In this document: positions 1-43,947 of the stretch, one piece after another | Numbering within the stretch: the first letter of the stretch is position 1 | How the letters are laid out: each line of letters opens with the position of its first letter | Sequence record: PZ671982.1 | Source of the DNA: a phage | Direction: 5' to 3' (one strand) | Length of the DNA stretch: 43,947 nucleotides | Notes under the pieces: model-generated | Told to the model about the DNA's origin: nothing | The model's database searches: none | The model's input: the letters and a program-made list of their open reading frames with translations, nothing else | Position numbers and translations under genes: made by a program

Positions 1-573
1 ATGAACAAAAGGGCTTATATCATGGCAGAAATCAAAGTTAAAGGCCGTCGCGCCAAACTGGACGGACGAGTGGCGGTAACCCCGCGCCGAAAACCAGGCG
101 AGCAAACCGAGCATACCAATCTCGGACCTGAAATCGAGTACGGAAAGCGCCGTAAAGGCGGCAAATGTGGACGCCCTACTGACTATAGATCCGTTTACTG
201 CGACCAGCTTCGCCGCTATTTTGCCGACGCCGACGCCTGGCAGGTCAACTACTCCGATAAAGGCGCTGCGCAAGTAATCCCTCGCAACAAAATGCCAACC
301 TTCGGTCGATTTGCCGCGGAAATAGGCGTGGGCGTAGCTTGCCTGTATCGCTGGGCGCGTGCACATGAGGAGTTCGCCGAGGCGATGGCGGACGCAATGG
401 AGTTGCAGAAAACTTTCCTGATGGAAGCTGGTGGCGTAACCATCGCGGCGGGCTTCGCTACGTTCCTGCTTAAAGCCAACCACGGCGTCCGGGACGATAT
501 TCCACTGGATGACGACGAAGATGATAACGGCGACGTCGTTGTCGAACCTACCGGCAAAGGTCAGGGTGATTAA
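1..573 (+). CDS. terminase small subunit (putative)
   Basis: ORF directly upstream of and overlapping the large terminase start (TAATG at 571-575); basic N-terminus, acidic C-terminal tail. Window begins at its ATG; an internal ATG at 22 with AAGGG 8 nt upstream may be the true start. Confidence 0.55.
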   Translation: MNKRAYIMAEIKVKGRRAKLDGRVAVTPRRKPGEQTEHTNLGPEIEYGKRRKGGKCGRPTDYRSVYCDQLRRYFADADAWQVNYSDKGAAQVIPRNKMPTFGRFAAEIGVGVACLYRWARAHEEFAEAMADAMELQKTFLMEAGGVTIAAGFATFLLKANHGVRDDIPLDDDEDDNGDVVVEPTGKGQGD

Positions 574-1958
574 TGCGTAACTATGCGGCAGAACACCGCG
601 CACTGGAACGCGCGATCGCAAAGCGAAACAGACCGCCGCGCCCGACACGCGTTGCGCAGGCCGTCCGCCTGTATCAACCTGATTGCCTTCCGCACCAGGT
701 GGAACTACTGCGCGACACGAAGACTAAAATACTCGGCCTGTGTTCCGGCTTCGGCGGTGGAAAGTCGTGGGTCGCTGCGCGTAAGGTCATCCAGCTTTTA
801 ACCCTGAACCCAGGTCATGACGGCATCGTCACCGAACCGACTATTCCACTCCTGGTTAAAATCATGTATCCGGAACTGGAGAAGGCATTCGACGAGGCTG
901 GCTTCCGGTGGAAGTTCAATAAGCAGGACAAGATCTACAACGTGCTGGTAAAAGGCAAATGGACCCGCGTTATCTGTGAGTCAATGGAGAACTACACCCG
1001 CCTGATCGGTGTCAACGCCGCGTGGATTGTTGCCGATGAATTCGACACAACGAAGCAAGACGTCGCGCTGGCGGCATATCACAAATTGCTCGGTCGTCTG
1101 CGTGCGGGCTTCGTCCGCCAGTTCGTCATCGTGTCCACCCCGGAAGGCTACCGGGCGATGTATCAAATATTCGAGGTGGAGAAGGATAGCCAAAAGCGCT
1201 TGATCCGGGCGAAGACCACGGACAACCACCATTTACCGGCAGACTTTATCGACACGCTGCGTAGTCAATACCCGGCTAACCTGATCGACGCGTACCTGAA
1301 CGGCCTGTTTGTTAACCTTACGTCGGGCGCGGTGTACAAGATGTTCAACCGAGAGGAGAACGCCAGCGCCGAAGAAGTGCAGCCGGAGGACACGCTGATT
1401 ATCGGTATGGACTTTAACGTCACTAAGATGGCGGCGGTTGTGTATGTCAGACGGCAGCGAGTCACCGAGAACAAGGAGTTCCGCGACGAGATTCACGCGG
1501 TGGATGAATTTGTGGACCTGTTTGACACCCCGGCTATGATTGAGGCGATCGAGGAGCGCTACCCCGATCATTGTGCCGCCGGTCGTGTTGTCGTCTACCC
1601 GGATAGCAGCGGCAAATCCCGCAAAACGGTCAACGCGTCGTCGTCCGATATCGCGCAACTGGAAGACGCAGGCTTTGATGTGGAGTATGACAGCGTTAAC
1701 CCGCCTGTTAAAGACCGATTGATCGCGATGAATACGATGATGTGCAACTCGAAGGGCGTGCGCCAGTATTTTGTCAACCTGGATAAATGCCCTACACTAG
1801 CGAAATGTCTGGAACAGCAGGTGTACGACCTGAAGAAAGGCGAACCGGATAAAACTGCCGGTGTGGACCACATGAATGACGCGGCGGGCTACCCTATTGC
1901 GCACTTATTCCCTGTGATTCGTCCGATCGCCGTTGTTCCAACCGTAGACTTCTACTAA
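573..1958 (+). CDS. terminase large subunit
   Basis: 461 aa; Walker A-like LGLCSGFGGGKS near N-terminus, VADEFD Walker B-like, C-terminal nuclease-like region; position between small terminase and portal. Confidence 0.8.
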   Translation: MRNYAAEHRALERAIAKRNRPPRPTRVAQAVRLYQPDCLPHQVELLRDTKTKILGLCSGFGGGKSWVAARKVIQLLTLNPGHDGIVTEPTIPLLVKIMYPELEKAFDEAGFRWKFNKQDKIYNVLVKGKWTRVICESMENYTRLIGVNAAWIVADEFDTTKQDVALAAYHKLLGRLRAGFVRQFVIVSTPEGYRAMYQIFEVEKDSQKRLIRAKTTDNHHLPADFIDTLRSQYPANLIDAYLNGLFVNLTSGAVYKMFNREENASAEEVQPEDTLIIGMDFNVTKMAAVVYVRRQRVTENKEFRDEIHAVDEFVDLFDTPAMIEAIEERYPDHCAAGRVVVYPDSSGKSRKTVNASSSDIAQLEDAGFDVEYDSVNPPVKDRLIAMNTMMCNSKGVRQYFVNLDKCPTLAKCLEQQVYDLKKGEPDKTAGVDHMNDAAGYPIAHLFPVIRPIAVVPTVDFY

Positions 1959-1969
1959 GGAAACCGACC

Positions 1970-3490
1970 ATGACCGTTAACGTTGACAACCAGCACCCGC
2001 TCTATGCGCGCATCGCGCCAGAGTGGAAAATGATCCGTGACTGCGTAGCAGGGGAGCGCGCCGTGAAGGCGTGCGGGCCATTGTACCTGCCACACCCAGC
2101 CAGCGGCGACACCACCGACCCGAAATCGCGTGCGCGCTATAAGGCATATAAGCAACGTGCTGTCTTCCTGAACGCCACCGCCCGCACACTGAATGCCCTG
2201 TTAGGCGTGGCCTTCGCCAAACCGGTGAGTATGGACCTTTCCGGGGCAATGGCTGACCTGATTGATGACGTAGACGGCAGCGGGATGCCGCTGGCGCAAC
2301 TCCTGCGCGGCGCTATGTCGGAAGTGCTGCAATCGGGCCGCGCTGGCTTTATGGTGGACTACGACCGCCAGGCGCATTTTGACGAACTGGGTAACGTAGT
2401 GCCGCAGACCGCCGCTGAAATGGCGGCACACCGCCCGCTTATCCGCCTGTATACGGCTGAACAGATCATCAACTGGCGGCAGACACACGGGGTCGACACG
2501 CTAATCGTGCTGAAGGAGACGGACGAAATCAGCACCGAAGACCCGGACGACTTCGCAAACCACGAGGTAACCATCTGGACCGAGCTTCGCATGATTGACG
2601 GCAAGGCACACGCCCGCCGCTGGTTTTACAACGCTGACACGTCCGAGGTGCAAATGGACTTGCCGCGGGGATTCACCCGCACCGACCTTGTACCATTGGT
2701 GGATGCTTCCGGTAATGCGCTTACGCAACTGCCTTTCTGTTGGTGTGGCGCGGTGGATAACAATGCAACACCCGATGCCGCACCGCTGGCGGATATCGCG
2801 TCCATCAACATTAAGCACTACAACGCCGAAGCCGACGTCGCAGAGATTGCGCACATCGTGGGCCAGCCTACGCTCATTACAACCGGTCTGACCCAATCAT
2901 GGGCTGATAAAAACCTGAAGGGCGGCATTGCGCTCGGGGCAACTAAGGGCGTTATCCTGGGCCAGAATATGGACGCTAAACTTCTTCAGGCGGAGGAGCG
3001 CAACCTGTCTGTTGCCCTATGTGAGCGCCGCGAATTGCAAATGGCTAAACTGGGCGCTGCCCTGGTTGAGAAGGGGACCGCACCTAAGACGGCAACCGAA
3101 GCAGCCTACGATGCGCAGACTGATAACAGTATCCTGTCACTGATTGCCGGTAACGTTGAGAAGGCTTTCAACCGTGCGCTGCAAATCGTAAAGCTGTTCA
3201 CGGGCGACACCGCTGATCAACGCGTAACGCTGAACAAGTTCTACACCGAAATCACGGTTGACGCACAGCTTATGACCGCAATGATGGCGGGTGTGCAGAC
3301 TGGCACGGTCCGTCTGGCGGACTTTATCAAGTGGATGATGGCCCAGGGCGTCATTGATGACTCGCAAACCGTCGAGCAGGTGGAAGACGAACTGCGAAAT
3401 CAGAATCCATTACCTCAAATGTCCCCGGATGCGGTAGAATCTACCGAAGAAGACCCGGACAAGGTAGCGGACAATGGCGAAGACAATTAA
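1970..3490 (+). CDS. portal protein
   Basis: 506 aa ORF immediately after terminase, acidic C-terminus, RBS AAGGAAA upstream; synteny terminase-portal-MuF. Confidence 0.75.
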   Translation: MTVNVDNQHPLYARIAPEWKMIRDCVAGERAVKACGPLYLPHPASGDTTDPKSRARYKAYKQRAVFLNATARTLNALLGVAFAKPVSMDLSGAMADLIDDVDGSGMPLAQLLRGAMSEVLQSGRAGFMVDYDRQAHFDELGNVVPQTAAEMAAHRPLIRLYTAEQIINWRQTHGVDTLIVLKETDEISTEDPDDFANHEVTIWTELRMIDGKAHARRWFYNADTSEVQMDLPRGFTRTDLVPLVDASGNALTQLPFCWCGAVDNNATPDAAPLADIASINIKHYNAEADVAEIAHIVGQPTLITTGLTQSWADKNLKGGIALGATKGVILGQNMDAKLLQAEERNLSVALCERRELQMAKLGAALVEKGTAPKTATEAAYDAQTDNSILSLIAGNVEKAFNRALQIVKLFTGDTADQRVTLNKFYTEITVDAQLMTAMMAGVQTGTVRLADFIKWMMAQGVIDDSQTVEQVEDELRNQNPLPQMSPDAVESTEEDPDKVADNGEDN

Positions 3491-4577
3491 TCAATATATG
3501 GCGGATCGATTGATTCGCCGACACATCTTCACCCAGCGCCTGAGTAATGACCAGGCGCGAAGGGTGCTGTCCATGTGGGAGAAGTTCCGGCCCACTTTAC
3601 TGGGTAAGTTGACCGAGTTGCTTGATGGCAAATCGTCAATGAACAACAAGGCACTTTCCACCCTGCTAACGCAACTCGATAAGACAGTTAAAGCAGAATT
3701 GCGCACCGAGTTTAAGTTGTTGGCTGAAAGCCTTCAGGAGTTTGCCGACACCGAGGCCGATTATCTCACCGACACATTAACGGCAGCGATCCAGCCGGTG
3801 GTCGCCGTACCTGCGGTCGAGGTGGTGGGCGTAGTGACCGGTGCGCAGATCGCAGCGACGGCTATGAAAAACCCGTTCCAGGGTAATACGATGACGCAAT
3901 GGCCCGACTCACTTTCCGAGTGGACCAGGACGCAGATCGGGAATCAGGTGCGCGCTGGATTCATCCAGGGCAAGCCAACGATGGAAATTATAGCGGACGT
4001 GAGGCGCGCGCTCGGCGGTCGTAGTGCGCAAGCTATCTCAAGCGTTGTTAAGTCCGCAGTCAACCACTATGCAGCGACGGCCCGCGAACTAATGGTGAAA
4101 GCAAATGACGATATTCTCGAAGGTCGCCAGTGGTTATCTACATTGGACACGCATACTTCTCCCATGTGCCAGCTACGCGATCGCCTGTTTTATCCGGTTG
4201 ATGTTACTCCCAACACCAAAGGAAAGCGCGGCGGGAAAGTGGTGGCTGGATCACAATATGGCGCTGGTCCGGGCAAGTTGCATTATTGTTGCCGGTCGAC
4301 GGAGACGTGGAAGGTTAAAGGCATGGAAGATTGGCCCAGTGGTAAACGTCCGGCACTGAAGGCTGACGCGGGTCGATTGCTGAGTGAGCAGGTTGACGCG
4401 CAGACTGATTTCTTCTCATGGGTGCAGCGCCAGCCGCGCCATATCCTGGAAGAATTATATGGCGTGCAACGCGCCGACCAGATTATGCGCGGCGTGAAAG
4501 TGCCGAAGATGTTTACCGATTCTGGCGAACTGATGACTATTGCGAAGCTTAAAAACCGGGGGTTATGGCGTGATTAA
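3474..4577 (+). CDS. head morphogenesis protein (MuF / SPP1 gp7-like)
   Basis: 367 aa, overlaps portal stop; position and size typical of minor head protein after portal. Confidence 0.55.
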   Translation: MAKTINQYMADRLIRRHIFTQRLSNDQARRVLSMWEKFRPTLLGKLTELLDGKSSMNNKALSTLLTQLDKTVKAELRTEFKLLAESLQEFADTEADYLTDTLTAAIQPVVAVPAVEVVGVVTGAQIAATAMKNPFQGNTMTQWPDSLSEWTRTQIGNQVRAGFIQGKPTMEIIADVRRALGGRSAQAISSVVKSAVNHYAATARELMVKANDDILEGRQWLSTLDTHTSPMCQLRDRLFYPVDVTPNTKGKRGGKVVAGSQYGAGPGKLHYCCRSTETWKVKGMEDWPSGKRPALKADAGRLLSEQVDAQTDFFSWVQRQPRHILEELYGVQRADQIMRGVKVPKMFTDSGELMTIAKLKNRGLWRD

Positions 4578-4899
4578 ATATGCGGCTATTGGACTGGTTA
4601 TCGGTCTGGCGGTGGGATTCTGGCTAGGTGACTCCTATCGCGCTGGCGTAGTGGCGGAGGCGGCGCAAGAAGCGCAAGCCAAAGCCCAACGGCAGCAAAC
4701 TAAAGTTGTTGAGCGCTCCGTGCAGGCCGAACAGGCCCGCGACGTGGAATACCGGACTATCACGAAAGAGGTTGTAAAATATGTTACGCGCCCTAACCGC
4801 CCTGATTGTAGTTTTGATGCTGAGCGCGTGCGGATCAAGCAACGTGCCGTTGATGCCGCCAACGGAGTCGGCACTGCGACCGCCGTGCAAGTTCGATAA
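4570..4899 (+). CDS. i-spanin (Rz-like), probable GTG start
   Basis: N-terminal TMD IKYAAIGLVIGLAVGFWLG followed by Ala/Gln/Glu-rich coiled-coil-like region; GGGGG RBS 7 nt before GTG 4570; contains embedded o-spanin gene in another frame. Confidence 0.5.
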   Translation: MIKYAAIGLVIGLAVGFWLGDSYRAGVVAEAAQEAQAKAQRQQTKVVERSVQAEQARDVEYRTITKEVVKYVTRPNRPDCSFDAERVRIKQRAVDAANGVGTATAVQVR

Positions 4900-5011
4900 C
4901 CCGTCTGCGGACCCCGACGAGGATTTGATGATTGACGTGAAAAATATGGAATGCGGGGCTAAGCTAAGGGCGCAGGTGCTGGAGTTGCAGCAAATAATTA
5001 AGGGGCCGTAA
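4781..5011 (+). CDS. o-spanin (Rz1-like outer-membrane lipoprotein)
   Basis: 76 aa; signal peptide with lipobox LMLSAC, Pro-rich mature part; starts inside the Rz-like ORF in a different frame and extends past it (overlapped spanin architecture). Confidence 0.6.
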   Translation: MLRALTALIVVLMLSACGSSNVPLMPPTESALRPPCKFDNPSADPDEDLMIDVKNMECGAKLRAQVLELQQIIKGP

Positions 5012-5022
5012 TGGCCCCTTTT
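5002..5022 (+). terminator. rho-independent terminator (GGGGCC-gtaat-GGCCCC + T run)
   Basis: Perfect 6-bp GC stem, 5-nt loop, TTTT immediately 3'. Confidence 0.6.
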
Positions 5023-5077
5023 CGTCAGTCTCATTTTTGTGTCCTCGTTGTTGGGGCTTTCGCCCCGTTTGGTTTAG

Positions 5078-5485
5078 TTAAAGTGCTTCAAGAATCTCGT
5101 AAAACTTATTCGCCAGCGCCTGGCGACGTTCGAATTTCTCAGTGATAACCAATTCAGGGCGGTTAAATCTCTTTGCGTGTATGTTCCAATTGTGGATTTC
5201 CGTTTCCATTATTTTCTTACGGTTATAGTCGGTGTTTTTGATGCTAAATTCCTTGATAGCGTTGTTAAGAAAATCAGTCATATACTCAATGTCGGATATC
5301 GTAACTTCGAACGTGCGGGCTTCTATTCCGCTATTGGTGCGAAGTACGACGACGCCGCCGTGGTAGGTGTCGACTACCATATACTTGTAAGTCACCCCGT
5401 CCCACTCCGGATCGAAAGGGCGACCAAATACGTCGTCGGCTTTCCAGACTTTCAGGTACGGTGTTTCTTTGATTAATGTTGGCAT
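5078..5485 (-). CDS. hypothetical protein, antisense AT-rich island gene
   Basis: 135 aa from ATG 5485 (RBS AAGGAAA); uninterrupted ORF in visibly AT-richer DNA, opposite strand to flanking head genes; own promoter-like element upstream. Confidence 0.6.
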   Translation of the reverse strand: MPTLIKETPYLKVWKADDVFGRPFDPEWDGVTYKYMVVDTYHGGVVVLRTNSGIEARTFEVTISDIEYMTDFLNNAIKEFSIKNTDYNRKKIMETEIHNWNIHAKRFNRPELVITEKFERRQALANKFYEILEAL

Positions 5486-5520
5486 CTTGTTTTCCTTCAT
5501 ATCTCTGTTGGTGTGCAACC

Positions 5521-5550
5521 AATATAGCGCAACCAACTCCAGCGAGGCAA
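5521..5550 (-). promoter_or_regulatory. sigma70-like promoter for 5078..5485 (TTGCCT-18-TATATT) containing TTGGTTGCA motif
   Basis: On - strand: TTGCCT, 18-nt spacer, TATATT, then GGTTGCACACCAACA identical to the element upstream of 38927. Confidence 0.4.
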
Positions 5551-5557
5551 GCGAATT

Positions 5558-5585
5558 TTGCGATTATTTTTATCGCTGATAATAT
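5558..5585 (+). promoter_or_regulatory. sigma70-like promoter for scaffold/capsid operon (TTGCGA-16-TAATAT)
   Basis: Hexamers read directly; back-to-back with the - strand promoter. Confidence 0.4.
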
Positions 5586-5639
5586 TAAGGCGTGAAGTCA
5601 AGCGGGTGGCCCGCTTTGCCACAATCCCAGGGGGATAGC

Positions 5640-6344
5640 ATGAAACTTACTAAAGCAGAATATGACGCGTTGCCGGAAGGTATGAAGGCGCTTTTTGTTG
5701 CCGATGGTGACGGGTATAAATCAACGTTCATGACCGCCGAAGAAGTGCAGGCGGAGATCAAGGGTCTGAAAGACAACAACGCGAAGCTGGTGAGCGAGAA
5801 GAAAGCAGAAGCCGAACGCCGCGCCGAAGCTGAGCGCCTTGCGAAAGAGAAAGAGGAAGCCGCCGCGCGCAAAAATGGCGACCTAGAAGCGATCGATAAG
5901 TCCTGGAAAGATAAGTTCGCAAAACATGAAGCGGACACATCGGGGAAAATCGAAGCCTACCGCAAGCAGATTCATGACCTAACCATCGGCAGCGCTGCCA
6001 AAGACCTGGCGTCGAAGCTGTTCGGTAAGAATGCCGGCATCATGCAGCGTCACGTTATGGACCGCCTGGCGCTGGAAGACGGCGAAGACGGCAGCCTGAA
6101 GGTGCGAGTATTAAAGGATGGCAAACCGTCCGCTCTGACGATGGACGAACTGGAAAAAGAGTTCCGTAGTAACGCAGATTTCGCATCTGTCCTGGCTGGC
6201 ACGCCAGCCGGTGGTGCGCCGAGCAAACCGACACAGGTCGTCGAAGATGTGAAGTCGAAAATCACTATGGGCCATAGCTTCGGTATCACTGACTTGACGA
6301 AACAGGCAGGGGATATCATTGCTAAAATGGGCGACGACGAGTAA
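5640..6344 (+). CDS. scaffolding protein (putative)
   Basis: Start at ATG 5640 (RBS GGGGGA); highly charged K/E/A-rich coiled-coil-like sequence immediately upstream of major capsid gene. Confidence 0.6.
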   Translation: MKLTKAEYDALPEGMKALFVADGDGYKSTFMTAEEVQAEIKGLKDNNAKLVSEKKAEAERRAEAERLAKEKEEAAARKNGDLEAIDKSWKDKFAKHEADTSGKIEAYRKQIHDLTIGSAAKDLASKLFGKNAGIMQRHVMDRLALEDGEDGSLKVRVLKDGKPSALTMDELEKEFRSNADFASVLAGTPAGGAPSKPTQVVEDVKSKITMGHSFGITDLTKQAGDIIAKMGDDE

Positions 6345-6351
6345 GCAGGCC

Positions 6352-6373
6352 GCCCGCTTTCGCGGGCGATTTT
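6352..6373 (+). terminator. hairpin GCCCGC-tttc-GCGGGC followed by GATTTTG (weak terminator)
   Basis: Seen in sequence after scaffold stop. Confidence 0.35.
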
Positions 6374-6441
6374 GCGAGCGCGTAAATCTAAGGTAACATT
6401 AACGGCACTGAGCGAATGCTCACAACTCAAAGGATTCTAAT

Positions 6442-7542
6442 ATGTCATTAACAGTGTTCCAGCGTAAACTCGTCACCGCGGTTACGCAAATGATCCCCGA
6501 CAATCTGAACGTGTTCAACGCTGCCGCTAATGGCGCTGTTGTTCTCGGCACCGGTGAAGTGCTGAAGGACGTTGTAGAAAAAATGTCCGTAGGCTTGATC
6601 GCCAACCTCGTTACCGACCGTAACGCCTATGCCCCCGTCGGTACTCCGGCAACCGCAAAAGTGCTGGCGCGTATGCTGACCAACTCGGTTAACCTTTCCG
6701 CGAAAGTGGGTCCGGTAGCAATCACTAAGGCCATGATGGCTAAGATCGAAACCAACGTTAACAGCGTTGCGGCTGAGATTGCGGCACAGGCTACTCAAGC
6801 GATTATGCTGCATTACCTCAAAGCTGGTATCGGTGCGGGCAAAGCCGCTATTGAAAGCAACACAGCGGCAAACTACACCCAACCTGCTCGCGTCGATGGC
6901 GTTGGCGGTCGTACCTTCCCGACCCTGGCAGACTTCCCGCTGGCAGCTTCTAAGTTCGGCGATCAGGCGTCTTTAATTAAATCCTGGTTTATGGACGGCG
7001 TTACCTGGGCAAACTTCATTGCTTACCAGGCGCTTCCATCTGCCGAGCAGGTATTCGCGATCGGCGATCTGCAGGTAATGGGCGATGGCCTGGGCCGCCG
7101 TTTCATTATCTCCGATGCCGCTGCCGATGCAATGGGTGCTGGTAAAATGCTGGGTCTGGTCCCTGGCGCGGTTGCAGTTACCACCAATGGCCTTGATATG
7201 CTGGCGCAAGAAAAAGGCGGTAACGAGAACATTGAGCGCTGGTGGCAGGGCGAGTTCGACTTCAACGTGGCTGTTAAAGGCTATCGTCTGAAGGCGTCCG
7301 CTCGTACTCCGATCGAAGGTGTTCGCTCGTTCAAACTGGACGATATCACCACTTCCGCTAACTGGGAGCTGGACCAGGGCCAGGTAGACAACGCACCGGC
7401 AACCGTGCAGGACGTGGGCGCTGTTGGTGATGGCGATACTAAAGGCCGTCGTAAGACCCAGGCCGCACAGGCAGTGCCTACCCGTCACATCAAGGAAACG
7501 GCGGGCGTACTGGTTACTCTGACGGCGACCACAGCGTCCTAA
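6442..7542 (+). CDS. major capsid protein
   Basis: 366 aa, RBS AAAGGA, follows scaffold, followed by strong terminator; composition typical of HK97-fold capsid proteins. Confidence 0.7.
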   Translation: MSLTVFQRKLVTAVTQMIPDNLNVFNAAANGAVVLGTGEVLKDVVEKMSVGLIANLVTDRNAYAPVGTPATAKVLARMLTNSVNLSAKVGPVAITKAMMAKIETNVNSVAAEIAAQATQAIMLHYLKAGIGAGKAAIESNTAANYTQPARVDGVGGRTFPTLADFPLAASKFGDQASLIKSWFMDGVTWANFIAYQALPSAEQVFAIGDLQVMGDGLGRRFIISDAAADAMGAGKMLGLVPGAVAVTTNGLDMLAQEKGGNENIERWWQGEFDFNVAVKGYRLKASARTPIEGVRSFKLDDITTSANWELDQGQVDNAPATVQDVGAVGDGDTKGRRKTQAAQAVPTRHIKETAGVLVTLTATTAS

Positions 7543-7560
7543 CAGGCGCACATCCCAAAG

Positions 7561-7586
7561 GGGCGGGCTTATGCCCGCCTTTTTTA
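7561..7586 (+). terminator. rho-independent terminator (GGGCGGGC-ttat-GCCCGCC + TTTTTT)
   Basis: Strong GC stem plus T6 directly after capsid gene. Confidence 0.65.
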
Positions 7587-7600
7587 TAGGAGTGAATGAA

Positions 7601-8101
7601 ATGTATGGCGACCCACAAACCTTTATTGATTATGCCGCCGCGCGAGGCGTTGAAGTCACGCTGAGCGATGCAACGCGACACCTTACCATCGTTAATGACT
7701 TCCTTAACGGCATCAACTGGATCGGAGAACCAGCGGACCAGACAGGCATCGACGCATGGCCCCGCATCAATTACCCATCTGACGGTAAGCTGGTGCGCGA
7801 CACGCTCACTGAAGTTTTGGCAGTAGTGCCTGCGGGGCAAATCGTAGACTTCGCATCAATCCCCGTTGCCGTTGAGCAAGCCGTTTACAGGTTGGCGCTG
7901 TTGGTGGCTGACGAGGTAGATATTTCTCCTGTTGGCAGTGGGAAGGAGACTATCCGCGAAACTGTTGGCCCGATCACGATGGAATATGACCCTGCGACGA
8001 TTGGTAGCGGTATCTCGTTCCCGTGGTGGGATGGCTTGCTGGGCCACTGGATTGACTCAGACGGCAACGCAGCGGGTAATTTTGATGTATTCCGGGGGTA
8101 A
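7601..8101 (+). CDS. head completion / DNA-packaging protein (FI-like position, putative)
   Basis: 166 aa from ATG 7601 (RBS AGGAG); synteny only. Confidence 0.4.
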   Translation: MYGDPQTFIDYAAARGVEVTLSDATRHLTIVNDFLNGINWIGEPADQTGIDAWPRINYPSDGKLVRDTLTEVLAVVPAGQIVDFASIPVAVEQAVYRLALLVADEVDISPVGSGKETIRETVGPITMEYDPATIGSGISFPWWDGLLGHWIDSDGNAAGNFDVFRG

Positions 8102-8102
8102 T

Positions 8103-8219
8103 ATGAATCCTGCATTACTGGCGGCTATTATCGCCGCAAATACTAAACGCCAACCAGAACCGGAACCAGCGCCAGAACCGGAACCACCGGTACAGGGGGA
8201 TGATAATGGCGGGCTTTAA
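8103..8219 (+). CDS. small Pro/Glu-rich protein (38 aa)
   Basis: Short ORF MNPALLAAIIA...PEPEPAPEPEPP bridging two structural genes; may be real or a linker ORF. Confidence 0.25.
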   Translation: MNPALLAAIIAANTKRQPEPEPAPEPEPPVQGDDNGGL

Positions 8220-8559
8220 TTACGCGGGGTTAAAGCGGAAAGTCAATCCGCTGATTAAAAAGTTCGGCATGACGGCTACGGTGACGCGTCCAGGCACCGT
8301 AGACCGCGTAGACGGCGACGAAGTGGTCATCCCTGCGACCTCGTTTGACGTCATCGGACTTCGCGAGGAGTACAAGCCAAGCGAGATCGACGGGACGCGT
8401 ATCGTTGCCGGGGATGTGAAGTTTTTGTGCCAGGCAGTAAAGCCGGTGCAGGTCGGGGATTTGGTTAGCCTGAACAATACAGACTACAGGGTCATCAATC
8501 CAAACCCCCTACAACCGGCTGGCACAACCATGCTGTTTCAACTACAGCTAAGGGGGTAA
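8206..8559 (+). CDS. head-tail connector protein (FII-like position, putative)
   Basis: ~118 aa, RBS GGGGGA 5 nt upstream of ATG 8206; synteny with lambda-type neck genes. Confidence 0.45.
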   Translation: MAGFNYAGLKRKVNPLIKKFGMTATVTRPGTVDRVDGDEVVIPATSFDVIGLREEYKPSEIDGTRIVAGDVKFLCQAVKPVQVGDLVSLNNTDYRVINPNPLQPAGTTMLFQLQLRG

Positions 8560-8560
8560 C

Positions 8561-9154
8561 GTGGCTGAAGTCTACTCGTTCGCCGCCACTATTGCTACGT
8601 GGGTGGATAAGACGAAGGAGAACAACGACAAGGCTGTGCGGGCGTATGGGATGCAAATACTCGTACGCCTTATTGAGATCTCCCCGGTGGGCGACCCTCG
8701 CCGGTGGAAGATTAACAAGGCTTATGCAATGGCCCGCCAGCACGCGAACAAGGTGAACGCCGCACAGCGTCGCAAGAATGGTGGCAAACTGAAGCGCGGT
8801 CAGAAGAAGCACGCCAGTGTGCTCGTTTCATTCAAGACTAAAAACGGCAATGTAACATTCCGGCAGCGTGGCTGGGCCGCGAAGAATTACACCGGCGGGC
8901 GCTTCCGTGGTAACTGGCAGGTGACGTTTGATCGCCCGGCTGTCGGCGCTATTGACCGTGTTGACAAGGCCGGAACGGCAACATTAGCCGCGGGGCGTGA
9001 AGTGCTGGCGCACTTCGATTCGAGTGAATACGGGTCGATCTGGTTTACTAACAACGTGCCATACGCGCAGCGCCTGGAGTATGGCTGGAGTAAACAAGCG
9101 CCCGCGGGGATTGTTCGCGTAGTAGCGGCAGAAATTAATTCGAAGGTGAAATAA
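8561..9154 (+). CDS. tail completion protein (Z-like position, putative)
   Basis: 197 aa, GTG start, basic central region; synteny. Confidence 0.45.
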   Translation: MAEVYSFAATIATWVDKTKENNDKAVRAYGMQILVRLIEISPVGDPRRWKINKAYAMARQHANKVNAAQRRKNGGKLKRGQKKHASVLVSFKTKNGNVTFRQRGWAAKNYTGGRFRGNWQVTFDRPAVGAIDRVDKAGTATLAAGREVLAHFDSSEYGSIWFTNNVPYAQRLEYGWSKQAPAGIVRVVAAEINSKVK

Positions 9155-9576
9155 TGAGCAATACTCTAATCCGCAAGGCGCTTAACCGCGTAGTAGAAGA
9201 TTTATCAGTAAGCCTGAGCACCAGCCAGCGCCCGATCCAGGTTAACTGGGAGAACGTGAGCGGCGACCACGCAAACGGCAGCGGTGTCTACCTGGAGCCG
9301 TACCTGCTACCGGCCCCGACCCAGTTTGTGGGCTTCCAGCAGAAGGGCCGGATCTATGCTGGCGTATATCAGGTTGCCGTAGTGTTTCCCGCTGGCACGG
9401 GTACACAGTATGCGAGCGAACTGGCGGACGCCATCGCGACGTCGGATAAATGGCAGGCCGTAAGGATTTCCGGAGCGGCCTTCCAGCTTCAGGACTCGCC
9501 TTATACCAGTTCGGTGGTCGAGGACGTTGATCGCGCCCGCATCGTGGTTACAGTCCCCTACACCTGTTGCGCCTGA
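9154..9576 (+). CDS. tail terminator protein (U-like position, putative)
   Basis: 140 aa overlapping previous stop (TAATG); synteny. Confidence 0.45.
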   Translation: MSNTLIRKALNRVVEDLSVSLSTSQRPIQVNWENVSGDHANGSGVYLEPYLLPAPTQFVGFQQKGRIYAGVYQVAVVFPAGTGTQYASELADAIATSDKWQAVRISGAAFQLQDSPYTSSVVEDVDRARIVVTVPYTCCA

Positions 9577-9637
9577 TTTGGCGCAATTATGCGCGTGCTG
9601 TATCATTGAACCGTATATCTAAACAGGAGCGTTCATT

Positions 9638-10363
9638 ATGGGTTATCAACTTCCTAACGGGTCCAGCGTCCAGATTGGGTCCGTACTGGGCAACGGCATC
9701 GCAGTTACGGCAGCGACCAACGCCGAGGCGTCAATCTCCGATCTTACGAAAGGATGCGTTATCACCTGCGCGGCTTCTCATGGCCTGCAAGTTGGTGACG
9801 TGGTTATGTTCACTAAAACCCCGTGGGTCCGTGCGCTGAACCGCGCGTTTATCGTAGGTAAAGTGGAAGAGAACAACGTGACGCTGGCGCGCTTCGATAC
9901 TCAAGACGTCACCAAATACCCGACCGGTGCTTTCGGCGTAGGCACACCTGGTGAGGTGGTGAAGGTGTCGAGCTTTATCGACTTCCCGTTTATCACTAAC
10001 GTTGCCGTGTCTGGTGGCGACCAGCAGACCACCACCTTCCAGCCGTTGCAGGTGAATACCGCGATCAGTCTGAACACCACGAAAAACCCGTTGGTCCAGA
10101 CCTACACTTTCACCCACGACGAAGAAGACCCGATCCGCCCGATTCTGGAAGACCTGGACGACACACAGAAAACCACTGTGATTAAGTTCACTAACCCGGC
10201 AGCGGCAAGCGGCAAAGGTGAAATCCGTATTTACCCGGCTAAGGTGTCTTTCCGCAAGATTCCGTCGGCTGAAGTAAACAACGTGGAGACGGTTGAGTCC
10301 ACCCTCACTATGCAGTCCGATATGGTTATTTACCGTAAGGACTTGGTTGAGGCGCTGTCGTAA
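9638..10363 (+). CDS. major tail protein (V-like)
   Basis: 241 aa, directly upstream of G/GT chaperone pair and tape measure; followed by terminator. Confidence 0.6.
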   Translation: MGYQLPNGSSVQIGSVLGNGIAVTAATNAEASISDLTKGCVITCAASHGLQVGDVVMFTKTPWVRALNRAFIVGKVEENNVTLARFDTQDVTKYPTGAFGVGTPGEVVKVSSFIDFPFITNVAVSGGDQQTTTFQPLQVNTAISLNTTKNPLVQTYTFTHDEEDPIRPILEDLDDTQKTTVIKFTNPAAASGKGEIRIYPAKVSFRKIPSAEVNNVETVESTLTMQSDMVIYRKDLVEALS

Positions 10364-10394
10364 TTTGGTCGCTTAAATAGCGGGTGTTAATATG

Positions 10395-10416
10395 GGGCCA
10401 GCACGGCCCCTTTTTT
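10395..10416 (+). terminator. rho-independent terminator (GGGGCC-agca-GGCCCC + TTTTTT)
   Basis: Seen in sequence after major tail gene. Confidence 0.6.
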
Positions 10417-10432
10417 ATTGGAGAATACTACA

Positions 10433-10795
10433 ATGGCTAAAGCACCACTCTTCACACTTGACCCTAAGCCTACTTTTAAGCTGCCGATTGAAATCCCGCG
10501 CCCAGGCGAAAACGAACCGGGCAAAATGACGTTTACCGTGCGCCACCGCCCTATCGACGAATTTTCGCAGACCATGCAGGACACTGAGCGCAAATTGTCG
10601 GAGTATGACGACAATGACCCGGAAGGATTTAACGTTATGGTCGAGGCCATCATGCATGTCGCTGAAGGCTGGAATCTCCCAGACGAATTTAACGCGGAGA
10701 ACGTCCGCCGCCTGGTGGTCAACTACCCTCGCGCGTTCGGAGTGTTCCATACGTCGTACTATCTCGAACTGATGGGATTGCGTGAAAAAAACTAA
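10433..10795 (+). CDS. tail assembly chaperone G-like
   Basis: 120 aa from ATG 10433 (RBS GGAG); acidic; ends in A7 slippery run; located between major tail and tape measure genes. Confidence 0.6.
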   Translation: MAKAPLFTLDPKPTFKLPIEIPRPGENEPGKMTFTVRHRPIDEFSQTMQDTERKLSEYDDNDPEGFNVMVEAIMHVAEGWNLPDEFNAENVRRLVVNYPRAFGVFHTSYYLELMGLREKN

Positions 10796-11109
10796 TTGAG
10801 GCGGCGCGACGCTTTTATGGCCCGCCGCCACCCTCCGAAGATTTAGCCGCGAGTTTATGGGGCGCGGCCCCTGAAGATGTTTGCCCCCCGGTTGCACTAT
10901 GGCCCGACAACGCGAAGATAGTCGCAGTCTTCACAGATTGCTCCACGCAATGGCGCACCGGATTCGGTGGCGCATACGGCATCGACTACGGCGTACTGGA
11001 ATGGCTTTTTAAGATGCACGGCATCGAAAACGCGCAACGTGCGTTTAAAGATATCAAGCTAATGGAACGAGTTGCGCTGGATGAAATGGCGCGACAGAAC
11101 CCCGCATAA
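10433..11109 (+). CDS. tail assembly chaperone GT-like fusion via programmed -1 frameshift at A AAA AAC (10786..10792)
   Basis: The -1 frame is open from 10786 to TAA 11107-11109 (about 106 codons) with no usable start codon of its own; slippery heptamer sits at the last codons of G. Confidence 0.5.
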
Positions 11110-11110
11110 C

Positions 11111-11426
11111 GGAGCGGGACAGGCGGGACGTCCCGTTCTGTCCCGCACCTCTAAAAACTGCATATTTACCCACCAACATTGCATAAATTAAAAGCGGGAC
11201 AGGGGTGCTGTCCCGATCTGTCCCGCCCCCAAAATGTGAATATCTATTCAGTTTTCGCGCATAAAACAAACGGGACAAAAAGCGGGACAGAATGGGGCGG
11301 GACTAAGCGGGACAGCACCCCTGTCCCCGCCAGTGCTGCCGCGGTTTTTAGCCGATCGGGACAGGCGGGACAAAGCCCAGTCTTTCAGACTAGACGGGGG
11401 TCATTGGCCCCCCTCGTCTGAGACTG
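11111..11426 (+). repeat. iteron array A: about 13 direct and inverted GCGGGACA(G) copies, palindromes GGGACAG-N5-CTGTCCC, terminal imperfect hairpin
   Basis: Read directly; 3' ~160 bp closely similar to 38551..38710. Confidence 0.8.
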
Positions 11427-11494
11427 AATAAGGTTTGTTTTAAATTCGCTGATACAATGACCGACGGCAACTGCATAAAAAGGGGGACTGCATA

Positions 11495-14140
11495 ATGGCA
11501 GATCAGGCAGCGGGCATCACGCTCAAGGCGGACGTCGCGCAAATTAAAACGGCTAATACTGTGCTGGACACATTTGCGCAGAAATCCGAGAACACAGAAC
11601 AGAAAGTAAAGAAATTAAACGACACCCTCGGCAAGTCGAAAACGGTTACTGGCGACGCCGCGGGCGGAATGGAAAAGTTAGCGACTGAATCGCAGCGTGC
11701 CGCCGATGGTATGACGAAACAGGAGCGACTCGCCAGCCGATTAGGCATGTCAACCAAAAACCTGGGATTCGCATCGCGGAACGCCGCATTCCAGTTACAG
11801 GATATCGCGGTGACGCTTGAAATGGGTATGCCGGTGCATCGAGTCATGCTTCAGCAGCTACCACAGCTTACTGGGGCGTTTGGCGGGTTGGGGAATACGC
11901 TGCGTTATGTCGTCGGCACCCTCGGACCGATAGGGATCGGAATCGCTGCATTAACGGCAACGCTAGGCGTAGGGGTGGCAATTACGACCCGCGCAGAGAA
12001 CCAGGTGGCGGCGCTTAACAAGACGCTGGCGCTGTCCGGTAATATTTCTGGCCTCACCGCTAACCAGATCCTGGTGCTATCCGAGAACGCCGAGCGGATG
12101 GGTGGGTCATTCCGCAAGACGCGTGACACAATTCAGTCACTGGCGGCGGCGGGTGTGAAGGCTGGTGCTGACTTCGGCGCACTGGCGAAGGTGGTGAATG
12201 ATTTTGCAAAGACGTCGGGCCAGCCTATTGAGGACGTGGTTGCGTCGGTGGCGAAGCTCTCCACTGACCCTGTGGGCGGCTTGCGCGCACTGGCGGATAA
12301 ATATCACGTCGTAAACGAAGCGCAGATCCAGCAGGTGCAGTCGCTTGTGGATATGGGTCGTGAGACAGATGCAGTTGCGCTGGCGAACAAAACCGCCTCG
12401 GCATCGTTCACCACTATGACCAATGAGGTCAAGGCGAACATGGGCACGCTTGAGCGGTCGATGAACGTCGTCACATCGGCAGCCAAATCAATGTGGGATG
12501 CCATTCTGGATGTTGGACGCGCGCAGTCCTCGAATGAGTCCGAGATGAAAGCGCGCGAATCATTGCAGCGCATGACCACGGCTTATTATGCCGAGATGAA
12601 AGCGGTAAACGCTGCCGGTGGGGTAATGACTGAAGCGCAGAAAGCACGTATTAACATGCTTTACAGCGAACTGGTCGCCCAGGAAAAGGTAGTGGCGTCG
12701 CTCACCCTGCGTAACCGTGCGGAGCGAGACAACGCCCGCACCGCAGACGAATCGGCGAAGGCTAACGAGGAGGCCAACCGCGCCGCCAGCGACCGCGCCG
12801 CATTTGAGAAGGAATTCGCCACCAACGCGAAGAAGCGCGCTGACGAGATCGCCCGCCTCAATTTGCTGAACAAGCGCGGTGTTATTAGCGAGAAAGAACT
12901 AGCCGAGGCTGTGAAGCAGGTAAACGAGCGCTACAAAGACCCTGCCCCGAAGAAGGCCGCGGCTGTTCGCGCGGATGCCGGTATGAAAATGCTGGAAGTC
13001 GCACGGAGCGAACTGGCCCAGCTTCGAGAATCCGGCAAGCAGATCGAAGCCAACGCGTCTACGCAGACCCGCACGCAACGCGCTCAGGCGGCCCTAAACA
13101 AGCTGATCGCGGATAATGAGCAGTTAATCGCCGCAAGCAAAGAAAGGGCGCTAACGGCAGCGGAAAAGCAGCAGTTGGTCGAATTCGGACGCGTGAAGGA
13201 AGTGCGCGAGCAGATCGTCGAAGAAGCCAAATTGCTGGACGCGAAGGAGAAGCAGGTCAAGGCGCACGCGCAGATTGATGCCTTCGTTAAGAACCAGAAC
13301 GCCGAACTAAAAGCCACCGCCGCGGGCTATGCGCTTTCCACTCGCGAAGCGGCAAACCTGCGCGAAGAATTGCAGCTAATCGACCGCCTGAAGCGTGTGG
13401 GCGCTAACGATACCGATATTGACAAGGCGGTGTCTAAGCTGCGGGAAGTGCAGGAGGCGCAGACCGGTGCTAACGCCTCGCTAGGGGATGGATTCAGTCG
13501 CGGGCTTAAGGATAGCGTGGATGAAATGGGTAACGGATATACGCAGATGGCGTCGCTCACGAAATTTACATTCAGCGCTATGCAAGACACGATGAACGAG
13601 TTTTTCGAGACTGGCAAGCTGAACGCAAAGGATATGGTTAAATCCATCCTGAGCGAGTTAATCAAGCTGGCTACCTCGCAGGCGTTCAAGTCGATCGTTA
13701 GCGCTTTCGGTGGTGACGGCGGCAAAAACGGATTGTTCGGCGCTATCTTCTCGGGCCTCACTAAGAATGCAGACGGCGGAGCGTACGCAGGGGGCAATCT
13801 CGCGGCTTATTCGGGGAAAGTGGTAAGCCAGCCCACCTTTTTCAGTTATGGCGTCCAGGCGTTCGCTAAGGGCGCAGGATTGATGGGCGAGGCCGGTCCC
13901 GAGGCCATCATGCCTCTGAAGCGCGGGCCGGACGGGAAACTGGGCGTTGCCGCTTCGGGTGCTGGCGGCGGTGGTATGGTCGTGACGACTAACGTTTACA
14001 CGGGGGCGGGTAAAACAGACACCAGTGTGAGCGGACCAGATCCGCGCACAGCGCAGGCGTTCGGCAAGCAAATCACCGAGGCGGTGAAGGCCGAGATCGT
14101 GAAAGCGACGAAACCGGGTGGTGTACTTTACAAACGATGA
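11495..14140 (+). CDS. tail tape measure protein
   Basis: 881 aa, Ala/Gln-rich coiled-coil, Gly-rich C-terminal segment; position after G/GT chaperones. Confidence 0.85.
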   Translation: MADQAAGITLKADVAQIKTANTVLDTFAQKSENTEQKVKKLNDTLGKSKTVTGDAAGGMEKLATESQRAADGMTKQERLASRLGMSTKNLGFASRNAAFQLQDIAVTLEMGMPVHRVMLQQLPQLTGAFGGLGNTLRYVVGTLGPIGIGIAALTATLGVGVAITTRAENQVAALNKTLALSGNISGLTANQILVLSENAERMGGSFRKTRDTIQSLAAAGVKAGADFGALAKVVNDFAKTSGQPIEDVVASVAKLSTDPVGGLRALADKYHVVNEAQIQQVQSLVDMGRETDAVALANKTASASFTTMTNEVKANMGTLERSMNVVTSAAKSMWDAILDVGRAQSSNESEMKARESLQRMTTAYYAEMKAVNAAGGVMTEAQKARINMLYSELVAQEKVVASLTLRNRAERDNARTADESAKANEEANRAASDRAAFEKEFATNAKKRADEIARLNLLNKRGVISEKELAEAVKQVNERYKDPAPKKAAAVRADAGMKMLEVARSELAQLRESGKQIEANASTQTRTQRAQAALNKLIADNEQLIAASKERALTAAEKQQLVEFGRVKEVREQIVEEAKLLDAKEKQVKAHAQIDAFVKNQNAELKATAAGYALSTREAANLREELQLIDRLKRVGANDTDIDKAVSKLREVQEAQTGANASLGDGFSRGLKDSVDEMGNGYTQMASLTKFTFSAMQDTMNEFFETGKLNAKDMVKSILSELIKLATSQAFKSIVSAFGGDGGKNGLFGAIFSGLTKNADGGAYAGGNLAAYSGKVVSQPTFFSYGVQAFAKGAGLMGEAGPEAIMPLKRGPDGKLGVAASGAGGGGMVVTTNVYTGAGKTDTSVSGPDPRTAQAFGKQITEAVKAEIVKATKPGGVLYKR

Positions 14141-14147
14141 TAAAATG

Positions 14148-14178
14148 GCCCTCACATCCATCGTGGGGGCTTTTTTTT
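14148..14178 (+). terminator. hairpin CCCTCAC-atccatc-GTGGGGG + T8 (intra-operon attenuator-like)
   Basis: 7-bp stem with one G-U pair followed by T8, ending immediately before ATG 14179. Confidence 0.35.
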
Positions 14179-14778
14179 ATGTCACAAGGTACAATCACAT
14201 TAACTAAGGGGAGTAAGACCGTCACGGGCGCGGGAACGGCGTTCCTTAGCGAGATCGGGAAGGTACGCGTATTCGCCAGCATCGACGGCAACGACTACAC
14301 CGGCAAAATTGCGGAGTTCAACTCGAACACGGTCATCACACTGAAAGATAACTGGGACGGTCCAACGAAATCCGGTGCGGCATATGAGCTAATCGAAGCA
14401 CACGACCCGCGATCAAACGAATGGCCCTACTACTGGCACATGCAATTGCAGGGCGGTGGCGACGTGCAGTTAGCTTTCCGGTCGGAGGAATTGCAATTCG
14501 GTAATGGCTACGGACAGAACATCGCGGACGGCCCGAACGCCGAAACGAAACAGTTCCCCGTGCAATTCATAGGACTGACTACCGACAGGTGGTGCAACCC
14601 CAAACTGGTTTACAACTTCCTTCGCGGGCACTTCGTCAAGCCGTTTGTCGTCACCGCGCCGGATGGCGAAACAGGTTTATTCGTGGTCGAGCGTTCGAGC
14701 TTGTCGTACACGGACAACGGGCACTACACGGCAACGGTATCCGCCACCCTTAAAACTGCTATCGGATTTGTAAGATGA
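14179..14778 (+). CDS. minor tail protein (M-like position)
   Basis: 199 aa; first gene after tape measure in a lambda-order tail-tip module. Confidence 0.55.
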   Translation: MSQGTITLTKGSKTVTGAGTAFLSEIGKVRVFASIDGNDYTGKIAEFNSNTVITLKDNWDGPTKSGAAYELIEAHDPRSNEWPYYWHMQLQGGGDVQLAFRSEELQFGNGYGQNIADGPNAETKQFPVQFIGLTTDRWCNPKLVYNFLRGHFVKPFVVTAPDGETGLFVVERSSLSYTDNGHYTATVSATLKTAIGFVR

Positions 14779-15563
14779 ATAAATTATATCGTGAGGCGAC
14801 GCGCTTTGACCCATCGGGCCGCGTTCGCCTGATTCATATTGACGCGCAGGACGTGGAACCAGGCGACGGCGCGATCGGCGCGGGCCATCACTATTTCCAC
14901 TACTGTTTTATTCCGCACACTGCCGAGGATATTGCTGCCGCTGGGGGTGACGAGGATAAGCTAAAACCTAAATCAATCTTCTTCGGCGGGCAGGAGTTCG
15001 AATTTTGGCCCTTCGATTTGTCCGGCCTCAACTTCTCCACGTCAACGGCAGCGGAACCGCAGCTGACCATTGTCGATATTGGCGGCCTAATCACCAGGCT
15101 GTCGCTGAACCACGACCAGTTACTGGGGGCGAAGGTTGAGATCATTGATACGTTCGCGAAGTTCCTGGACAACGGGACAGACCCAGACCCGACGCAGAAA
15201 CGAGTTCAGGAGTATTACATCGACTCGCAGGTCGGGCGCAATCCGGGCAAGCAAATCACCTTCGCACTATCCTCCCCCGCGGATATGGAAGGGCAGGTCG
15301 TACCACGTCGCCAAATCATGAACATGTGCGAATGGGCGCTCAACGGGAAGTACGCCAGCGGGGACGGTTGCACTTGGAACCTTGCGCAGCCAGGGATCAA
15401 GTATTACGACGAACGCGGAAACGAAGTCATCGCAATGAATATGGACCGATGCGGTGGCTGTTTGTCTGATTGTTATCTTCGTTTTGGGCAAGGGCTTGTG
15501 GATCCTAAAGCTGCGGTGTTGGACTTCGGTGGATTCCCTGGGTCCAAATTGATTAAGGGGTAG
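14775..15563 (+). CDS. minor tail protein L-like
   Basis: 262 aa; C-terminal cysteine cluster DRCGGCLSDCY consistent with the Fe-S site of gpL-type proteins; synteny. Confidence 0.65.
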   Translation: MNKLYREATRFDPSGRVRLIHIDAQDVEPGDGAIGAGHHYFHYCFIPHTAEDIAAAGGDEDKLKPKSIFFGGQEFEFWPFDLSGLNFSTSTAAEPQLTIVDIGGLITRLSLNHDQLLGAKVEIIDTFAKFLDNGTDPDPTQKRVQEYYIDSQVGRNPGKQITFALSSPADMEGQVVPRRQIMNMCEWALNGKYASGDGCTWNLAQPGIKYYDERGNEVIAMNMDRCGGCLSDCYLRFGQGLVDPKAAVLDFGGFPGSKLIKG

Positions 15564-15565
15564 CC

Positions 15566-16306
15566 ATGTTAACGAAAAAGGTTAAAAGCGATATCGCCGC
15601 GCACGTTGCGGCATGTCTGCCAGAAGAAGCCTGTGGGCTGGTAGTCATGGTAGGTCGTAAGCAAGTATTTGTCCCATGTCTGAACGTATTCGAAGACCCG
15701 ACCGGCGTGCGTTCACGTAAAGACGCGTTTACTATTAGTGATATGGCCTGGATGGATGCCGAGGAGATGGGCGACGTCGTGCGCGTAGTCCACTCGCATC
15801 CAGGCCAGCGAGAGCTTACCCCCTCACTGGGCGACGTTAACGGATGCAACGGCAGCGGCGTAGTCTGGACCATCACTAACGAATATGGCGACTTTATCGA
15901 GATCGACCCTGAAGACCCGCCGCTGGTAGGCCGCCGATTTGTTCTCGGAATTACAGATTGTTATGGCCTCGTCATGGACTGGCACAAAAAGCAGGGTGTA
16001 AACCTGCCAGACTTCCGCGTGCCGTATAACTGGTGGGAGACAGGAGAAAATCTGTATATGGATAATTGGTACGGTGCTGGCTTCAGGGAATGCGAGGAGA
16101 ATACGCCGGGGGCAATGGTCATCATGCAGATTAGCGCGCCTGTGCCTAACCACGCTGGGATATTCCTTCCGGGCAACCAACTACTACACCATATCTACGG
16201 CAGCCTGTCGAGCGTGATTCCCTTCCGGGCAGGATTTTTCCGCGACAATGTGGTTAAATGGGTACGTCATAAAGACCTACCGGGGAATATCACAGAATGG
16301 CAATGA
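15566..16306 (+). CDS. tail assembly protein K-like (MPN/JAB + NlpC/P60-like)
   Basis: JAB/MPN-type motif VVHSHPGQ...S..D and downstream Cys-containing ITDCYGLV motif; synteny between L-like and I-like genes. Confidence 0.7.
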   Translation: MLTKKVKSDIAAHVAACLPEEACGLVVMVGRKQVFVPCLNVFEDPTGVRSRKDAFTISDMAWMDAEEMGDVVRVVHSHPGQRELTPSLGDVNGCNGSGVVWTITNEYGDFIEIDPEDPPLVGRRFVLGITDCYGLVMDWHKKQGVNLPDFRVPYNWWETGENLYMDNWYGAGFRECEENTPGAMVIMQISAPVPNHAGIFLPGNQLLHHIYGSLSSVIPFRAGFFRDNVVKWVRHKDLPGNITEWQ

Positions 16307-16914
16307 CCACGTTTAAATTGTACGGCGTCTTAGGGCGTCGTTTTGGTAAAGTGCATAAGATGGACTGCTTCACTCCGGGCGAGGGAATCACCGGCCTGTG
16401 TGTGAAGTTGCCAGGGTTACAAGACTTTTTAATGTCAGCCCACCTGGACAACATGATGTTCAAGGTGCGCAAGGGCGACCACACGATGACCGGCTATGAT
16501 GAGCTGGGCGAGTTCCACGGCAACCGCGTCGTCACCATCGCGCCGGTTATGACTGGCGCAAAAAGAGGGTTGGGACAATTGCTGGCGGGTGTCGCGATCG
16601 TAGTGGCGTCGTTCTATACGGGCGGACTCGCTACTGCCGCTTTCGGGGCTTCGGCTGCAACCGCTGCCGCTATCGGTACAGCGACGTTTTCGTTCGGCAT
16701 GTCGATGGCGCTGGGTGGCGTTATGCAATTGCTGTCGCCTCAACCGAAAGGATTGCAGACACGGCAGGATGTGGATAACAAGGCGTCGTATGCGTTCGGC
16801 GGTCCGGTAAACACGACCGCGCAAGGTACGGCACTTGGTGTATTATGGGGCGAGCGTGAGATCGGCGGCGCTATTATTTCAGCCGGAATCGTAACCGAGG
16901 ATTTGAACGAATGA
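16297..16914 (+). CDS. tail assembly protein I-like
   Basis: 205 aa with Gly/Ala-rich hydrophobic C-terminal half; overlaps K-like stop; precedes J-like gene. Confidence 0.6.
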   Translation: MAMTTFKLYGVLGRRFGKVHKMDCFTPGEGITGLCVKLPGLQDFLMSAHLDNMMFKVRKGDHTMTGYDELGEFHGNRVVTIAPVMTGAKRGLGQLLAGVAIVVASFYTGGLATAAFGASAATAAAIGTATFSFGMSMALGGVMQLLSPQPKGLQTRQDVDNKASYAFGGPVNTTAQGTALGVLWGEREIGGAIISAGIVTEDLNE

Positions 16915-19900
16915 CGATTATTTACGACGTCACGGGCCATAAAGGCGGCGGCGGCAAACAGCACACACCACAGGAGACGCCCGATAGCCTGCATTCGCTG
17001 GCTAAAATCCGCATCTTGCTTGCGCTGGGTGAGGGTGAATTCGAAGGTATTACAGACCCTAACGAATTACGGCGGCGCGTATATCTGGACGGAACACCGA
17101 TCCAGAACGCAGACCTGTCGGAAAACTTCCCAGGCGCGCGCGTGGAGTTCCGCCCGGGCACACAGCACCAGGATGTGATCCACGGATTTTCAGCGGTGGA
17201 AAGTGAGCAATCCGTTGGCGTAAAACTGGAAAACGGCACGCCGTGGGTGCGCCAGATTAACGACACCAGTCTTGACGCCGTGCGCATTCGTGTCGGTATT
17301 CCGGCCCTGTACACAAACGAAGATAATGGCGACCTGGTGGGCGGGCGCATCGACTATAAGATCGTTGTGTATACGGATAACGCGGACCCGCGTGAGTTCA
17401 GATTCGCCGCCGTTGGTAAAACAATGTCGCTGTATGAGCGCGACCACCGCATCGAATTACCTCCGAACGTTAACACCGGCTGGCGCGTGGAGGTGCACCG
17501 CATAACGGCAGACTCCACATCGGCGAAAGTGGTTAATGATATCCAGGTGCAATCCATCACTGAGGTTATCGACGCCCGCCTGCGTTACCCGCTAACCGCG
17601 CTGTTGTTCGTGGAGTTCGACGCTAAAGCGTTCCAGAACATCCCGCGCGTGTCCATTAAGTGCAAAGGTCGCAAGGTGCTGATACCGAACAACTACGACC
17701 CGATTAATCATACCTATTCCGGTGACTGGGACGGCACGTTTAAACGCGCATGGACGGATAACCCTGCGTGGCACTGGTACGATATTTGTATTACTGAGCG
17801 CTTCGGCCTCGGTCGGCGTATCAAACCGCAAATGCTAAACCGATACGCGCTCTACCAGATTGCGCAGCGCTGCGATCAGTTGGTCAGCGACGGCAACGGT
17901 GGCCGAGAAATCCGCTTTAAGAATGATATGTACATTCAGTCACAGACGGATGCCTGGACCGTGCTTAAGGATTTGGCTGCCATCTTCGCCGGAATGACCT
18001 GGTGGGGCAACCAGATGTTGAATATCGTCAGTGACCAACCGGTCGCAGCAGTGTCGCACACTATCACCAACGCCTCGGTAATTGATGGTCGATTCGACTA
18101 CGCATCTGGCAGCCAGAAAACTCGCTATTCCACATTCGCGGTAGCATACGGCAATCCGAAAAACCACTATGATGACGCTATCGCAACGGGCCAGCGCGTC
18201 GAACTGGTGCGCCGCCATAAGATCAACCGTCTTGATATCACGGCGATCGGCTGTACGCGCGAGTCAGAAGCGCAACGCCGTGGGCACTGGGCGCTAATTT
18301 CAAACCAGCTTGACCAGCAAGTTAGTTTTAAGGTGGGCATGGAGGGGTTATTCTTTATCCCAGGTAGCGTAGTCGCGATCGCAGATACTAATATTTCTGG
18401 CGGATTCGAGACTCGTGGCGGTCGGCTGTTGTCGGACCCAGGAACGCGTACCGTGCTGAACACGGACAGCGAAATCACGTTCCGCCCTGGCGATAAGTTC
18501 CTGGTACGCACCGATAGCGGAAATGTGGAGACTCGCGAGATCGCCAGCGTCAACGGCAACAAGGTCACGCTAAAAACCGCACTGGATGCCGACCCGATTC
18601 CCGACCAGCCGTTTTGCGTTGACGGCGATGATATCCAGTTGCATAAATTCCGCATCACCGATCTGGAGTATGACGACGCTACGAGCACTTTCTCGGTGCG
18701 CGGGATTGAATATAACGATAGCAAGTATGACGCCGTTGACAATGGCGCGCGGCTTGACCCAGGTATTTTCACGCAAGTGCCAGACGGTGTAATGAAGGGG
18801 CCGGAATCCGTGACCATCACCCCGTCGCAGATCTCATCGCAAGGCCAGCTAATCACCAACGTGGATATTGTATTCCCGCCGGTGAAGGACGCCGTGGTTT
18901 ATGAAATCCAGTGGCGGCGTACCAGCCTTCAGAATATGGAAATCCAGTGGGGTAACGACTGGGTGAACATCCCGCGCACGGCGTCGAATGGTGCGCACAT
19001 CCCTAACGTGTTCTCCGGCAACTACCAGGCACGCGTCCGCGCAATTGGTATGGGCGAAATCTCGTCCCCGTGGGTGTCTTCCGAAATCACGCCGGTGGAA
19101 GGTCGCCTCGGTGGGCTTAATGCGCCAATCATCACCAACGCGATTTCAGGTTTGCACCAGATCCTATGGAAGTGGAATCACAACAACGCTGCGACTGATA
19201 TCTCATACACCGAGCTTGAAGTGCGCAAGACGGGTGAAACGGAATGGAAATTCTTAACAAACGTCCCATATCCGGGCGCGGAGTACGCGCAAACGTCGCT
19301 GGAGTTCGGAATTTACCAGCAGTTGCGCGCCCGAGTAGCGGATAAAATCGGCAACCTGTCGGACTGGTCCGCCCCGTTCGAAGGCCAGGTGAGTGACAAA
19401 GTTGACGAGTACATGAAGGGGCTTGATGACGAGTTCTTGACTTCCGAGGATGGTAAACACTTCCAGGAAGCTATTAACACGATCCCGCAAGGCATTTATG
19501 AGTCAATGCTCACTGACGCCCAGCAGCTATTCAACGCCCGCGCCGAGTACAAAGGGATTTATGCGGAAATCAAGGTGGCGTATAACGTGGCGGCAGACGC
19601 CCACAAGGCCGTCGCGCAACTGGAAACGTTGATCGGCACTCGCCTTGACGATGCGGAAGCGGCAATCCACACGTTGCAGACCGCGCAAAGCACGCACGAA
19701 CAAGCGTTTGCCCAGTACCAACAAACTGTTGCCGCTAAGTTCGGGGAGCAGGAAGCCGCCATCCAGTCAGTGCAAACGGCAACGGCGGACGTGGCTGGCG
19801 CACTGGCGGAGTACAAGACCCAGGTGGCGGCACAGTTCGGTCAGCAGTCCGCCGCTATCGAGCAGAAGATGACGTCTTCGTTTAACCATGCTGGTGGCAG

Positions 19901-20363
19901 CGCCACATATAGCCTTAAGGCTGGCGTGACGTATAACGGGACTTACTATGACGCCGGTATGCAGCTTTCGGTCGTTGCGGACGGTGGCGCGGTTAAATCC
20001 CGCATCGCGTTCAAGGCAGACCAGTTCTACATCATGCACCCGTCGAATGGGTCGCTTTCGTCCGCGTTCATTGTTGACGGGGGGCAGGTGTATATTGACA
20101 CGGCACGCATCAAGGATGCGTCAATCAACTTCGCACAGATCACGGACACGCTGCAATCAAACAACTTCGCTTCCGGGTCGCGCGGATGGCGCATCCAGAA
20201 GGGCGGCGCTGCGGAGTTTAACGAAGTAACGGTCCGCGGCAGGCTGTACGCTGATAGTGGTGATTTTGCTTTTAACGGAATAAACAACACCGTGCAAATT
20301 AACGGGAATGGGGTGACGGTTAACCTGCCTGGAGGAGGGAGGGTTGTATTAGGTACATTCTGA
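16911..20363 (+). CDS. central tail fiber / host specificity protein J-like
   Basis: 1150 aa; N-terminus GHKGGGGKQHTPQETPDSL...EGEFEG resembles gpJ-type N-termini; largest tail gene after I-like gene. Confidence 0.8.
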   Translation: MTIIYDVTGHKGGGGKQHTPQETPDSLHSLAKIRILLALGEGEFEGITDPNELRRRVYLDGTPIQNADLSENFPGARVEFRPGTQHQDVIHGFSAVESEQSVGVKLENGTPWVRQINDTSLDAVRIRVGIPALYTNEDNGDLVGGRIDYKIVVYTDNADPREFRFAAVGKTMSLYERDHRIELPPNVNTGWRVEVHRITADSTSAKVVNDIQVQSITEVIDARLRYPLTALLFVEFDAKAFQNIPRVSIKCKGRKVLIPNNYDPINHTYSGDWDGTFKRAWTDNPAWHWYDICITERFGLGRRIKPQMLNRYALYQIAQRCDQLVSDGNGGREIRFKNDMYIQSQTDAWTVLKDLAAIFAGMTWWGNQMLNIVSDQPVAAVSHTITNASVIDGRFDYASGSQKTRYSTFAVAYGNPKNHYDDAIATGQRVELVRRHKINRLDITAIGCTRESEAQRRGHWALISNQLDQQVSFKVGMEGLFFIPGSVVAIADTNISGGFETRGGRLLSDPGTRTVLNTDSEITFRPGDKFLVRTDSGNVETREIASVNGNKVTLKTALDADPIPDQPFCVDGDDIQLHKFRITDLEYDDATSTFSVRGIEYNDSKYDAVDNGARLDPGIFTQVPDGVMKGPESVTITPSQISSQGQLITNVDIVFPPVKDAVVYEIQWRRTSLQNMEIQWGNDWVNIPRTASNGAHIPNVFSGNYQARVRAIGMGEISSPWVSSEITPVEGRLGGLNAPIITNAISGLHQILWKWNHNNAATDISYTELEVRKTGETEWKFLTNVPYPGAEYAQTSLEFGIYQQLRARVADKIGNLSDWSAPFEGQVSDKVDEYMKGLDDEFLTSEDGKHFQEAINTIPQGIYESMLTDAQQLFNARAEYKGIYAEIKVAYNVAADAHKAVAQLETLIGTRLDDAEAAIHTLQTAQSTHEQAFAQYQQTVAAKFGEQEAAIQSVQTATADVAGALAEYKTQVAAQFGQQSAAIEQKMTSSFNHAGGSATYSLKAGVTYNGTYYDAGMQLSVVADGGAVKSRIAFKADQFYIMHPSNGSLSSAFIVDGGQVYIDTARIKDASINFAQITDTLQSNNFASGSRGWRIQKGGAAEFNEVTVRGRLYADSGDFAFNGINNTVQINGNGVTVNLPGGGRVVLGTF

Positions 20364-20365
20364 AA

Positions 20366-20390
20366 CTAAAGCCCCGCCAGGGGCTTTAAT
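20366..20390. terminator. bidirectional terminator (AAAGCCCC-gcca-GGGGCTTT) between convergent genes
   Basis: Perfect stem flanked by A run 5' and T run 3'. Confidence 0.55.
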
Positions 20391-21321
20391 ACATGTTGGG
20401 AAGGTACGGCAGCAGAGTTGGGATCGTAACGTCGGGTCTGTTGCCGATTTCGTACCTTACAATTCGTGAGCCAGTTCCCGACCTTACATATCCGCCGCTC
20501 ATAACCACGCCTTTGTTTCTTAGTTCCTTGTAGGCGGGTATAGCCCTTGTATTGAACCCACACCTTAGTATTGGGAAGTAGGAGTCACCAATATACTGAT
20601 TGCTACCCGACAGACTTATAAACCCAGACACAATAAGTGGTCTGGTAACTGTTGAAAGTGTACAGGCGCCTTTGTGGTTAAATATGTTTAACCCCGGCCC
20701 CGGCACGGGCGCAACCATCTGGAAAATAACCAAATCCATAGTAACACTTCCGGGTGTGTGCCCGGTATCATTTGTGTTTATGTTTGTGCATATCAACCGA
20801 TTAACACCGTCGTACTCAACTGAAACACCAGAATTATCCCACCTGCCGAACGGTATGCCGTATATTGGAAGGGTGTAACTATCATGGAATGATATAGTTT
20901 GAGCAAATTTGCAGACAAGCAACCTGTCAGTTGTGGTTATCGATGTGAAATCCGTGCTGTCGGCAACGTAAAGCCCCTGCCCTGTCGATGACCTAAGAAC
21001 CTCAACTACAGTCCCTGAAAACTGCGTTACGCGGTCTGGATAGCCGTTCTCATAGCCAATAGATATTGTTCCGCTGGATTCTGTTGAAGAAAAGCCCTTT
21101 ATATAATAAACCTCAACACCACGATCTAGTTCGAAGGAGTATGCGCCATTGTTCGGCAGAAGAAACCTTGAAGCCCCTTCATTACCTTGAATAGGGAATG
21201 ACTTGCTAAACCCGCCACTTGAAACATTGAAGTTCCCCGCAAAATTCAAGGCACGCATACCCGCGGTGATTGTCATCGGGTTGCGTCCGTCATTAAGATC
21301 AATGTAGATACCTTGTGCCAT
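20386..21321 (-). CDS. hypothetical 311-aa Gly/Ser/Thr/Asn-rich protein; candidate receptor-binding protein
   Basis: Long uninterrupted - strand ORF in AT-richer DNA, ATG 21321 overlapping upstream lipoprotein stop (TAATG); no signal peptide; beta-rich composition. Confidence 0.5.
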   Translation of the reverse strand: MAQGIYIDLNDGRNPMTITAGMRALNFAGNFNVSSGGFSKSFPIQGNEGASRFLLPNNGAYSFELDRGVEVYYIKGFSSTESSGTISIGYENGYPDRVTQFSGTVVEVLRSSTGQGLYVADSTDFTSITTTDRLLVCKFAQTISFHDSYTLPIYGIPFGRWDNSGVSVEYDGVNRLICTNINTNDTGHTPGSVTMDLVIFQMVAPVPGPGLNIFNHKGACTLSTVTRPLIVSGFISLSGSNQYIGDSYFPILRCGFNTRAIPAYKELRNKGVVMSGGYVRSGTGSRIVRYEIGNRPDVTIPTLLPYLPNMY

Positions 21322-21551
21322 TAGTTCCACTCCCGAGAGCCATAATCACGAACTGAGCCACCATGCCCTTTAATTCCGTCATAACGAATATCAACTTCAC
21401 CCGCCGGAACAACTACACCGCCTTTCCATTTAGCTACACATACGCCGCTTGCTTGTGTCGCGCACCAACCATCCGGACGCGGGCCAGAAGAGCAACCAAC
21501 AGCCACACCCACAACCACGGCAATGATTGCAGATTTGATTAAAGTTTTCAT
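21321..21551 (-). CDS. small lipoprotein (76 aa), candidate Llp/Cor-type superinfection-exclusion protein
   Basis: ATG 21551 with RBS GGAG; signal peptide with lipobox VAVGC; Cys-containing mature part. Confidence 0.6.
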
Positions 21552-21582
21552 GGTATCATCTCCAATATTTGGTCGAGTTTTA

Positions 21583-21610
21583 GTATTACACCGCTCGATC
21601 AAGAATGCAA
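21583..21610 (-). promoter_or_regulatory. sigma70-like promoter (TTGCAT-16-TAATAC) for lipoprotein operon
   Basis: Hexamers read on - strand; -35 is part of ATTGGTTGCAT motif. Confidence 0.4.
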
Positions 21611-21631
21611 CCAATTTATGAGGATTTAGCT

Positions 21632-23437
21632 ATGGCAGCGGGCACACTATCCGTAACGAATAACAGCAAGGCGGTTGTAGGGGTCGGCACAACGTTTACC
21701 TCGTTTAACGCCGGCGACTTCTTAACGCTGGTGGTAGGACAAGTCCCCTACACCGTAGCAATCGCATCTATCGAAAGCGACACGGCGCTTACTCTGGTGT
21801 TACCGTTCGACGGCCCAACGGCAACCGGCCTAGCGTGGGATGGCGTTAAGCGCGATACCATGTCACTGGCAACGATGGGCGTTACCGTACAGGCACAGAA
21901 AGCATTGCGCTTGATGATTGCAGATGAAAACAACTGGCGTGCGATCTTCGGCGACGCTGAAGAAATTACCGTGACGTTACCTAACGGGCAAGTCATGCAG
22001 GGTATGTCATGGGGCTACCTGTCGGAATTGCTTAAGAACGTAGATCCGGTTGAGATGCGCGACCTCGCAGCGCAAGCCGAAGCGTCAAAATCGGCAGCGC
22101 AAGGATTTCGTAATGAGGCCGAAGGCTTCAAGAACGATACGCAGGCCGTCAAAGACCAGACCAACCAGATTAAGGCGGATACGCAGGCCGTCAAAGACCA
22201 GACCAACCAGATTAAGGCGGATACGCAGGCTATCAAAGACCAGACGAACCAGATTAAGGCGGATACGCAGGCTATCAAAGACCAGACGAACCAGATCAAG
22301 ACTGACACCGGCGTTATGAGGGACGAGGCCAACACCGCGAAGACTGACGCGCAAGCTGCCAGCACTGCCGCGCAGGGATTCCGCGATCAGGCCGAGGAGT
22401 GGGCGCAAAGCGTTAACGCGGATAACCTGCTAACCAAATCTGGCAACCTTGCTGGGCTTGCGGATAAAACGGCGTCGTGGGCGAACCTTATGCCCCCCGG
22501 CCCGCTTCGACTCGGAGCGGACCCCATTGCAGATCTGGATGCCGCGACTAAACGCTGGGCGTTGGCCTTATTAAACTATGGCACCGCGATTGATAGATGG
22601 ACGGTACTCTCCGAAGTCGCCACCAAACCCGCTGACGGCAGTGTCGTTGAAGGCGGATCACTCTACTCACGTTATGCCGTTAATGGAATTGCGGAAGCGG
22701 ACATGGCCTTGCGTATCAGAGCGGTGATCGGGGAGGAATACCACGCGCGTCTGGGTGTGTACAACCAAACAAACGGCCGCACCGCCAATTACGACTTTAA
22801 TGATCGAGGCACTTTCTCCGCGCAAAGCCTGCGTTCTTTGGGTCAAATTGACTCCGATGGTGGTATTACTATCCAGAACCAGGGATGGCCCGGCATAACC
22901 TTTAAATCGAATAGGTATGCATCGCCGGACACGCAGGTTGGCGCAATGACATTAATGGAAGCAACGGGGGTAGATGGGGACATCTCTACTGTCAGCCTTA
23001 TCAGGCGGCGTGGGGATGGCAGCAGCACGGGGCAAATCATTGTAACATTCCCAACCACGGCAGGGGTTATCGCGCTGCAAGGTACGTCGGGTCGCGAGTA
23101 TAAGAAAGATATCACCGATGCTGACGCAAGCGAAGCTATGGACCGCATTAACCGCCAGCGCCTTGTTACCTTCGTGTACAAGGACGACGAGCAGCAGCGC
23201 GTGCGCTTCGGTGTTATCGCAGAGGAAGCGGAGTTAATCGCGCCGCAATATATCAAGCACATCGAAGTACCCGTCGAGGATATCCTCGACGAAGACGGCA
23301 ACAAGATCGGGGAGAAAACGGTAGACCGACCGTCCGTAGACGTTAACCCGATCGTGATGGACTTGATGGGGTGTATTCAATATCTCAATAAGCAGGTGGA
23401 GGAATTGAAGGCCGAGATCGAGGCGATGAAGAAATAA
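21632..23437 (+). CDS. lateral (L-shaped-type) tail fiber with C-terminal intramolecular chaperone-like domain
   Basis: Start ATG 21632 (RBS GAGGA); four 14-aa tandem repeats; C-terminal ~110 aa resembles autoproteolytic chaperone domains of phage fibers. Confidence 0.65.
   Translation: MAAGTLSVTNNSKAVVGVGTTFTSFNAGDFLTLVVGQVPYTVAIASIESDTALTLVLPFDGPTATGLAWDGVKRDTMSLATMGVTVQAQKALRLMIADENNWRAIFGDAEEITVTLPNGQVMQGMSWGYLSELLKNVDPVEMRDLAAQAEASKSAAQGFRNEAEGFKNDTQAVKDQTNQIKADTQAVKDQTNQIKADTQAIKDQTNQIKADTQAIKDQTNQIKTDTGVMRDEANTAKTDAQAASTAAQGFRDQAEEWAQSVNADNLLTKSGNLAGLADKTASWANLMPPGPLRLGADPIADLDAATKRWALALLNYGTAIDRWTVLSEVATKPADGSVVEGGSLYSRYAVNGIAEADMALRIRAVIGEEYHARLGVYNQTNGRTANYDFNDRGTFSAQSLRSLGQIDSDGGITIQNQGWPGITFKSNRYASPDTQVGAMTLMEATGVDGDISTVSLIRRRGDGSSTGQIIVTFPTTAGVIALQGTSGREYKKDITDADASEAMDRINRQRLVTFVYKDDEQQRVRFGVIAEEAELIAPQYIKHIEVPVEDILDEDGNKIGEKTVDRPSVDVNPIVMDLMGCIQYLNKQVEELKAEIEAMKK
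22136..22303 (+). repeat. 4 tandem copies of a 42-bp unit inside tail fiber gene
   Basis: Near-identical units starting 22136, 22178, 22220, 22262 encoding DTQA(V/I)KDQTNQIKA. Confidence 0.85.
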
Positions 23438-23440
23438 ATA

Positions 23441-23466
23441 AAAGGGGCCGTATGGCCCCTTTTTTA
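23441..23466. terminator. bidirectional terminator (GGGGCC-gtat-GGCCCC, A run 5', T run 3')
   Basis: Between convergent fiber gene and last early gene. Confidence 0.6.
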
Positions 23467-24039
23467 GTTTGAGTTTTCCCAATCCATTTTGCGCCGCACC
23501 AGCGGGCTTTCGTAATATTCCTTCCCATCCACTTCCACTAAAGGCCAGTCGTTCACTATAACGTATGGCTCCGCGATATCCTCAATCACGCCGTGCGCGC
23601 TATGTTGTCCGAAATCTACGCCCACCAGGATAACCCCGGCAACGCGACGGGTGAGGTATTCGCGAGCGCAACGGGCCTCGACCAGTCCGCGACGGATGCC
23701 GCTGGTAGCTTTTACCTCGTAGGCCCAGACGGCATCAATCATATGTTCTCGGAAGTCGGGGCCGGACTTAACCTTGCGTTTACCGACCATGATAATATCT
23801 CCGCGGTCGATAGTGTTAGCGCTAAACAGGCCGGTACGCATTAGCAAACCTTGCGGGATACAGCTACGCCCGCCTGCCTGCCCTTCGAGGTACATGCCAG
23901 CAAACATTTCGCCTAGCACACCTACGAGTCTGCTTTGCTTGCACGCGTCAGACTTGTATCGCCACTGGTCAAACTCGATGCTTGCTATCATTGCCGCCAG
24001 GTGGAATTGTTTACCGGTTATTTCGTATTCGCCGTACAT
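23464..24039 (-). CDS. hypothetical protein, possible PD-(D/E)xK-type nuclease fold
   Basis: 191 aa, RBS GAGGA; motif GDIIMVG...IDAVWAYEVK suggests D...ExK core (weak). Confidence 0.45.
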   Translation of the reverse strand: MYGEYEITGKQFHLAAMIASIEFDQWRYKSDACKQSRLVGVLGEMFAGMYLEGQAGGRSCIPQGLLMRTGLFSANTIDRGDIIMVGKRKVKSGPDFREHMIDAVWAYEVKATSGIRRGLVEARCAREYLTRRVAGVILVGVDFGQHSAHGVIEDIAEPYVIVNDWPLVEVDGKEYYESPLVRRKMDWENSN

Positions 24040-24081
24040 CGTGTGGTCCTCATTGATGCGGGCCGAAGCCCGCGATTAGAA

Positions 24082-24591
24082 TTATTTAAGTGCGCCAGTC
24101 ACCAGTGTTTTTTCCATGTTACGGAAATCTTCCTGCGTCATGCAGATTTTCGATCCGTCTTCGCCAGTGAGCACGACCATAGGCTGGACGTCCTGATCTA
24201 CGATGCCAAAATTAGCGGCTGTAACCGTTTTACCGGGGGTAAATGCGCCGCCTGTTTTGACGGGCCAACCTTTGAGGCTATCGAATTGTGCTGCCGTTGT
24301 ATCGATCTGAATCTCGTCATGCCCGGTCATGTAAGACTCGCCCAGCAGGGCGGCATACGCCACCAGATCCACGATGTTATCTTCCTGGTGCTTACGGTGC
24401 TGGCGCACCAGCTTCAGGCAGATCAGGAAGGTCCAGGCTTCTTGCTCGGTAAGGTCGCGACCGGTAAGCGCGTTAAACACGGCAGCAATTTGTTTAGCGC
24501 TGCGTTCTTCTTTCGCGTTGTCATAGCCGTTTTCTTTCCCGCGCTGTTCCATAGTGGTGGCGGCGTTTTTGCAGTATTCGAATGCTTTCAC
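24082..24591 (-). CDS. hypothetical protein
   Basis: ORF extends to 24669 but that N-terminus is built from the TTGGTTGCA promoter palindrome; more likely start GTG 24591 (RBS AAGGG) or ATG 24552. Confidence 0.45.
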   Translation of the reverse strand: MKAFEYCKNAATTMEQRGKENGYDNAKEERSAKQIAAVFNALTGRDLTEQEAWTFLICLKLVRQHRKHQEDNIVDLVAYAALLGESYMTGHDEIQIDTTAAQFDSLKGWPVKTGGAFTPGKTVTAANFGIVDQDVQPMVVLTGEDGSKICMTQEDFRNMEKTLVTGALK

Positions 24592-24639
24592 AGTATTACC
24601 CTTTTTTAGCGAGGGGGCGGTATTGCCCCCGACACGTTT

Positions 24640-24669
24640 ACTATAGTGCAACCAACCTATTGGTTGCAA
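24640..24669 (-). promoter_or_regulatory. sigma70-like promoter (TTGCAA-18-TATAGT) inside a perfect TGCAACCAA/TTGGTTGCA palindrome
   Basis: Read on - strand; followed by 5' UTR hairpin GGGGGC-ggtatt-GCCCCC (24611..24634). Confidence 0.35.
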
Positions 24670-25127
24670 GTGAATTTTGCAACGTTTATCGCGTAAATTT
24701 TCGGGACCAAATCACCACACGCCCGGCGAATTGCCGCGATGTTCTTCTCGCAATCTTCAATGATGACCAGTTCCGACACGTCCGCATAGCAGACCATTTT
24801 GAACACGGCGCACGCCTTAAACTCTGGCGGCGGGGTGTCGTCCAGCATGTGGCGCATGAATAACCGACCTACGGGGAAGACTTCCAGTTGTTCGGCGGTG
24901 GTGCCCCAACATTCTCGCTGCCGGTTGGTTAGATACGCGATCTCGAAGCCTTGCTCTTTATACATGCGCAGTAGCGGCAGCATATCCATGTTAAGGTCTT
25001 CGCGGACGTGCGCCTTGTGCCACTTCGCCCAGAAGGTGGATTTAGTTTTTATACCCGGCACCAGGTCGGCACGCGCATCGCTTGAACCATTAATAACGCC
25101 ATCCAAATCGCAAATCAGTAATTTCAT
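24657..25127 (-). CDS. HAD-superfamily phosphatase-like protein
   Basis: N-terminal LICDLDGV (DxDG[TV] motif I), RBS GAGGA. Confidence 0.55.
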   Translation of the reverse strand: MKLLICDLDGVINGSSDARADLVPGIKTKSTFWAKWHKAHVREDLNMDMLPLLRMYKEQGFEIAYLTNRQRECWGTTAEQLEVFPVGRLFMRHMLDDTPPPEFKACAVFKMVCYADVSELVIIEDCEKNIAAIRRACGDLVPKIYAINVAKFTCNQ

Positions 25128-25348
25128 TTCAATTCCTCAATCAAATTTTCACGAACAATACGGGCGGAAAACGTGTCACACACAAGATGGCATTTGGCAG
25201 CCATTACAAGCCCGCCAGTAAGGTCCATGCCAAGCAATTGCTCCGGGCGGCTGCAACGCCGCACTTTGTTCTCCCTCGGGTTAATTTGGTAGCGTTTAAC
25301 AATTTCGTCCACGACGCGCGGACTGCGATCAACGATTAAGATATTCAT
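25124..25348 (-). CDS. hypothetical protein (74 aa)
   Basis: ORF with ATG 25348; overlaps neighbours in operon fashion. Confidence 0.4.
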   Translation of the reverse strand: MNILIVDRSPRVVDEIVKRYQINPRENKVRRCSRPEQLLGMDLTGGLVMAAKCHLVCDTFSARIVRENLIEELK

Positions 25349-25814
25349 GTAGCTCACTCTCGCTCATTATTTCAATTTGTGCGCTGCCGGTGGGTGGCGC
25401 TTCGTCAAAGATTATCAATTGCTGGCACTTGTTATTGCTCGGCCCGACTTCACCGGTCACAGCATGTATAAATCGGATACGCCAGTCCAGAAGAATTATC
25501 AGGTTTGCAGTCTTCCGGGCCAGCTTCGCCCACTTCGTCGACGTGTCCTGATTCAGTAGCATGACGGTCCGGCGTCCGTGCGCTGCGCACTCGACCCACG
25601 GCAGCGGATCGGAATACGGCGGGTTGCACCACTTCCACCCTTCCAACTCTGACCAGTCCGCATCGAGCGCGCTGTGCTCCGCCGTGAAGTAACGCGGTAG
25701 CAGGTGGTTGGCATCGCTCGCCGCCATGTCATAACGGAATCGGTACTTCCGGCGCAGCGGTTTAAATAAAGCTGGCGGCGTGCGCCAGCTATCTTTTTGC
25801 TCATTCTTCTGCAT
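25329..25814 (-). CDS. DNA N6-adenine methyltransferase (phage Dam-type)
   Basis: 161 aa with WRTPPALF, DMAASDANH and catalytic NPPY motifs characteristic of small phage Dam enzymes. Confidence 0.75.
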   Translation of the reverse strand: MQKNEQKDSWRTPPALFKPLRRKYRFRYDMAASDANHLLPRYFTAEHSALDADWSELEGWKWCNPPYSDPLPWVECAAHGRRTVMLLNQDTSTKWAKLARKTANLIILLDWRIRFIHAVTGEVGPSNNKCQQLIIFDEAPPTGSAQIEIMSESELHEYLNR

Positions 25815-26259
25815 GATCTGGATCTATCGCGTACAGGGCAATTTTCTTATTACTGTTTAGAACGCGTTGCACGCGCTTTAATTCCTCGGTGCCGAGCGGT
25901 CGGCAGTCGGAGTAGTAAGACCCGTTCCCCCGCCACGCAACCAGCACCAGGTCTTTCCGGTCAATCTTAGACTGGCGGCCCTTCGGACGCACGTACTCCT
26001 CGGCCCGTTTGCAATGCTCACGCAGACCATCGGCAGTGATGCGGTTTAGTGCAACGCTGGTGGTGTATCCGGTGCGCTGCATAATCCCCATCAATTCGAA
26101 AAGCAGTTCGAAGCGCTCCTCTAGCTCCTGGCGCACTTTCTTCTCGCCCTCATATAGCGCCTGGTTGGTGTCCGCCAACGCGTTCGCACGTTCGGCTTGT
26201 TCGCGGGCTTCGAGGCATTGCGCGGCCCAGTAATTTTTCTCTTCTTGTAAAATTTTCAT
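25801..26259 (-). CDS. hypothetical protein with N-terminal coiled coil
   Basis: 152 aa, RBS GGAGA; strong promoter directly upstream. Confidence 0.5.
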   Translation of the reverse strand: MKILQEEKNYWAAQCLEAREQAERANALADTNQALYEGEKKVRQELEERFELLFELMGIMQRTGYTTSVALNRITADGLREHCKRAEEYVRPKGRQSKIDRKDLVLVAWRGNGSYYSDCRPLGTEELKRVQRVLNSNKKIALYAIDPDHAEE

Positions 26260-26306
26260 CGTGTTGTCTCCGGGTATTAAAAAGGGCGTCCAAACCGGAC
26301 ACCCTC

Positions 26307-26335
26307 AATATAATGCAACCAATATGATTATGCAA
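26307..26335 (-). promoter_or_regulatory. sigma70-like promoter (TTGCAT-17-TATATT) built from tandem ATTGGTTGCAT motifs
   Basis: Read on - strand, about 40 nt upstream of ATG 26259. Confidence 0.5.
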
Positions 26336-26340
26336 CCAAT

Positions 26341-26664
26341 TTACGAATAAAAATTTGGGTCGCGTGCAACGTCTACCAGATACAGGTTACTAATGCGGTT
26401 GCCGTAATGGCCTGGCGTGCGCTGACGGCACACAACGGCATAGCCTGGAGGGATTGTATTGCCAGTCTCAATAATCCACGCCACGCGTGCGCCAGACAGC
26501 GTCTTGCCGTTGCATTCGATACGAGTACCGCCATCGGCAGTATTGAGGTTGCCAATCTTGCAGCCGGTGGACTTTAGGCGGATAACGCCTGTTTTGCTGT
26601 CGTAGGAAAAAAGCTGATTGGTCATTGCCACTGAAAAATCGATGGCTTCGAATGTAGTGTTCAT
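26341..26664 (-). CDS. HNH_3/NUMOD4-like small protein (degenerate HNH endonuclease-like)
   Basis: 107 aa; pattern YDSKTG...IPPGYAV...GNRISNLYLV resembles N-terminal and DNR..NL parts of HNH_3 proteins but canonical His residues not evident. Confidence 0.35.
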   Translation of the reverse strand: MNTTFEAIDFSVAMTNQLFSYDSKTGVIRLKSTGCKIGNLNTADGGTRIECNGKTLSGARVAWIIETGNTIPPGYAVVCRQRTPGHYGNRISNLYLVDVARDPNFYS

Positions 26665-27371
26665 TCTAAATTTTCCTCGTTAACCGCTATCGCGAAGCCG
26701 CGCGGGGTGAGCGACCTGATTAATTTGGTGCGGGCAGATTTGCCTCCGAGGCGACTATACTGCTTCGAGTAACCTTTTTCAACGAAAACAGGTTTCTTCT
26801 CGGGCATACGGAAGCCGTTTCCAGTCCATAAGCAGGTCAGCTTCGGATATGAATCGCGGGCGTTGATGTATTCAGGGAAGAGCGGGTGTACGTCATCCTC
26901 TGGCAGATATCCGCCATACTCCCACGGGTCAAACGAGTGGTCCGGCTTACGCCACTGGGTGGAAAGCACGCTGCGCGGATTCTCAATCATATATGGCACT
27001 TCGAAGAAATCACCCAGGTAAGCTGCGATCTTCGCGGTGCGCACCGCCTTAAGCTGGAAGGCTGGGTCGCGGGCGCGTTTGCGCGGGAAAGCTGGCGCAC
27101 CGCTAACCGCCAGATCCGTACACGGCGGGAATGCGTAAATGATATCCGGCGTGCCGAAATCGCCATTCATCGCGCGATCCACGAAGTCCAGGTCTATAAA
27201 CTCATTACGATAGCGAATGCCGCGACCATAGATCCGGTAGTCCAGGTAAGACCCGTGATCGGCTTCGGAGTAGTTGAAGCAATAACACTTATGCCCCATC
27301 TCGGCAGCACGCTCAATCATCAAGCCGCTGCCGTCAAACAATGACCAGATTGTCATTTTAGCAATAGTCAT
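26661..27371 (-). CDS. DNA (cytosine-5)-methyltransferase-like protein (compact)
   Basis: Motif I-like SLFDGSG, motif IV-like FPPC, motif VI-like IENP; only 236 aa, so target-recognition region is short or absent. Confidence 0.5.
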   Translation of the reverse strand: MTIAKMTIWSLFDGSGLMIERAAEMGHKCYCFNYSEADHGSYLDYRIYGRGIRYRNEFIDLDFVDRAMNGDFGTPDIIYAFPPCTDLAVSGAPAFPRKRARDPAFQLKAVRTAKIAAYLGDFFEVPYMIENPRSVLSTQWRKPDHSFDPWEYGGYLPEDDVHPLFPEYINARDSYPKLTCLWTGNGFRMPEKKPVFVEKGYSKQYSRLGGKSARTKLIRSLTPRGFAIAVNEENLE

Positions 27372-28792
27372 TTGCGCGCCTTTTTAGCTTTCATGTATTC
27401 CATTAGATCGTCCTGGATATCGCGCTTACTGTCGCGACGCTCGGCGACCAGTTCGTCCAGTGTGCCGCGCGCCTGGATAATGTAGACGAATACCGGACGA
27501 GGGTGTCCGGCTTGCATCTGGCGAACTGGCCCGATACGCTCCACGATCTGCGCAAAGTGCTCATAGTTCCAGGTGTCTGAGAAGATAGCAAGGTGGTGTC
27601 CACCATCCTGCAAGTTAAGGCCGTGACCCGCCGATGCCGGGTGTGCGAACATGATGGGGATCTCGCCCCTGTTCCACGCTTCCATATCCTTATTTCCTTG
27701 CTTTCCCTTACCCATCGCGACGCCGTGCGGGAATTTCTTCTTAAGACGTGCCAAGTCATGCTTGTACTGGTACGCGACGAGCAACGGTGCGCCGTTCAAC
27801 TCCTCCACGATACTTTCCAGCGCGTCCAGTTTAGCGTCGTGAATTTTCACCCATTCGTCGGTGCGCTCGCCGTCTTCGTCGACTTTATACACGGCCCCAG
27901 AAGCAAGCTGAAGGCACTTAATAGTCTTCGATGCCGCGTTCGCCGCTTCCACTGTTCCGCTTTCCAGTTCGGCAAATAGCTCGCTTTCAAACTGGTCGTA
28001 AATCTTGCGGGCTTTCTTCGGCAGATCCACAACAACCGGCGTATATATTGGCTTGTCACATCCGAAGTATTCAGCCGCGTCAACGGTGAGGGATACATCA
28101 GACAGGCGTTGTTGTATTTCTTTCTCGGAGTTCTTTAGCGGGGCGTGCTGCATAGTGAAGCTGCCAGGCTTAACAGGCTTGCTAATAAACCAGCGATCCG
28201 TAAATGCCGTATAGCTACTGCCGAGGCGTTCGCCACCATCGACAAACCACGTCTGACCCCATAAGTCTTTCAGCCCGTTGGGTGCGGGTGTGCCGGTAAG
28301 GTTAATCCAGCGCTTGACGTGCTTATGTGCGATCGCCGCCAGTGCGCGTGCGCGCTTACTACCCTGCTTGCTACGATAGCCTTTCAGCTTAGTCGATTCA
28401 TCGGCAACAACGACCGTAAAGGGCCACGCATCGCCGTAATAGTCTACCAGCCACTCAACCACATCGTAGTTAACACAAACCACGTTAGCGTCGCTCTCAA
28501 GCGCTGCGATACGGTCCTTCTCCGGCCCAGTGCCGTCTACGACCAGCAGGGATGAGAACCGCCATTTCTCCTGCTCCGGGGGCCAGGTGCCAGATGCAAC
28601 GCGCAGCGGGGCCAGCACCAGTACGCGGTCCTCCTGGTTGGACAGGATGCCAGTCTGGAACATTTTGTTTAACGCCCACATGGTCGCGCCAGTTTTACCC
28701 GACCCCATTGTCGCCCAAATATTACAACGCTTATGCTTGAGGATGAACGCGGTTATCAACTTCTGATATTCGCGACGTCTGAATCTTGCCAT
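27368..28792 (-). CDS. SNF2-family helicase
   Basis: Walker A GSGKTG, DEST box, SNF2-type LTGTPAPN motif; 474 aa. Confidence 0.7.
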   Translation of the reverse strand: MARFRRREYQKLITAFILKHKRCNIWATMGSGKTGATMWALNKMFQTGILSNQEDRVLVLAPLRVASGTWPPEQEKWRFSSLLVVDGTGPEKDRIAALESDANVVCVNYDVVEWLVDYYGDAWPFTVVVADESTKLKGYRSKQGSKRARALAAIAHKHVKRWINLTGTPAPNGLKDLWGQTWFVDGGERLGSSYTAFTDRWFISKPVKPGSFTMQHAPLKNSEKEIQQRLSDVSLTVDAAEYFGCDKPIYTPVVVDLPKKARKIYDQFESELFAELESGTVEAANAASKTIKCLQLASGAVYKVDEDGERTDEWVKIHDAKLDALESIVEELNGAPLLVAYQYKHDLARLKKKFPHGVAMGKGKQGNKDMEAWNRGEIPIMFAHPASAGHGLNLQDGGHHLAIFSDTWNYEHFAQIVERIGPVRQMQAGHPRPVFVYIIQARGTLDELVAERRDSKRDIQDDLMEYMKAKKARK

Positions 28793-28837
28793 ATCTCTAC
28801 GTCTCTCGAAAACGGCGGGCTTGTCCCGCCGTATTGA

Positions 28838-29011
28838 TTATTCTTGCGCTGCGCGGTAGCGGCGCTGCCGTTCGCGCTCTTTCTTATTGCGGCATGATTT
28901 GCACTCGGCACGATACCCATCGGGGCTGCGCGCAGTTTTGCCGGTGTATTTATGGAACTGGGACAGCGGTTTAACACAACCGCAATTACTGCAGCGTTTT
29001 TCTTCAATCAT
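28838..29011 (-). CDS. small zinc-ribbon protein (57 aa)
   Basis: ATG 29011 with RBS GAGGA; CSNCGC...CKSC four-cysteine pattern; basic C-terminus. Confidence 0.4.
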   Translation of the reverse strand: MIEEKRCSNCGCVKPLSQFHKYTGKTARSPDGYRAECKSCRNKKERERQRRYRAAQE

Positions 29012-29042
29012 TTCTAAAATCCTCGTTAGTGCTAACCTGCTC

Positions 29043-29071
29043 ACTATACTGTTAAGCGACCAATTCAGCAA
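29043..29071 (-). promoter_or_regulatory. sigma70-like promoter (TTGCTG-17-TATAGT) with ATTGGTTGC motif
   Basis: Read on - strand upstream of zinc-ribbon gene. Confidence 0.35.
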
Positions 29072-29330
29072 CCAATAAATCACAGTCGGCTATGTTGTCG
29101 ATAACGCGAACGTCCGCACCGCGGCGGGCCATTCGCTCATGTTCTCGTACCTGGTGCGGCTTCGGTTTGCCGCCGGGTCGCTTCACTTCGACGAAAACTA
29201 TCTTGCCGTTGATGATGATTATAAGGTCTGGCGCTCCCGCGCGCCCCTCCCATGCCACTTTACGGCAGAATCCGCCGACGGCTTTAACCAACTTCATAAG
29301 GTGACTTTGGATCTTGCCTTCTGGTGTCAT
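29052..29330 (-). CDS. VRR-NUC domain nuclease
   Basis: PDLIIIINGKIVFVEVKRPGGKPKPHQ matches the VRR-NUC PD-(D/E)xK signature; start ATG 29330 overlaps upstream stop (ATGA). Confidence 0.7.
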   Translation of the reverse strand: MTPEGKIQSHLMKLVKAVGGFCRKVAWEGRAGAPDLIIIINGKIVFVEVKRPGGKPKPHQVREHERMARRGADVRVIDNIADCDLLVAELVA

Positions 29331-29659
29331 TGTGCGTTCCTCACTCGGCATATCTCACCCGCAATATGCCCGATTAAATACGCCATAACCTCCTGGTTGT
29401 GGAGGTCCGGCGCAATCCCCCGGTCCCTCATGAGATTCATTGCTACGTGGGTGGCCTCATGAGGGACCGTGTGCATACTTGCGGTGTGTGGCATCCATAC
29501 AAGGCATGTTCCGTTGCCGAAAACGACGAAGGCATTGGCCTTAAAATCATCGATGCCAGGTTGATACCCGGTTATCCGCTTGCATTTTGCCGCCACCTCG
29601 TCAGCGCATGGCGAGACAAAAAATTCATATCGATAAACGTCTACTTTTACTTTTTTCAT
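29327..29659 (-). CDS. small HExxH zinc-metallopeptidase-like protein
   Basis: 110 aa from ATG 29659 (RBS AGGAAG); HEATH motif with nearby His residues; translationally coupled to VRR-NUC gene. Confidence 0.5.
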   Translation of the reverse strand: MKKVKVDVYRYEFFVSPCADEVAAKCKRITGYQPGIDDFKANAFVVFGNGTCLVWMPHTASMHTVPHEATHVAMNLMRDRGIAPDLHNQEVMAYLIGHIAGEICRVRNAQ

Positions 29660-29663
29660 AGTC

Positions 29664-31955
29664 TTACTTCCTGTAGCGATACATAACATCGCCCTCTGCG
29701 GCAAGCGGGAAGCCTTTCGCCCAAATAGGCAGGTCGCACATCAGCGCGCACAACTCCTCGGTTGTGTAGTCGTCAGTATCCGGCACTTCGGTGATCAATT
29801 CATCGTGTACGGACAGTACGATCTCATACCCCGCAGCTTCAACACCCGGCATGGACCATGCGAGGATATCGCGGCACAGCGCCTGCACGATGTTTTCCGT
29901 CAGTTTGCCGCCGTAGGTGTACTGGAATCCCCACTGGCGCGTCGTCTGATTCTCACCCTGATATTTAATGCGGGTGCTGGTGCGCTTCTTGCCGGTATCT
30001 TCGTCGATCTCGGTCGTCACTGACAGCGCAATGCCTGGATAACTCATGATGCGCCCCGACGGCAACTCAATTTTCAACCACCACCCCGCGGCGTTCGGAT
30101 CGTCGCGCTCCTCGTCGAAGGTAGGGTCGTGCTTCGCCTTCGTGCGGACTATCTTGAGCGCTTTCTTACCATCCGGGCGAACGTTCGCGCCAGCCCAGTA
30201 CGCTTTGCCTGGATTGCGGATTGCGCACAACACCGCGTCCTCAAGCTCTGCCCAAAAGGCTACCGTCTTCGGGTGAGCCTCGCGCCACATACGTTTAATC
30301 GCATCGCACGTAAGCCATACGTTTTTCGGCAGTATGTAAGTCGGGCGCTCGTCCTTCTTGCCAGGCTTCGGCGGTCGCTTCGCTTCGTTAATGCGGGCAT
30401 ATTCATAACCCCGTTTCGCCGCCGCCCAAATGTGATCGGGGAATGTGCCCTTCATCACTTCAGCCATCGCGTAAAGGTCGAGGCCCAGGTTTTTAGCGAA
30501 CTGCAAGAACGCCGCCACGCCACCACCATAGCCCAGGCCCAATTCGCACGCCTTACCGATCTGGCGTAAGTCTTTGCGGTTGGCTTTAATGTATTCCGGG
30601 TCAAGGCCGAACATCTTACCGGCAGTTTCACAATAGATATCGCGATCGGCCATAAACACCATGAGCGCTGTTTTCTCGCCAGCGATCCAGGCAAGGCCGC
30701 GCCCTTCCACGTTAGAATAGTCAGCTACAACAAACTTCTTACCCTTCGCCGGAATAATGCACCCGCGAACAGTCGAGGCCGTTAACTTCGATATGTCATA
30801 CGCCCAGTGCGCTGTCCCACGTAACAGGGAGTTGATGCCGTTGGTGAGCATGTGCGACCGCACCCAAAAGGAAATATCGCTCTCGCCTTCACGGCGTTTA
30901 ATCTTCCCTTCGTGGTCATCGCTATACTCGCCGCGTGCCAGGTTTTGCGGCTGAAATCCTTTGCCGGCCCAGCGCAGCGTGCGCTTTGCGCCGCCATACT
31001 GAAGACAACCACGGCGCCGACCATCGGCGGATAGGCCATTTACGAGCGGATTGTACTTAGTCGATGCCGTTGACGACGCACCGAGGCGCATCTCGATAAG
31101 CACTTTGCCTTCGTCTGGGAAGTCTGGATCTTCCAGCAGGTCGTTAAGCGTGGATTTCTGCGCGTTGTGGATTGTGAACGCAGGCGCGAGGTCGCGCAGT
31201 GCTGGCAGGAAGTCATTGCCGGTTAGCTTACCGCCGAAGCGCTCCCAGGCTTCCTCCTTCAATTCTTCCTTATGCGCCTGTACCGCTTTGATCGCGGCGT
31301 TCGCCAGGCCAACGTCCACATAGAAGCCACGGTCGTTGATCAACTGGTCAATAAGCAGGATTTCGTCTTCCTTCGGCGTGTTGCCCCAGTCCGGTATGCG
31401 CCAATAGACTTCCCTCATAGCGATGATATCCAACGCGGCATAGCGCAGGAATTTAGCCCACTCCTCTGGGTGCGTCTCGCGCGTGTAGCGGCGGATTTTG
31501 TAGGTTTTAGGGGTAGGCTTACAGAATCGTTTAATCAGCGCCTTGCCTGCCTTATCCTTCGCGTGATCTGCGTCAACGCCCAGCACCTGGCACTGCATAT
31601 CGAGGCTACCCGGCAACGCGTGTCGAAAGGCCATAATCATGGTATCTTCGATCTGGCACACTGGCAGGTCAATGCCCCACTTCTCGCGAATAACCAGGCG
31701 GTCAAACAGGAGGCCGTTAGCCATCACTATTTTTGCTTTCTTGCGGGAGACACGGCGGAGCGCCTTGCGCAGTTCCCGCGGCATTGTGGGGGACTCGGTG
31801 CAATCCCACGTCTGCACGCGGCCTTCGTCGATGGCGTATGTGCAAATCATAATCTCGGTAGTTGGGTGTTCCGCGTAGGCGTATGCGCCCACTTTCTTCA
31901 GGTCTACCGCGCTAAATGTTTCGGTGTCGAGAAACAGGCGTTCGAAGTCTTTCAT
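29664..31955 (-). CDS. DNA polymerase, family A, with 3'-5' exonuclease domain
   Basis: Exo I motif FLDTETFS; pol motif A VADYSNVEGR, motif B RKDLRQIGKACELGLGYGG, motif C VHDE; 763 aa. Confidence 0.9.
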   Translation of the reverse strand: MKDFERLFLDTETFSAVDLKKVGAYAYAEHPTTEIMICTYAIDEGRVQTWDCTESPTMPRELRKALRRVSRKKAKIVMANGLLFDRLVIREKWGIDLPVCQIEDTMIMAFRHALPGSLDMQCQVLGVDADHAKDKAGKALIKRFCKPTPKTYKIRRYTRETHPEEWAKFLRYAALDIIAMREVYWRIPDWGNTPKEDEILLIDQLINDRGFYVDVGLANAAIKAVQAHKEELKEEAWERFGGKLTGNDFLPALRDLAPAFTIHNAQKSTLNDLLEDPDFPDEGKVLIEMRLGASSTASTKYNPLVNGLSADGRRRGCLQYGGAKRTLRWAGKGFQPQNLARGEYSDDHEGKIKRREGESDISFWVRSHMLTNGINSLLRGTAHWAYDISKLTASTVRGCIIPAKGKKFVVADYSNVEGRGLAWIAGEKTALMVFMADRDIYCETAGKMFGLDPEYIKANRKDLRQIGKACELGLGYGGGVAAFLQFAKNLGLDLYAMAEVMKGTFPDHIWAAAKRGYEYARINEAKRPPKPGKKDERPTYILPKNVWLTCDAIKRMWREAHPKTVAFWAELEDAVLCAIRNPGKAYWAGANVRPDGKKALKIVRTKAKHDPTFDEERDDPNAAGWWLKIELPSGRIMSYPGIALSVTTEIDEDTGKKRTSTRIKYQGENQTTRQWGFQYTYGGKLTENIVQALCRDILAWSMPGVEAAGYEIVLSVHDELITEVPDTDDYTTEELCALMCDLPIWAKGFPLAAEGDVMYRYRK

Positions 31956-32122
31956 TGCTTAATCCTCACTACGGCGTCGGCGCTGCCGATCATGGAGAAG
32001 ATACCATCGGAAAGGGTTATCTCCTCGCCGTTGTTGCGAATCTCGGCAACGATGAAATACTCGCCCAGCATTTTGGACCATACCCGCATTCCGACTTTTA
32101 CTTCGCTGGCTTTAATACGCAT
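31952..32122 (-). CDS. small hypothetical protein (56 aa)
   Basis: ORF below the 60-aa table cutoff; stop overlaps polymerase ATG (ATGA); RBS AGGA. Confidence 0.35.
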   Translation of the reverse strand: MRIKASEVKVGMRVWSKMLGEYFIVAEIRNNGEEITLSDGIFSMIGSADAVVRIKQ

Positions 32123-32139
32123 TTTTCATTGTCCTATTA

Positions 32140-32165
32140 AAAAGCCCGCATTAAGCGGGCTTGAA
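32140..32165 (-). terminator. rho-independent terminator on - strand (GCCCGC-ttaat-GCGGGC + TTTTT)
   Basis: Read on - strand just downstream of SSB-like gene. Confidence 0.55.
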
Positions 32166-32180
32166 TAGTGGGCTTCGCCC

Positions 32181-32903
32181 TTAACGGCGGCGACGTTTAC
32201 GTGGTGCTTCGTCTTCGTCGTCTTCGTCCTCATCCTCATCGTCGCGCGGCTTACGACGTTTACGAGGTTTTTCATCTTCGTCATCATCGCGGCGCTTGGA
32301 CTTTTTGGACTTGCGCGGGCTTTCATCTTCGTCATCATCGCCCAGGTCTTCGTCGGAGCAAGAAGACCCGCCACCGCCGAAGGCTTCACCGTCATCACGG
32401 AAGCGTAAACCCAGCAAGCCAGCACCGAGTCCCTTGCCGTTGGTATTGTTCCACGCCCAAATATCCAAGGACACGTTGCAATAACAACCGGAGTAGATCT
32501 CCTGGCCTTCGATCTCGTCGCCTTCTACGGTCAGACCTTGTTCCGTCTGCTTCTCGCCGAGTGACGTTTGAATGACCGGCTGTTTGAACGATTTGGCGTT
32601 GATGTACAACATGCCTTCGAATTCTTCGGTTACTTCGTCGCGCTCGTCACCGTCGCGAACTGCGCATTCCTTAGAATCCTGGGCGTAGTGGCGGTCCATC
32701 CACTTATCAGCATTCTTCTCGGATTTCAGCTTGTCGGTGAGCACTGCGCGCGCTGCCGCTTCCACTTTGTCCACCTGCGGGTCTTCTTTATCAAGAAGAA
32801 TCACTGCGCGGTATGCCGGTTTTTGTCCATCCTGTTTAGGGGTATCACGTTCCCAAATTTTAAGGAAACATACGCGCACATTTTTCAGGTTGACTTTAGC
32901 CAT
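32181..32903 (-). CDS. ssDNA-binding-like protein with acidic/basic low-complexity C-terminal tail
   Basis: ATG 32903 (RBS GAGGA); C-terminal DDDEDE and KRR repeats; resembles phage SSB-like proteins that co-occur with Cas4-like nucleases. Confidence 0.5.
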   Translation of the reverse strand: MAKVNLKNVRVCFLKIWERDTPKQDGQKPAYRAVILLDKEDPQVDKVEAAARAVLTDKLKSEKNADKWMDRHYAQDSKECAVRDGDERDEVTEEFEGMLYINAKSFKQPVIQTSLGEKQTEQGLTVEGDEIEGQEIYSGCYCNVSLDIWAWNNTNGKGLGAGLLGLRFRDDGEAFGGGGSSCSDEDLGDDDEDESPRKSKKSKRRDDDEDEKPRKRRKPRDDEDEDEDDEDEAPRKRRRR

Positions 32904-32967
32904 TTTCCAATTCCTCATTTTACATGTATCGGGGTTATTGTAAGCCACCCCGTTCGGCTTGGTTGCT

Positions 32968-32996
32968 AATCTACTTGGTTGCGCCTAAGCGGTCAA
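32968..32996 (-). promoter_or_regulatory. sigma70-like promoter (TTGACC-17-TAGATT)
   Basis: Read on - strand about 60 nt upstream of ATG 32903; spacer contains CAACCAAG motif. Confidence 0.45.
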
Positions 32997-33007
32997 GCAC
33001 TTTTTTA

Positions 33008-34435
33008 TTAATTTTTTAAATCCTCGTCAGTAGCTTCAGACCACGCGGGGCGCGGGTCGTCGATAGGTGCTAACACCGGTTTAGCAGGTGCGCGCGTGAT
33101 TTTATCACACAGCTTCGCCCACACTTTCGGTTTTTCGTCCTTTAGCACCTTCTCGGCATCTGTTGGGCTGAGCAATGTTTCTTTGTACATCACATCGCGC
33201 TTGATCCGGGCCTTCGTGAATATTTCAATCACTTCGCTCTCGTCCGCCCACTTCCGGATCCCTTCCTTGCCTGCAACCATCTTGAGGCCCAGCGATTCGC
33301 CATCCCCAGCCATTACCGCTTTGAATACCGCGGACTCGATAGCCTTGATGTGCTGGCGCATTGCGTCCAGGCCTTCATATGCCTTGCGCAGTTCCGCCGC
33401 GCTCATAGAGCCGGGGGCCGCTTCTTTCTTGCCACGCTTCGCACGTCGGGCCGCCTTCCGGGCTTCGCGGGCCATATTGCGATCGTGGTTGGCGCATTCT
33501 TCCTCGGTCGCCACGCTCACGTCGTCTCCCAGGTCTTCGTCGGTTGCCGTTGGTGGTGTCATCGTGTCGATTGCAGCCTTCGCCCGGACGCTGCACTGGT
33601 CCGCAAATCTGCACCACTGGCACGCATCAACGCTGGGCCGGAAGTCAGCGCGGGTTAATCCCTTCTTGCCGCGGGCGTATGCATCGAGCGCGGCGATAGC
33701 ACGCTTGGACGCAAACTTCGCGAATATCTCCAGGGCTTCTACCGAAATATCCCACTCTGACGCCCCGCCGCAATACGGCTGGAAGATAACCAGGCGCACG
33801 GTCGTAATGTCGTACATGGTTTGCAGCTTGCGCAGCAGGCCGAGCGCGTACAACATAAGCTGTTTGTTTTCTTTTGCCTCGACCTTATGCCGCCCGGTCT
33901 TCAGGTCGCCCACTATCAGCATGTATGTTCCGTCGGTCTTTTTCATGACCATGACCATATCGGCAGTACCGAACGTTTTAATCCTGTTGCCGTCGATCTC
34001 GAAGCCTGGGTGAAGGACGCAGGTCAGATCGGCGCGCATCTCAAGCTGAACAAACTCCGCCACTTCGAGGAGCGGTCGCCAGTGGTCGATGTACGCGTCG
34101 CACTGTTTCACCATGTCGTCGTTGACCAGTACGCCGCCTTTCGGTGCTTTCGGGTGTGCCTTTACCGGTCCCTTGCCTTCGTTCTCGACGTAACATCCTT
34201 TATACGTCTTCGCGGTTATTTTCTTCTCACCGGCGATAATGCGGTTTAGCACCACTTCAGATACGGTGTGCGTACTCGTACCGTTAATCGCCGCTTGCCC
34301 GGATTCGTTCGGGATATCTTTTTCCACCACCAGGGCGGCGGGACACCCCATCCACTTTTTAGCACCGGATGGGCCAAGTAATGAGTGTTCCGTATTGCTG
34401 CCGGATTGCGTTTTGCGTTTTGGTTTAATCGCCAT
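33008..34435 (-). CDS. Cas4/RecB-like PD-(D/E)xK exonuclease with Fe-S cysteine cluster
   Basis: VGDLKTG...QLMLYALGL nuclease motifs; N-terminal Cys plus C-terminal CQWCRFADQC as in Cas4-type four-Cys clusters; 475 aa. Confidence 0.65.
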   Translation of the reverse strand: MAIKPKRKTQSGSNTEHSLLGPSGAKKWMGCPAALVVEKDIPNESGQAAINGTSTHTVSEVVLNRIIAGEKKITAKTYKGCYVENEGKGPVKAHPKAPKGGVLVNDDMVKQCDAYIDHWRPLLEVAEFVQLEMRADLTCVLHPGFEIDGNRIKTFGTADMVMVMKKTDGTYMLIVGDLKTGRHKVEAKENKQLMLYALGLLRKLQTMYDITTVRLVIFQPYCGGASEWDISVEALEIFAKFASKRAIAALDAYARGKKGLTRADFRPSVDACQWCRFADQCSVRAKAAIDTMTPPTATDEDLGDDVSVATEEECANHDRNMAREARKAARRAKRGKKEAAPGSMSAAELRKAYEGLDAMRQHIKAIESAVFKAVMAGDGESLGLKMVAGKEGIRKWADESEVIEIFTKARIKRDVMYKETLLSPTDAEKVLKDEKPKVWAKLCDKITRAPAKPVLAPIDDPRPAWSEATDEDLKN

Positions 34436-34612
34436 TATTCCACCCGTGTAAACTGGACAATTACATATTTCACATTTGCCAGGCCCGCTTTTTCGACTCG
34501 GCGCTTAACTTCATTTTGCGCGTCCACAAAGCAATTGCTTGCGTTGGTGTTTTCAACGATAAAAGAAGTGTGGTCATTTAATTCGTGGCATGTTGCCAGC
34601 ACGAAGAATTTC
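34436..34612 (-). CDS. small hypothetical protein (58 aa)
   Basis: ORF below table cutoff; RBS GGAG; stop overlaps next ATG (TAATG). Confidence 0.3.
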
Positions 34613-34613
34613 A

Positions 34614-34865
34614 TTATTTCGTCTCCCAGCGGTCAATTGTTTTTGCTTCGGATGCAACGGCGAAACGAACATATTCCAGATTGGAGTCCGCCCAAATATA
34701 AAAGTCGGGATTGGTAAAGGTGGTGCGCTTAATTTGCGCGGGGGTGTTGCGGCGTTTATCAATTACGGCAACGCGTGACTGAAAGCTGCCGATGCGTTCG
34801 AATAACCAATAATATGGGCGCTGGTCGCGGGAATCCACAGCCTCGATTAGCGTGAAGCGTGCCAT
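34614..34865 (-). CDS. hypothetical early protein (83 aa)
   Basis: ORF with RBS GAGGA, immediately downstream of an intra-operon terminator. Confidence 0.5.
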   Translation of the reverse strand: MARFTLIEAVDSRDQRPYYWLFERIGSFQSRVAVIDKRRNTPAQIKRTTFTNPDFYIWADSNLEYVRFAVASEAKTIDRWETK

Positions 34866-34885
34866 TGTCTCGTCCTCTAAAAATA

Positions 34886-34909
34886 GGCCCGCAGATTGGC
34901 GGGCCGGAA
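34886..34909 (-). terminator. rho-independent terminator/attenuator on - strand (GGCCCGC-caatct-GCGGGCC + TATTTTT)
   Basis: 7-bp perfect stem + T-rich tail between first early gene and rest of operon. Confidence 0.55.
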
Positions 34910-34913
34910 TATA

Positions 34914-35345
34914 TTAATCTTCCAGTTCGAAATAGGTTTCGACGATTTCTTTAAGATCTTTGTGGAAGTCTTCGACGTCGTCATCTTCCAGCTTGGCGAT
35001 TGATTTGATCTCGAACGCTTCCAGCAGGTCGTCAAATTCGTCGTTCGCATCGTCGTCATCACCGCCTGCGATAATCGCGGCATACTGTTTGATCTCGTCG
35101 CGCATCTCTGCCAGCGGATCGGCATCTTTCTTACCTTTGCCTTTCGCCGTGGCTTTTTTACCTTTCGCCGGTTTTTCGTCTTCGGCTTCTCCATCGTCGT
35201 CATCTTCTACGACTTCTTTTTTCGCTTTAGACGGCTTCTTGTCTTCCTGTTTACCAACGGCAGCGCCCACAGTTTCATAATGTTTAGCGATGGTTTCCAG
35301 TGCTACTACGCCGCGAGTAATCAGGTTTACGATTTGTTCAAACAT
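34914..35345 (-). CDS. highly acidic first-early protein (candidate DNA-mimic / anti-restriction)
   Basis: 143 aa from ATG 35345 (RBS GGAG); D/E runs DDDDGEAEDE, GGDDDDANDEFDD, EDDDVED; first gene after leftward early promoter. Confidence 0.55.
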   Translation of the reverse strand: MFEQIVNLITRGVVALETIAKHYETVGAAVGKQEDKKPSKAKKEVVEDDDDGEAEDEKPAKGKKATAKGKGKKDADPLAEMRDEIKQYAAIIAGGDDDDANDEFDDLLEAFEIKSIAKLEDDDVEDFHKDLKEIVETYFELED

Positions 35346-35541
35346 GGTATATCTCCGATTGGTTAAGTTTAGGTGTCGACCATTAACTTCGTCGGTGGCC
35401 TTAACATAGTGCCTGGTTGCGCGTTCTCCCTTTCGGGTAGTGGACCAGGTTATATAATCACGGTTGGGAATCCTGACACTTCGATCCGGCCCCTGCGTTG
35501 CCCCTCTCCAGTTTGCGTCCTGCATCCTGTCGACGAGGTGA

Positions 35542-35570
35542 ATATTAAATTGGTTGCAGAAGGGAGTCAA
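35542..35570 (-). promoter_or_regulatory. leftward early promoter (TTGACT-17-TAATAT)
   Basis: Hexamers read on - strand; about 190-nt leader to ATG 35345. Confidence 0.5.
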
Positions 35571-35684
35571 CAACTAATTTCAAAAAAAGCGCCGAGGCAA
35601 AATGCAACGGCGCTAACCAATAAGAGACAATGAGACGGGAATTATTATTACACGCGCGCGCGCCCGTTTCAATATCCAAAGGAG

Positions 35685-35713
35685 TTGACACTGTTTATTT
35701 TTAAGCATAGTAT
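35685..35713 (+). promoter_or_regulatory. rightward promoter (TTGACA-17-TAGTAT)
   Basis: Consensus -35 and near-consensus -10 about 35 nt upstream of ATG 35747. Confidence 0.55.
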
Positions 35714-35746
35714 GCGACCTGCACCCCGAACACACGAGACACAGCA

Positions 35747-36175
35747 ATGAGCACAAACGAGACCTTAAATCGCTGGAACCATAAGAAATGGCCCCACCAA
35801 ATTAACCGCGCCACCGAGGATGATAATACCATCGCTTTCGGCGATATGGACGCGGACCCTATGACCCCTGAGCAAATAGCCGCCGATGTGCTGTCAATGG
35901 ACCGACATACGGCTTCGGAAATAATCGTTGCTCTGATAAACGAAATAAGCGGCAGCTATAACGAACTGAATGACCTGTACGCGGAGCTTGACCTGTTGAA
36001 AGGTGGTGCTATCGCAGCGGTGCGTAAATCCGAAGAGGCAGCACGCGAGATGGCTATCGCCCGCGAGAAATATATGCCTGTCGTTAAGCGCCTGCGTGCG
36101 GAAGGCTTGTCATGGAATCAGATCGCCGAGATGACTGGAATCAACCGTTCTACAATCCGCCAGTGGGCTAAATGA
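35747..36175 (+). CDS. HTH DNA-binding protein (putative regulator)
   Basis: 142 aa; C-terminal GLSWNQIAEMTGINRSTIRQWAK helix-turn-helix-like segment. Confidence 0.55.
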   Translation: MSTNETLNRWNHKKWPHQINRATEDDNTIAFGDMDADPMTPEQIAADVLSMDRHTASEIIVALINEISGSYNELNDLYAELDLLKGGAIAAVRKSEEAAREMAIAREKYMPVVKRLRAEGLSWNQIAEMTGINRSTIRQWAK

Positions 36176-36185
36176 GACGAAAACA

Positions 36186-38447
36186 ATGAAAAATTACTTA
36201 ATCGAGTTCGGCACCGTCGGCGGTAAGTACGGCAAGCGTGTTAAAAACCATTCTATGACGGAAGCCGAGTTTATGGAATACGTCGCGGATACAGTGGAGC
36301 TGTCCGGCGTTACCATTACCGGCGACGAGACTAAGAAAGAATACGATGCGGTGAAGGGTAAGGCGGAAGGCATTGTCGCCACCACTAAAGGCCGCGGTCG
36401 TCGCGCCACGGAAGTGGGTGTGCGTTCGGTTTTGTTCTACGATCTGGACCGCACGGACAACCGAACCCTGGGTCGTGTTAAGCGGGCATTTCGTAAATCC
36501 GGCCTGTCCCACGTCTACTACTCCACTACTGGCGACCGCCATCCGCTGAAGGGCGGCACACGTTGCGCACGTTTCCTGGTACTAACCAATAAACCGGTCG
36601 ACGTTGCCGATTTGGGGCGTGCGCAGTTCGCACTGTTACACGACCTCGGACTGGAAGACGTACCGTTTGACGATTGCACAAAAAACGTCAACAACCTGCA
36701 GTTCCTTCCGCATTCCGGATCTACCGTGTCTTGCCACTACGGCAAGCGCGCTAATGTGCGTCGTCTGCTTCGCCTGGCGGATAAGCTGGGCGTGGAGAAG
36801 GAGGAAGTACGCCGCGAGCTTACCCAGGGCGACGACGCAGTGGCGGACGGTATTCTGGACTGGTGCTTCCAGGCAGGATTCGAACCGCTGTCGTCCGGTC
36901 GTGGTTATGAAGTGCCATGCCCGAACGAACATCTGCATAGTGGCGAAGGGTCCACCGCTATCATGGTTAAGGATGGCGAGATCCGTTTCAAGTGTATGCA
37001 CACCGGCAACGAGTGTTGCTCGGAACTGAACAGACACCAGCACCTGGCGCTACGTCTTATCGGGATCCCGGACCACCTGAACGTCGAACCGCACAACATG
37101 TCACGTAAGCAGATTGCCGCCATCCTTCCGGGACTGGACGACGAGGAAGTGGAATCGTGCTATGCGCATATTGTTGATGCGGTTGGCGACGGCGAAGAAT
37201 ATGGCGTGTGCACCGATGCGGACCTGGATAACGAGCCGGTCGCACTATTCAGTAAGCACGACCCGATCATCGAAGGGCTGATAAACTTCAAATCGACCTG
37301 GTATATGGCGGGCGAGTCTAACATAGGTAAGTCCTTCTATGTGCTGGGGCAGATGGGCGCGGTTGCCGCTGGTATTCCGTTTGGCGGTGCGAAGGTAGTC
37401 CAGTCGCATTGCTTCTATTTTGATGCGGAAGGCGGCGAAGCCTCCAACCAGCGCAAAGAAGCATTGCAGATTAAATACGAGCACGACCTGGACAAGCTGC
37501 ACATTATCGACCTGCAGTCTCGCGGCTGGGATATCACCAGCAAGTCCGGTTTGCGCGAAGTTATCAGCTTTATCAACCGCACCGCTAATGGCGAACCGGT
37601 TGGCCTGGTGGCCTTCGACTCACTTAACCAGACGGTCGCGCTGCGGTCCGCCGATGCTAAACCGTTCGACGAGAACAACGCCAGCGATATGGGTGAAGTG
37701 GTCAAAGCGCTGAAAGCCATTGCGGAAAATACAGGTGGCAGTGCGGGCGTCATCCACCACCCAGCGAAAGGGGCAAACGGCAGCAGATCCCCGCGCGGGT
37801 CCGGTGCGCTTCATGGTGCTGTCGATTCAGCTTTCTTCCTGGAACAGCCGGACGACAACCAGCCGGGACAACTTAACCTGTACCACGAAAAATCACGTAA
37901 CGGCATCAAGCAAGCGCCGCGTGGCTTCGTCCTGCTCAAGTGCAAGGTGAAGGTGGATCTCCGCAAGTCAGAAGCGTTCGAGGCGCACCAGTCCACCAGC
38001 ACCGGGCCGGACTTCGGCGACGTCGTTGCCGGTTGGGACGTCAAACCAATTGCGTCCACGCCACGCGACGAGACTCTGTACCTCGTACCGGTCGCCCTGG
38101 CACCGTTCGCCATCGAACAGGCGAAGGCTGCAGGCAAAGCAGCAGTTAAGGAAGAAAACACCGCCGGTCCGCGCAACGAAAAAGAGAAAGTGCTTTATGC
38201 GGCCCTGGAAAAACTGATGGAAGATAACCCGGACCATACCGGATTCAGTAAATCGGCAATTGTACGCCAGGCTGGACTCGCTAAGGGTGGCACTTCGACG
38301 AAGGCAATCGACGATATGGTGGACCGCGGCGTGATTGGTTTCTATACAGATCCGCACACCGGGGCCATCTATGGGTCATCGAATTTAGTCATCAAATCGG
38401 ATATCCCCATAACGCTTTCGGCGACAGATGACGATCTGAAAGACTAA
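36186..38447 (+). CDS. primase / replicative helicase-like protein (C-terminal RecA-like ATPase)
   Basis: 753 aa; Cys/His cluster CPNEHLHSGEG...CMHTGNEC; Walker A MAGESNIGKS, Walker B-like LVAFDSLN; followed by iteron array. Confidence 0.65.
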   Translation: MKNYLIEFGTVGGKYGKRVKNHSMTEAEFMEYVADTVELSGVTITGDETKKEYDAVKGKAEGIVATTKGRGRRATEVGVRSVLFYDLDRTDNRTLGRVKRAFRKSGLSHVYYSTTGDRHPLKGGTRCARFLVLTNKPVDVADLGRAQFALLHDLGLEDVPFDDCTKNVNNLQFLPHSGSTVSCHYGKRANVRRLLRLADKLGVEKEEVRRELTQGDDAVADGILDWCFQAGFEPLSSGRGYEVPCPNEHLHSGEGSTAIMVKDGEIRFKCMHTGNECCSELNRHQHLALRLIGIPDHLNVEPHNMSRKQIAAILPGLDDEEVESCYAHIVDAVGDGEEYGVCTDADLDNEPVALFSKHDPIIEGLINFKSTWYMAGESNIGKSFYVLGQMGAVAAGIPFGGAKVVQSHCFYFDAEGGEASNQRKEALQIKYEHDLDKLHIIDLQSRGWDITSKSGLREVISFINRTANGEPVGLVAFDSLNQTVALRSADAKPFDENNASDMGEVVKALKAIAENTGGSAGVIHHPAKGANGSRSPRGSGALHGAVDSAFFLEQPDDNQPGQLNLYHEKSRNGIKQAPRGFVLLKCKVKVDLRKSEAFEAHQSTSTGPDFGDVVAGWDVKPIASTPRDETLYLVPVALAPFAIEQAKAAGKAAVKEENTAGPRNEKEKVLYAALEKLMEDNPDHTGFSKSAIVRQAGLAKGGTSTKAIDDMVDRGVIGFYTDPHTGAIYGSSNLVIKSDIPITLSATDDDLKD

Positions 38448-38550
38448 ATTTTGCGCGCATTGGTTGCCATTTTGAGTGTTTTTAACTGGTCGCATTGGTT
38501 GCCGTGTAGTGTAAATATAGTGAATAGTTATGCAGTTTTATTGCATAAAG

Positions 38551-38710
38551 TAAGCGGGACAAAAAGCGGGACAGACCAGGGGCGGGACAAAGCGGGACAG
38601 CACCCCTGTCCCGCCCCGGATGACGCGGCCTGGAGAGGAGCGGGACAGGCGGGACAAACCCCAGTCTTTCAGACTAGACGGGGGTCAGTTGGCCCCCCTC
38701 GTCTGAGACT
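38551..38710 (+). repeat. iteron array B: 6 direct + 1 inverted GCGGGACA copies and terminal imperfect hairpin; flanked by inverted CGCATTGGTTGCC repeats and AT-rich tracts
   Basis: Read directly; closely similar to 11268..11426. Confidence 0.8.
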
Positions 38711-38869
38711 GCATAAAATCCTGGATTGCATAATACACGGCAGCACATTGGAAATCGCGGTCGTCGCTGAACTAGGCAACCAATGCGAGTTGCAGAACGG
38801 TTGGTGAAAATGCAGTTTGCAGTCACAGCAGATAGCGATCGACTTTTTCATGCGCGTGATTAATATTGG

Positions 38870-38898
38870 TTGCATCCATGCCCGCACCCTGCTATATT
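38870..38898 (+). promoter_or_regulatory. sigma70-like promoter (TTGCAT-17-TATATT) from tandem ATATTGGTTGCA motifs
   Basis: About 30 nt upstream of RBS AAGAGGA and ATG 38927. Confidence 0.5.
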
Positions 38899-38926
38899 GG
38901 TTGCACACCAACAAGAGGACTGAACG

Positions 38927-39232
38927 ATGAAAGCATTAATCTGGAATTACACAATGGCGGTGGCGAAGCTGTATGAAGCGAAGCACACAGACGGCAACGC
39001 AGACAACGCGCGCCAGGCTGTTATCCTTGCACAGCAGGGAATCATGAACGCGTTCGACGATATGTTTGCCAGCCTGGACGAACTGGAACCGCTTCGCGTG
39101 GCAATCTGCGGATATGCGATGGCGTTTGCCCGTGAGCGCCTTGCGTATCGCTTCGGGATCGGTGAGACGGCAGCGACAAACATCGCCCGGATTGCAGCCC
39201 AACGCGAGCTATTCGCTCAGCTTGCGAAATAA
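38927..39232 (+). CDS. hypothetical protein (101 aa)
   Basis: ORF with strong RBS. Confidence 0.5.
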   Translation: MKALIWNYTMAVAKLYEAKHTDGNADNARQAVILAQQGIMNAFDDMFASLDELEPLRVAICGYAMAFARERLAYRFGIGETAATNIARIAAQRELFAQLAK

Positions 39233-39241
39233 GGGGCCAAA

Positions 39242-39511
39242 ATGGATCGCAGAAGAGCTAAACAGCTTTCGTGGCATATCCCACTGCATTGCATACGAAT
39301 ATGGGCTAAGAATGCGATTGAGGGCGATTCTGTGTTCTGGAGCTATCGCGACGATGTGAAGCCATTAACGCAGACCAGCTATCTGCACCAGTTCGCCAGG
39401 GAGCACGGATTAGCCATAAAAACGTCCTTGCGACCAACTGGCATTCGTATTACATTACGCCGGAAGCCCGCAGTCGAGCGGGTAGGCAAACACTGGAGAC
39501 TGCGCAAATGA
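39242..39511 (+). CDS. hypothetical basic protein (89 aa)
   Basis: ORF; stop overlaps next start. Confidence 0.45.
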   Translation: MDRRRAKQLSWHIPLHCIRIWAKNAIEGDSVFWSYRDDVKPLTQTSYLHQFAREHGLAIKTSLRPTGIRITLRRKPAVERVGKHWRLRK

Positions 39512-39651
39512 CACCAGCACTAATGGCGGGATTCTCGCAGAAGTTTATTTCTGTTGATGCCTGCATAGCAGATTATGAGATGGACGGCATCGCTACTGTG
39601 TGCGATGGCGACACGAAAACTGCCGATGAGATTGAGGAGACAGCGCAATGA
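39508..39651 (+). CDS. small hypothetical protein (47 aa)
   Basis: Below table cutoff; ATGA overlaps at both ends suggest translational coupling. Confidence 0.3.
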   Translation: MTPALMAGFSQKFISVDACIADYEMDGIATVCDGDTKTADEIEETAQ

Positions 39652-40244
39652 AATTACTATTCCGCCGTAAAGCAGACGGCAAAATCCTGAGACCAATACA
39701 GACCCTTGAGGCACACGTCCGCTTGCACCACGCCGCGAGTGATCGTGTCTGGTGGGCGAACAAGGCTAAGCTGCCGGAGAAATACGATATTGTCACGCAT
39801 GATATCGAGCGCGGCGATGTGCTGCGTGATATTCGCGACGGCAGTATGTGGATCGTCGAGTATGTCGGGCTTCATGGCCTGCGTATGCAAAACCGCAAGG
39901 ATGGCGTAGCCGGTATGACTTACTTCGGCCTTGTCAACTACGAACGAGTGGGCCGCAAATACAGCCTTCGCGAACGCAAGCCGCATGAGCGAGCGAGCGC
40001 CATAGCGGACGCAGTTAACCGCGTAACGCATGACGTGGCGCAGAAGACGCGTGTGGATTTCACCCGCTACGACTCCAACCAGGTGCAAGCGAAGATGGGC
40101 CGCGCCGTACACCAAATCGTCAATCGCTTTGATGCCGTGACGAACGCACAGCACCATGCGCAGGAATATGGCGTTGGATTCATCCGGGTGGAACGAGACG
40201 GCAGCATGAAAGCCATCGACCCGCGCTCGGTGATTCTGAAATGA
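39648..40244 (+). CDS. hypothetical protein (198 aa)
   Basis: ORF coupled to upstream small ORF. Confidence 0.5.
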   Translation: MKLLFRRKADGKILRPIQTLEAHVRLHHAASDRVWWANKAKLPEKYDIVTHDIERGDVLRDIRDGSMWIVEYVGLHGLRMQNRKDGVAGMTYFGLVNYERVGRKYSLRERKPHERASAIADAVNRVTHDVAQKTRVDFTRYDSNQVQAKMGRAVHQIVNRFDAVTNAQHHAQEYGVGFIRVERDGSMKAIDPRSVILK

Positions 40245-40412
40245 ATAAATTCGATTTAGTGCGGGATAAATTAACCCGCGATTTGTATCTGGTTGTAGCC
40301 GTAACCCATTACCAGGTTAAACTACGTAATGTGGCTACTAAGCAAGCGCACTGGGCACCACGCCATAACCCACATCTGGAGGTCGTATCCCGTGTCGGCT
40401 GTGATTCGTGAT
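40242..40412 (+). CDS. small hypothetical protein (56 aa)
   Basis: ATG overlapping upstream stop (ATGA); below table cutoff. Confidence 0.3.
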
Positions 40413-40532
40413 TTGTTGGTGCATAACCGCTTTGAAATAGACGGTCGGGTATTTCGCAATTACTTCGTGGCGCGTGCATGGGCGCGCCATATTGGCAAAC
40501 CGGAAGGGGCAATTAGATGTTACACGATGTGA
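40392..40532 (+). CDS. small hypothetical protein (46 aa, GTG start)
   Basis: RBS GGAGG 8 nt before GTG 40392; alternative to the longer 40329 start. Confidence 0.25.
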   Translation: MSAVIRDLLVHNRFEIDGRVFRNYFVARAWARHIGKPEGAIRCYTM

Positions 40533-40804
40533 TTTATTGGTTTGGTTTGATCTGCGGGCGGTGCCTGCTTACCGCGGTGCTGTTGGGCAGCCTGATGTTC
40601 GTCGTATGGCCTGCAGTGGAAGCCGCCAGCATTACCCGCATGACGTTCGAGATCTACAAGCGCCGTGGAATAACGGAGCACCCGACAAGGCTTCGGATGT
40701 GGTGGCTGTGGTATCGGGATATGATAGGCGGTCGAACATTCGAAGCCGTCCGATCATCCGGGTGGGAGTGGAAAGGCGTCGGCAAGTGGTCAATTTTCGA
40801 TTAA
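40517..40804 (+). CDS. small membrane protein (95 aa)
   Basis: RBS GAAGGGG; N-terminal hydrophobic stretch WFGLICGRCLLTAVLLGSLMFVVW; immediately upstream of holin. Confidence 0.45.
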   Translation: MLHDVIYWFGLICGRCLLTAVLLGSLMFVVWPAVEAASITRMTFEIYKRRGITEHPTRLRMWWLWYRDMIGGRTFEAVRSSGWEWKGVGKWSIFD

Positions 40805-40856
40805 TTGTGCAAGCGTGATATAGTCCCAGTGAGCTAAAACTGACTGGGACTTTTTT

Positions 40857-41147
40857 ATGGATAAGCTAAACGAGTGGTTATTCGCCCTGGCATGTCTGGC
40901 GGGTGGCTTCGTAGGAGCACGCATTCATGGCGAGGCTACGAAAGGGCCGCTAAACTTCGTTTTGTATGTCGTAGTTGGCTTCCTGTGTGCCATATTTGGC
41001 GCACCGGCTATTGCCGAGTGGGCTGGTTTGTCGGGTGAGCGCACTGTCGCCGGTTTGGGCTTCGTAACTGCGATCTTCTGGATGCCAATCGCCGACCGGA
41101 TCAGGGAGACTATTGCGTCGTTCCGACTTCCGGGGGGTGCAAAATGA
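40857..41147 (+). CDS. holin (putative, 3 predicted TMDs)
   Basis: 96 aa with three hydrophobic segments; directly upstream of second membrane protein and endolysin. Confidence 0.55.
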   Translation: MDKLNEWLFALACLAGGFVGARIHGEATKGPLNFVLYVVVGFLCAIFGAPAIAEWAGLSGERTVAGLGFVTAIFWMPIADRIRETIASFRLPGGAK

Positions 41148-41389
41148 TTATCTCCGTCCTGTTGTTTGTTATCATAGGGGCTTCGTCCCTGTTTAACGTG
41201 TATGCGCCGTCCGTCCAGGATGGCATTTTCGGTCGGGTGCTGTATCTGCTAACGGCGATGATCTGCGTTATTGGATTGTTGCAAACGGGAGACGTATCAG
41301 ACACCACCTGGACCGCGTTAATCTGGCTGTTTGCATTGCGCACCTTGCGTAATGCGGTTTTAAATGGGGTAAAACATGCGATTCAGTGA
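41144..41389 (+). CDS. second holin-like membrane protein (antiholin/pinholin candidate)
   Basis: 81 aa, hydrophobic segments IISVLLFVIIGASSLF and LYLLTAMICVIGLL; overlaps both neighbours. Confidence 0.45.
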   Translation: MIISVLLFVIIGASSLFNVYAPSVQDGIFGRVLYLLTAMICVIGLLQTGDVSDTTWTALIWLFALRTLRNAVLNGVKHAIQ

Positions 41390-41867
41390 CAACGGTCTAA
41401 GATTCACGGCAGCATGGGAGGCTTTTAGCCCGGTGCCGTATTTCGCGACCAAGAAAGAGCAGGCCCGCGGCCTGTACACCTGGGGTTATGGTCATACCGG
41501 CACTAATCCGCCTCGAAGCATTACCCGCGAGGAAGCGCTGGCACTACTCAAGCGCGATGTGGCGTATGCCGAGGACTGGGTGAACAAATACGCCCATAAG
41601 AGCATTAATCAGGCGCAATTCGATGCGCTGGTGGACCTGGTAATCAATGCCGGTCCTGGTCCGATCGTACCGGATGACGTCGCGAATGATTTCGATGACG
41701 CGGTGCGACTGGGAGACTGGGCGAAGGTCCGTGCTATCCTGCCGCAGTTCCGCAAGCAAGGCGGGGAAGTGCTTAAGGGTCTGGTGCGCCGTGCAATCGG
41801 CAGACAGGCTTTATTTGATGGTAAGCAGTGGGACGTTGCCGAGCGAATCGGTCGTAACGCAGCATAA
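41376..41867 (+). CDS. endolysin (phage lysozyme-like)
   Basis: N-terminal SDNGLRFTAAWEAFSPVPY...WGYGHTG resembles the catalytic region of T4/P22-type lysozymes; follows holins. Confidence 0.65.
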   Translation: MRFSDNGLRFTAAWEAFSPVPYFATKKEQARGLYTWGYGHTGTNPPRSITREEALALLKRDVAYAEDWVNKYAHKSINQAQFDALVDLVINAGPGPIVPDDVANDFDDAVRLGDWAKVRAILPQFRKQGGEVLKGLVRRAIGRQALFDGKQWDVAERIGRNAA

Positions 41868-41883
41868 TACGAGGGGACACGAT

Positions 41884-42285
41884 ATGTTAGATTCGATCTT
41901 GCGACGTAAAGAACGCATTATCAAGACACTGCCCGCAGTGCAGAACCCAGAAGCGCGCCGCATCCTGGCTGGGGATATGAATATTTCTGGCGTCTTTGAC
42001 AAGGCCGTGCCTGAAGGTAAGCCGGTGGCAAGCGCTACGGTCACCATCGACCCAGTTACCGCCGCAGTTGGTGAGACAGCCACCGCGACTGTTGCCGTGC
42101 TGCCGTCCGACGCGGCTAACAAGACCGGATCGTGGGTGTCGGCTAACACTAACCGCGCCGCAATCAATCCGACTACCGGCGAAATCACAGCTAAAGCGGC
42201 TGGCAACGTCCGCATTGTTTGGGTGGCGTCCGACGGCAGTGGGGTGCAAGCAGACGCAGGCTTCACAGTAACGGCAGCCGCATAA
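41884..42285 (+). CDS. bacterial Ig-like (Big_2-type) domain protein
   Basis: ATG 41884 (RBS AGGGGA); Thr/Ala/Val-rich beta pattern ATVTIDPVTAAVGETATATV...AAGNVRIVWVASDGSG; followed by terminator. Confidence 0.5.
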   Translation: MLDSILRRKERIIKTLPAVQNPEARRILAGDMNISGVFDKAVPEGKPVASATVTIDPVTAAVGETATATVAVLPSDAANKTGSWVSANTNRAAINPTTGEITAKAAGNVRIVWVASDGSGVQADAGFTVTAAA

Positions 42286-42293
42286 GCCAACAA

Positions 42294-42316
42294 GCCCGGA
42301 TAATACCGGGCTTTTT
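42294..42316 (+). terminator. rho-independent terminator (GCCCGG-ataata-CCGGGC + TTTTT)
   Basis: Seen in sequence. Confidence 0.6.
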
Positions 42317-42357
42317 ATTGCTTGGCTTGCAACCAACCAATAAGAGGAGTAATCAAG

Positions 42358-42438
42358 ATGGCACGTAAAGATATTTGGGTATTAGCGATATGGACCACCG
42401 CGGCTTTTATCGGCATGGTTATTTGCGAATTGATATAG
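42358..42438 (+). CDS. tiny hydrophobic peptide (26 aa)
   Basis: ATG preceded by RBS AGAGGAG and TTGCAACCAA motif; sequence MARKDIWVLAIWTTAAFIGMVICELI is one TM-like helix. Confidence 0.3.
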   Translation: MARKDIWVLAIWTTAAFIGMVICELI

Positions 42439-42499
42439 CCCGCCGCCATACGGACCGTGGTATATTGTCCACGGTCCACTAATCAGGAATTAATTAAAT

Positions 42500-43642
42500 A
42501 TGCACCCGCAAACTAAAATTACCGATGAGCAATTGATCGCAGAAATTCAGGCAGGGACTACGGTTAAAGAGATTGCGAAGAAGTACGGGATCGCCCTGCG
42601 CAATGTCTATATGCGCAAAGCCCGCCTATCAAAAAAGGGGATTGGTCACGGTAATGATGCCGTGATCCGTAAGCGCGTTGCCGATGGCTTCGGGGTTAAG
42701 CGCGTATCGGCCCTGGTGCGCGGCAATGGCGAAGAGGTCATGTCGTGGGTCATCACTGAGCAGGACAAGGAGCGCCAACTCGAAGCTATGCGCGCTGTTG
42801 TCGATGGTATGAACAGCGAAATCACACCGGCAGCACCGGTAAGCGCCCCGCCAGTCCCGATCCAGGCACTTGACTTGCTCAACCTGTACACCGTGTCAGA
42901 CTTCCATCTGGGTATGCTGGCATGGGGCGAGGAGACTGGCGAAGATTGGGATATGGCGATCGCCGAAGACCTGTTTTACCGCTGGTTTGTCGAAGCCTTC
43001 GCACGCGCACCAGACGCAGGCACTGCCGTGATCAATATCCTCGGCGATATGGCCCACTTTGACAGCCTTGATGCCGTCACACCAGCAAGCGGTCACGTAC
43101 TGGACGCCGACACCCGCTACCAGAAACTGGTCCGATACATGATTCGCATGGTGCGCAACGTCGTCGAACTGGCGCTGCAAAAACACCACAAAGTCAAACT
43201 GCTAATCGTCCAGGGAAATCATGACGAGTCGGGTATGATTTGGCTGGCTGAGATGTTCAATACTCTGTACGAGAACGAGCCGCGCGTCGATGTGGATACG
43301 TCCCCGGACGTCTACAAAATTGTGCAGCACGGAAAGACCACGCTATTCTTTCACCACGGGCACAAAGCGCGATTCGATGTTATCGAGCAGGTTATGATCG
43401 CTAAATTCCGACAGGCGTTCGGGTCTAGCGAGTACAGCTATGCACATGTAGGCCACTTGCACCACCAGAAGATTGTAGAATCCCGCAACATGATTGTTGA
43501 GCAGCACCGGACACTCGCGGCGAAAGACGCATACGCCAGCCGCGGCGGTTGGATGTCCGGTCGTAGCGCCAATGTAATTACCTACAGCGCCAACTACGGC
43601 GAAGTGGCGCGCTTAACCATTAGCCCGGAAATGTTGAAATGA
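42500..43642 (+). CDS. HTH domain fused to Mre11/SbcD-like calcineurin-type metallophosphoesterase
   Basis: N-terminal HTH-like TVKEIAKKYGIALRNVYMRKARL; C-terminal motifs SDFHLG, GDMAHFD, GNHDE, HHGH, GHLHH; immediately upstream of small ORF and terminase. Confidence 0.6.
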   Translation: MHPQTKITDEQLIAEIQAGTTVKEIAKKYGIALRNVYMRKARLSKKGIGHGNDAVIRKRVADGFGVKRVSALVRGNGEEVMSWVITEQDKERQLEAMRAVVDGMNSEITPAAPVSAPPVPIQALDLLNLYTVSDFHLGMLAWGEETGEDWDMAIAEDLFYRWFVEAFARAPDAGTAVINILGDMAHFDSLDAVTPASGHVLDADTRYQKLVRYMIRMVRNVVELALQKHHKVKLLIVQGNHDESGMIWLAEMFNTLYENEPRVDVDTSPDVYKIVQHGKTTLFFHHGHKARFDVIEQVMIAKFRQAFGSSEYSYAHVGHLHHQKIVESRNMIVEQHRTLAAKDAYASRGGWMSGRSANVITYSANYGEVARLTISPEMLK

Positions 43643-43851
43643 TTAGACAAGTATTCATGAGCACGCAGGCGGACCGCCTGAAGGAACTACGCAAGCAACT
43701 CGAAGGCTTGCGCCGATTCGAACGAACGGCAGCAGCAATAGGCATGTCTATCAGCGAGCGGATCGAGATACTATCGCAAATACGCTACACAGAAGGCGCT
43801 ATAAGCGAAGTAGAAAGCATGTTAACACGATACTACGGTCGCGACGTTTAA
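43639..43851 (+). CDS. hypothetical protein (70 aa)
   Basis: ORF overlapping upstream stop; coiled-coil-like. Confidence 0.45.
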   Translation: MIRQVFMSTQADRLKELRKQLEGLRRFERTAAAIGMSISERIEILSQIRYTEGAISEVESMLTRYYGRDV

Positions 43852-43861
43852 ACCGCATAGC

Positions 43862-43892
43862 CTGCCGATTTGGTGGGCTTTTTTGTGCCTGT
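43862..43892 (+). terminator. weak terminator-like hairpin followed by CTTTTTTG
   Basis: Imperfect stem GCCTGCC / GGTGGGC followed by T run. Confidence 0.25.
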
Positions 43893-43947
43893 TATAATCC
43901 CCCTTAGATGGCAGGGCCGTCTCCTATGTTGCCGATGGTCGGCGCAT

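Follow-up and report, generated by a model that had tools for sequence, protein, structure and literature searches.

The closest described relative of the short cytosine methyltransferase considered here is the Dcm protein of K42 (Drexlerviridae, Hanrivervirus), which is the phage trigger of the retron Ec86/Eco1 (bioRxiv 10.1101/2023.08.16.553469). K42 Dcm raised the 5-methylcytosine (5mC) content of the DNA of msDNA, as detected by LC-MS; in four out of four escape mutants dcm itself or the region upstream of it was affected, and Dcm was encoded by 34 of the 35 Ec86-sensitive phages of that study (bioRxiv 10.1101/2023.08.16.553469). The C82A/E128A/K175A/K176A mutant of the enzyme was inactive (bioRxiv 10.1101/2023.08.16.553469). 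CCWGG was assumed to be its target, as it is for the Dcm enzyme of E. coli, and the experiments used the dcm+ strain MG1655, where msDNA from empty-vector cells was low in 5mC (bioRxiv 10.1101/2023.08.16.553469). Such a low level in a dcm+ host is hard to square with plain CCWGG specificity. The K42 genome is ~95% identical to that of KarlJaspers (Bas06), whose Dcm is used below for comparison.

The window analyzed here is a stretch of phage DNA of 43,947 nucleotides (PZ671982.1). It shares 91–93% DNA identity with the Dhillonvirus genomes SSL-2009a and Henu5_1 and, judged by this likeness, its source belongs to Dhillonvirus, a familiar group of phages that infect E. coli. Its replication row runs on the minus strand in the order PolA, VRR-NUC, SNF2 helicase, Dcm-like protein, HNH-like protein, orf152, Dam-like protein, Ksap1 homologue and HAD phosphatase. 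The methylase gene row is kept in 148 phage records, each covering at least 80% of a 5.4-kb query, and because of this conservation it is not a chance pattern. The same genes are common to ~160 sequenced relatives and already annotated there; the region is the usual DNA-methylation segment within the Dhillonvirus replication row, ordinary and already known. The earlier note had placed three open reading frames (ORFs) within 25329-27371, and all three are found there, on the minus strand, at 25329-25814, 26341-26664 and 26661-27371. We consider it probable that together they form a modification segment with active Dcm-like and Dam-type enzymes and a domesticated HNH_3 derivative. The practical value of this reading is modest, as annotation of the genes exists for ~160 genomes of Dhillonvirus and the short C5 enzyme has a characterized homologue; two points of interest are the target of the very widespread short Dcm-like family and a catalytically stripped HNH derivative kept under selection beside C5-methylase genes in two phage genera.

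The short Dcm-like cytosine methyltransferase

The gene at 26661..27371 (minus strand) encodes a protein of 236 aa. Its upstream neighbor is a gene for a SNF2-family DNA helicase of 474 aa (27368..28792, minus strand; PF00176 1e-10, phrog_62 4.7e-157), and the helicase stop and the methyltransferase start share the sequence ATGA at the junction. A second ATG at 27356 would give a protein of 231 aa, the length annotated in most relatives; a 15-nt insertion at the start of the window gene adds the residues MTIAK, and in both versions ATGA still joins the start to the helicase stop. The family is large, with 2873 relatives of mostly 225–250 aa, and in the collection searched it occurs in 1512 phage records from many unrelated lineages.

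Both methyltransferase identities proposed in the earlier note hold. For the cytosine enzyme they rest on the motifs FDGSG (residues 12-16), PPC (82-84) and ENP (130-132). In motif I, which binds SAM, F12, G14, S15 and G16 are invariant among 30 homologues, as are the whole of motif IV (P82-P83-C84, with the catalytic Cys) and of motif VI (E130-N131-P132). The note had named the absence of the Cys-containing motif as evidence against a C5 assignment, and it is present. K177 is also present, and motif IX/X reads R219-S-L-T-P-R-G...A-V. C84 and E130 align with Cys82 and Glu128 of K42 Dcm, both of which lie within the inactivating quadruple mutant, and Lys177 with K42 Lys175; K42 Lys176 is replaced by Leu178. 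The KarlJaspers protein is, like that of the window, 236 aa long, and the two are 53% identical over 234 of 236 aa (E 6e-86). Both the K42/KarlJaspers Dcm and the window protein are DNMT3A-like and belong to phrog_757 (7.4e-84 for the window protein), but KarlJaspers is a phage of another family, with other neighbors around the gene and without the HNH-like ORF.

The protein gave no match to Pfam or NCBIfam, and none to PF00145 even at E<=10, although 15 of 30 close homologues match this model (best 1.3e-6); in the PDB, searches by sequence and by profile yielded only a spurious kinase (E ~0.5-0.9). The assignment as a C5-methyltransferase therefore rests on motifs, fold and characterized homologue. 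The predicted structure adopts the C5-methyltransferase fold, with DNMT3A/B as the best structural matches. Canonical enzymes such as M.HhaI, M.HaeIII and E. coli Dcm belong to PF00145, a model which the window protein does not reach, and the latter is ~90–100 aa shorter than M.HhaI (327 aa). It also differs from the canonical enzymes and from DNMT3A/B in a conserved, family-specific insert between motif VI and Lys177. The unusual compactness pointed out in the earlier note is borne out, as is its suspicion about target recognition: no discrete target-recognition domain lies between motifs VIII and IX, and the stretch from the strand at 179-184 to motif IX (219-225) comprises only ~30–35 residues, at lower pLDDT. 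Since so little stands in its place, the protein resembles the catalytic domain of DNMT3. The missing domain bears on size and specificity, not on catalytic classification. The protein would thus be an autonomous SAM-dependent cytosine-C5 DNA methyltransferase of phrog_757, with Cys84 as the probable nucleophile assisted by Glu130. By homology to K42 Dcm it is expected to form 5mC, and triggering of Ec86/Eco1 is a prediction from the same homologue. No measured sequence specificity for the short Dcm-like family was found in the literature searched.

The HNH-like protein

Directly 3' of the cytosine methyltransferase gene lies an ORF of 107 aa (26341..26664, minus strand), whose start overlaps the stop of the former as ATGA; its translation is taken to be coupled to that of the Dcm-like gene. 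The "HNH_3/NUMOD4-like" label of the earlier note is right in its first half: descent from HNH_3 is indicated by phrog_99 ("HNH endonuclease," 1.2e-16), but the match to the Pfam model HNH_3 is sub-threshold (PF13392; 13.7 bits, E 0.05, under the cutoff of 24.8). The second half is not borne out, as the window protein gave no match to NUMOD4. An I-HmuI NUMOD-like match appears only for the Eiauvirus homologue and is sub-threshold (E 0.0019). The protein can be aligned with Poky gp49 and with I-HmuI-type HNH_3 (PF13392) enzymes over an N-terminal beta-rich region with Y-x-x-x-T-G and a helix region with G-N-R-x-x-N-L. The loss of catalytic residues that the note had perceived is clear from the alignment with Poky gp49, a bona fide HNH_3 enzyme, where Val78-Cys79 stand in place of the catalytic Asp-His. 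The pair is likewise lost in 10 of 10 family clusters and in gp31 of Eiauvirus. In the family alignment His86, R90 and N93 are invariant, and N89 is kept by all Dhillonvirus-type members. In comparison with HNH_3 homing endonucleases, the protein also has no C-terminal DNA-binding extension, and its ORF, instead of being sporadic, is present throughout the genus and kept by purifying selection. AlphaFold, run with a five-sequence alignment, gave no reliable structure (pLDDT 41.6).

The note took this ORF for a decayed homing endonuclease that had brought in one of the methyltransferase genes, and a functionless remnant of this kind would agree with the clear HNH_3 descent, the vanished Asp-His, a frameshift near the 3' end of the copy in SSL-2009a, and the insertion of true HNH genes beside the Dcm family elsewhere (e.g., Poky gp49). 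We nonetheless regard it as highly improbable. The ORF occurs in 163 phage records, near full length in 162 of them; its 107 codons are fixed in essentially all Dhillonviruses, and it was always found 3' of the Dcm-like gene in the records compared, with no sign of the sporadic distribution of homing genes. Its dN/dS of 0.05–0.09, at dS of up to 1.9, denotes a constraint equal to that of the neighboring genes. The ORF is also intact, without Asp-His, in divergent metagenomic relatives (58–62% identity, same neighbors) and in Eiauvirus (39% identity); a pseudogene would not last so. Nor is import of the C5 gene by homing favored, as Drexlerviridae carry members of this short Dcm family but no HNH-like ORF with them. 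As far as sequence can tell, the ORF is no homing endonuclease in decay but a domesticated HNH_3 derivative, apparently nuclease-dead. Because it is maintained by selection, the protein should do something, most likely DNA binding; it would not be needed for Dcm activity, since family members work alone. In E. coli, vsr overlaps dcm; here, the HNH-like gene begins within the 3' end of its Dcm-like neighbor. A protein that is still a nuclease, or a nicking or mismatch-directed enzyme, with a non-canonical active site and working with the C5-methylase, in a position like that of vsr beside dcm, could be read from this overlap, from His86 and Asn93 in every member including that of Eiauvirus (and Asn89 in Dhillonvirus-type members), and from the Eiauvirus copy, which neighbors a C5-methyltransferase of 330 aa. 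This enzyme and the short Dcm family are non-orthologous C5-methyltransferase families; their comparison by hhalign was uninformative (probability 0.6%). Nevertheless, such a nuclease seems unlikely to us: neither the canonical general base nor the metal ligand is left, members of the Dcm family act on their own and in Drexlerviridae have no such ORF beside them, common descent of the whole replication row accounts equally well for the Eiauvirus synteny, and no structural model was obtained for the protein. With a similarly small chance, the Asp-His-less derivative may be a partner devoted to the cytosine methylation of the phage, either a DNA-binding tuner of the site or timing of the Dcm-like enzyme or a handler of 5mC consequences (T:G mismatches); this would explain both its coupling to the Dcm-like gene in Dhillonvirus and its C5-methyltransferase neighbor in Eiauvirus.

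The Dam-type enzyme and the role of the methylation

The second methyltransferase gene (25329..25814, minus strand) encodes a small phage Dam-type N6-adenine DNA methyltransferase of 161 aa, in which DMAASDANH occupies residues 29-37 and NPPY residues 64-67. The match to PF05869 (E 4.4e-36, 124.5 bits) lies well above the cutoff of 28.1, and that to phrog_111 is 3.8e-55. The protein shares with the PF05869 phage Dam family (TIGR01712, phage_N6A_met) the HMM match, the NPPY motif and a length of ~160–180 aa; it scores below the equivalog cutoff of TIGR01712 (88.2 bits against 97.05). An orthologue lies at the equivalent position in Eiauvirus. The target is presumably GATC, as we assume from other PF05869 members. 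A kinship with Hia5 and Hin1523, two adenine methylases without sequence specificity, was considered and dropped; those enzymes are described as carrying DPPY/FxGxG and a target-recognition region of ~90 residues, an architecture unlike that of the 161-aa protein, and the paper describing them gave no link to PF05869. The dN/dS of the Dam-type gene is 0.07–0.32, and purifying selection acts on all three genes of the segment (C5, HNH-like and Dam). Its 3' end overlaps by 20 nt the 5' region of a gene for a 74-aa Ksap1 homologue (25124..25348, minus strand; phrog_10685 7.9e-43). The ORF between the Dam and phosphatase genes of SECphi18 is syntenic with it, at 57% identity; the Ksap1 protein has been described (PMC11564622).

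Both methylases would be made during replication, as we infer, and act on progeny phage DNA, where the benefit would most likely be protection from methylation-sensitive restriction enzymes with overlapping sites. Dual self-methylation as anti-restriction is plausible. It stays putative because of resistance data from the BASEL study, in which Dhillonvirus is described as resisting type I and II restriction-modification (RM) less well than Queuovirinae, and methyltransferase genes of Drexlerviridae were not simply linked to restriction resistance. The genome contains 173 GATC sites (observed/expected 0.84) and 148 CCWGG sites (0.92); with counts near expectation, neither is strongly avoided, and no clue to specificity follows. 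There is also a cost, since retrons sense phage methylases: the Dcm family triggers Ec86/Eco1 (bioRxiv 10.1101/2023.08.16.553469), and phage Dam enzymes trigger the retrons Sen2 and Eco9. Both methylases are therefore relevant to host range.

Two alternatives concern what the enzymes modify and to what end. The earlier note had suggested a different substrate for the short C5 protein, which would then make no 5mC in phage DNA but act on tRNA (as DNMT2 does) or on single-stranded DNA only, or would transfer another group, e.g., carboxymethyl from Cx-SAM. We judge this very unlikely, and the note's suggestion is not borne out: the 5mC raised by K42 Dcm was in DNA, on msDNA, and its near-identical counterpart in KarlJaspers shares 53% identity with the protein of the window. 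DNMT3A/B, the best matches of the predicted structure, are DNA enzymes, which likewise points to DNA; the gene sits within a DNA replication row, and no CmoA-like synthase gene was detected among the neighbors scanned. Methylation by the two enzymes could also serve mainly other ends, such as the timing of replication or packaging, the avoidance of host mismatch repair or the evasion of methylation-reading defenses. The BASEL data just mentioned speak for such purposes, as does the fact that an E. coli K-12 host supplies Dam and Dcm itself. To our knowledge, however, none of the RM systems tested in BASEL recognizes a site that would be shielded by methylation of the Dam or Dcm type, which weakens the argument drawn from them, and the spread of the short Dcm family over unrelated phage lineages is the pattern typical of anti-restriction cargo. 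Other ends than anti-restriction are rather improbable as the main purpose.

orf152 and the intergenic spacer

The earlier note set the HNH-like ORF between the two methyltransferases, which is correct, but as the only one there, which is not: it missed an accessory ORF of 152 aa (25801..26259, minus strand; phrog_10530 2.6e-97). The end of this ORF overlaps the start of the Dam-type gene by 14 nt. It is absent from HK578 and is 32–99% identical elsewhere. The label "DNA ligase," which reaches it through phrog_10530, was set aside, as searches of Pfam, NCBIfam and the PDB gave no match to back it.

Between orf152 and the HNH-like ORF lies an intergenic spacer (26260..26340, minus strand). A scan for consensus terminators listed none in this spacer; by reading of the sequence and its centroid fold, a terminator-like element with a 10-bp hairpin and U5 stands at ~26279-26306, directly ahead of the ribosome-binding site and start of orf152, and in phage WF5505 a terminator is annotated at the equivalent place. 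The spacer also holds two copies of ATTGGTTGCA, at 26331-26340 and 26314-26323, a motif which is enriched, with 14 copies found against 3.3 expected.

Gene organization and relatives

Every gene within 23.4-29.4 kb of the window is carried on the minus strand. ATGA overlaps join the genes for a SNF2-type helicase (27368-28792), a 236-aa C5 methyltransferase-like (Dcm-like) protein (26661-27371), starting at an ATG that overlaps the stop of the helicase, and a 107-aa HNH-like protein (26341-26664), whose ATG overlaps the Dcm-like stop. After an 81-nt spacer, a second chain of overlapping genes comprises a 152-aa ORF (orf152, 25801-26259), a 161-aa Dam-type ORF (25329-25814, 14-nt overlap with orf152), a 74-aa Ksap1 homologue (25124-25348, 20-nt overlap with the Dam-type ORF) and a HAD-type phosphatase (24657-25127). 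Within the spacer, ATTGGTTGCA is present twice, along with a 10-bp hairpin that has U5 behind it; a terminator has been annotated at the matching position in phage WF5505. The earlier note, which described two methyltransferases flanking a degenerate HNH-like ORF, was right in all coordinates, lengths and motifs, but omitted orf152 between both methyltransferase genes.

The 5.4 kb around the feature share 91-93% identity with Dhillonvirus genomes (e.g., SSL-2009a, Henu5_1, EK99P-1, YD-2008.s), and at least 80% of this region is covered in 148 phage records. These already label the genes as helicase, (putative) C5 cytosine methyltransferase, (putative) HNH endonuclease and N6-adenine methyltransferase, with the fourth ORF as hypothetical protein or "DNA ligase." The C5 enzyme of phage NJ01 is 100% identical to the window protein, as is the HNH-like product in UAE_MI-01 and others. 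The observation is real; the gene arrangement is ordinary, genus-wide and already annotated. The slot between the HNH-like and Dam genes is variable among relatives: it is empty in HK578, holds an extra 80-aa ORF in SSL-2009a, and orf152 identity ranges from 32% to 99%.

The cytosine and adenine methylases

The 236-aa protein has no hit among Pfam or NCBIfam models, nor among PDB sequences even with a 30-sequence profile. Nonetheless, its family is large (2873 proteins in a first search; 1960 representatives at 50% identity), occurring in 1512 phage records from Drexlerviridae, Dhillonvirus, rV5-like myoviruses, and Klebsiella, Salmonella and Campylobacter phages. Half of 30 diverse members reach PF00145, weakly (best 1.3e-6), and all 30 share F12, G14, S15 and G16 (motif I), P82-P83-C84 (motif IV, with the catalytic Cys), E130-N131-P132 (motif VI), K177 and R219-S-L-x-P-R-G (motif IX/X region). 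The best structural matches were DNMT3B (14.3) and DNMT3A (12.7), followed by a C5-carboxymethyltransferase (8yf3, 12.5), M.HhaI (11.5) and M.HaeIII (10.9). Since only ~30-35 residues, of lower confidence, separate strand 179-184 from motif IX, the protein lacks a discrete target-recognition domain, as had been suspected. The earlier note would have counted a missing catalytic Cys motif as a refutation; the motif is there, without exception in the 30 members.

An experimental relative is the Dcm of KarlJaspers (Bas06), a Drexlerviridae phage. Escape mutants of its strain K42 were isolated against retron Ec86, and all four affected either a 711-bp dcm gene or sequence immediately upstream of it (bioRxiv 10.1101/2023.08.16.553469). 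Expressed alone, K42 Dcm was toxic only with Ec86 present and raised 5mC on msDNA (by LC-MS), while activity was lost in a C82A/E128A/K175A/K176A mutant; the authors modelled the enzyme on DNMT3A (bioRxiv 10.1101/2023.08.16.553469). Its CCWGG target is an assumption made by analogy with E. coli Dcm; the assays used a dcm+ MG1655 host, yet control msDNA carried little 5mC (bioRxiv 10.1101/2023.08.16.553469). Our literature searches found no paper giving a measured target motif for the short Dcm family. The KarlJaspers protein (236 aa) shares 53% identity with the window protein along the full length (E 6e-86), and its Cys82, Glu128 and Lys175 align with Cys84, Glu130 and Lys177. By this homology, the window protein belongs with autonomous DNA 5mC methylases whose family has experimental support; the enzyme that the earlier note called unusually short is one of a known family with an experimentally supported member.

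The 161-aa protein is, by its profile matches, a normal small phage adenine methylase (PF05869, E 4.4e-36, 124.5 bits, cutoff 28.1; phrog_111, 3.8e-55), with NPPY at residues 64-67. It misses the TIGR01712 equivalog cutoff (88.2 vs 97.05 bits), and no solved structure was found among its relatives.

At the start of the Dcm-like gene (27356-27371, minus strand), a 15-nt insertion relative to SSL-2009a adds MTIAK ahead of MTIW without disturbing the ATGA junction with the helicase gene; the inserted stretch resembles an imperfectly duplicated gene start.

The HNH-like ORF

The 107-aa product matches phrog_99, "HNH endonuclease" (1.2e-16), and misses the Pfam HNH_3 cutoff (13.7 vs 24.8 bits). Aligned with Poky gp49, a genuine HNH_3 protein (PF13392, 9.6e-15), it carries Val78-Cys79 in place of the catalytic Asp-His and Ala59 in place of the upstream conserved His, retaining the G-N-R-x-x-N-L part; the earlier remark that obvious catalytic histidines are lacking is thus borne out. 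The predicted structure, with a pLDDT of 41.6, is unreliable.

The further proposal of a decayed homing endonuclease is contradicted by conservation and selection. The ORF occurs in 163 phage records (162 near full length, 157 at 80-100% identity), and among five Dhillonviruses its pairwise dN/dS ranges from 0.05 to 0.09 (dS reaching 1.9), against 0.01-0.06 for the Dcm-like gene, 0.01-0.04 for the helicase and 0.07-0.32 for Dam. The family comprises only 10 clusters in a 5.8-billion-protein database, the divergent ones (58-62% identity) lying in an identical order of helicase, Dcm-like gene, HNH-like gene, ORF and Dam. Edwardsiella phage eiAU (Eiauvirus) encodes a 151-aa homologue (39% identity), also without Asp-His; its gene is flanked by that of the helicase and by one for a non-orthologous 330-aa PF00145 methylase, after which comes a PF05869 Dam. 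Together, these data show that the ORF has not recently decayed. Nor is it an obligate Dcm partner, because Drexlerviridae carry the short Dcm without it and K42 Dcm works alone. Judging from its conservation and alignment, the 107-aa ORF is a long-domesticated HNH derivative, inactive by canonical criteria; since His86 is invariant in the family, it may conceivably use a non-canonical active site.

In eiAU (3860-5882), the order helicase - HNH-like - C5-MTase - Dam is preserved with a C5-MTase of a different, full-length family (phrog_363), which suggests that the cytosine methylase was replaced in situ. The SSL-2009a copy of the HNH-like ORF (4069-4404) has a frameshifted C-terminus (111 aa, two tblastn pieces); the record is an older one and may contain a sequencing error, or else this is a rare case of a truly disrupted gene.

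Possible roles and neighboring genes

In the straightforward reading, both enzymes would methylate progeny phage DNA, with protection from methylation-sensitive restriction, the usual rationale for phage methylases, as the putative benefit. The RM systems tested in BASEL are not known to be blocked by Dam- or Dcm-type methylation. The window genome has 173 GATC and 148 CCWGG potential sites, close to expectation. In BASEL, Dhillonvirus is less resistant than Queuovirinae to type I and II RM, and in Drexlerviridae methylase genes and resistance show no simple link. The documented cost of phage methylases is retron sensing: Dcm triggers Ec86/Eco1 (bioRxiv 10.1101/2023.08.16.553469), and phage Dam triggers retrons Sen2 and Eco9.

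Several neighboring names are doubtful. The "DNA ligase" label of orf152, inherited from phrog_10530 and RefSeq annotation, finds zero support in Pfam, NCBIfam or PDB and looks unfounded; missing in HK578 and highly variable elsewhere, orf152 is an accessory gene occupying a slot whose content differs among relatives. "Phosphofructokinase," the PHROGs label in related families of the DUF6378 protein (24082-24669, minus strand), and "polynucleotide kinase," given to the HAD-family phosphatase, look loosely transferred. Ksap1 is a small protein bound by KpAvs2 to detect infection (PMC11564622); the window allele, between Dam and the phosphatase, shares only 57% identity with its syntenic counterpart in SECphi18, whereas flanking genes reach 96-98%, a divergence that fits the reported natural escape variation.

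The ATTGGTTGCA 10-mer (26314-26340, 24647-24668, 38865-38905, 5514, 21606, 35549) has eight exact copies, and 14 with at most one mismatch vs 3.3 expected. It is often paired and in intergenic gaps; one pair forms a palindrome overlapping a promoter-like TTGCAA-N18-TATAGT, and the element may act as a promoter or operator of the phage.

Follow-up and report, generated by a model that had tools for sequence, protein, structure and literature searches.

The promoter-proximal part of the replication and recombination operon of this Dhillonvirus appears, on balance, to work as one unit, in which a promoter is followed by an optional host-binding RNA, an adaptor-like acidic protein, and a terminator that sets expression ratios. 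The locus contains two uncharacterised items, a new RNA motif common to coliphage genera and a conserved acidic adaptor-like protein, and we consider the RNA, which fills most of the leader of the transcript, to be the most notable feature of the region. Its carriers include E. coli model phages in wide use, among them several of the BASEL collection such as Bas14 (TheodorHerzl). The functions proposed below we infer from directly observed features, namely the anatomy of the region, its conservation and covariation, the optionality of the RNA, the architecture of the protein, and synteny. A literature search found no paper on either the leader RNA or the acidic protein, although a 2023 catalogue of viral RNAs (~10,000 candidates, PMC10690425) may list the motif.

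The window analysed here is the whole 43,947-nt stretch of record PZ671982.1. A 1.8-kb stretch around the acidic gene is 95.9% identical to Escherichia phage HK578, which makes the window a Dhillonvirus, and it matches 176 phage records that are Dhillonvirus nearly throughout. On the minus strand, a consensus scan finds a sigma-70-type promoter, TTGACT-17-TAATAT (35542..35570, 9 of 12 matches), ahead of the leader and the acidic gene. Agreement with the consensus is by itself at chance level, as 5 such sites occur against 2.3 +/- 1.6 in shuffled sequences. The promoter is instead supported by its conservation in relatives, which carry TTGACA or TTGACG with TATTAT at the equivalent position and so lie nearer the consensus than the window promoter does; the TTGACT promoter is also annotated in the HK578 GenBank record. 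The predicted site is a candidate for an active promoter. With transcription expected to start at ~35535, the leader extends ~190 nt to the ATG at 35345 and ends in an unstructured spacer (35346..35374, minus strand) with the Shine-Dalgarno sequence GGAG (35356..35353). The promoter and the ~190-nt leader of the original prediction are therefore both in the sequence, on the minus strand from 35570..35542 onward, but the leader is not a plain one, for within it lies a structured RNA of 160 nt whose helices covary. The transcript, which may be early or immediate-early as first labelled, would begin with this RNA, closed by its helix P1 and starting at the predicted transcription start of the sigma-70-type promoter.

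The structured RNA (35375..35534, minus strand) was delimited by cross-phage alignment and by a covariance model, R1. It begins at the predicted transcription start and has a multi-helix fold with ~80 invariant nucleotides. Model R1 contains, all on the minus strand, a closing helix P1 (35534..35529 with 35380..35375), a P2 hairpin with the loop AGGAC (35524..35514), helix P3 (35504..35500 with 35399..35394), a tentative helix P4a (35455..35451 with 35408..35404), helix P4 (35449..35444 with 35417..35412), and a P5 hairpin with a GAAA loop (35440..35426). A further hairpin, P3a (35498..35460, minus strand), is drawn from invariant sequence, so that covariation is uninformative there, and one change in a Dhillonvirus breaks a predicted P3a pair. 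The invariant blocks of the alignments (GGAGAGG, ACGCAGGGGC, UCAGGAUUCCCAACCGUGA, AGAACGC, and CGACGA), some in runs of at least 20 nt, are separated by variable segments that keep their complementarity.

Several comparative results support this fold. Model R1 gives 154-189 bits on 45 copies, 31 from IMG/VR and 14 from metagenomes, and less than 16 bits on everything else. In the model-fitted alignment, 88.5% of the cells are standard pairs, compared with 32-47.5% when the partners are slid, and 15 of the 39 pairs show double-sided changes, two P4 positions having four pair types each. Because this alignment (A7) leans towards the model to which it was fitted, an alignment-free check that used the invariant blocks as anchors was also run. 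For P4 it recovered CCAGGT/ACCTGG, CCTGGT/ACCAGG, CCCGGT/ACCGGG, CATTGG/CCAATG, CGCTGG/CCAGTG, CTATC/GATAG, and CATGAT/ATCATG; with CGCAC/GTGCG, seen by eye in the alignments, this helix exists in at least eight complementary versions. The same check found CCC/GGG, GCC/GGC, CCG/CGG, and CTC/GAG for P5, mostly with GNRA loops, and GGAGC/GCUaCC versus GGGGC/GCCaCC for P3. For P1 it found GTCGAC/GTCGAC, GACGGGC/GCCCGTC, GGGCGGCG/CGCCGCCC, TAGGGCG/CGCCCTA, and TGAGGCG/CGCCTTA. All G-U pairs lie on the sense strand, as expected of an RNA that is transcribed together with its flanking genes. Thermodynamic stability was rejected as evidence for structure, since the folding energy of single sequences is no better than that of shuffles (z = -0.1 to -0.4, that is, about 0), and the minimum free energy fold of the window copy conflicts with the covariation model. 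The case for structure rests on the comparative data because the single-sequence energies are unremarkable. Rfam 15 gave no match in the window at the gathering score, none overlapping the leader RNA at E <= 10, and none at E <= 1 in three other lineages that carry the RNA.

The leader might also be read as protein-coding, that is, as an N-terminal extension of the acidic protein within a 219-aa open reading frame from a TTG at 35573. The frame in phase with the ATG is indeed stop-free across the leader in Dhillonviruses, and GenBank records annotate versions of 207-239 aa (P0006, P0058, P0065, P0073, and P0078). We nevertheless find this hardly credible. The TTG lies upstream of the -10 box, the runs of at least 20 invariant nucleotides disregard codon positions in an RNA whose helices covary, and phages that lack the segment begin the acidic protein at the same MFEQ. 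Moreover, no one frame stays open across the lineages, and in the Warwickvirus copies all three are interrupted by stops, which makes the 219-aa frame incidental. With its compensatory changes and no conserved reading frame, the leader qualifies on sequence grounds as a structured non-coding RNA. None of the GenBank records inspected annotates the leader as RNA, and several extend the acidic protein over it or call small open reading frames on it, annotations that the present analysis corrects.

The RNA is not confined to Dhillonviruses. A sensitive DNA search returned matches restricted to the leader in unrelated phages, all of them in unannotated DNA: Warwickvirus (T1-like), Jilinvirus (Arya, PT1, and IME279), HeidiAbel_Bas97, Serratia phage MQ-4, BUCT618, and the 'Pseudomonas' phage Motto. 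In every one of these carriers the RNA sits in a ~250-nt gap, co-oriented with the flanking genes and a few nucleotides past a -10-like hexamer. The proteins encoded downstream of it are unrelated between lineages, with no gene shared. The RNA is present in ~146 records at >=90% identity to the window copy, and in a more diverged form in ~26 others. No copy occurs in 5,426 complete E. coli genomes or 72,556 plasmids (PLSDB), nor in 185,579 species genomes bar one phage-like contig binned into a metagenome-assembled genome, and the genome, metagenome, E. coli, and plasmid searches yielded no further lineage. Some 100 IMG/VR loci that fitted a loose two-block DNA pattern were put down to chance, none of them scoring with model R1. 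As a separate observation, the RNA is followed in PT1, HeidiAbel, and MQ-4 by GC-rich hairpins that lack a U-tract; speculatively, these might mark a processed 3' end.

Within Dhillonviruses the RNA can be missing. Blastn coverage gaps and direct reading of the sequences show that the phages 'rolling' and LM40P1 lack the segment equivalent to 35377..35525 (minus strand). Both keep the promoter, an identical Shine-Dalgarno spacer, the acidic gene, and the terminator, so that only the RNA segment is gone, and LM40P1 carries at the deletion site GTCGAAACGAC, a small hairpin from the P1 arms. Model R1 found nothing in L140 and L141. Because two Dhillonviruses are without the segment and the same RNA occurs in unrelated phages, the leader RNA is an optional, horizontally shared module. 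A comparison of window genes missing from the RNA-less Dhillonviruses with the loci of other carriers revealed no protein that convincingly co-occurs with the RNA. Since near-isogenic Dhillonviruses with the RNA and others lacking it occur in nature, E. coli K-12 offers a direct test of what the RNA does.

The position of the RNA brings to mind putL and putR of HK022, phage RNAs with a folded conserved core that come right after an early promoter in operons with downstream terminators. Like putL (PMC9378689), the leader RNA lies directly past its promoter; its invariant core would suit a conserved host target such as RNA polymerase, and a strong predicted terminator stands ~630 nt downstream in the same transcript. 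A cis-acting processive antiterminator of this type, which would let polymerase read through the terminator after the acidic gene, was the function first considered and was later down-weighted; we now judge it improbable. In what amounts to an indirect natural experiment, the RNA is dispensable where the terminator is retained, as 'rolling' and LM40P1 have both the terminator and the downstream genes without it, and in Warwickvirus and Jilinvirus-type phages no internal terminator occurs within ~1.5-2.5 kb after the RNA. The architectures also differ: put RNA is ~70 nt long with two stem-loops (PMC9378689), whereas the leader RNA is a 160-nt multi-helix junction that has, besides its closing helix, five or more others. 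Model R1 finds nothing in HK022, its early promoters included (best 13.7 bits, within the holin gene), and we regard the two RNAs as unrelated.

Less probable still is a riboswitch or translational operator that acts in cis on the acidic gene, despite a complex, highly conserved fold in the 5' UTR of the kind typical of riboswitch aptamers. There is no expression platform, as P1 is followed neither by a terminator nor by a pairing that would mask the Shine-Dalgarno sequence, which, like the spacer, is unchanged in phages that lack the RNA. The downstream genes are unrelated in each lineage, and the RNA is absent from the bacterial genomes searched and matches nothing in Rfam. Two other candidates were set aside. 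A CsrA-site reading of the P2 loop (CAGGAUG / AAGGAUU / CAGGAC) was dropped because one GGA loop cannot account for 80 invariant bases, and a tRNA-like reading, based on P1 followed by ACCA-like tails, failed for want of a T-arm and an anticodon arm.

Because the RNA-less Dhillonviruses keep the terminator and the other lineages have no internal one, we favour a self-contained module, whose invariant core would bind a conserved host component rather than be tuned to the downstream gene. The RNA would act either in cis, on the transcript that contains it or on the complex transcribing it, or in trans once released. Tentatively, and at rather less than even probability, we propose further that virulent coliphages of unrelated groups exchange the leader RNA as an accessory RNA of a new class, and that its core neutralises or redirects the conserved host factor that it binds. 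Candidates for this factor are defence proteins, RNases, RNA polymerase, and global RNA-binding regulators. If this proposal is true, the RNA would be a counterpart of protein anti-host factors, placed in the very first nucleotides of the early transcript. The leader RNA resembles ROOL, GOLLD, and the csRNA catalogue (PMC10690425) in being phage-borne, in having many invariant nucleotides, and in having been found by conservation and covariation. It is, however, much smaller than ROOL or GOLLD, is limited to enterobacterial siphoviruses, stands always at a predicted mRNA 5' end, and has no Rfam 15 match.

The acidic gene downstream of the leader (34914..35345, minus strand; 143 aa plus stop) corresponds to HK578 gp44, SO-1 gp46, and phrog_3127, and is described in the HK578 record as 'hypothetical protein, similar to gp46 of Sodalis phage SO-1'. 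In HK578, gp44 is followed on its 3' side by gp43, gp42, an exonuclease, a gp2.5-like SSB, and DNA polymerase, and a helix-turn-helix (HTH) protein and the replicative helicase-primase lie upstream on the opposite strand. The open reading frames of the window, a PHROG scan, and the HK578 annotation identify the first gene past the terminator as gp43 (34614..34865, minus strand; 83 aa, phrog_4965) and place a PD-(D/E)XK exonuclease (33008..34435, minus strand) after gp43 and gp42. Gene order is constant in all five contexts compared, down to ~30% identity: the helicase-primase and HTH genes are on one strand, and on the diverging strand come the acidic gene, 0-4 small open reading frames, a DUF2800 PD-(D/E)XK exonuclease, an Enc34/gp2.5-type SSB, and PolA. 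Every Dhillonvirus genome examined, including several BASEL phages, has the acidic gene. It is the first gene of the operon in the window, as originally claimed, but not in all relatives, being second in L158 and L162. Given the identical gene order in five of five contexts, the acidic gene is a core syntenic member of the replication and recombination module rather than a variable accessory gene.

The composition of the protein (42 D+E, 22 K+R, net charge -20, pI 4.4) and its open reading frame bear out the strongly acidic 143-aa product that had been proposed, with the runs DDDDGEAEDE and EDDDVED. The charge is unevenly distributed, however. Acidity resides almost wholly in the C-terminal 68 residues, with a net charge of -20, and the acidic runs in the middle of the protein are offset by lysine runs. 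Family alignments, AlphaFold2 models, and charge by segment divide the protein into an N-terminal helix (aa 1-30, 35345..35256), a K/D/E polyampholyte linker with a net charge of +1 (aa 31-75, 35255..35121), and an acidic three-helix C-domain (aa 76-143, 35120..34917), all encoded on the minus strand. With a deep alignment, AlphaFold2 predicts the C-domain as a three-helix bundle (pLDDT 91-96), the N-terminal helix with moderate confidence (pLDDT 72-75), and the linker as disordered (pLDDT <50).

Close homologues are found in Dhillonvirus-like contigs only and are ~115 to 180 aa long, longer annotated versions aside; their lengths vary as K-rich and acidic repeat units are gained or lost in the central part of the protein. 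The wider family, which is unannotated, was defined by searching 1.84 billion representatives with a profile built on the last 70 residues, and it comprises 38 clusters at the 50% identity level. All but one of these clusters consist of small proteins (<=212 aa) that end in the domain, and in three the domain is present in two copies. The full-length members have one common architecture of N-terminal helix, linker, and C-domain. Linkers measure 25-89 residues and are balanced polyampholytes (mean net charge -0.6), and the C-domain, of ~68 residues, has a mean net charge of -13, compared with -20 in the window phage. Conservation is highest in the uncharged N-terminal helix, with the consensus MLEKFLALLERFVVAHELIAANS and near-invariant L8, R11, V13, A15, E17, and A20. 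Uncharacterised homologues in BFVD come from Edwardsiella phage eiAU, Salmonella phage St162, and phage MB78. Searches of Pfam, NCBIfam, and PDB sequences returned no match to the protein, and its only PHROG is phrog_3127, of unknown function. Fold searches returned only generic three-helix bundles, and Foldseek against the PDB gave no E below 0.5.

The original prediction cast this protein as a DNA mimic in the manner of Ocr or ArdA. In a broader form, it would be a mimic that blocks a host DNA-binding enzyme, either a restriction enzyme, as Ocr and ArdA do, or RecBCD, as Gam and T7 gp5.9 do, and is made first and in excess by virtue of the terminator. The protein does share with T7 Ocr (gp0.3) and ArdA its small size, strong acidity, helical structure, and promoter-proximal location in an early-looking operon. 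A compact predicted helical domain of 68 residues carries a net charge of -20, a very high density, and the terminator comes next after the gene. The gene also stands just upstream of the phage exonuclease and annealing/SSB genes, and in lambda gam precedes bet and exo. In contrast to Ocr and ArdA, however, the protein has the modular helix, linker, and C-domain layout and lies in a replication module. It has no sequence or fold similarity to them, since phmmer and profile searches of all PDB chains, the Ocr and ArdA structures included, returned noise only; likewise, neither sequence nor fold searches of the PDB matched it to Gam or T7 gp5.9. Its conservation peaks in the uncharged N-terminal helix. 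Anti-restriction genes are usually found in variable accessory regions, and the acidic gene belongs to the syntenic core. In addition, as an indirect indication, the phages that carry it are reported to be restriction-sensitive, as the BASEL study found Dhillonvirus phages comparatively sensitive to type I and type II restriction (PMC8594841). The Ocr/ArdA comparison is thus left with no positive support, and we do not think that the acidic protein is an anti-restriction protein of this type. DNA mimics are, to our knowledge, not built on any one fold, and the acidity of the C-domain is extreme; for these reasons we leave mimicry by the C-domain a small chance, while regarding it as unlikely.

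An adaptor-like role fits the module better. The acidic protein would be a protein-binding accessory or adaptor of the replication module, or a binder of a basic nucleic-acid-binding partner. Among the nearest known systems are the C-terminal domain of lambda Red-beta and Orf/NinB, three-helix modules that dock exonuclease and SSB. Homology of the acidic C-domain to the Red-beta C-domain was pursued as a fold hint and abandoned when profiles gave no support (hhalign probability 0.1%), and a marginal match to the Sak single-strand annealing protein (E 0.18) was treated as noise. The 'AdfA' of SECphi18 was likewise rejected as an equivalent of the acidic protein, as AdfA comes from RB69 (PMC11257639). 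To learn what the acidic protein binds would fill a gap in a module common to Dhillon-like, Jersey-like, and eiAU-like phages. The SSB and polymerase of the related phages SECphi4, SECphi6, and SECphi18 are reported to be mutated in phages that escape the Retron-Eco8 and Borvo defences (10.1101/2022.08.27.505566).

The unit ends with a hairpin (34878..34905, minus strand) found by a hairpin scan, GGCCCGC-CAATCT-GCGGGCC (34905..34886) followed by TATTTTTA (34885..34878), so that the terminator proposed after the acidic gene is present on the minus strand. Its stem consists of 7 G-C pairs, and a scan of 11 kb ranks it among the top two terminator-like hairpins in G+C content. The stem is invariant in close Dhillonviruses (HK578, rolling, and LM40P1). 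At the equivalent position, L158 (34% protein identity) has AGCCCGC-AGAC-GCGGGCT plus TATTTTT, a different stem, and L159 (54% identity) has GGGCGGC-GCAA-GCCGCCC plus AACTTTT, with a weaker U-tract. The regulatory anatomy of promoter and terminator is thus conserved, the hairpin recurring in diverged relatives with different stems. More distant members are without it, as the hairpin of L160 lacks a U-tract and L162 has no intergenic gap. A G+C-rich hairpin with a U-tract, conserved in position, has the hallmarks of an intrinsic (Rho-independent) terminator, and we predict that it acts as one.

Such a terminator would let the acidic protein outnumber gp43, gp42, and the exonuclease. The arrangement resembles the partial terminators within operons that set expression ratios, as a G+C-rich hairpin with a U-tract lies between the first gene and the downstream enzyme genes, with no promoter-like site between them; it differs in that the terminator is not universal in the acidic-protein family. 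A consensus scan found no promoter-like site between the terminator and gp43, but there is one ahead of the SSB gene (32996..32968). Because the SSB gene has this site of its own, read-through would be needed for gp43, gp42, and the exonuclease at most. The proposal that read-through controls the replication genes therefore stands for these three at most, and not for the SSB and polymerase. Escape mutants of the related SECphi phages are reported to carry SSB-promoter mutations, with which the promoter-like site ahead of the SSB gene in the window agrees (10.1101/2022.08.27.505566).

Immediately upstream of the TTGACT promoter that precedes the acidic gene, on the - strand at 35582..35672 of the window, lies a second promoter-like site followed by a terminator. 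The promoter-like site (TTGAAA-17-AATAAT, with TG upstream; 35672..35644) leads into a terminator composed of AGCGCCG-13 nt-CGGCGCT plus T6 (35614..35582). The terminator stem covaries, reading ATCCCCG/CGGGGAT in LM40P1, a Dhillonvirus without the structured leader RNA, and the diverged relative L159 carries a different 12-bp terminator at the equivalent position. This pair could produce an sRNA-like transcript of ~55 nt, or else could insulate the main promoter. Over 9 nt, the single-stranded CAUUGUCUC of the unit is complementary to GAGACAAUG (34873..34865), which lies at the start codon of the first gene past the acidic-gene terminator, gp43; so short a match may be due to chance.

In the Jilinvirus-type and MQ-4 copies of the leader RNA (L004:2450-2480, L005, L024 and L027:2471-2490), an inverted repeat lies directly 5' of the -10 box of the RNA promoter. 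Its two arms covary from phage to phage (TTTACC..GTAAA, GTTTAC-ATGA-GTAAAC and TTTAA-GAAG-TTAAA), and the repeat could serve as an operator or form a hairpin. About 15-20 nt 3' of the RNA, PT1, HeidiAbel and MQ-4 have a GC-rich hairpin lacking a U-tract (L024:2684-2701, L027 about 2680-2700 and L004 about 2655-2680), which might be a processing or stabilizing element. Small CDSs are annotated over the RNA in HeidiAbel and PT1 (L004:2535-2654 and L024:2498-2704), and several Dhillonvirus records extend the acidic protein N-terminally across it, to 207-239 aa (proteins P0006, P0058, P0065, P0073 and P0078); both are probable annotation errors.

The control region adjoins a + strand gene for an HTH protein (35747..36175; noted region 35702..36167), which matches Pfam HTH_23 and a PHROG labeled "transposase". 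Neither of the RNA-less Dhillonviruses, "rolling" and LM40P1, has this gene, a co-absence seen in these two genomes only; the gene that "rolling" has in its place carries the annotation Gam-like nuclease inhibitor. In other lineages, a search around the RNA revealed no homologue of the HTH protein.

Within the acidic gene, the middle portion (35121..35255, - strand; columns 38-116 of the family alignment A1) consists of K-rich and acidic repeat units, annotated as a repeat_region in some GenBank records. The number of units grows and shrinks among isolates, giving proteins of about 115-180 aa. Elsewhere on the - strand, the interval separating the SSB gene from the exonuclease stop codon contains a promoter-like site (TTGACC-17-TAGATT, 32968..32996) that is consistent with the SSB-promoter escape mutations published for related SECphi phages (10.1101/2022.08.27.505566).

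Some records with Dhillonvirus- or Drexlerviridae-type sequence bear unexpected host labels (Campylobacter phage A144, H80; Pseudomonas phage Motto, H78), and P-GXEC-L2P5 (H11), at 88.6 kb, is twice the normal genome length and holds the region in 2-3 places, which suggests mislabeled or concatenated assemblies. In the species-genome collection the RNA has a single true copy (L028, QFQS01000013.1), which belongs to a "Cereibacter sphaeroides" MAG, on a phage-sized contig of 42.8 kb that is probably a phage binned into that MAG.

Follow-up and report, generated by a model that had tools for sequence, protein, structure and literature searches.

Among the described systems closest to the locus analyzed here are the put RNAs of lambdoid phage HK022, antiterminators that act in cis near a promoter, are about 70 nt long and consist of two hairpins, and CsrB, which carries CAGGAUG repeats. 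Virulent coliphages have hardly been explored for structured non-coding RNAs. We describe a 160-nt folded RNA element that begins an early transcript of a Dhillonvirus and recurs in at least seven further siphophage lineages. Like put, it is a structured RNA that would act untranslated directly after an early phage promoter, and here too a terminator follows the first gene; in the manner of CsrB, CsrC and McaS, it presents A(A)GGAY in a hairpin loop, similar to the CAGGAUG of CsrB, with more GGA triplets nearby. The folded leader element, shared by several phage groups, is new and absent from RNA family databases.

The window (the whole stretch of phage DNA that was analyzed, 43,947 nt, record PZ671982.1) is of the HK578 type of Dhillonvirus, with 97% identity to HK578, and positions 35346-35746 are its divergent early promoter region. 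The features in and around this region are as follows.

34886-34905, minus strand: strong intrinsic terminator that immediately follows the first leftward gene, annotated in the WF5505 record
34914-35345, minus strand: first leftward gene, for an acidic 143-aa protein of unknown function (phrog_3127)
35346-35374, minus strand: A/C-rich linker (ACC.AA..UUAAC) and GGAG ribosome-binding site of the leftward gene; diversity 0.024
35375-35534, minus strand: conserved structured RNA element of 160 nt, the 5'-terminal domain of the PL transcript, found in at least eight lineages and with covarying helices
35542-35570, minus strand: PL, leftward sigma70-like promoter (TTGACT-17-TAATAT), conserved across Dhillonviruses
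35550-35558, minus strand: operator-like repeat TGCAACCAA (plus strand TTGGTTGCA), within the PL spacer
35582-35637, minus strand: candidate small RNA of about 56 nt, from promoter P3 through the terminator stem (35614-35588) and the U run to 35582
35644-35672, minus strand: promoter P3, leftward (TTGAAA-17-AATAAT with an extended -10 TG)
35653-35662: (CG)5 tract, within the spacer of promoter P3
35685-35713, plus strand: PR, rightward sigma70-like promoter (TTGACA-17-TAGTAT, 10/12 matches)
35747-36175, plus strand: first rightward gene, for a 142-aa protein with a C-terminal helix-turn-helix (HTH_23, E = 6e-7)

All the features that the original prediction listed were found where it had placed them, and its main description of the region, a divergent early control region, is borne out: PL and PR are opposed, with 115 bp between their -35 hexamers. 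PR would drive the helix-turn-helix gene together with the primase/helicase genes, and its -35 hexamer is kept in all aligned Dhillonviruses. A third promoter, P3, had been missed; both of its hexamers are conserved in the Dhillonvirus alignment. All three promoters match the sigma70 hexamers at 9-10 of 12 positions with spacing within 16-18 nt (their start sites are predicted), and the GenBank record of HK578 already annotates them as promoters. Conservation across Dhillonviruses is stronger support for them than the count of promoter-like sites, which is 5 in a 2.3-kb stretch versus 2.1±1.6 expected. Upstream of PL lies the T-rich tail of a terminator, which is reminiscent of an UP element. 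The region had also been taken for the likely early-to-late switch, and nothing in the analysis shows one.

The motif overlapping the spacer of the leftward promoter is truly repeated, as had been suggested: TTGGTTGCA, at 35550-35558 in PL, occurs in 10 exact copies in the window, often paired, where about 0.3 would be expected (an estimate for a 9-mer on two strands), and allowing up to one mismatch there are 24 copies versus 11.3±3.5 expected, a number reached by 0 of 100 shuffles. It is thus a genuinely repeated operator-like motif, and its TGCAACCAA copy is invariant in the PL promoters of Dhillonviruses. The 142-aa helix-turn-helix protein is a candidate binder of the TGCAACCAA (TGCAACCAAT) sites.

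Between the promoters, the hairpin AGCGCCG-N13-CGGCGCT (35588-35614) is present as described, but it is not a free-standing regulatory hairpin. On the minus strand its 7-bp GC stem, with a 3-bp extension, is followed by a run of six to seven U, and with this U run and the fold of -16.4 kcal/mol (z = -2.7) it is an intrinsic terminator, that of the promoter P3 transcript; the WF5505 record annotates it as one. The earlier suggestion of a small RNA is therefore plausible: promoter P3 and this terminator predict a transcript of about 56 nt, the body of which is invariant in 20 distinct Dhillonvirus sequences. For the 5' part of this candidate RNA, pairing to the leftward gene's ribosome-binding site is predicted at -15.9 kcal/mol, a value equaled by 2.6% of shuffles; the pairing is a 14-nt match of modest significance. 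Its pairing with the rightward leader was set aside as not significant (12.6% of shuffles equal it). The (CG)5 tract is likewise present as claimed, but a role as a functional element of the Z-DNA type was rejected: its count is at chance level (at least one copy in 50 of 100 shuffles), and the tract is perfect in the window and HK578 only, with most other Dhillonviruses interrupting it as CGCGTGCGCG.

The leftward transcript carries the main finding. With an expected PL start at about 35535 and the ATG at 35345, its leader is about 190 nt long, and both this length and the GTCGAC copies flanking the predicted inverted repeats (35529-35534 and 35375-35380) were verified. Within it the element folds into eight helical segments with two nested three-way junctions, closed by P1. 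Its parts, all on the minus strand, are given below in transcript order.

35529-35534, minus strand: 5' strand of P1 (GUCGAC), pairing with 35380-35375; 5/5 P1 pairs change on both sides across lineages
35512-35526, minus strand: P2 hairpin with loop A(A)GGAY, found in all rows of the structural alignment and in L173
35500-35504, minus strand: 5' strand of helix P3 (GGRGC), pairing with 35399-35394 (GCY-A-CC)
35460-35498, minus strand: P4, a long irregular hairpin (ACG/CGU, GGGG/UCCY, CYKGAU/GUCWGG) with loop CGWAGU
35402-35456, minus strand: P5a-P5-P6 arm; 13/15 pairs change on both sides
35394-35399, minus strand: 3' strand of helix P3, then a conserved single-stranded GACGARG stretch (35393-35381)
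35375-35380, minus strand: 3' strand of P1 (GUCGAC), at which the deletion found naturally in Envy, WF5505 and JLBYU37 has its edge

Single-stranded GGAGA (35509-35505) lies 3' of P2, helix P3 encloses both the P4 hairpin and the P5a-P5-P6 arm, and P6 (35440-35426) is capped by a GNRA-type tetraloop. The sequence of P1 varies between lineages.

The check that had been proposed, covariance across related phages, came out strongly positive, and the leader is a structured RNA. In the structural alignment (A4; 32 sequences, N-padded and built by hand with the helices in mind, which favors pairing and which the slid controls and a held-out sequence offset in part), 99.1% of the model cells are paired, versus 32-45% in the slid controls, whose 3' partners are displaced by 1-3 columns. 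Pairs that change on both sides number 19 of 39 versus 3-4 in the slid controls, and the covariation score is 0.48 versus at most 0.07, with 0 of 500 shuffles reaching the observed value; since many of the 32 sequences are close relatives, the independent compensatory events are far fewer than these cell counts. RNAalifold on the same alignment gave the same fold. In the held-out sequence, L173, which was not used in deriving the model, 42/42 pairs form with extra compensatory changes: the whole P2 stem is replaced by AGCUAU/AUAGCU, and a C-G pair in P4 becomes U-A. Because G.U cells number 96 and A.C cells 6, it is the transcript strand that folds. Outside the helices, 38 of 74 unpaired columns are invariant.

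The helices differ in how much they inform the model. P3 and P4 have few informative changes, and the invariant core is under-determined. In P4 100% of the cells are paired and the single changes are all wobble-compatible (32 sequences). The R/Y pair of helix P3 covaries without exception, as A-U in 18 sequences and as G-C in 14. An exclusive alternative pairing of the core, GCAACGCAGGGGCY/RGGCYACCGACGAAGY, is 99% compatible and has no double changes. Our first core model, which combined this long-range helix with a UCAGG/CCGUGA hairpin, was set aside for the RNAalifold model, as the latter accounts for both the U-A change of L173 and the perfect R/Y covariation; GCAACGCAGGGGCY/RGGCYACCGACGAAGY is possible as an alternative conformer. 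RNAalifold on a plain MAFFT alignment (A2) missed most of the variable helices because of register errors, and the N-padded structural alignment was made for this reason. Thermodynamics lends the fold no support: folded as a single sequence, the leader does no better than shuffles (z = +0.33), and in the window the comparative fold has -24 to -38 kcal/mol versus a minimum free energy of -47.9.

We gathered family members by BLAST and pattern scans. The element occurs in at least eight siphophage lineages (Dhillonvirus, Warwick-, Hanriver-, Changchun-, Jilin-, Sortsne- and Murrayvirus, and unclassified phages), in one copy per genome, with 73-94% identity in its core between lineages. Three further candidates (L034, L037 and L174) were rejected as chance matches in degenerate pattern scans, and one gapped degenerate pattern gave mostly noise. 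In other phages the element occupies gaps without annotation, in the same orientation as the flanking genes in every case, and lies within operons beside unrelated genes, so it is not specific to the control region of the window. Primase or helicase genes adjoin it in the window, Arya, HeidiAbel, MQ-4 and PHB17. The genes that come first after the element are spread over nine PHROG families without a known function, and the lineages share no downstream protein. The context upstream is more uniform: all lineages have a -10-like hexamer whose end lies 7-10 nt ahead of helix P1, and BUCT618 has an 11/12 promoter match ahead of the element and a terminator upstream of that promoter. On the 3' side, most lineages have the linker motif and a spacing of about 17-18 nt between P1 and the ribosome-binding site, and no terminator was found between the element and the next ORF; for these reasons we regard the element as a leader and not as a separate gene. 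On the evidence of these comparisons, a cassette consisting of the -10 hexamer, the initial transcribed bases, the RNA domain and the A/C-rich linker has moved between several genera of virulent enterobacterial siphophages, and it heads whatever gene lies downstream, independently of what that gene is.

Searches of reference collections gave little else. No match to the element was found in 5,426 E. coli genomes, and the sole GTDB match is a phage-sized contig in a metagenome-assembled genome. Rfam 15 has no match to it even at E <= 10, including a lax search of 361 nt; the best Rfam matches in the region are weak and lie in the terminator area (STnc480, 24 bits versus 72 needed). ARAGORN found no tRNA or tmRNA gene in 35000-36000. 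The element was not found in the literature on Dhillonvirus and Drexlerviridae or in structured-RNA surveys, and the single match to words of its sequence is an unrelated guide sequence.

The element is under purifying selection at every position; within the genus its diversity is 0.030, where the promoter has 0.117 and the third codon positions in the gene that follows have 0.186. The Dhillonviruses Envy, WF5505 and JLBYU37 nevertheless carry a short hairpin (cap GGGCAUACCGCCCG in the Envy type) within the same P1 base in place of the element, with no target-site duplication at this presence/absence polymorphism, and the element is therefore dispensable for a viable phage. The idea of a regulatory leader had been staked on a sequence both conserved and indispensable: the leader is highly conserved, but it is dispensable, as its replacement in these three phages shows.

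As an explanation of these observations, we give an even chance to a three-promoter region in which the PL transcript starts with a mobile, folded 160-nt domain that works in cis as a factor-binding module of the 5'-UTR; among the roles we weighed for the element, that of a factor-binding 5'-leader module is the most likely. The PL transcript would start at, or within a few bases of, the first nucleotide of the domain (35534, running to 35375). A small ligand or a conserved host macromolecule may then bind to a surface made up of the invariant junctions and loops, with the exposed purine-rich AGGAY and GGAGA as candidate contacts for the 30S subunit or CsrA, and the bound domain would set the stability and/or translation of the early mRNA. 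That it acts in cis is what its position, and only its position, suggests; no conserved alternative pairing that sequesters the ribosome-binding site was found across lineages. Because relatives carry a plain hairpin in its place, the element would be an accessory device for tuning or host interaction and not an essential switch.

In compact phage genomes an ORF follows almost anything, and an RNA released from the mRNA to act in trans would give the same picture. Such an RNA is the best of the alternatives, which we regard as a possibility to be held tentatively: an abundant accessory RNA, possibly cut from the 5' end of the early transcript, that sequesters or mimics a host factor. Examples would be a sponge for CsrA, Hfq or ProQ, or a decoy for an anti-phage nuclease or sensor. 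It would fit the accessory behavior of the element (present or absent within a genus, transferred between genera, independent of the downstream gene), its confinement to phages with no match in the E. coli genomes, and the invariance of half of its unpaired bases across Enterobacteriaceae hosts. The A(A)GGAY loop closed by the P2 stem also resembles the CsrB repeats, but there is a single clear GGA hairpin loop of this kind, neither a terminator nor a recognizable processing site follows the element, and a ribosome-binding site always follows at a similar distance.

The same 5'-UTR position could be that of a riboswitch-like aptamer that tunes early genes by sensing a small molecule, for instance an ion or a nucleotide second messenger. 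Features typical of aptamers are present, namely three-way junctions nested one in the other, junction bases that do not vary and a GNRA loop that might dock; we nevertheless consider this reading unlikely, since there is no expression platform (neither a terminator nor a conserved helix sequestering the ribosome-binding site), the downstream genes are unrelated (the nine PHROG families) and no Rfam riboswitch model matches. Processive antitermination of the HK022 put type, with the nascent domain binding RNA polymerase to promote terminator readthrough, is somewhat less probable still. The element is promoter-proximal in early operons, and the first leftward gene of the window has a strong terminator behind it, past which lie further leftward genes. 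Against this, the sequence downstream of the element in tunus, Arya and IME279 showed no intrinsic terminators on the same strand, WF5505 keeps the terminator after the first gene although it lacks the element, and the architecture differs from that of the two-hairpin put RNAs.

There is little to recommend a new self-cleaving ribozyme that releases a 5'-OH mRNA or the leader itself. Its compact multi-helix form, highly conserved junction bases and restriction to phages are compatible with one, but there is no conserved cleavage-site candidate, no known ribozyme model (hammerhead, twister, twister-sister, pistol, hatchet, HDV-like) gave an Rfam match, and the proposal is pure speculation and very improbable. 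We are equally skeptical of an element acting as DNA, whether a replication origin, a protein-binding array or mobile DNA with GTCGAC terminal inverted repeats: the clean presence/absence polymorphism and the adjoining primase or helicase genes in five of the phages (those named above) could point that way, but the G.U pairs are strand-specific (96 versus 6), internal helices covary though their sequences differ, each genome has one copy with no target-site duplication, and P1 differs between lineages, unlike conserved transposon ends. The least credible reading, that the leader codes for an N-terminal extension of the leftward gene's product (as in the annotated 627-nt CDS of KarlBarth), was rejected although the frame in the window is open for 76 codons upstream of the ATG: that frame is closed in 4/16 Dhillonvirus sequences, 1-2-nt indels separate the lineages, unrelated genes follow the element in other phages, a good GGAG ribosome-binding site precedes the ATG at 35345, and the diversity of the element is far under that at the third codon positions of the adjacent gene.

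The factor-binding leader leaves room for a wider and more speculative claim, which we think may be true but would not presume: that the element represents a new functional class of RNA, a horizontally mobile accessory RNA gene borne on a promoter-leader cassette, with a specific host protein or small molecule recognized by the invariant junctions of the RNA. Such a class might serve as a decoy or sponge that counters a host defence or a global regulator, or might be a new riboswitch or a new ribozyme. The element is large enough to permit a specific binding pocket, has passed from one phage genus to another and is under strong selection. Should a host factor or ligand prove to bind it, early host takeover or counter-defence would gain a layer made of RNA, and if it is indeed a new class, a function in takeover or counter-defence hitherto credited to proteins only would be shared by RNA. 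The carriers are easy to handle (HK578, the BASEL phages KarlBarth (Bas17) and HeidiAbel (Bas97), tunus and sortkaff), and natural relatives that lack the element are ready controls. More practically, spurious CDSs cross the element in several database records, and the promoter-leader cassette may be a portable expression module.

Among known systems, the candidate 56-nt RNA resembles lambda OOP, P22 sar and P1 c4 in having its own promoter and intrinsic terminator within an early control region, but, unlike them, it is antisense to no ORF. Compared with the put RNAs of about 70 nt and two hairpins, the element has 160 nt and two three-way junctions, its other lineages are without consistent downstream terminators, and it is dispensable in relatives that keep the terminator. 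It shares with the three-way-junction riboswitch aptamers (purine, TPP, c-di-GMP-I) the 5'-UTR position, covarying helices, invariant junctions and a GNRA-capped arm, but not their expression platform, coherent set of regulated genes, known ligand or Rfam match. RNAs of the CsrB type are arrays of simple hairpins, whereas the element is a compact junction fold with one such loop (its other GGA triplets are in the single-stranded GGAGA and inside the P4 stem), and its conserved bases are mostly elsewhere. Finally, like the 5'-terminal stabilizer hairpins exemplified by the ompA 5'-UTR, the element has its 5' end paired at or near +1, and the Envy-type phages carry a plain hairpin at this place; stabilizers of this kind need no sequence conservation, however, whereas about 70 columns of the element are invariant across genera.

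The original prediction of two opposed promoters about 115 bp apart, the leftward one with a leader of ~190 nt, is borne out at the control region: the -35 hexamers of PL and PR lie 115 bp apart, the leader is ~190 nt long, GTCGAC occurs twice, and all the other predicted features can be located as well. We also identify a third promoter, absent from that prediction, which matches 10 of 12 positions and has an extended -10.

34886-34905, minus strand: strong intrinsic terminator (7 G-C pairs and a T run) directly 3' of the first leftward gene
34914-35345, leftward: first leftward gene, an acidic 143-aa protein of unknown function
35375-35380 and 35529-35534: GTCGAC copies
35550-35558: TTGGTTGCA copy, within the PL spacer
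35570..35542, leftward: PL
35588-35614: hairpin
35653-35662: (CG)5 tract
35672..35644, leftward: promoter P3
35685..35713, rightward: PR

Two features predicted between the promoters are present but change their meaning. The hairpin (-16.4 kcal/mol, z = -2.7) is an intrinsic terminator with a minus-strand U run, and the (CG)5 tract is part of the promoter P3 spacer: its number in the window equals chance expectation, and the perfect tract is confined to the window and HK578, with CGCGTGCGCG in its place in other Dhillonviruses.

The 1.6 kb around the control region shares 97% identity with Escherichia phage HK578 (Dhillonvirus), whose GenBank record annotates three promoters in the same intergenic region; ~150 other Dhillonviruses give 93-95% matches ending at ~35691. 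Relative to the comparison sequences L009-L026 and L154-L156, a mosaic joint lies just past the PR -35 (~35691-35760). The PR -10 and leader of the window and HK578 differ from those of the other Dhillonviruses compared, the first rightward gene encodes 142 aa versus ~109 aa, and the window is without the palindrome GTTGGTCATTAACCAAC found downstream of PR in most Dhillonviruses. That 142-aa protein has a C-terminal helix-turn-helix (HTH) and is followed by a primase/helicase. Further leftward lie two small ORFs and a DUF2800/PD-(D/E)XK nuclease; because the terminator at 34886-34905 precedes the nuclease and other leftward genes, these need either an internal promoter or transcription past the terminator. 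At 32996..32968 there is a weak promoter-like site containing two TTGGTTGC copies.

The first 160 nt of the PL transcript (minus strand, 35534 to 35375; hereafter, the element) form a structured domain. A plain MAFFT alignment already shows a compensatory closing helix, GUCGAC/GUCGAC in the window, GACGGGC/GCCCGUC in tunus and GGGCGGCG/CGCCGCCC in IME279. As MAFFT mis-registered the variable helices, we built a structure-guided alignment of 32 distinct sequences, from which RNAalifold gave the following fold (minus strand throughout).

35534-35530 with 35379-35375: helix P1
35526-35512: P2 hairpin, loop AGGAY
between P2 and helix P3: single-stranded GGAGA
35504-35500 with 35399-35394: helix P3
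35498-35460: P4, a long hairpin
35456-35402: P5a-P5-P6 arm, capped by a GNRA-type loop
last segment: single-stranded GACGARG

In this alignment, which was made by hand with the helices in mind and in which many sequences are closely related, 99.1% of paired cells hold standard pairs (32-45% in slid controls), 19 of 39 pairs changed on both sides (3-4 in slid controls), and the covariation score is 0.48 (at most 0.07 in slid controls), a value reached by 0 of 500 column shuffles. The compensatory changes fall mostly in P1, P5a, P5 and P6; one pair of helix P3 alternates without exception between A-U (18 sequences) and G-C (14). A variant found later on a 50.8-kb contig (L173) and left out of model building forms all 42 of 42 model pairs, with a wholly different P2 stem (AGCUAU/AUAGCU) and a U-A pair in place of a P4 C-G pair invariant until then. 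The 96 G.U pairs versus 6 A.C cells show that folding is a property of the transcript strand and not of its complement or the DNA duplex. Of 74 unpaired columns, 38 are invariant. The invariant core (helix P3/P4) has few independent supporting events, and the sequences are equally compatible with an alternative, mutually exclusive core pairing. Thermodynamics alone misses the fold (single-sequence z = +0.33), which in the window amounts to -24 to -38 kcal/mol versus an MFE of -47.9. Covariance across related phages, the check that the original prediction proposed, thus indicates that the leader is a folded RNA belonging to a well-supported family.

In all lineages, a -10-like hexamer (TAATAT, TATAGT, TATATT or CATAAT) ends 7-10 nt upstream of where pairing starts, and in BUCT618 the order is terminator, TTGACA-16-TATAGT, element. 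From this spacing and layout, we infer that the element begins at the transcription start and that the conserved block runs from the -10 through the first transcribed bases (often CACAUAG) and the RNA domain to an A/C-rich linker (ACC.AA..UUAAC), which in most lineages puts the ribosome-binding site ~17-18 nt after the domain. In comparison sequences L022 and L027, TTGGTTGCA spans the -35 of the upstream promoter (GTTGGTTGCAATATT); this is the very 9-mer that recurs in the Dhillonvirus window.

In the window, the reading frame stays open for 76 codons ahead of the ATG, and CDSs are annotated across the element in KarlBarth (bas17_0049, L002 2615-3241, 627 nt), HeidiAbel (Bas97_0052, L030 1556-1675) and SO-1 (gp46); these are probably gene-caller artefacts, the frame being open by accident. 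We rejected the element as coding sequence, since 4 of 16 Dhillonvirus sequences do not keep the frame open and 1-2-nt indels separate lineages. At 0.030, diversity within the element is on a par with the 0.034 of codon positions 1 and 2 in the next gene and one-sixth of the 0.186 at position 3.

When the intergenic region was searched by itself with a sensitive BLAST, leader parts aligned at 73-94% identity with sequences from Warwickvirus, Hanrivervirus and Changchunvirus (Drexlerviridae), Jilinvirus, Sortsnevirus and unclassified phages, and later searches extended the list to Murrayvirus Lumpael, Serratia phage MQ-4, HeidiAbel (Bas97), Motto and others. The element occurs in ~170-190 of 50,697 phage records, in a single copy per genome and, in every case examined, within an unannotated 200-270-nt gap in the orientation of the flanking genes. 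Pattern scans of IMG/VR and metagenomes found more variants, all on 30-53-kb phage-like contigs. The element is absent from 5,426 complete E. coli genomes, and 185,579 species-representative genomes gave one match, a sortkaff/IME279-type copy on a 42.7-kb contig of a 'Cereibacter sphaeroides' MAG (L157, QFQS01000013.1). This contig is as long as a phage genome, is evidently phage and was probably misbinned. Near-identical coliphage-type sequence also appears in Campylobacter phage A144, Pseudomonas phage Motto (L032) and one Acinetobacter record, whose non-enterobacterial host labels look doubtful. A high-GC viral contig (L034, 7505-7615) shares the core's first 21 nt (GGAGAGGAGGAACGCAGGGGC) within a CCCCGCG/CGCGGGG helix, which we treated as chance.

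The original prediction turned on the leader being conserved and indispensable. Conserved it is, but in the Dhillonviruses Envy, WF5505 and JLBYU37, which retain the first gene with its ribosome-binding site as well as PL, the P1 base and the linker, a small hairpin (GGGC-AUACC-GCCC) replaces the ~145 intervening nt. The element is therefore modular and dispensable. Across nine lineages the first downstream genes fall into nine PHROG families, one per lineage and none with an assigned function, and no downstream protein common to the lineages was found. The original observation stands, and its interpretation as a regulatory switch with a possible small RNA or riboregulatory leader is partly right.

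Promoter P3 and the terminator delimit a candidate 56-nt RNA (minus strand, 35637 to 35582), whose body is invariant in 20 distinct Dhillonvirus sequences, element-less ones included. Its 5' part is complementary to 14 nt at the leftward gene's ribosome-binding site (35352-35365; -15.9 kcal/mol, equalled by 2.6% of shuffles). As both segments contain AACCAAT, the core of a repeated DNA motif, this complementarity may stem from sites that act in the DNA and not from contact between two RNAs. The motif, TGCAACCAA(T), has 10 exact copies in the window (5514, 21606, 24647, 24668, 26314, 26331, 35558, 38874, 38905 and 42328) and near-copies at 5528, 32967, 32983, 38468, 38503 and elsewhere. Copies are often paired 14-31 nt apart or palindromic (24647/24668), usually followed by TATAG or TATxAT, and look like an operator or promoter element of a phage regulator. 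The copy in the PL spacer is placed as an operator would be, with the HTH protein encoded alongside as its obvious candidate binder.

Position speaks for a 5'-leader module: the element lies at +1, no terminator follows it, and a conserved linker and a ribosome-binding site come next. Invariant junctions and loops beside variable stems argue for a specific binding surface. On position and conservation pattern, we favour a leader that would bind a factor or ligand and thereby set early mRNA stability or translation. Just as serious a contender is an RNA that is itself the end product and acts in trans as a sponge or decoy. The loop of P2 looks like CsrA-binding sites, a likeness that accounts for little of the conservation. 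A role as a put-like antiterminator fits the window, with its strong terminator after the first gene, but not other lineages, and WF5505 keeps that terminator without the element. A classical riboswitch is unlikely, given no expression platform and no coherence among the regulated genes. DNA-level and coding explanations are rejected on the strand-specific wobble pairs and the frame analysis.

No Rfam family matches the element, our literature search found no paper describing it, and it belongs to none of the RNA families tested. It may be among the >10,000 unnamed candidates of a 2023 survey of structured RNAs in viruses and phages, whose text does not name these phages. The element is apparently an undescribed structured RNA family, which virulent siphophages of enterobacteria carry as part of a mobile promoter-leader cassette. 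By analogy, it would work most like promoter-proximal phage leader RNAs and aptamer-type 5'-UTR domains.

Follow-up and report, generated by a model that had tools for sequence, protein, structure and literature searches.

The window analyzed here, the whole 43,947 nt of sequence record PZ671982.1, is the complete genome of a Dhillonvirus (HK578/SO-1-like), an E. coli phage. Dhillonviruses are among the E. coli phages isolated most often and are included in the BASEL collection. Directly downstream of the primase-helicase gene there is a non-coding gap, called region B below, located between the early pair of genes coding for a helix-turn-helix (HTH) protein and the primase-helicase, and the transcription unit containing small genes, lysis and structural genes. 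The open reading frames of 118 and 81 aa listed within the gap are unlikely to be coding, since close relatives differ there by 1-nt indels. A repeat-rich gap had been predicted at this place and all of its elements were found, with slightly shifted coordinates:

35747 to 36175, plus strand: gene of a 142-aa HTH_23 / sigma region-4-like protein (Pfam HTH_23, 6.3e-7), directly 5' of the primase-helicase gene
36186 to 38447, plus strand: primase-helicase gene, 753 aa (Pfam AAA_25, 2.8e-19; PHROG 3228, "replicative helicase-primase")
38448 to 38926: region B, the non-coding gap between the primase-helicase stop codon (38445-38447) and the next ATG (38927)
38456 to 38468 and 38491 to 38503, plus strand: direct copies of CGCATTGGTTGCC, instances of the dispersed ATTGGTTGC motif
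38504 to 38553, plus strand: AT-rich tract, with a GC content of 0.30 (38500-38549) against ca. 0.54 for the genome
38521 to 38534: the 14-mer TGAATAGTTATGCA, with a degenerate second copy 21 nt on (38542-38554)
38554 to 38656, plus strand: iteron array, formed by four direct copies of GCGGGACA, one inverted copy, a GC-rich spacer and two adjacent direct copies
38662 to 38711, strand unassigned: long imperfect GC-rich hairpin of 50 nt
38725 to 38744, plus strand: conserved element ATTGCATAATACACGGCAGC, from the 15-genome and cross-genus comparison
38775 to 38787, minus strand: inverted copy of CGCATTGGTTGCC, that is, GGCAACCAATGCG
38863 to 38905, plus strand: two copies of ATATTGGTTGCA (at 38863 and 38894) and a sigma-70-like promoter

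The six direct copies of GCGGGACA (starting at 38554, 38566, 38582, 38592, 38640 and 38649) and the single inverted one (38607-38614) are exactly as many as had been claimed, and the first of these seven begins 107 nt past the stop codon of the primase-helicase gene. The genome contains 16 copies of this 8-mer against 2.09 expected, a number reached in 0 of 100 shuffles, and 14 of the 16 fall either in region B or in a second array (array A, see below), seven in each. Their spacing is uneven (12, 16, 10 and 9 bp) and out of helical phase, and the GC content of the block (0.62 to 0.76) exceeds the ca. 0.54 of the genome. Among 15 Dhillonvirus genomes the GCGGGACA cores are nearly invariant and the spacers variable. 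The idea of a G-quadruplex was dropped, since the repeats of several lineages are not G-rich. The AT-rich tract does precede the iterons, as predicted, and is a candidate for a DNA unwinding element or for the binding site of a conserved factor; its 14-mer TGAATAGTTATGCA is nearly invariant across genera with primase-helicases that are only 37 to 48% identical to the PZ671982.1 protein. A comparison by eye gave no convincing match to a DnaA box, IHF or CRP site inside TGAATAGTTATGCA.

The hairpin is essentially identical to positions 11378-11426 of array A, where the loop is one base shorter, and this confirms that both regions have it in common. Folded as DNA, it reaches −12.6 to −14.3 kcal/mol (z −2.8 to −3.8), and as RNA −21 to −32 kcal/mol across seven lineages, i.e., this one and six others that have a hairpin of different sequence at the equivalent place. 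Within the genus the stem is kept and the loop is variable. The minus strand folds better, by >1 kcal/mol, in six of nine sequences, and the hairpin is a candidate single-strand initiation or assembly signal. Downstream (3') of it, ACACGGCAGC and ACACGGCAAC are found again in other genera. The same segment could also be read as an RNA element of the plus strand: an attenuator or factor-dependent terminator at the end of the primase-helicase transcript, an antitermination RNA of the put kind, or a small RNA with GGGACA repeats that sponge an RNA-binding protein. The orientation of the module, equal to that of the flanking genes in both copies, the stable folding of inverted repeats and hairpin (z ca. 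−3) and the terminators marked in these regions by the annotators of HK578 and CS16 are in favor of such an element. However, the hairpin is not followed by a T-run in any of the lineages examined, whichever strand is read, and a scan of 38300-39000 found no intrinsic terminator. Scans for consensus promoters and terminators gave nothing in region B and only chance-level stems in region A, and a search of the whole genome against Rfam 15 had no match at gathering score (the sole match at E up to 1 was a meaningless miRNA, E 0.36). Besides, it is the minus strand that usually folds better, the T to C change carried by the inverted repeat copy has no compensating change in the direct copy, copies exist in both orientations, the eiAU repeats appear by eye to be in the opposite one, and whole sets of cores are swapped between lineages, the array having no secondary structure that is conserved. 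An RNA element thus seems improbable.

The layout of region B recurs 3' of the homologous primase-helicase gene in at least 10 lineages. It begins with an AT-rich element, three to four direct repeats and one or two inverted ones; past a spacer there are two further direct repeats side by side, followed by a hairpin and then a promoter. It is present in 15 genomes of Dhillonvirus, in L060, L064, L065 and L066 and the contig-truncated L061 and L067 (proteins 66 to 70% identical), in GRNsp27, L024, L026 and L030 (37 to 44% identical) and, in variant form, in eiAU-183, L062 and L063. What differs by lineage is the repeat core (CGGGACA, GTGTGGCA, GTGTGCCA, GGTGCCA, GGGGGAGA, AGGGATAA, TCCGACAG, GGGGATGA, CGCCCCG and TCGCAA), with all copies switched together while the layout remains constant. 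Switched cores, constant layout and variable spacers point to co-evolving protein-recognition sites, and the pattern fits the sites of a sequence-specific protein but not RNA, a terminator or chance. In L064 (which carries a GTGTGGCA-type repeat), L065, L067 and eiAU, the AT-rich GATTTATAAGGAG is found between two groups of repeats, which is the arrangement of the SaPIs; in PZ671982.1 the AT-rich tract lies beside the array, 5' of it, and the inner spacer is GC-rich. The GC-rich relatives L021 to L023, L025, L027 and L028 have the same protein, including its C-terminal domain, with no repeat cluster within 2.5 kb, and downstream of the gene there are only terminators and convergent genes. A scan of the genome collection with GCGGGACANNNNGCGGGACA gave mostly chance matches in GC-rich genomes, since the pattern is too unspecific. 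Its by-product was L166, an unrelated phage-like contig of 45 kb with nine CGGGACA copies around an AT-rich center, an array that begins ca. 20 nt past the stop of a Prim-Pol/PriCT_2/DUF5906 gene.

The primase-helicase has the following parts:

Residues ca. 245-278: Cys/His-rich segment, recognized by eye, that may bind zinc
Residues ca. 355-590: RepA-like helicase domain with RecA fold (Foldseek match to RSF1010 RepA, 1G8Y)
Residues ca. 665-740: predicted winged helix; the protein has an acidic tail, DDDLKD

The match to 1G8Y has an E value of 2.5e-10, a TM score of 0.69 and an rmsd of 3.1 over 242 columns. The N-terminal domain gave no match by Pfam, PDB sequence or profile search and is a putative primase, judging from database names and motifs read by eye. 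The model of the C-terminal region has a pLDDT of 80 to 90 in its core, and its Foldseek matches, weak as they are (E 0.03 to 0.4), are all to winged-helix proteins, including those of the MarR/MepR type. If the primase-helicase itself reads the repeats, the candidate within it would be the C-terminal winged-helix region and not the N-terminal domain, which the original prediction had named for footprinting. Variability is very high in the last 160 residues and follows the repeat type. L060 and L061, for example, have 95% identity over residues 231-350, which include the Cys/His-rich motif, but only 52% in the C-terminal domain. In a test with nine sequences, 14 alignment columns were specific to the CGGGACA class, eight of them within residues 611-747, compared to five and two in comparable sister-pair groupings and zero to two in six further ones. 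The alignments thus suggest a modest covariation of the C-terminal domain with the repeat type. A simple test of the L061-specific changes along the protein found no domain enriched, and the predicted recognition helix of PZ671982.1 is closer to that of L061, which has a different repeat, than to that of L060, which has the same one. The 142-aa HTH protein encoded upstream had also been suggested for such a binding test. Phages with four different repeat cores have practically the same helix-turn-helix in this protein, with no covariation, and it is therefore probably not the reader of GCGGGACA. No other covarying reader stood out when the leftward early genes of L060 and L061 were compared.

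The second array is located 27 kb away, past the stop codon that ends the tail-chaperone frameshift product (11108) and ahead of the ATG of the tape-measure gene (11495), and three features are to be considered:

11114 to 11372, plus strand: array A, three units (of which the first two are palindromic) with ca. 14 copies of the CGGGACA type
11246 to 11430 (array A) and 38530 to 38715 (region B), plus strand: shared module of ca. 185 nt found by alignment, comprising AT-rich element, iterons and hairpin
11450 to 11458, plus strand: TGATACAAT, an extended −10-like element 5' of the tape-measure gene, read from the sequence

Array A was found at the equivalent position in 14 of 14 complete Dhillonvirus contigs examined, and TGATACAAT is invariant in all 14 aligned sequences. 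Both the 8-mer and the 185-nt module are common to the two arrays, and the identity of the module is 0.81 within one genome and 0.79 between genomes. The resemblance to array A is thus borne out by the module, and the arrays themselves were already on record: the GenBank entry of Sodalis phage SO-1 (GQ502199) has both loci, orthologous to those of PZ671982.1 with ca. 90% identity, annotated as repeat regions A and B. The annotation in that entry, and it is annotation only, notes direct, inverted and palindromic repeats and the mutual similarity of A and B. What is new here is the comparative evidence on layout and repeat switching. In the literature searched, neither these repeats and motifs nor any Dhillonvirus origin are described, and no analysis of or experiment on the SO-1 regions turned up. 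Region B had no BLAST match, whether in a prophage, a satellite or a plasmid, among 5,426 complete E. coli genomes and 72,556 plasmids. Such DNA could conceivably also be a pac array, recognized by the small terminase, or a site of recombination or resolution. Pac sites, that of P1 for example, typically have short direct and inverted repeats, and both ends of the linear eiAU-183 record are located within the counterpart of array A. However, Dhillonviruses are predicted headful packagers and their genomes assemble as circles (PMC9022532). The ends of the eiAU record fall in repeated sequence and resemble an assembly break, there are two arrays, ca. 5 and 11 kb from the terminase genes, and across genera the array follows the primase-helicase gene and not the terminase gene. 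We consider this kind of site very improbable.

The two direct copies of CGCATTGGTTGCC are present, ca. 5 bases away from where they had been placed (38461 and 38497), as is the inverted copy expected around 38776. The direct copies are mostly kept in the 15 Dhillonvirus genomes (the first is missing in one, and some have an additional copy on a 54-nt insertion), and the inverted one is almost invariant. Their core ATTGGTTGC has 12 exact occurrences in the genome against 0.53 expected. Thus, CGCATTGGTTGCC and TTGGTTGCA, first taken for the flanks of an origin in region B, are copies of a genome-wide promoter-associated motif. Around the array, the TTGGTTGC motifs form a system of their own, made up of promoter-associated operator-like sites of the flanking transcription units. 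As to the tandem promoter predicted downstream, both ATATTGGTTGCA copies exist. The promoter is an interpretation by eye, with a −35 TTGCAT (38870-38875), a 17-nt spacer and a −10 TATATT (38893-38898), a combination that was not passed by the consensus promoter scan and that, so read, would drive the operon starting at 38927. This stretch is largely kept in the 15 genomes, several of which have TAGATT as −10.

These promoters are central to the most serious rival of an origin, a regulatory protein-binding array at operon boundaries. A binder of GCGGGACA would coat both A and B and insulate, repress or time the promoters of the operon at 38927 and of the tape-measure/tail operon, or block read-through from genes farther upstream, with replication starting elsewhere. 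The arrays are indeed found 50 to 200 bp 5' of promoter-like elements (38870-38898 and TGATACAAT at 11450-11458), region B lies at the border between the early pair and the unit with small, lysis and structural genes, lineage-specific repeat switching suits any sequence-specific binder, and the GC-rich relatives retain the helicase without the array. The presence of array A in the tail operon is also easier to explain as expression control. On the other hand, the sigma-70 promoters of GRNsp27, L024 and L026, 80 to 150 bp past the array, are strong and near consensus and would need no activator array. An operator usually overlaps its promoter, and the motif that does so in this phage is a different one, TTGGTTGC. 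The adjoining HTH regulator does not covary with the repeats, and a regulatory role would not account for the AT-rich element, for the conservation of the hairpin or for the constant place directly downstream of the helicase gene. A purely regulatory role seems to us rather unlikely, serious as it is; if true, the array would mark the early/late boundary of the genome.

Several established origins are similar in design. SaPI Rep reads 6 to 12 short iterons immediately 3' of rep via a C-terminal winged helix, and the SaPI origins have iterons in both orientations, an AT-rich segment, element-specific repeats and a self-loading helicase likened to the SF3 and SF6 (MCM-like) types (PMC9371898). 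Region B is comparable in its seven GCGGGACA copies directly 3' of the gene of the presumed helicase-initiator, in the two repeat orientations and in the lineage-specific repeat; a C-terminal winged helix, which may read the iterons, is predicted here by modeling. It differs in the helicase, which is RepA-like with a RecA fold (Pfam AAA_25) and showed no homology to SaPI Rep, in the extra 50-nt hairpin and in the second copy of the module 27 kb away. Furthermore, the AT-rich region of the SaPIs is central, with at least two opposed iterons on each side, whereas here it precedes the array, a central position being seen only in sister lineages, and SaPIs are satellites whereas this is a virulent phage. 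The alpha protein of P4 combines a Toprim primase, a D5-type SF3 helicase and a C-terminal winged-helix origin binder in one polypeptide, and its octamer repeats, direct and inverted, are shared by two separate cis sites, ori and crr, ca. 4.5 kb apart. Arrays A and B likewise have octamer iterons at two separate sites, 27 kb apart in this case, with a RecA-fold helicase, no Toprim or D5 Pfam domains and no homology to alpha. To our knowledge, a hairpin element has not been described for P4. The archaeal plasmid pRN1 requires a stem-loop 3' of orf904 for replication, and the product of this gene is a primase-helicase with a winged helix (PMC4234260, where P4 is also summarized). pRN1, as well as Bordetella phage BIP-1, has the same succession of a small DNA-binding-protein gene, a primase-helicase-winged-helix gene and a stem-loop 3' of the latter, comparable to the 50-nt hairpin kept as a structure in seven lineages, but pRN1 lacks iterons, has an SF3 helicase and its stem-loop is of ca. 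100 nt. Finally, oriV of RSF1010 comprises iterons, an AT-rich region and GC-rich ssi hairpins that are primase signals once unwound (PMC8567376). The origin logic of repeats, AT-rich region and GC-rich hairpins is the same, and the structural match to 1G8Y predicts a RepA-type hexameric helicase here as well. However, RSF1010 uses three separate proteins (RepA, RepB' and RepC), 3.5 iterons of ca. 20 bp bound by RepC instead of seven irregularly spaced 8-bp copies, and two ssi hairpins on opposite strands, recognized by the primase RepB', instead of one per module, mostly more stable on the minus strand. By analogy, the candidate origin would resemble those of SaPIs, P4, pRN1 and RSF1010 in its working without being a member of any of these groups.

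Overall, we favor region B as an iteron-type phage replication origin placed directly 3' of its own initiator-helicase gene, with a probability of roughly 0.55. That it was the best origin candidate of the genome had been proposed before, and the proposal is strengthened by the conserved layout 3' of the primase-helicase gene, the recognition-like repeats and the established origins of the same design, with the regulatory array as a serious rival. GC skew tracks the direction of transcription genome-wide, with the lowest value near 35.6 kb, where the early promoters diverge, and adds no independent signal for an origin. We infer that binding, melting, priming and origin activity would proceed as follows. 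A sequence-specific protein, most likely the primase-helicase via its C-terminal winged-helix region, would bind the seven GCGGGACA sites, and its oligomers on the array would open the neighboring AT-rich TGAATAGTTATGCA tract, onto which the RepA-like helicase could load itself. Unwinding would extrude the GC-rich hairpin, preferably on the minus strand, as a signal at which the primase part of this protein would assemble or prime, and the T7-like DNA polymerase and the gp2.5-like single-strand-binding protein of the phage would then take over. Array A (11114-11430) would be a lineage-specific duplicate of the core module, acting as a second origin or as a distant cis partner like crr of P4. 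There is no obvious rationale for a second origin within the tail operon. Both arrays are located just 5' of promoters, something that suits regulation too.

If region B is an origin, the primase-helicase gene and ca. 270 bp of cis elements would make up a compact replicon, of which several distinct natural specificities (CGGGACA, GTGTGGCA, GTGTGCCA, GGTGCCA and others) already exist. Phage engineering and work on orthogonal replicons could profit from it, as could the interpretation of defense systems that sense phage replication. Self-loading helicases with iterons 3' of their own gene would then be known not only from the SF3 type (SaPI, P4 and pRN1) but also from RecA-fold RepA-like enzymes. 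More speculatively, and we hold this doubtful, a single polypeptide would unite the RSF1010 initiator, a RepA-like helicase and a hairpin-directed primase, the A and B sites would communicate like ori and crr of P4, and specificity would be re-programmed between close phages by matched swaps of C-terminal domain and iterons. If that were true, these phages would hold a natural set of orthogonal, self-contained origin/initiator pairs.

The genome is that of a complete Dhillonvirus, an HK578/SO-1-like virulent siphophage of E. coli. The surroundings of region B, the repeat-rich gap directly 3' of the primase-helicase gene (36186..38447, plus strand), are 90-93% identical to PEC14, HK578, SSL-2009a and more than 150 further records, and the 1-nt indels among close relatives indicate that the gap is non-coding. 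Its features, with those of the second repeat array (array A), are as follows.

Gene layout and features of region B and array A
35747 across the record ends to 23437, plus strand: genes for the HTH protein, primase-helicase, small proteins, lysis, terminase, head and tail
23464-35573, minus strand: replication genes, including T7-like DNA polymerase, gp2.5-like SSB, exonuclease and SNF2 helicase
38448-38926: non-coding gap, region B
38456 and 38491, plus strand: direct copies of CGCATTGGTTGCC
38500-38549: AT-rich tract, GC 0.30
38554-38656: GCGGGACA iterons, six direct and one inverted
38662-38711 (region B) and 11378-11426 (array A): near-identical hairpin, the loop one base shorter in array A
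38775-38787: inverted copy of CGCATTGGTTGCC
38863 and 38894: two copies of ATATTGGTTGCA
11246-11430 and 38530-38715: module of ca. 185 nt common to both arrays

Every element that the original prediction had listed in support of an origin of replication is present in 38448-38926. The seven iterons, the AT-rich tract and the inverted flanking repeat were recovered as described, and the two direct copies of CGCATTGGTTGCC exist but start about 5 nt away from the positions first given. The claimed similarity to array A extends over the whole common module, including a hairpin of essentially the same sequence (z-score ca. -3 when folded as DNA). With 16 copies of GCGGGACA in the window against 2.09 expected, a number reached in 0 of 100 shuffles, and 14 of them inside the two arrays, the repeat array of region B is real and non-random. 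Both loci have been partly flagged in GenBank since 2009: the entry of Sodalis phage SO-1 (GQ502199) marks them as repeat regions A (11214-11597) and B (40178-40657), the latter annotated as [quoted passage not shown]. Our literature search found no published analysis of these SO-1-type regions, and the motifs were absent from the relevant papers in the library searched. That the array might be a packaging site is unlikely, since headful packaging is predicted (PMC9022532) and the array follows the helicase gene, not the terminase gene. In five Dhillonviruses (L007, L011, L012, L016 and L020 among the related sequences compared), a 54-nt insertion directly past the primase-helicase stop, at the start of region B, duplicates CGCATTGGTTGCC and adds a palindrome of ca. 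20 nt of the form gatatgggaattcccatatc. The first gene of the leftward early operon (34914-35345, minus strand; PHROG 3127) codes for a lysine-rich, then strongly acidic protein (GGDDDDA..DEFDDLLE) of widely varying length among relatives (134-170 aa).

Array A was found in all the Dhillonviruses examined, and eiAU has its own version, but it is absent from Salmonella phage GRNsp27, where all five GGGGGAGA copies sit in region B. By this distribution, region B is ancestral and array A a lineage-specific duplicate. Identity between A and B is only marginally higher within a genome (0.81) than between genomes (0.79), and patchy shared variants hint at occasional gene conversion. Array A begins a few bases past the stop of a putative frameshift product: the tail assembly chaperone gene (10433-10795) has a canonical -1 slippery heptamer (A AAA AAC, 10786-10792) at its end, and the -1 frame (10792-11108) is open to a TAA at 11106-11108. 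Both ends of the linear eiAU-183 record (L004; 42900-43017 and 1-221) fall inside the array A equivalent, within repeated GCAACCAAC, and probably reflect a break in the assembly, not a physical terminus.

The "flanking repeat" and "tandem promoter" of the original prediction are present too, but their core, ATTGGTTGC, is spread over the genome (12 exact copies against 0.53 expected) and is distinct from the GCGGGACA repeats, which are confined to arrays A and B; there are thus two motif systems.

Locations of ATTGGTTGC
5515-5537 (minus), 21607 (minus), 24648-24667, 26315-26340 (minus), 29056-29076 (minus), 32958-32982 (plus), 35549 (plus) and 38456-38905: sites
5522 (minus), 24655 (minus), 26322/26339 (minus) and 38866/38897 (plus): copies at promoter-like hexamers

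The copies are mostly intergenic pairs that overlap sigma-70-like hexamers in variable register, as the -35 (TTGCAT), within the spacer or just past a TATATT -10. Related forms occur in other genera (GCAACCAAC, CAGCCAACA, GCTGCCAAC and GCGGCCAAC), and ATTGGTTGC looks like a genome-wide promoter or operator motif. Both arrays lie just upstream of promoters, and region B divides the early replication genes from the long rightward transcription unit, as would be expected if the iterons bound a protein involved in transcription. We nevertheless consider this less likely than an origin, because sister lineages have promoters so close to consensus that no activator is needed, and because it is a different, operator-like motif that overlaps the promoters.

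DNA located 3' of homologous primase-helicase genes was gathered from IMG/VR, GenBank phages and public assemblies. After the stop codon, a common layout was found: copies of the promoter-associated motif; the AT-rich TGAATAGTTATGCA, often doubled at 21-bp spacing and near-invariant across genera; three to four direct short repeats plus one or two inverted; a spacer and two adjacent direct repeats 8-9 bp apart; a long imperfect GC-rich hairpin; TTATTCA...ACACGGCAGC; and a sigma-70-like promoter followed by the next gene. In L064, L065, L067, L062 and eiAU, an AT-rich GATTTATAAGGAG lies between the two repeat groups. The whole region is absent from GC-rich relatives (L021-L023, L025, L027 and L028), which have terminators and convergent genes there. 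The repeat core is lineage specific, with all copies changed together.

Repeat cores by lineage
CGGGACA: Dhillonvirus, L017, L060, L066
GTGTGGCA: L061, L064
GTGTGCCA: L065
GGTGCCA: L067
GGGGGAGA: Salmonella phage GRNsp27
AGGGATAA: L024
TCCGACAG: L026
GGGGATGA: L030
CGCCCCG: Edwardsiella phage eiAU-183
TCGCAA: L063

Such coordinated replacement of an 8-mer within a conserved layout suggests sites for a co-evolving, sequence-specific DNA-binding protein, and the wholesale change of core argues against RNA structure, a terminator or chance. Within Dhillonvirus, iteron cores are almost invariant and spacers variable, the spacing of the last two iterons toggling between 8 and 9 bp. Within the genus, the hairpin has a conserved stem, with three compensatory pairs, and a variable loop; six other lineages have a hairpin of different sequence at the equivalent position (-21 to -32 kcal/mol as RNA). 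An element acting at the RNA level is quite improbable: there is no T-run and no Rfam match, repeat orientation is mixed, the inverted iteron drifts from T to C with no compensating change in its partner, and the hairpin is biased to the minus strand, which is more stable by >1 kcal/mol in six of nine sequences. The 14-mer TGAATAGTTATGCA (38521-38534 in the window; 18060-18095 in L003; just past the primase-helicase stop in L024, L026 and L030) hardly varies among genera with primase-helicases that share only 37-48% identity with that of the window. Comparison with the DnaA, IHF and CRP consensus sites gave nothing convincing, and the conservation of the 14-mer suggests that a host factor or some conserved replisome component reads it.

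The primase-helicase (753 aa) matches only AAA_25 in Pfam (AlphaFold mean pLDDT, 74), and its helicase domain is nearest to RSF1010 RepA (1G8Y; Foldseek E 2.5e-10, TM 0.69). The N-terminal 230 residues are well modelled; sequence searches identified nothing there, but the motifs FYDLD and TTGDRH appear to resemble those of AEP primases. A winged helix is predicted at residues ca. 665-740 (pLDDT 80-90 in the core of a separate model), with weak Foldseek matches (E 0.03-0.4), all to MarR, MepR, ArsR or linker-histone-type winged helices. An acidic tail, DDDLKD, closes the protein and is kept across genera. The longer SATDDDLKD (38418-38444), whose ending D-L-x-D/E/N is common to all genera, recalls the tails through which T7 gp4 and gp2.5 contact the polymerase, and a T7-like DNA polymerase and a gp2.5-like SSB are among the products of this phage. 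The first ca. 75 residues (36186-36410) are mosaic, with 44% identity between the window and SO-1 against at least 96% over residues 226-675, while the HK578 protein is 98.5% identical throughout.

Evolution is fastest in the C-terminal 160 residues, which diverge in step with the repeat class: identity in this domain is 83-94% for same-repeat pairs and at most 62% for different-repeat pairs, although Dhillonvirus and L060, with a repeat in common, share only 59-66%. L060 and L061 are 95% identical over residues 231-350 (Cys/His-rich motif) and 52% in the C-terminal domain. All five CGGGACA-type proteins are set apart from the four others at 14 alignment columns, against 5 and 2 columns for the control groupings of comparable sister pairs and 0-2 for six further controls. 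Eight of the 14 fall in residues 611-747, among them S690 and T703, which begin the second and third helices of the winged helix. An earlier test with four sequences gave no enrichment, and the covariation is suggestive, not decisive, for the C-terminal domain as reader of the repeats. The upstream HTH_23/sigma region-4-like protein is excluded as reader, as far as covariation can tell, since its HTH (SWAMIAExTGINVSTVRSW) is the same in L060, L061, L064, L065, L066 and L067, with four different cores.

In its fixed place 3' of a helicase-initiator gene, its AT-rich element and its conserved hairpin, region B agrees with experimentally established origins. The SaPI ori has 6-12 short iterons directly downstream of rep, around an AT-rich centre, which a self-loading helicase recognises through its C-terminal winged helix (PMC9371898). 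P4 has octamer iterons at two sites, ori and crr, to which the alpha primase-helicase binds with its winged helix (summarised in PMC4234260). In pRN1, a stem-loop downstream of orf904 is needed for replication, and the authors of that study noted similar stem-loops after phage primase-helicase genes (PMC4234260). In RSF1010 oriV, iterons are accompanied by ssi hairpins that the primase recognises once RepA has unwound the DNA (PMC8567376). When bacterial genomes were crudely scanned for two spaced GCGGGACA copies, most of the matches were due to chance. The densest cluster (L166, 3316-3632), in a 45-kb phage-like contig of a gammaproteobacterial MAG (JANQIS010000038.1), has nine CGGGACA/TGTCCCG copies flanking an AT-rich centre of ca. 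110 nt. It starts ca. 20 nt past the stop of a 791-aa protein (Cro-HTH, Prim-Pol, PriCT_2, DUF5906) with no detectable homology to the window's primase-helicase, and represents a separate occurrence of this design, with the repeat core also shared. In another MAG contig (Rhodocyclales JAYTVW010000027.1; L172, 3656-3926), seven GCGGGACA/CTGTCCCGCC copies fill the space between an apparent tRNA 3' end and the gene for a tyrosine integrase, and may serve an integrative element as arm-type or origin sites.

The protein-site pattern of the repeats, together with this anatomy, favors region B as an iteron origin with a self-loading primase-helicase. The origin proposed in the original prediction is thus the best-supported interpretation, to which, from comparative anatomy and analogy only, we assign a probability of roughly 0.55. 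In this model, the hairpin would signal assembly or priming, and array A would be a second origin or a crr-like partner; the use of two origins by a lytic phage has a precedent in ICP1 (PMC7145576). The helicase here has a RecA fold, different from the helicase type of SaPI, P4 and pRN1, and, compared with RSF1010 oriV, the repeats are of 8 rather than 20 bp, with one hairpin per module. By homology the system is a member of none of the four families, and region B would work like them without belonging to any, probably as a new variant of a well-known kind of origin. The natural series of specificity switches makes the origin reading directly testable.

Follow-up and report, generated by a model that had tools for sequence, protein, structure and literature searches.

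The metallophosphoesterase (MPE) gp48 of mycobacteriophage A10ZJ24 has been shown to be both a DNA nuclease and a phosphodiesterase (PMC12287305). It is the only phage MPE with experimental data that we found, and the sole precedent for such an enzyme as a host-DNA nuclease. A further phage family, PHROG 704, carries the label 'DNA repair exonuclease'; a 2026 pangenome paper lists it under this name among the persistent core genes of Drexlerviridae, where it heads the lysis cassette in 508 of 522 members (PMC13164509), and papers on HK578, Dhillonvirus, T1 and Jerseyvirus enter it merely as a 'putative phosphoesterase' or 'DNA repair exonuclease'. Experimental work on any PHROG 704 member was not found in the literature library searched, and the label reflects remote similarity alone because no member of the family has been characterized. 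PHROG 704 is a core gene in several of the most often isolated and therapeutically used groups of enterobacterial siphoviruses (T1-like phages, Dhillonvirus, Jerseyvirus and Webervirus) and is also found in many prophages. Its interest comes from this size and persistence without assays, and not from unusual features in the DNA described here.

The window that we analysed, 43,947 bases in length, is a complete Dhillonvirus genome, from a virulent coliphage of the HK578-like type. A sequence-only reading of this DNA had proposed a gene for an HTH domain fused to an Mre11/SbcD-like MPE and had suggested a role in DNA-end processing for packaging or recombination, or else in the hydrolysis of nucleotide signals. 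The present analysis supports that interpretation in part. In our view, and with a probability of about one half, the gene product is a Rad50-independent, metal-dependent DNA phosphodiesterase (nuclease) that is tethered through its HTH and acts in the DNA-metabolism phase of infection, not in packaging.

Architecture and conservation of the HTH-MPE protein

The ORF was found exactly as proposed, with an ATG start and a length of 380 aa (Table 1). The protein matches phrog_704 with E = 1.9e-160 over residues 5-380 (positions 2-390 of the 390 in the profile) and shares 99.2% amino-acid identity with the phage HK578 protein; it is an ordinary member of a catalogued, uncharacterized phage family. 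A Pfam search for Metallophos and SbcD models, which had been put forward as a check, gave a near miss for the former (Metallophos, 21.3 bits against a gathering threshold of 21.5; Metallophos_2, 23 against 27; both just below) and no match for the latter. Among 111 homologues the Metallophos models detect only six at E <= 0.01. Because these scores lie under the gathering thresholds, assignment to the superfamily relies on the motifs, the fold and the PHROG match instead of on Pfam, and PHROG 704 is a divergent subfamily of the calcineurin-like metallophosphoesterases. A single-sequence phmmer search against the PDB returned only spurious matches to designed repeats.

The family was found by tblastn in 2,062 phage records, with hosts that include Escherichia, Klebsiella, Salmonella, Vibrio, Campylobacter, Flavobacterium, Rhodobacter and others, and an exhaustive HMMER scan gave 4,656 clusters at 50% identity, mostly of 370-420 aa. 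Structural relatives in BFVD come from Lactobacillus, Bacillus, Cellulophaga and Roseobacter phages, all of them uncharacterized. Prophage copies are present in the chromosomes of Microbulbifer, Pseudomonas, Roseateles, Massilia, Marinobacter, Erythrobacter and others; a blastn search for such copies in 5,426 complete E. coli genomes gave no match. Databases name the same protein 'phosphoesterase', 'winged helix-turn-helix domain-containing protein', 'oxidoreductase', 'DNA polymerase II' or 'HTH luxR-type domain-containing protein'.

All five phosphoesterase motifs that had been read from the sequence were located, in the same order. Conservation was assessed in an alignment of the 111 homologues (25-80% identity), which were gathered by three database searches. 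Because the metal-ligand residues are invariant or at least 90% conserved across this alignment, the active site is intact, and the inactivating substitutions that the sequence-only reading had named as grounds for abandoning its proposal were not seen. Motif II aligns with the GDLLH motif of T. maritima Mre11. The family-specific insertion (SGHxLDxDxR) that follows it is not present in SbcD, as the loop exposed by an hhalign comparison with E. coli SbcD illustrates. Codon comparisons with three Dhillonvirus homologues gave 81-84 synonymous and only 9-14 non-synonymous differences, which indicates strong purifying selection.

The AlphaFold2 model, calculated with the 111-sequence alignment as input, is of high confidence, with a mean pLDDT of 89.8 and a pTM of 0.77. 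Its C-terminal part has the alpha/beta-sandwich MPE fold of the calcineurin-like superfamily; the protein ends 59 residues past motif V, and the model has only core strands in this stretch. The HTH that had been claimed for the N-terminus is borne out by the modelled helices (residues 9-17, 22-29 and 33-45, followed by a further helix at 53-59) and by Pfam matches of homologues. Scores of the 380-aa protein itself against HTH models are sub-threshold (GerE, E = 0.011; HTH_28, 0.029). The N-termini of homologues match HTH_8 (2.8e-8), HTH_24 (9.7e-8) and Sigma70_r4_2 (5.2e-7) significantly, and HTH_1, HTH_23 and HTH_30 are also matched. To judge from these profiles, the N-terminal head is always an HTH across the family, with a sequence that drifts between Pfam models. 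Residues 1-60 are strongly basic (pI 10.35), and the HTH presumably binds DNA.

Table 1. Features of the HTH-MPE gene and its surroundings; residues are numbered in the 380-aa protein and their conservation refers to the 111-homologue alignment
Feature	Position	Strand	Basis or conservation
HTH-metallophosphoesterase gene, 380 aa, PHROG 704	42500..43642 (stop codon included)	+	ORF list, ATG start
Tri-helical HTH, residues 9-45	42524..42634	+	Model secondary structure, homologue HTH Pfam matches, pI
Beta-hairpin (64-73, 79-88) and helix (90-105) subdomain	42689..42814	+	Model, alignment; W83 invariant, S70 and K85 conserved
Pro/Ala-rich linker, residues 106-125	42815..42874	+	pLDDT 68-80; sequence ITPAAPVSAPPVPIQALD
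Binuclear metallophosphoesterase domain, residues 126-380, not followed by a capping domain	42875..43639	+	
Motif I SDFHLG, residues 133-138	42896..42913	+	D134, H136 invariant
Motif II GDMAHFD, residues 182-188	43043..43063	+	G182, H186 invariant; D183 at least 90%
Family-specific insertion ASGHVLDADTR	43085..43117	+	H199, D202 invariant; G198, L201, D204, R206 at least 90%
Motif III GNHDE, residues 239-243	43214..43228	+	G239, N240, H241 invariant
Motif IV HHGH, residues 285-288	43352..43363	+	H286 invariant
Motif V GHLHH, residues 318-322	43451..43465	+	G318, H319, H321 invariant
C-terminal family motif DAYASRGGWMS	43526..43558	+	D343, G350 invariant; Y345, A346, W351, R352, S353 at least 90%
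Putative extended -10 element TGGTATATT, about 35 nt 5' of ATG	42458..42466	+	Alignment of four Dhillonvirus upstream regions
Terminator-like hairpin and T-run, directly 3' of the Ig-domain gene	42292..42313	+	
70-aa basic helical ORF, phrog_20931, lineage-specific	43639..43851	+	Start overlaps MPE stop (ATGA)
Terminator-like hairpin and T-run at the end of the two-gene unit, ahead of the genome end and TerS	43859..43879	+	

Genome setting and gene neighbourhood

The last 1.6 kb of the genome shows 93-94% nucleotide identity to HK578, HH3, Bas84 and about 150 other phages. The record of 'Acinetobacter phage NJ01' (GenBank OQ221563.1) is 93% identical to the coliphage region and its host label looks doubtful, and the 88.6 kb 'Escherichia phage P-GXEC-L2P5' (PQ843332.1) matches in three places and looks like a concatenated or duplicated assembly. 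PHROG scans, which covered all ORFs of at least 190 aa and most of the smaller ones in the 43.9-kb genome, place TerS (1-573), TerL (573-1958) and the portal gene (1970-3490) first, followed by head and tail genes that reach 23437. These are followed by a minus-strand replication and recombination block, which contains a helicase, a DNA polymerase, a Gp2.5-like SSB/annealase, an exonuclease, two methylases, an HNH gene and a PNK-like gene, and then by the primase-helicase, two holins (40857-41389), the endolysin (41376-41867) and an Ig-domain protein (41884-42285). The Ig-domain gene, the HTH-MPE gene and the 70-aa ORF, in this order, form the end of the genome.

Several other features of the genome were noted. 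Residues 466-561 of the DNA polymerase ORF (29664-31955, minus strand) match phrog_93 'endonuclease', and a separate 99-aa phrog_93 ORF (29052-29351, minus strand) lies just downstream; a mobile endonuclease may have inserted here or left a remnant. A group of short end-healing/ligation-like genes at 24082-26259 (minus strand) includes those for a DUF6378 protein (195 aa), a HAD/PNK-like protein (156 aa, phrog_415) and a 'DNA ligase' family protein (152 aa, phrog_10530). Directly 5' of the primase-helicase gene is a 142-aa ORF (35747-36175, plus strand) that matches phrog_9366 'transposase' with E = 3e-44. In HK578, OLD-escape mutations have been reported both in gp46 and in the promoter region of gp45-gp46 (bioRxiv 10.64898/2026.07.10.737580), and gp45-gp46 may be the counterpart of this ORF and the primase-helicase gene.

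The sequence TGGTATATT upstream of the HTH-MPE gene is a putative promoter element. A pattern scan over 85 loci finds it conserved in Dhillonvirus only, and it was rejected as a family-wide feature. A perfect 9-bp inverted repeat (GGACCGTGG / CCACGGTCC, 42452-42477) straddles the element; this is probably not an autoregulatory operator, because the right arm is not conserved in sister phages, which retain only the extended -10 core. The gap 5' of the gene also holds a 26-aa hydrophobic ORF, MARKDIWVLAIWTTAAFIGMVICELI (42358-42438, plus strand), with a strong Shine-Dalgarno sequence, AAGAGGAG. It is present in one sister contig (L007) and absent from two (L005 and L006), and may encode a small membrane peptide. 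The number of terminator-like sites equals the chance expectation, and for the hairpin after the Ig-domain gene only its position is suggestive. The 70-aa ORF has no detectable homologue in Jerseyvirus. In Jerseyvirus SS8 an unrelated 76-aa ORF shows the same 4-nt overlap (L003:6116-6346), and the two may be fast-evolving or analogous coupled partners.

For the survey of gene context, ORFs were called at 80 viral and 29 genomic loci and the neighbours were clustered; the neighbourhoods of 85 loci were compared. The gene had been described as lying just upstream of the terminase genes, which holds only on a circular or permuted map; on the linear map TerS begins at base 1 and the gene lies close to the window's last base, 43947, with the 70-aa ORF and the second terminator-like hairpin between the HTH-MPE gene and TerS. 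Over the 85 loci the terminase is directly downstream in Dhillonvirus only, and at two other loci TerS/TerL-like genes, judged by eye, are two to three genes away. The gene forms a plus-strand island within the minus-strand tail module of Jerseyvirus, and in T1-like phages and Webervirus it is flanked by the Dam methylase gene and the lysis genes. Comparison of the N-terminal 125 aa with the phage's own TerS revealed no similarity. The packaging role that had been drawn from terminase adjacency is unsupported, because the adjacency is confined to Dhillonvirus, a hairpin separates the gene from TerS and the N-terminal domain is not TerS-like; the adjacency is a quirk of this lineage and no sign of such a role. 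A packaging accessory that processes DNA ends or the pac site together with the terminase could claim the arrangement in this phage and other Dhillonviruses, where on the circular map one small ORF separates the gene from TerS and TerL. The gene is found in phages with several unrelated terminase families, however, and we regard this as the least probable of the readings considered.

At 13 of the 85 loci, in three lineages, the HTH-MPE gene is followed by genes for a HAD_PNKP phosphatase (Pfam E 9e-16) and a P-loop kinase-like protein. This triad occurs in Webervirus, in Jersey-like phages and at locus L019 (for example L001:6167-7227, L008, L010, L011, L013 and L016), and the Drexlerviridae pangenome reports the same phosphatase and kinase pair (PMC13164509). 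The present phage's own PNK-like and DUF6378 genes (24082-25127) were considered as homologues of the Webervirus pair and rejected, as BLAST found no similarity. In prophages the HTH-MPE gene lies in a nin-like region with lysozyme or holin, NinG, NinB, HNH and Dam genes as recurrent neighbours. A MazG-type dATP/dGTP diphosphohydrolase (PF18909) is often encoded within four genes of the prophage MPE, directly after it at locus L004, and five matching proteins were found among the neighbours of 16 loci. The triad and the MazG-type neighbours may point to a functional link with nucleotide supply. All-against-all clustering of the neighbours revealed no partner family common to all lineages.

Proposed function of the protein

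In the mechanism that we favour, a basic HTH head and the beta-hairpin subdomain are tethered by the flexible Pro/Ala linker to the binuclear MPE domain. The HTH would provide the DNA contact that the Rad50/SbcC clamp and the capping domain give Mre11/SbcD, and the catalytic domain could thereby cut or trim DNA without an ATPase partner. In intermediates of replication and recombination such an enzyme would process DNA ends or secondary structures; alternatively or in addition it would release nucleotides. Terminase-driven packaging would lie outside its role. We infer all three elements of this proposal: DNA as the substrate, DNA binding by the HTH and the biological role.

The sequence-only reading had also pointed to class III cNMP phosphodiesterases (CpdA, Rv0805, GpdQ), which did not prove to be the closest class in fold and sequence. 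A small-molecule phosphodiesterase would act on cNMPs or cyclic oligonucleotides (as an anti-CBASS, anti-Pycsar or anti-Thoeris factor), NAD+, Ap4A or nucleotide-pool intermediates, and its HTH would serve regulation or localization. A basic, predicted DNA-binding head that is conserved in thousands of members is hard to explain for a soluble enzyme of this kind, and the best structural matches are nucleases. PADLOC 2.0 HMMs gave no family at E <= 0.01, which also led us to reject a defence-system component. The known phage enzymes that break down immune signals have other folds (2H, MBL), which likewise counts against this explanation, and we consider it unlikely.

If the nuclease reading is true, an HTH head in place of the capping domain and Rad50 clamp of Mre11/SbcD would extend the known range of nuclease architectures by a minimal one, and the inconsistent annotations as 'oxidoreductase', 'DNA polymerase II' and 'HTH luxR-type domain-containing protein' would be corrected; current views of DNA packaging would stay unchanged. 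More tentatively, PHROG 704 as a whole could represent a distinct, very widespread group of Mre11-like nucleases that are guided by their HTH, need no Rad50 and have a dedicated task in the DNA metabolism of siphoviruses, which would be, for example, the sequence- or structure-targeted processing of replication or recombination intermediates. A more radical version, suggested by the persistent place of the gene at the head of the lysis cassette, is that the family links the state of the DNA to the start of lysis and of late expression.

Comparison with Mre11/SbcD and other known systems

The nearest structural relatives of the modelled MPE domain appear to be the nuclease domains of Mre11/SbcD and the 3'-5' exonuclease of PolD DP1. 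Identity to T. maritima Mre11 (PDB entry 3qg5), S. aureus SbcD (7dog) and E. coli SbcD (6s6v) is just 14-17%. Unlike these proteins, the phage protein lacks a capping domain, a Rad50/SbcC-binding tail and an ATPase partner, and it has the N-terminal HTH head and the insertion after motif II. Neither the Mre11_DNA_bind nor the SbcD_C model of Pfam matches it, and none of the SbcD/Mre11 models in Pfam and NCBIfam (including NCBIfam sbcD) does so. When the family profile was compared with the PDB, only T. maritima Mre11/SbcD came near threshold, at the GDxxH motif, with a non-significant E of about 1; hhalign aligned motifs I-III of E. coli SbcD in register, but with a probability of 2.3%. The PHROG scans of the genome's ORFs uphold the earlier remark that no Rad50/SbcC-like partner is visible, as such an ORF was absent from the 43.9-kb genome and also from the neighbourhoods of the 85 related loci. 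That the protein is a genuine orthologue of Mre11/SbcD, with a Rad50/SbcC-type ATPase such as the SbcC of the host as its partner, is very improbable and already largely refuted by the unmatched models, the early end of the protein after motif V, the missing partner ORF and the low hhalign probability. The description 'Mre11/SbcD-like' seems fair as regards the fold and is wrong as regards strict family membership. In appearance at least, and perhaps in action, the protein resembles an Mre11 nuclease core whose accessory for engaging DNA is a different one.

The PolD DP1 small subunit, a 3'-5' proofreading exonuclease (5ihe), shares 12% identity with the phage protein, which differs in having neither an OB domain nor a polymerase partner. 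The phage DNA polymerase is a family A-type enzyme encoded 11 kb from the HTH-MPE gene.

The cluster A mycobacteriophage MPEs (A10ZJ24 gp48 and Bxb1 gp47) are likewise phage-encoded and have the five motifs. They are about 255 aa long with motif I at residue 10, and hence lack an HTH head. A specific kinship was rejected, as hhalign with Bxb1 gp47 gave a probability of 1.4% and aligned only motifs IV-V; because of this value, the HTH-MPE and the cluster A enzymes have the superfamily alone in common. As a sub-case of the nuclease reading, the protein could be a host-chromosome-degrading or counter-defence nuclease like A10ZJ24 gp48, which would break down host DNA at an early stage, shut off defence genes and supply the phage with dNMPs. 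The experimental precedent (PMC12287305), the kinase and phosphatase genes directly 3' of the gene in many phages and the gene's own sigma-70-type putative extended -10 element in Dhillonvirus speak for such a role. The lack of specific homology speaks against it, and it is hard to reconcile with family members in temperate prophages; we consider it distinctly unlikely.

Lambda NinH and NinI, a small HTH protein followed by a Ser/Thr phosphatase of the MPE type, have the same HTH plus MPE domain content, and prophage relatives of the present gene show a positional analogy to the lambda nin region (the HTH-MPE gene follows NinG and precedes lysis genes). NinI belongs to the PPP-family phosphatases and has no specific similarity to the HTH-MPE, which has neither the GDxxDRG and GNHE motifs of PPP-type enzymes nor similarity to the lambda phosphatase. 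A fusion of NinH and NinI was rejected, since NinH aligns over the generic HTH only (24% probability) and NinI gives 0.2%. A DNA-bound regulator or protein phosphatase for the late/lysis switch, as a positional analogue of NinH and NinI before Q, would have the HTH as its functional core and the MPE domain as sensor or phosphatase. The place of the gene ahead of the lysis genes in nearly all Drexlerviridae, directly after NinG in prophages (L004) and, in several viral contigs of lambdoid type, immediately ahead of a weak Q-like gene is consistent with this, as is the resemblance of the HTH to sigma-70 region 4, LuxR and Fis types and its alignment with NinH. We nonetheless judge it quite improbable, and retain the HTH-tethered nuclease as the preferred reading.

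Comparison with PHROG 704 itself indicates full-length membership, the same two-module architecture and the same conserved residues, with nothing materially different. Only the genomic position, after the lysis genes and before TerS, and the promoter element are specific to Dhillonvirus within the family.
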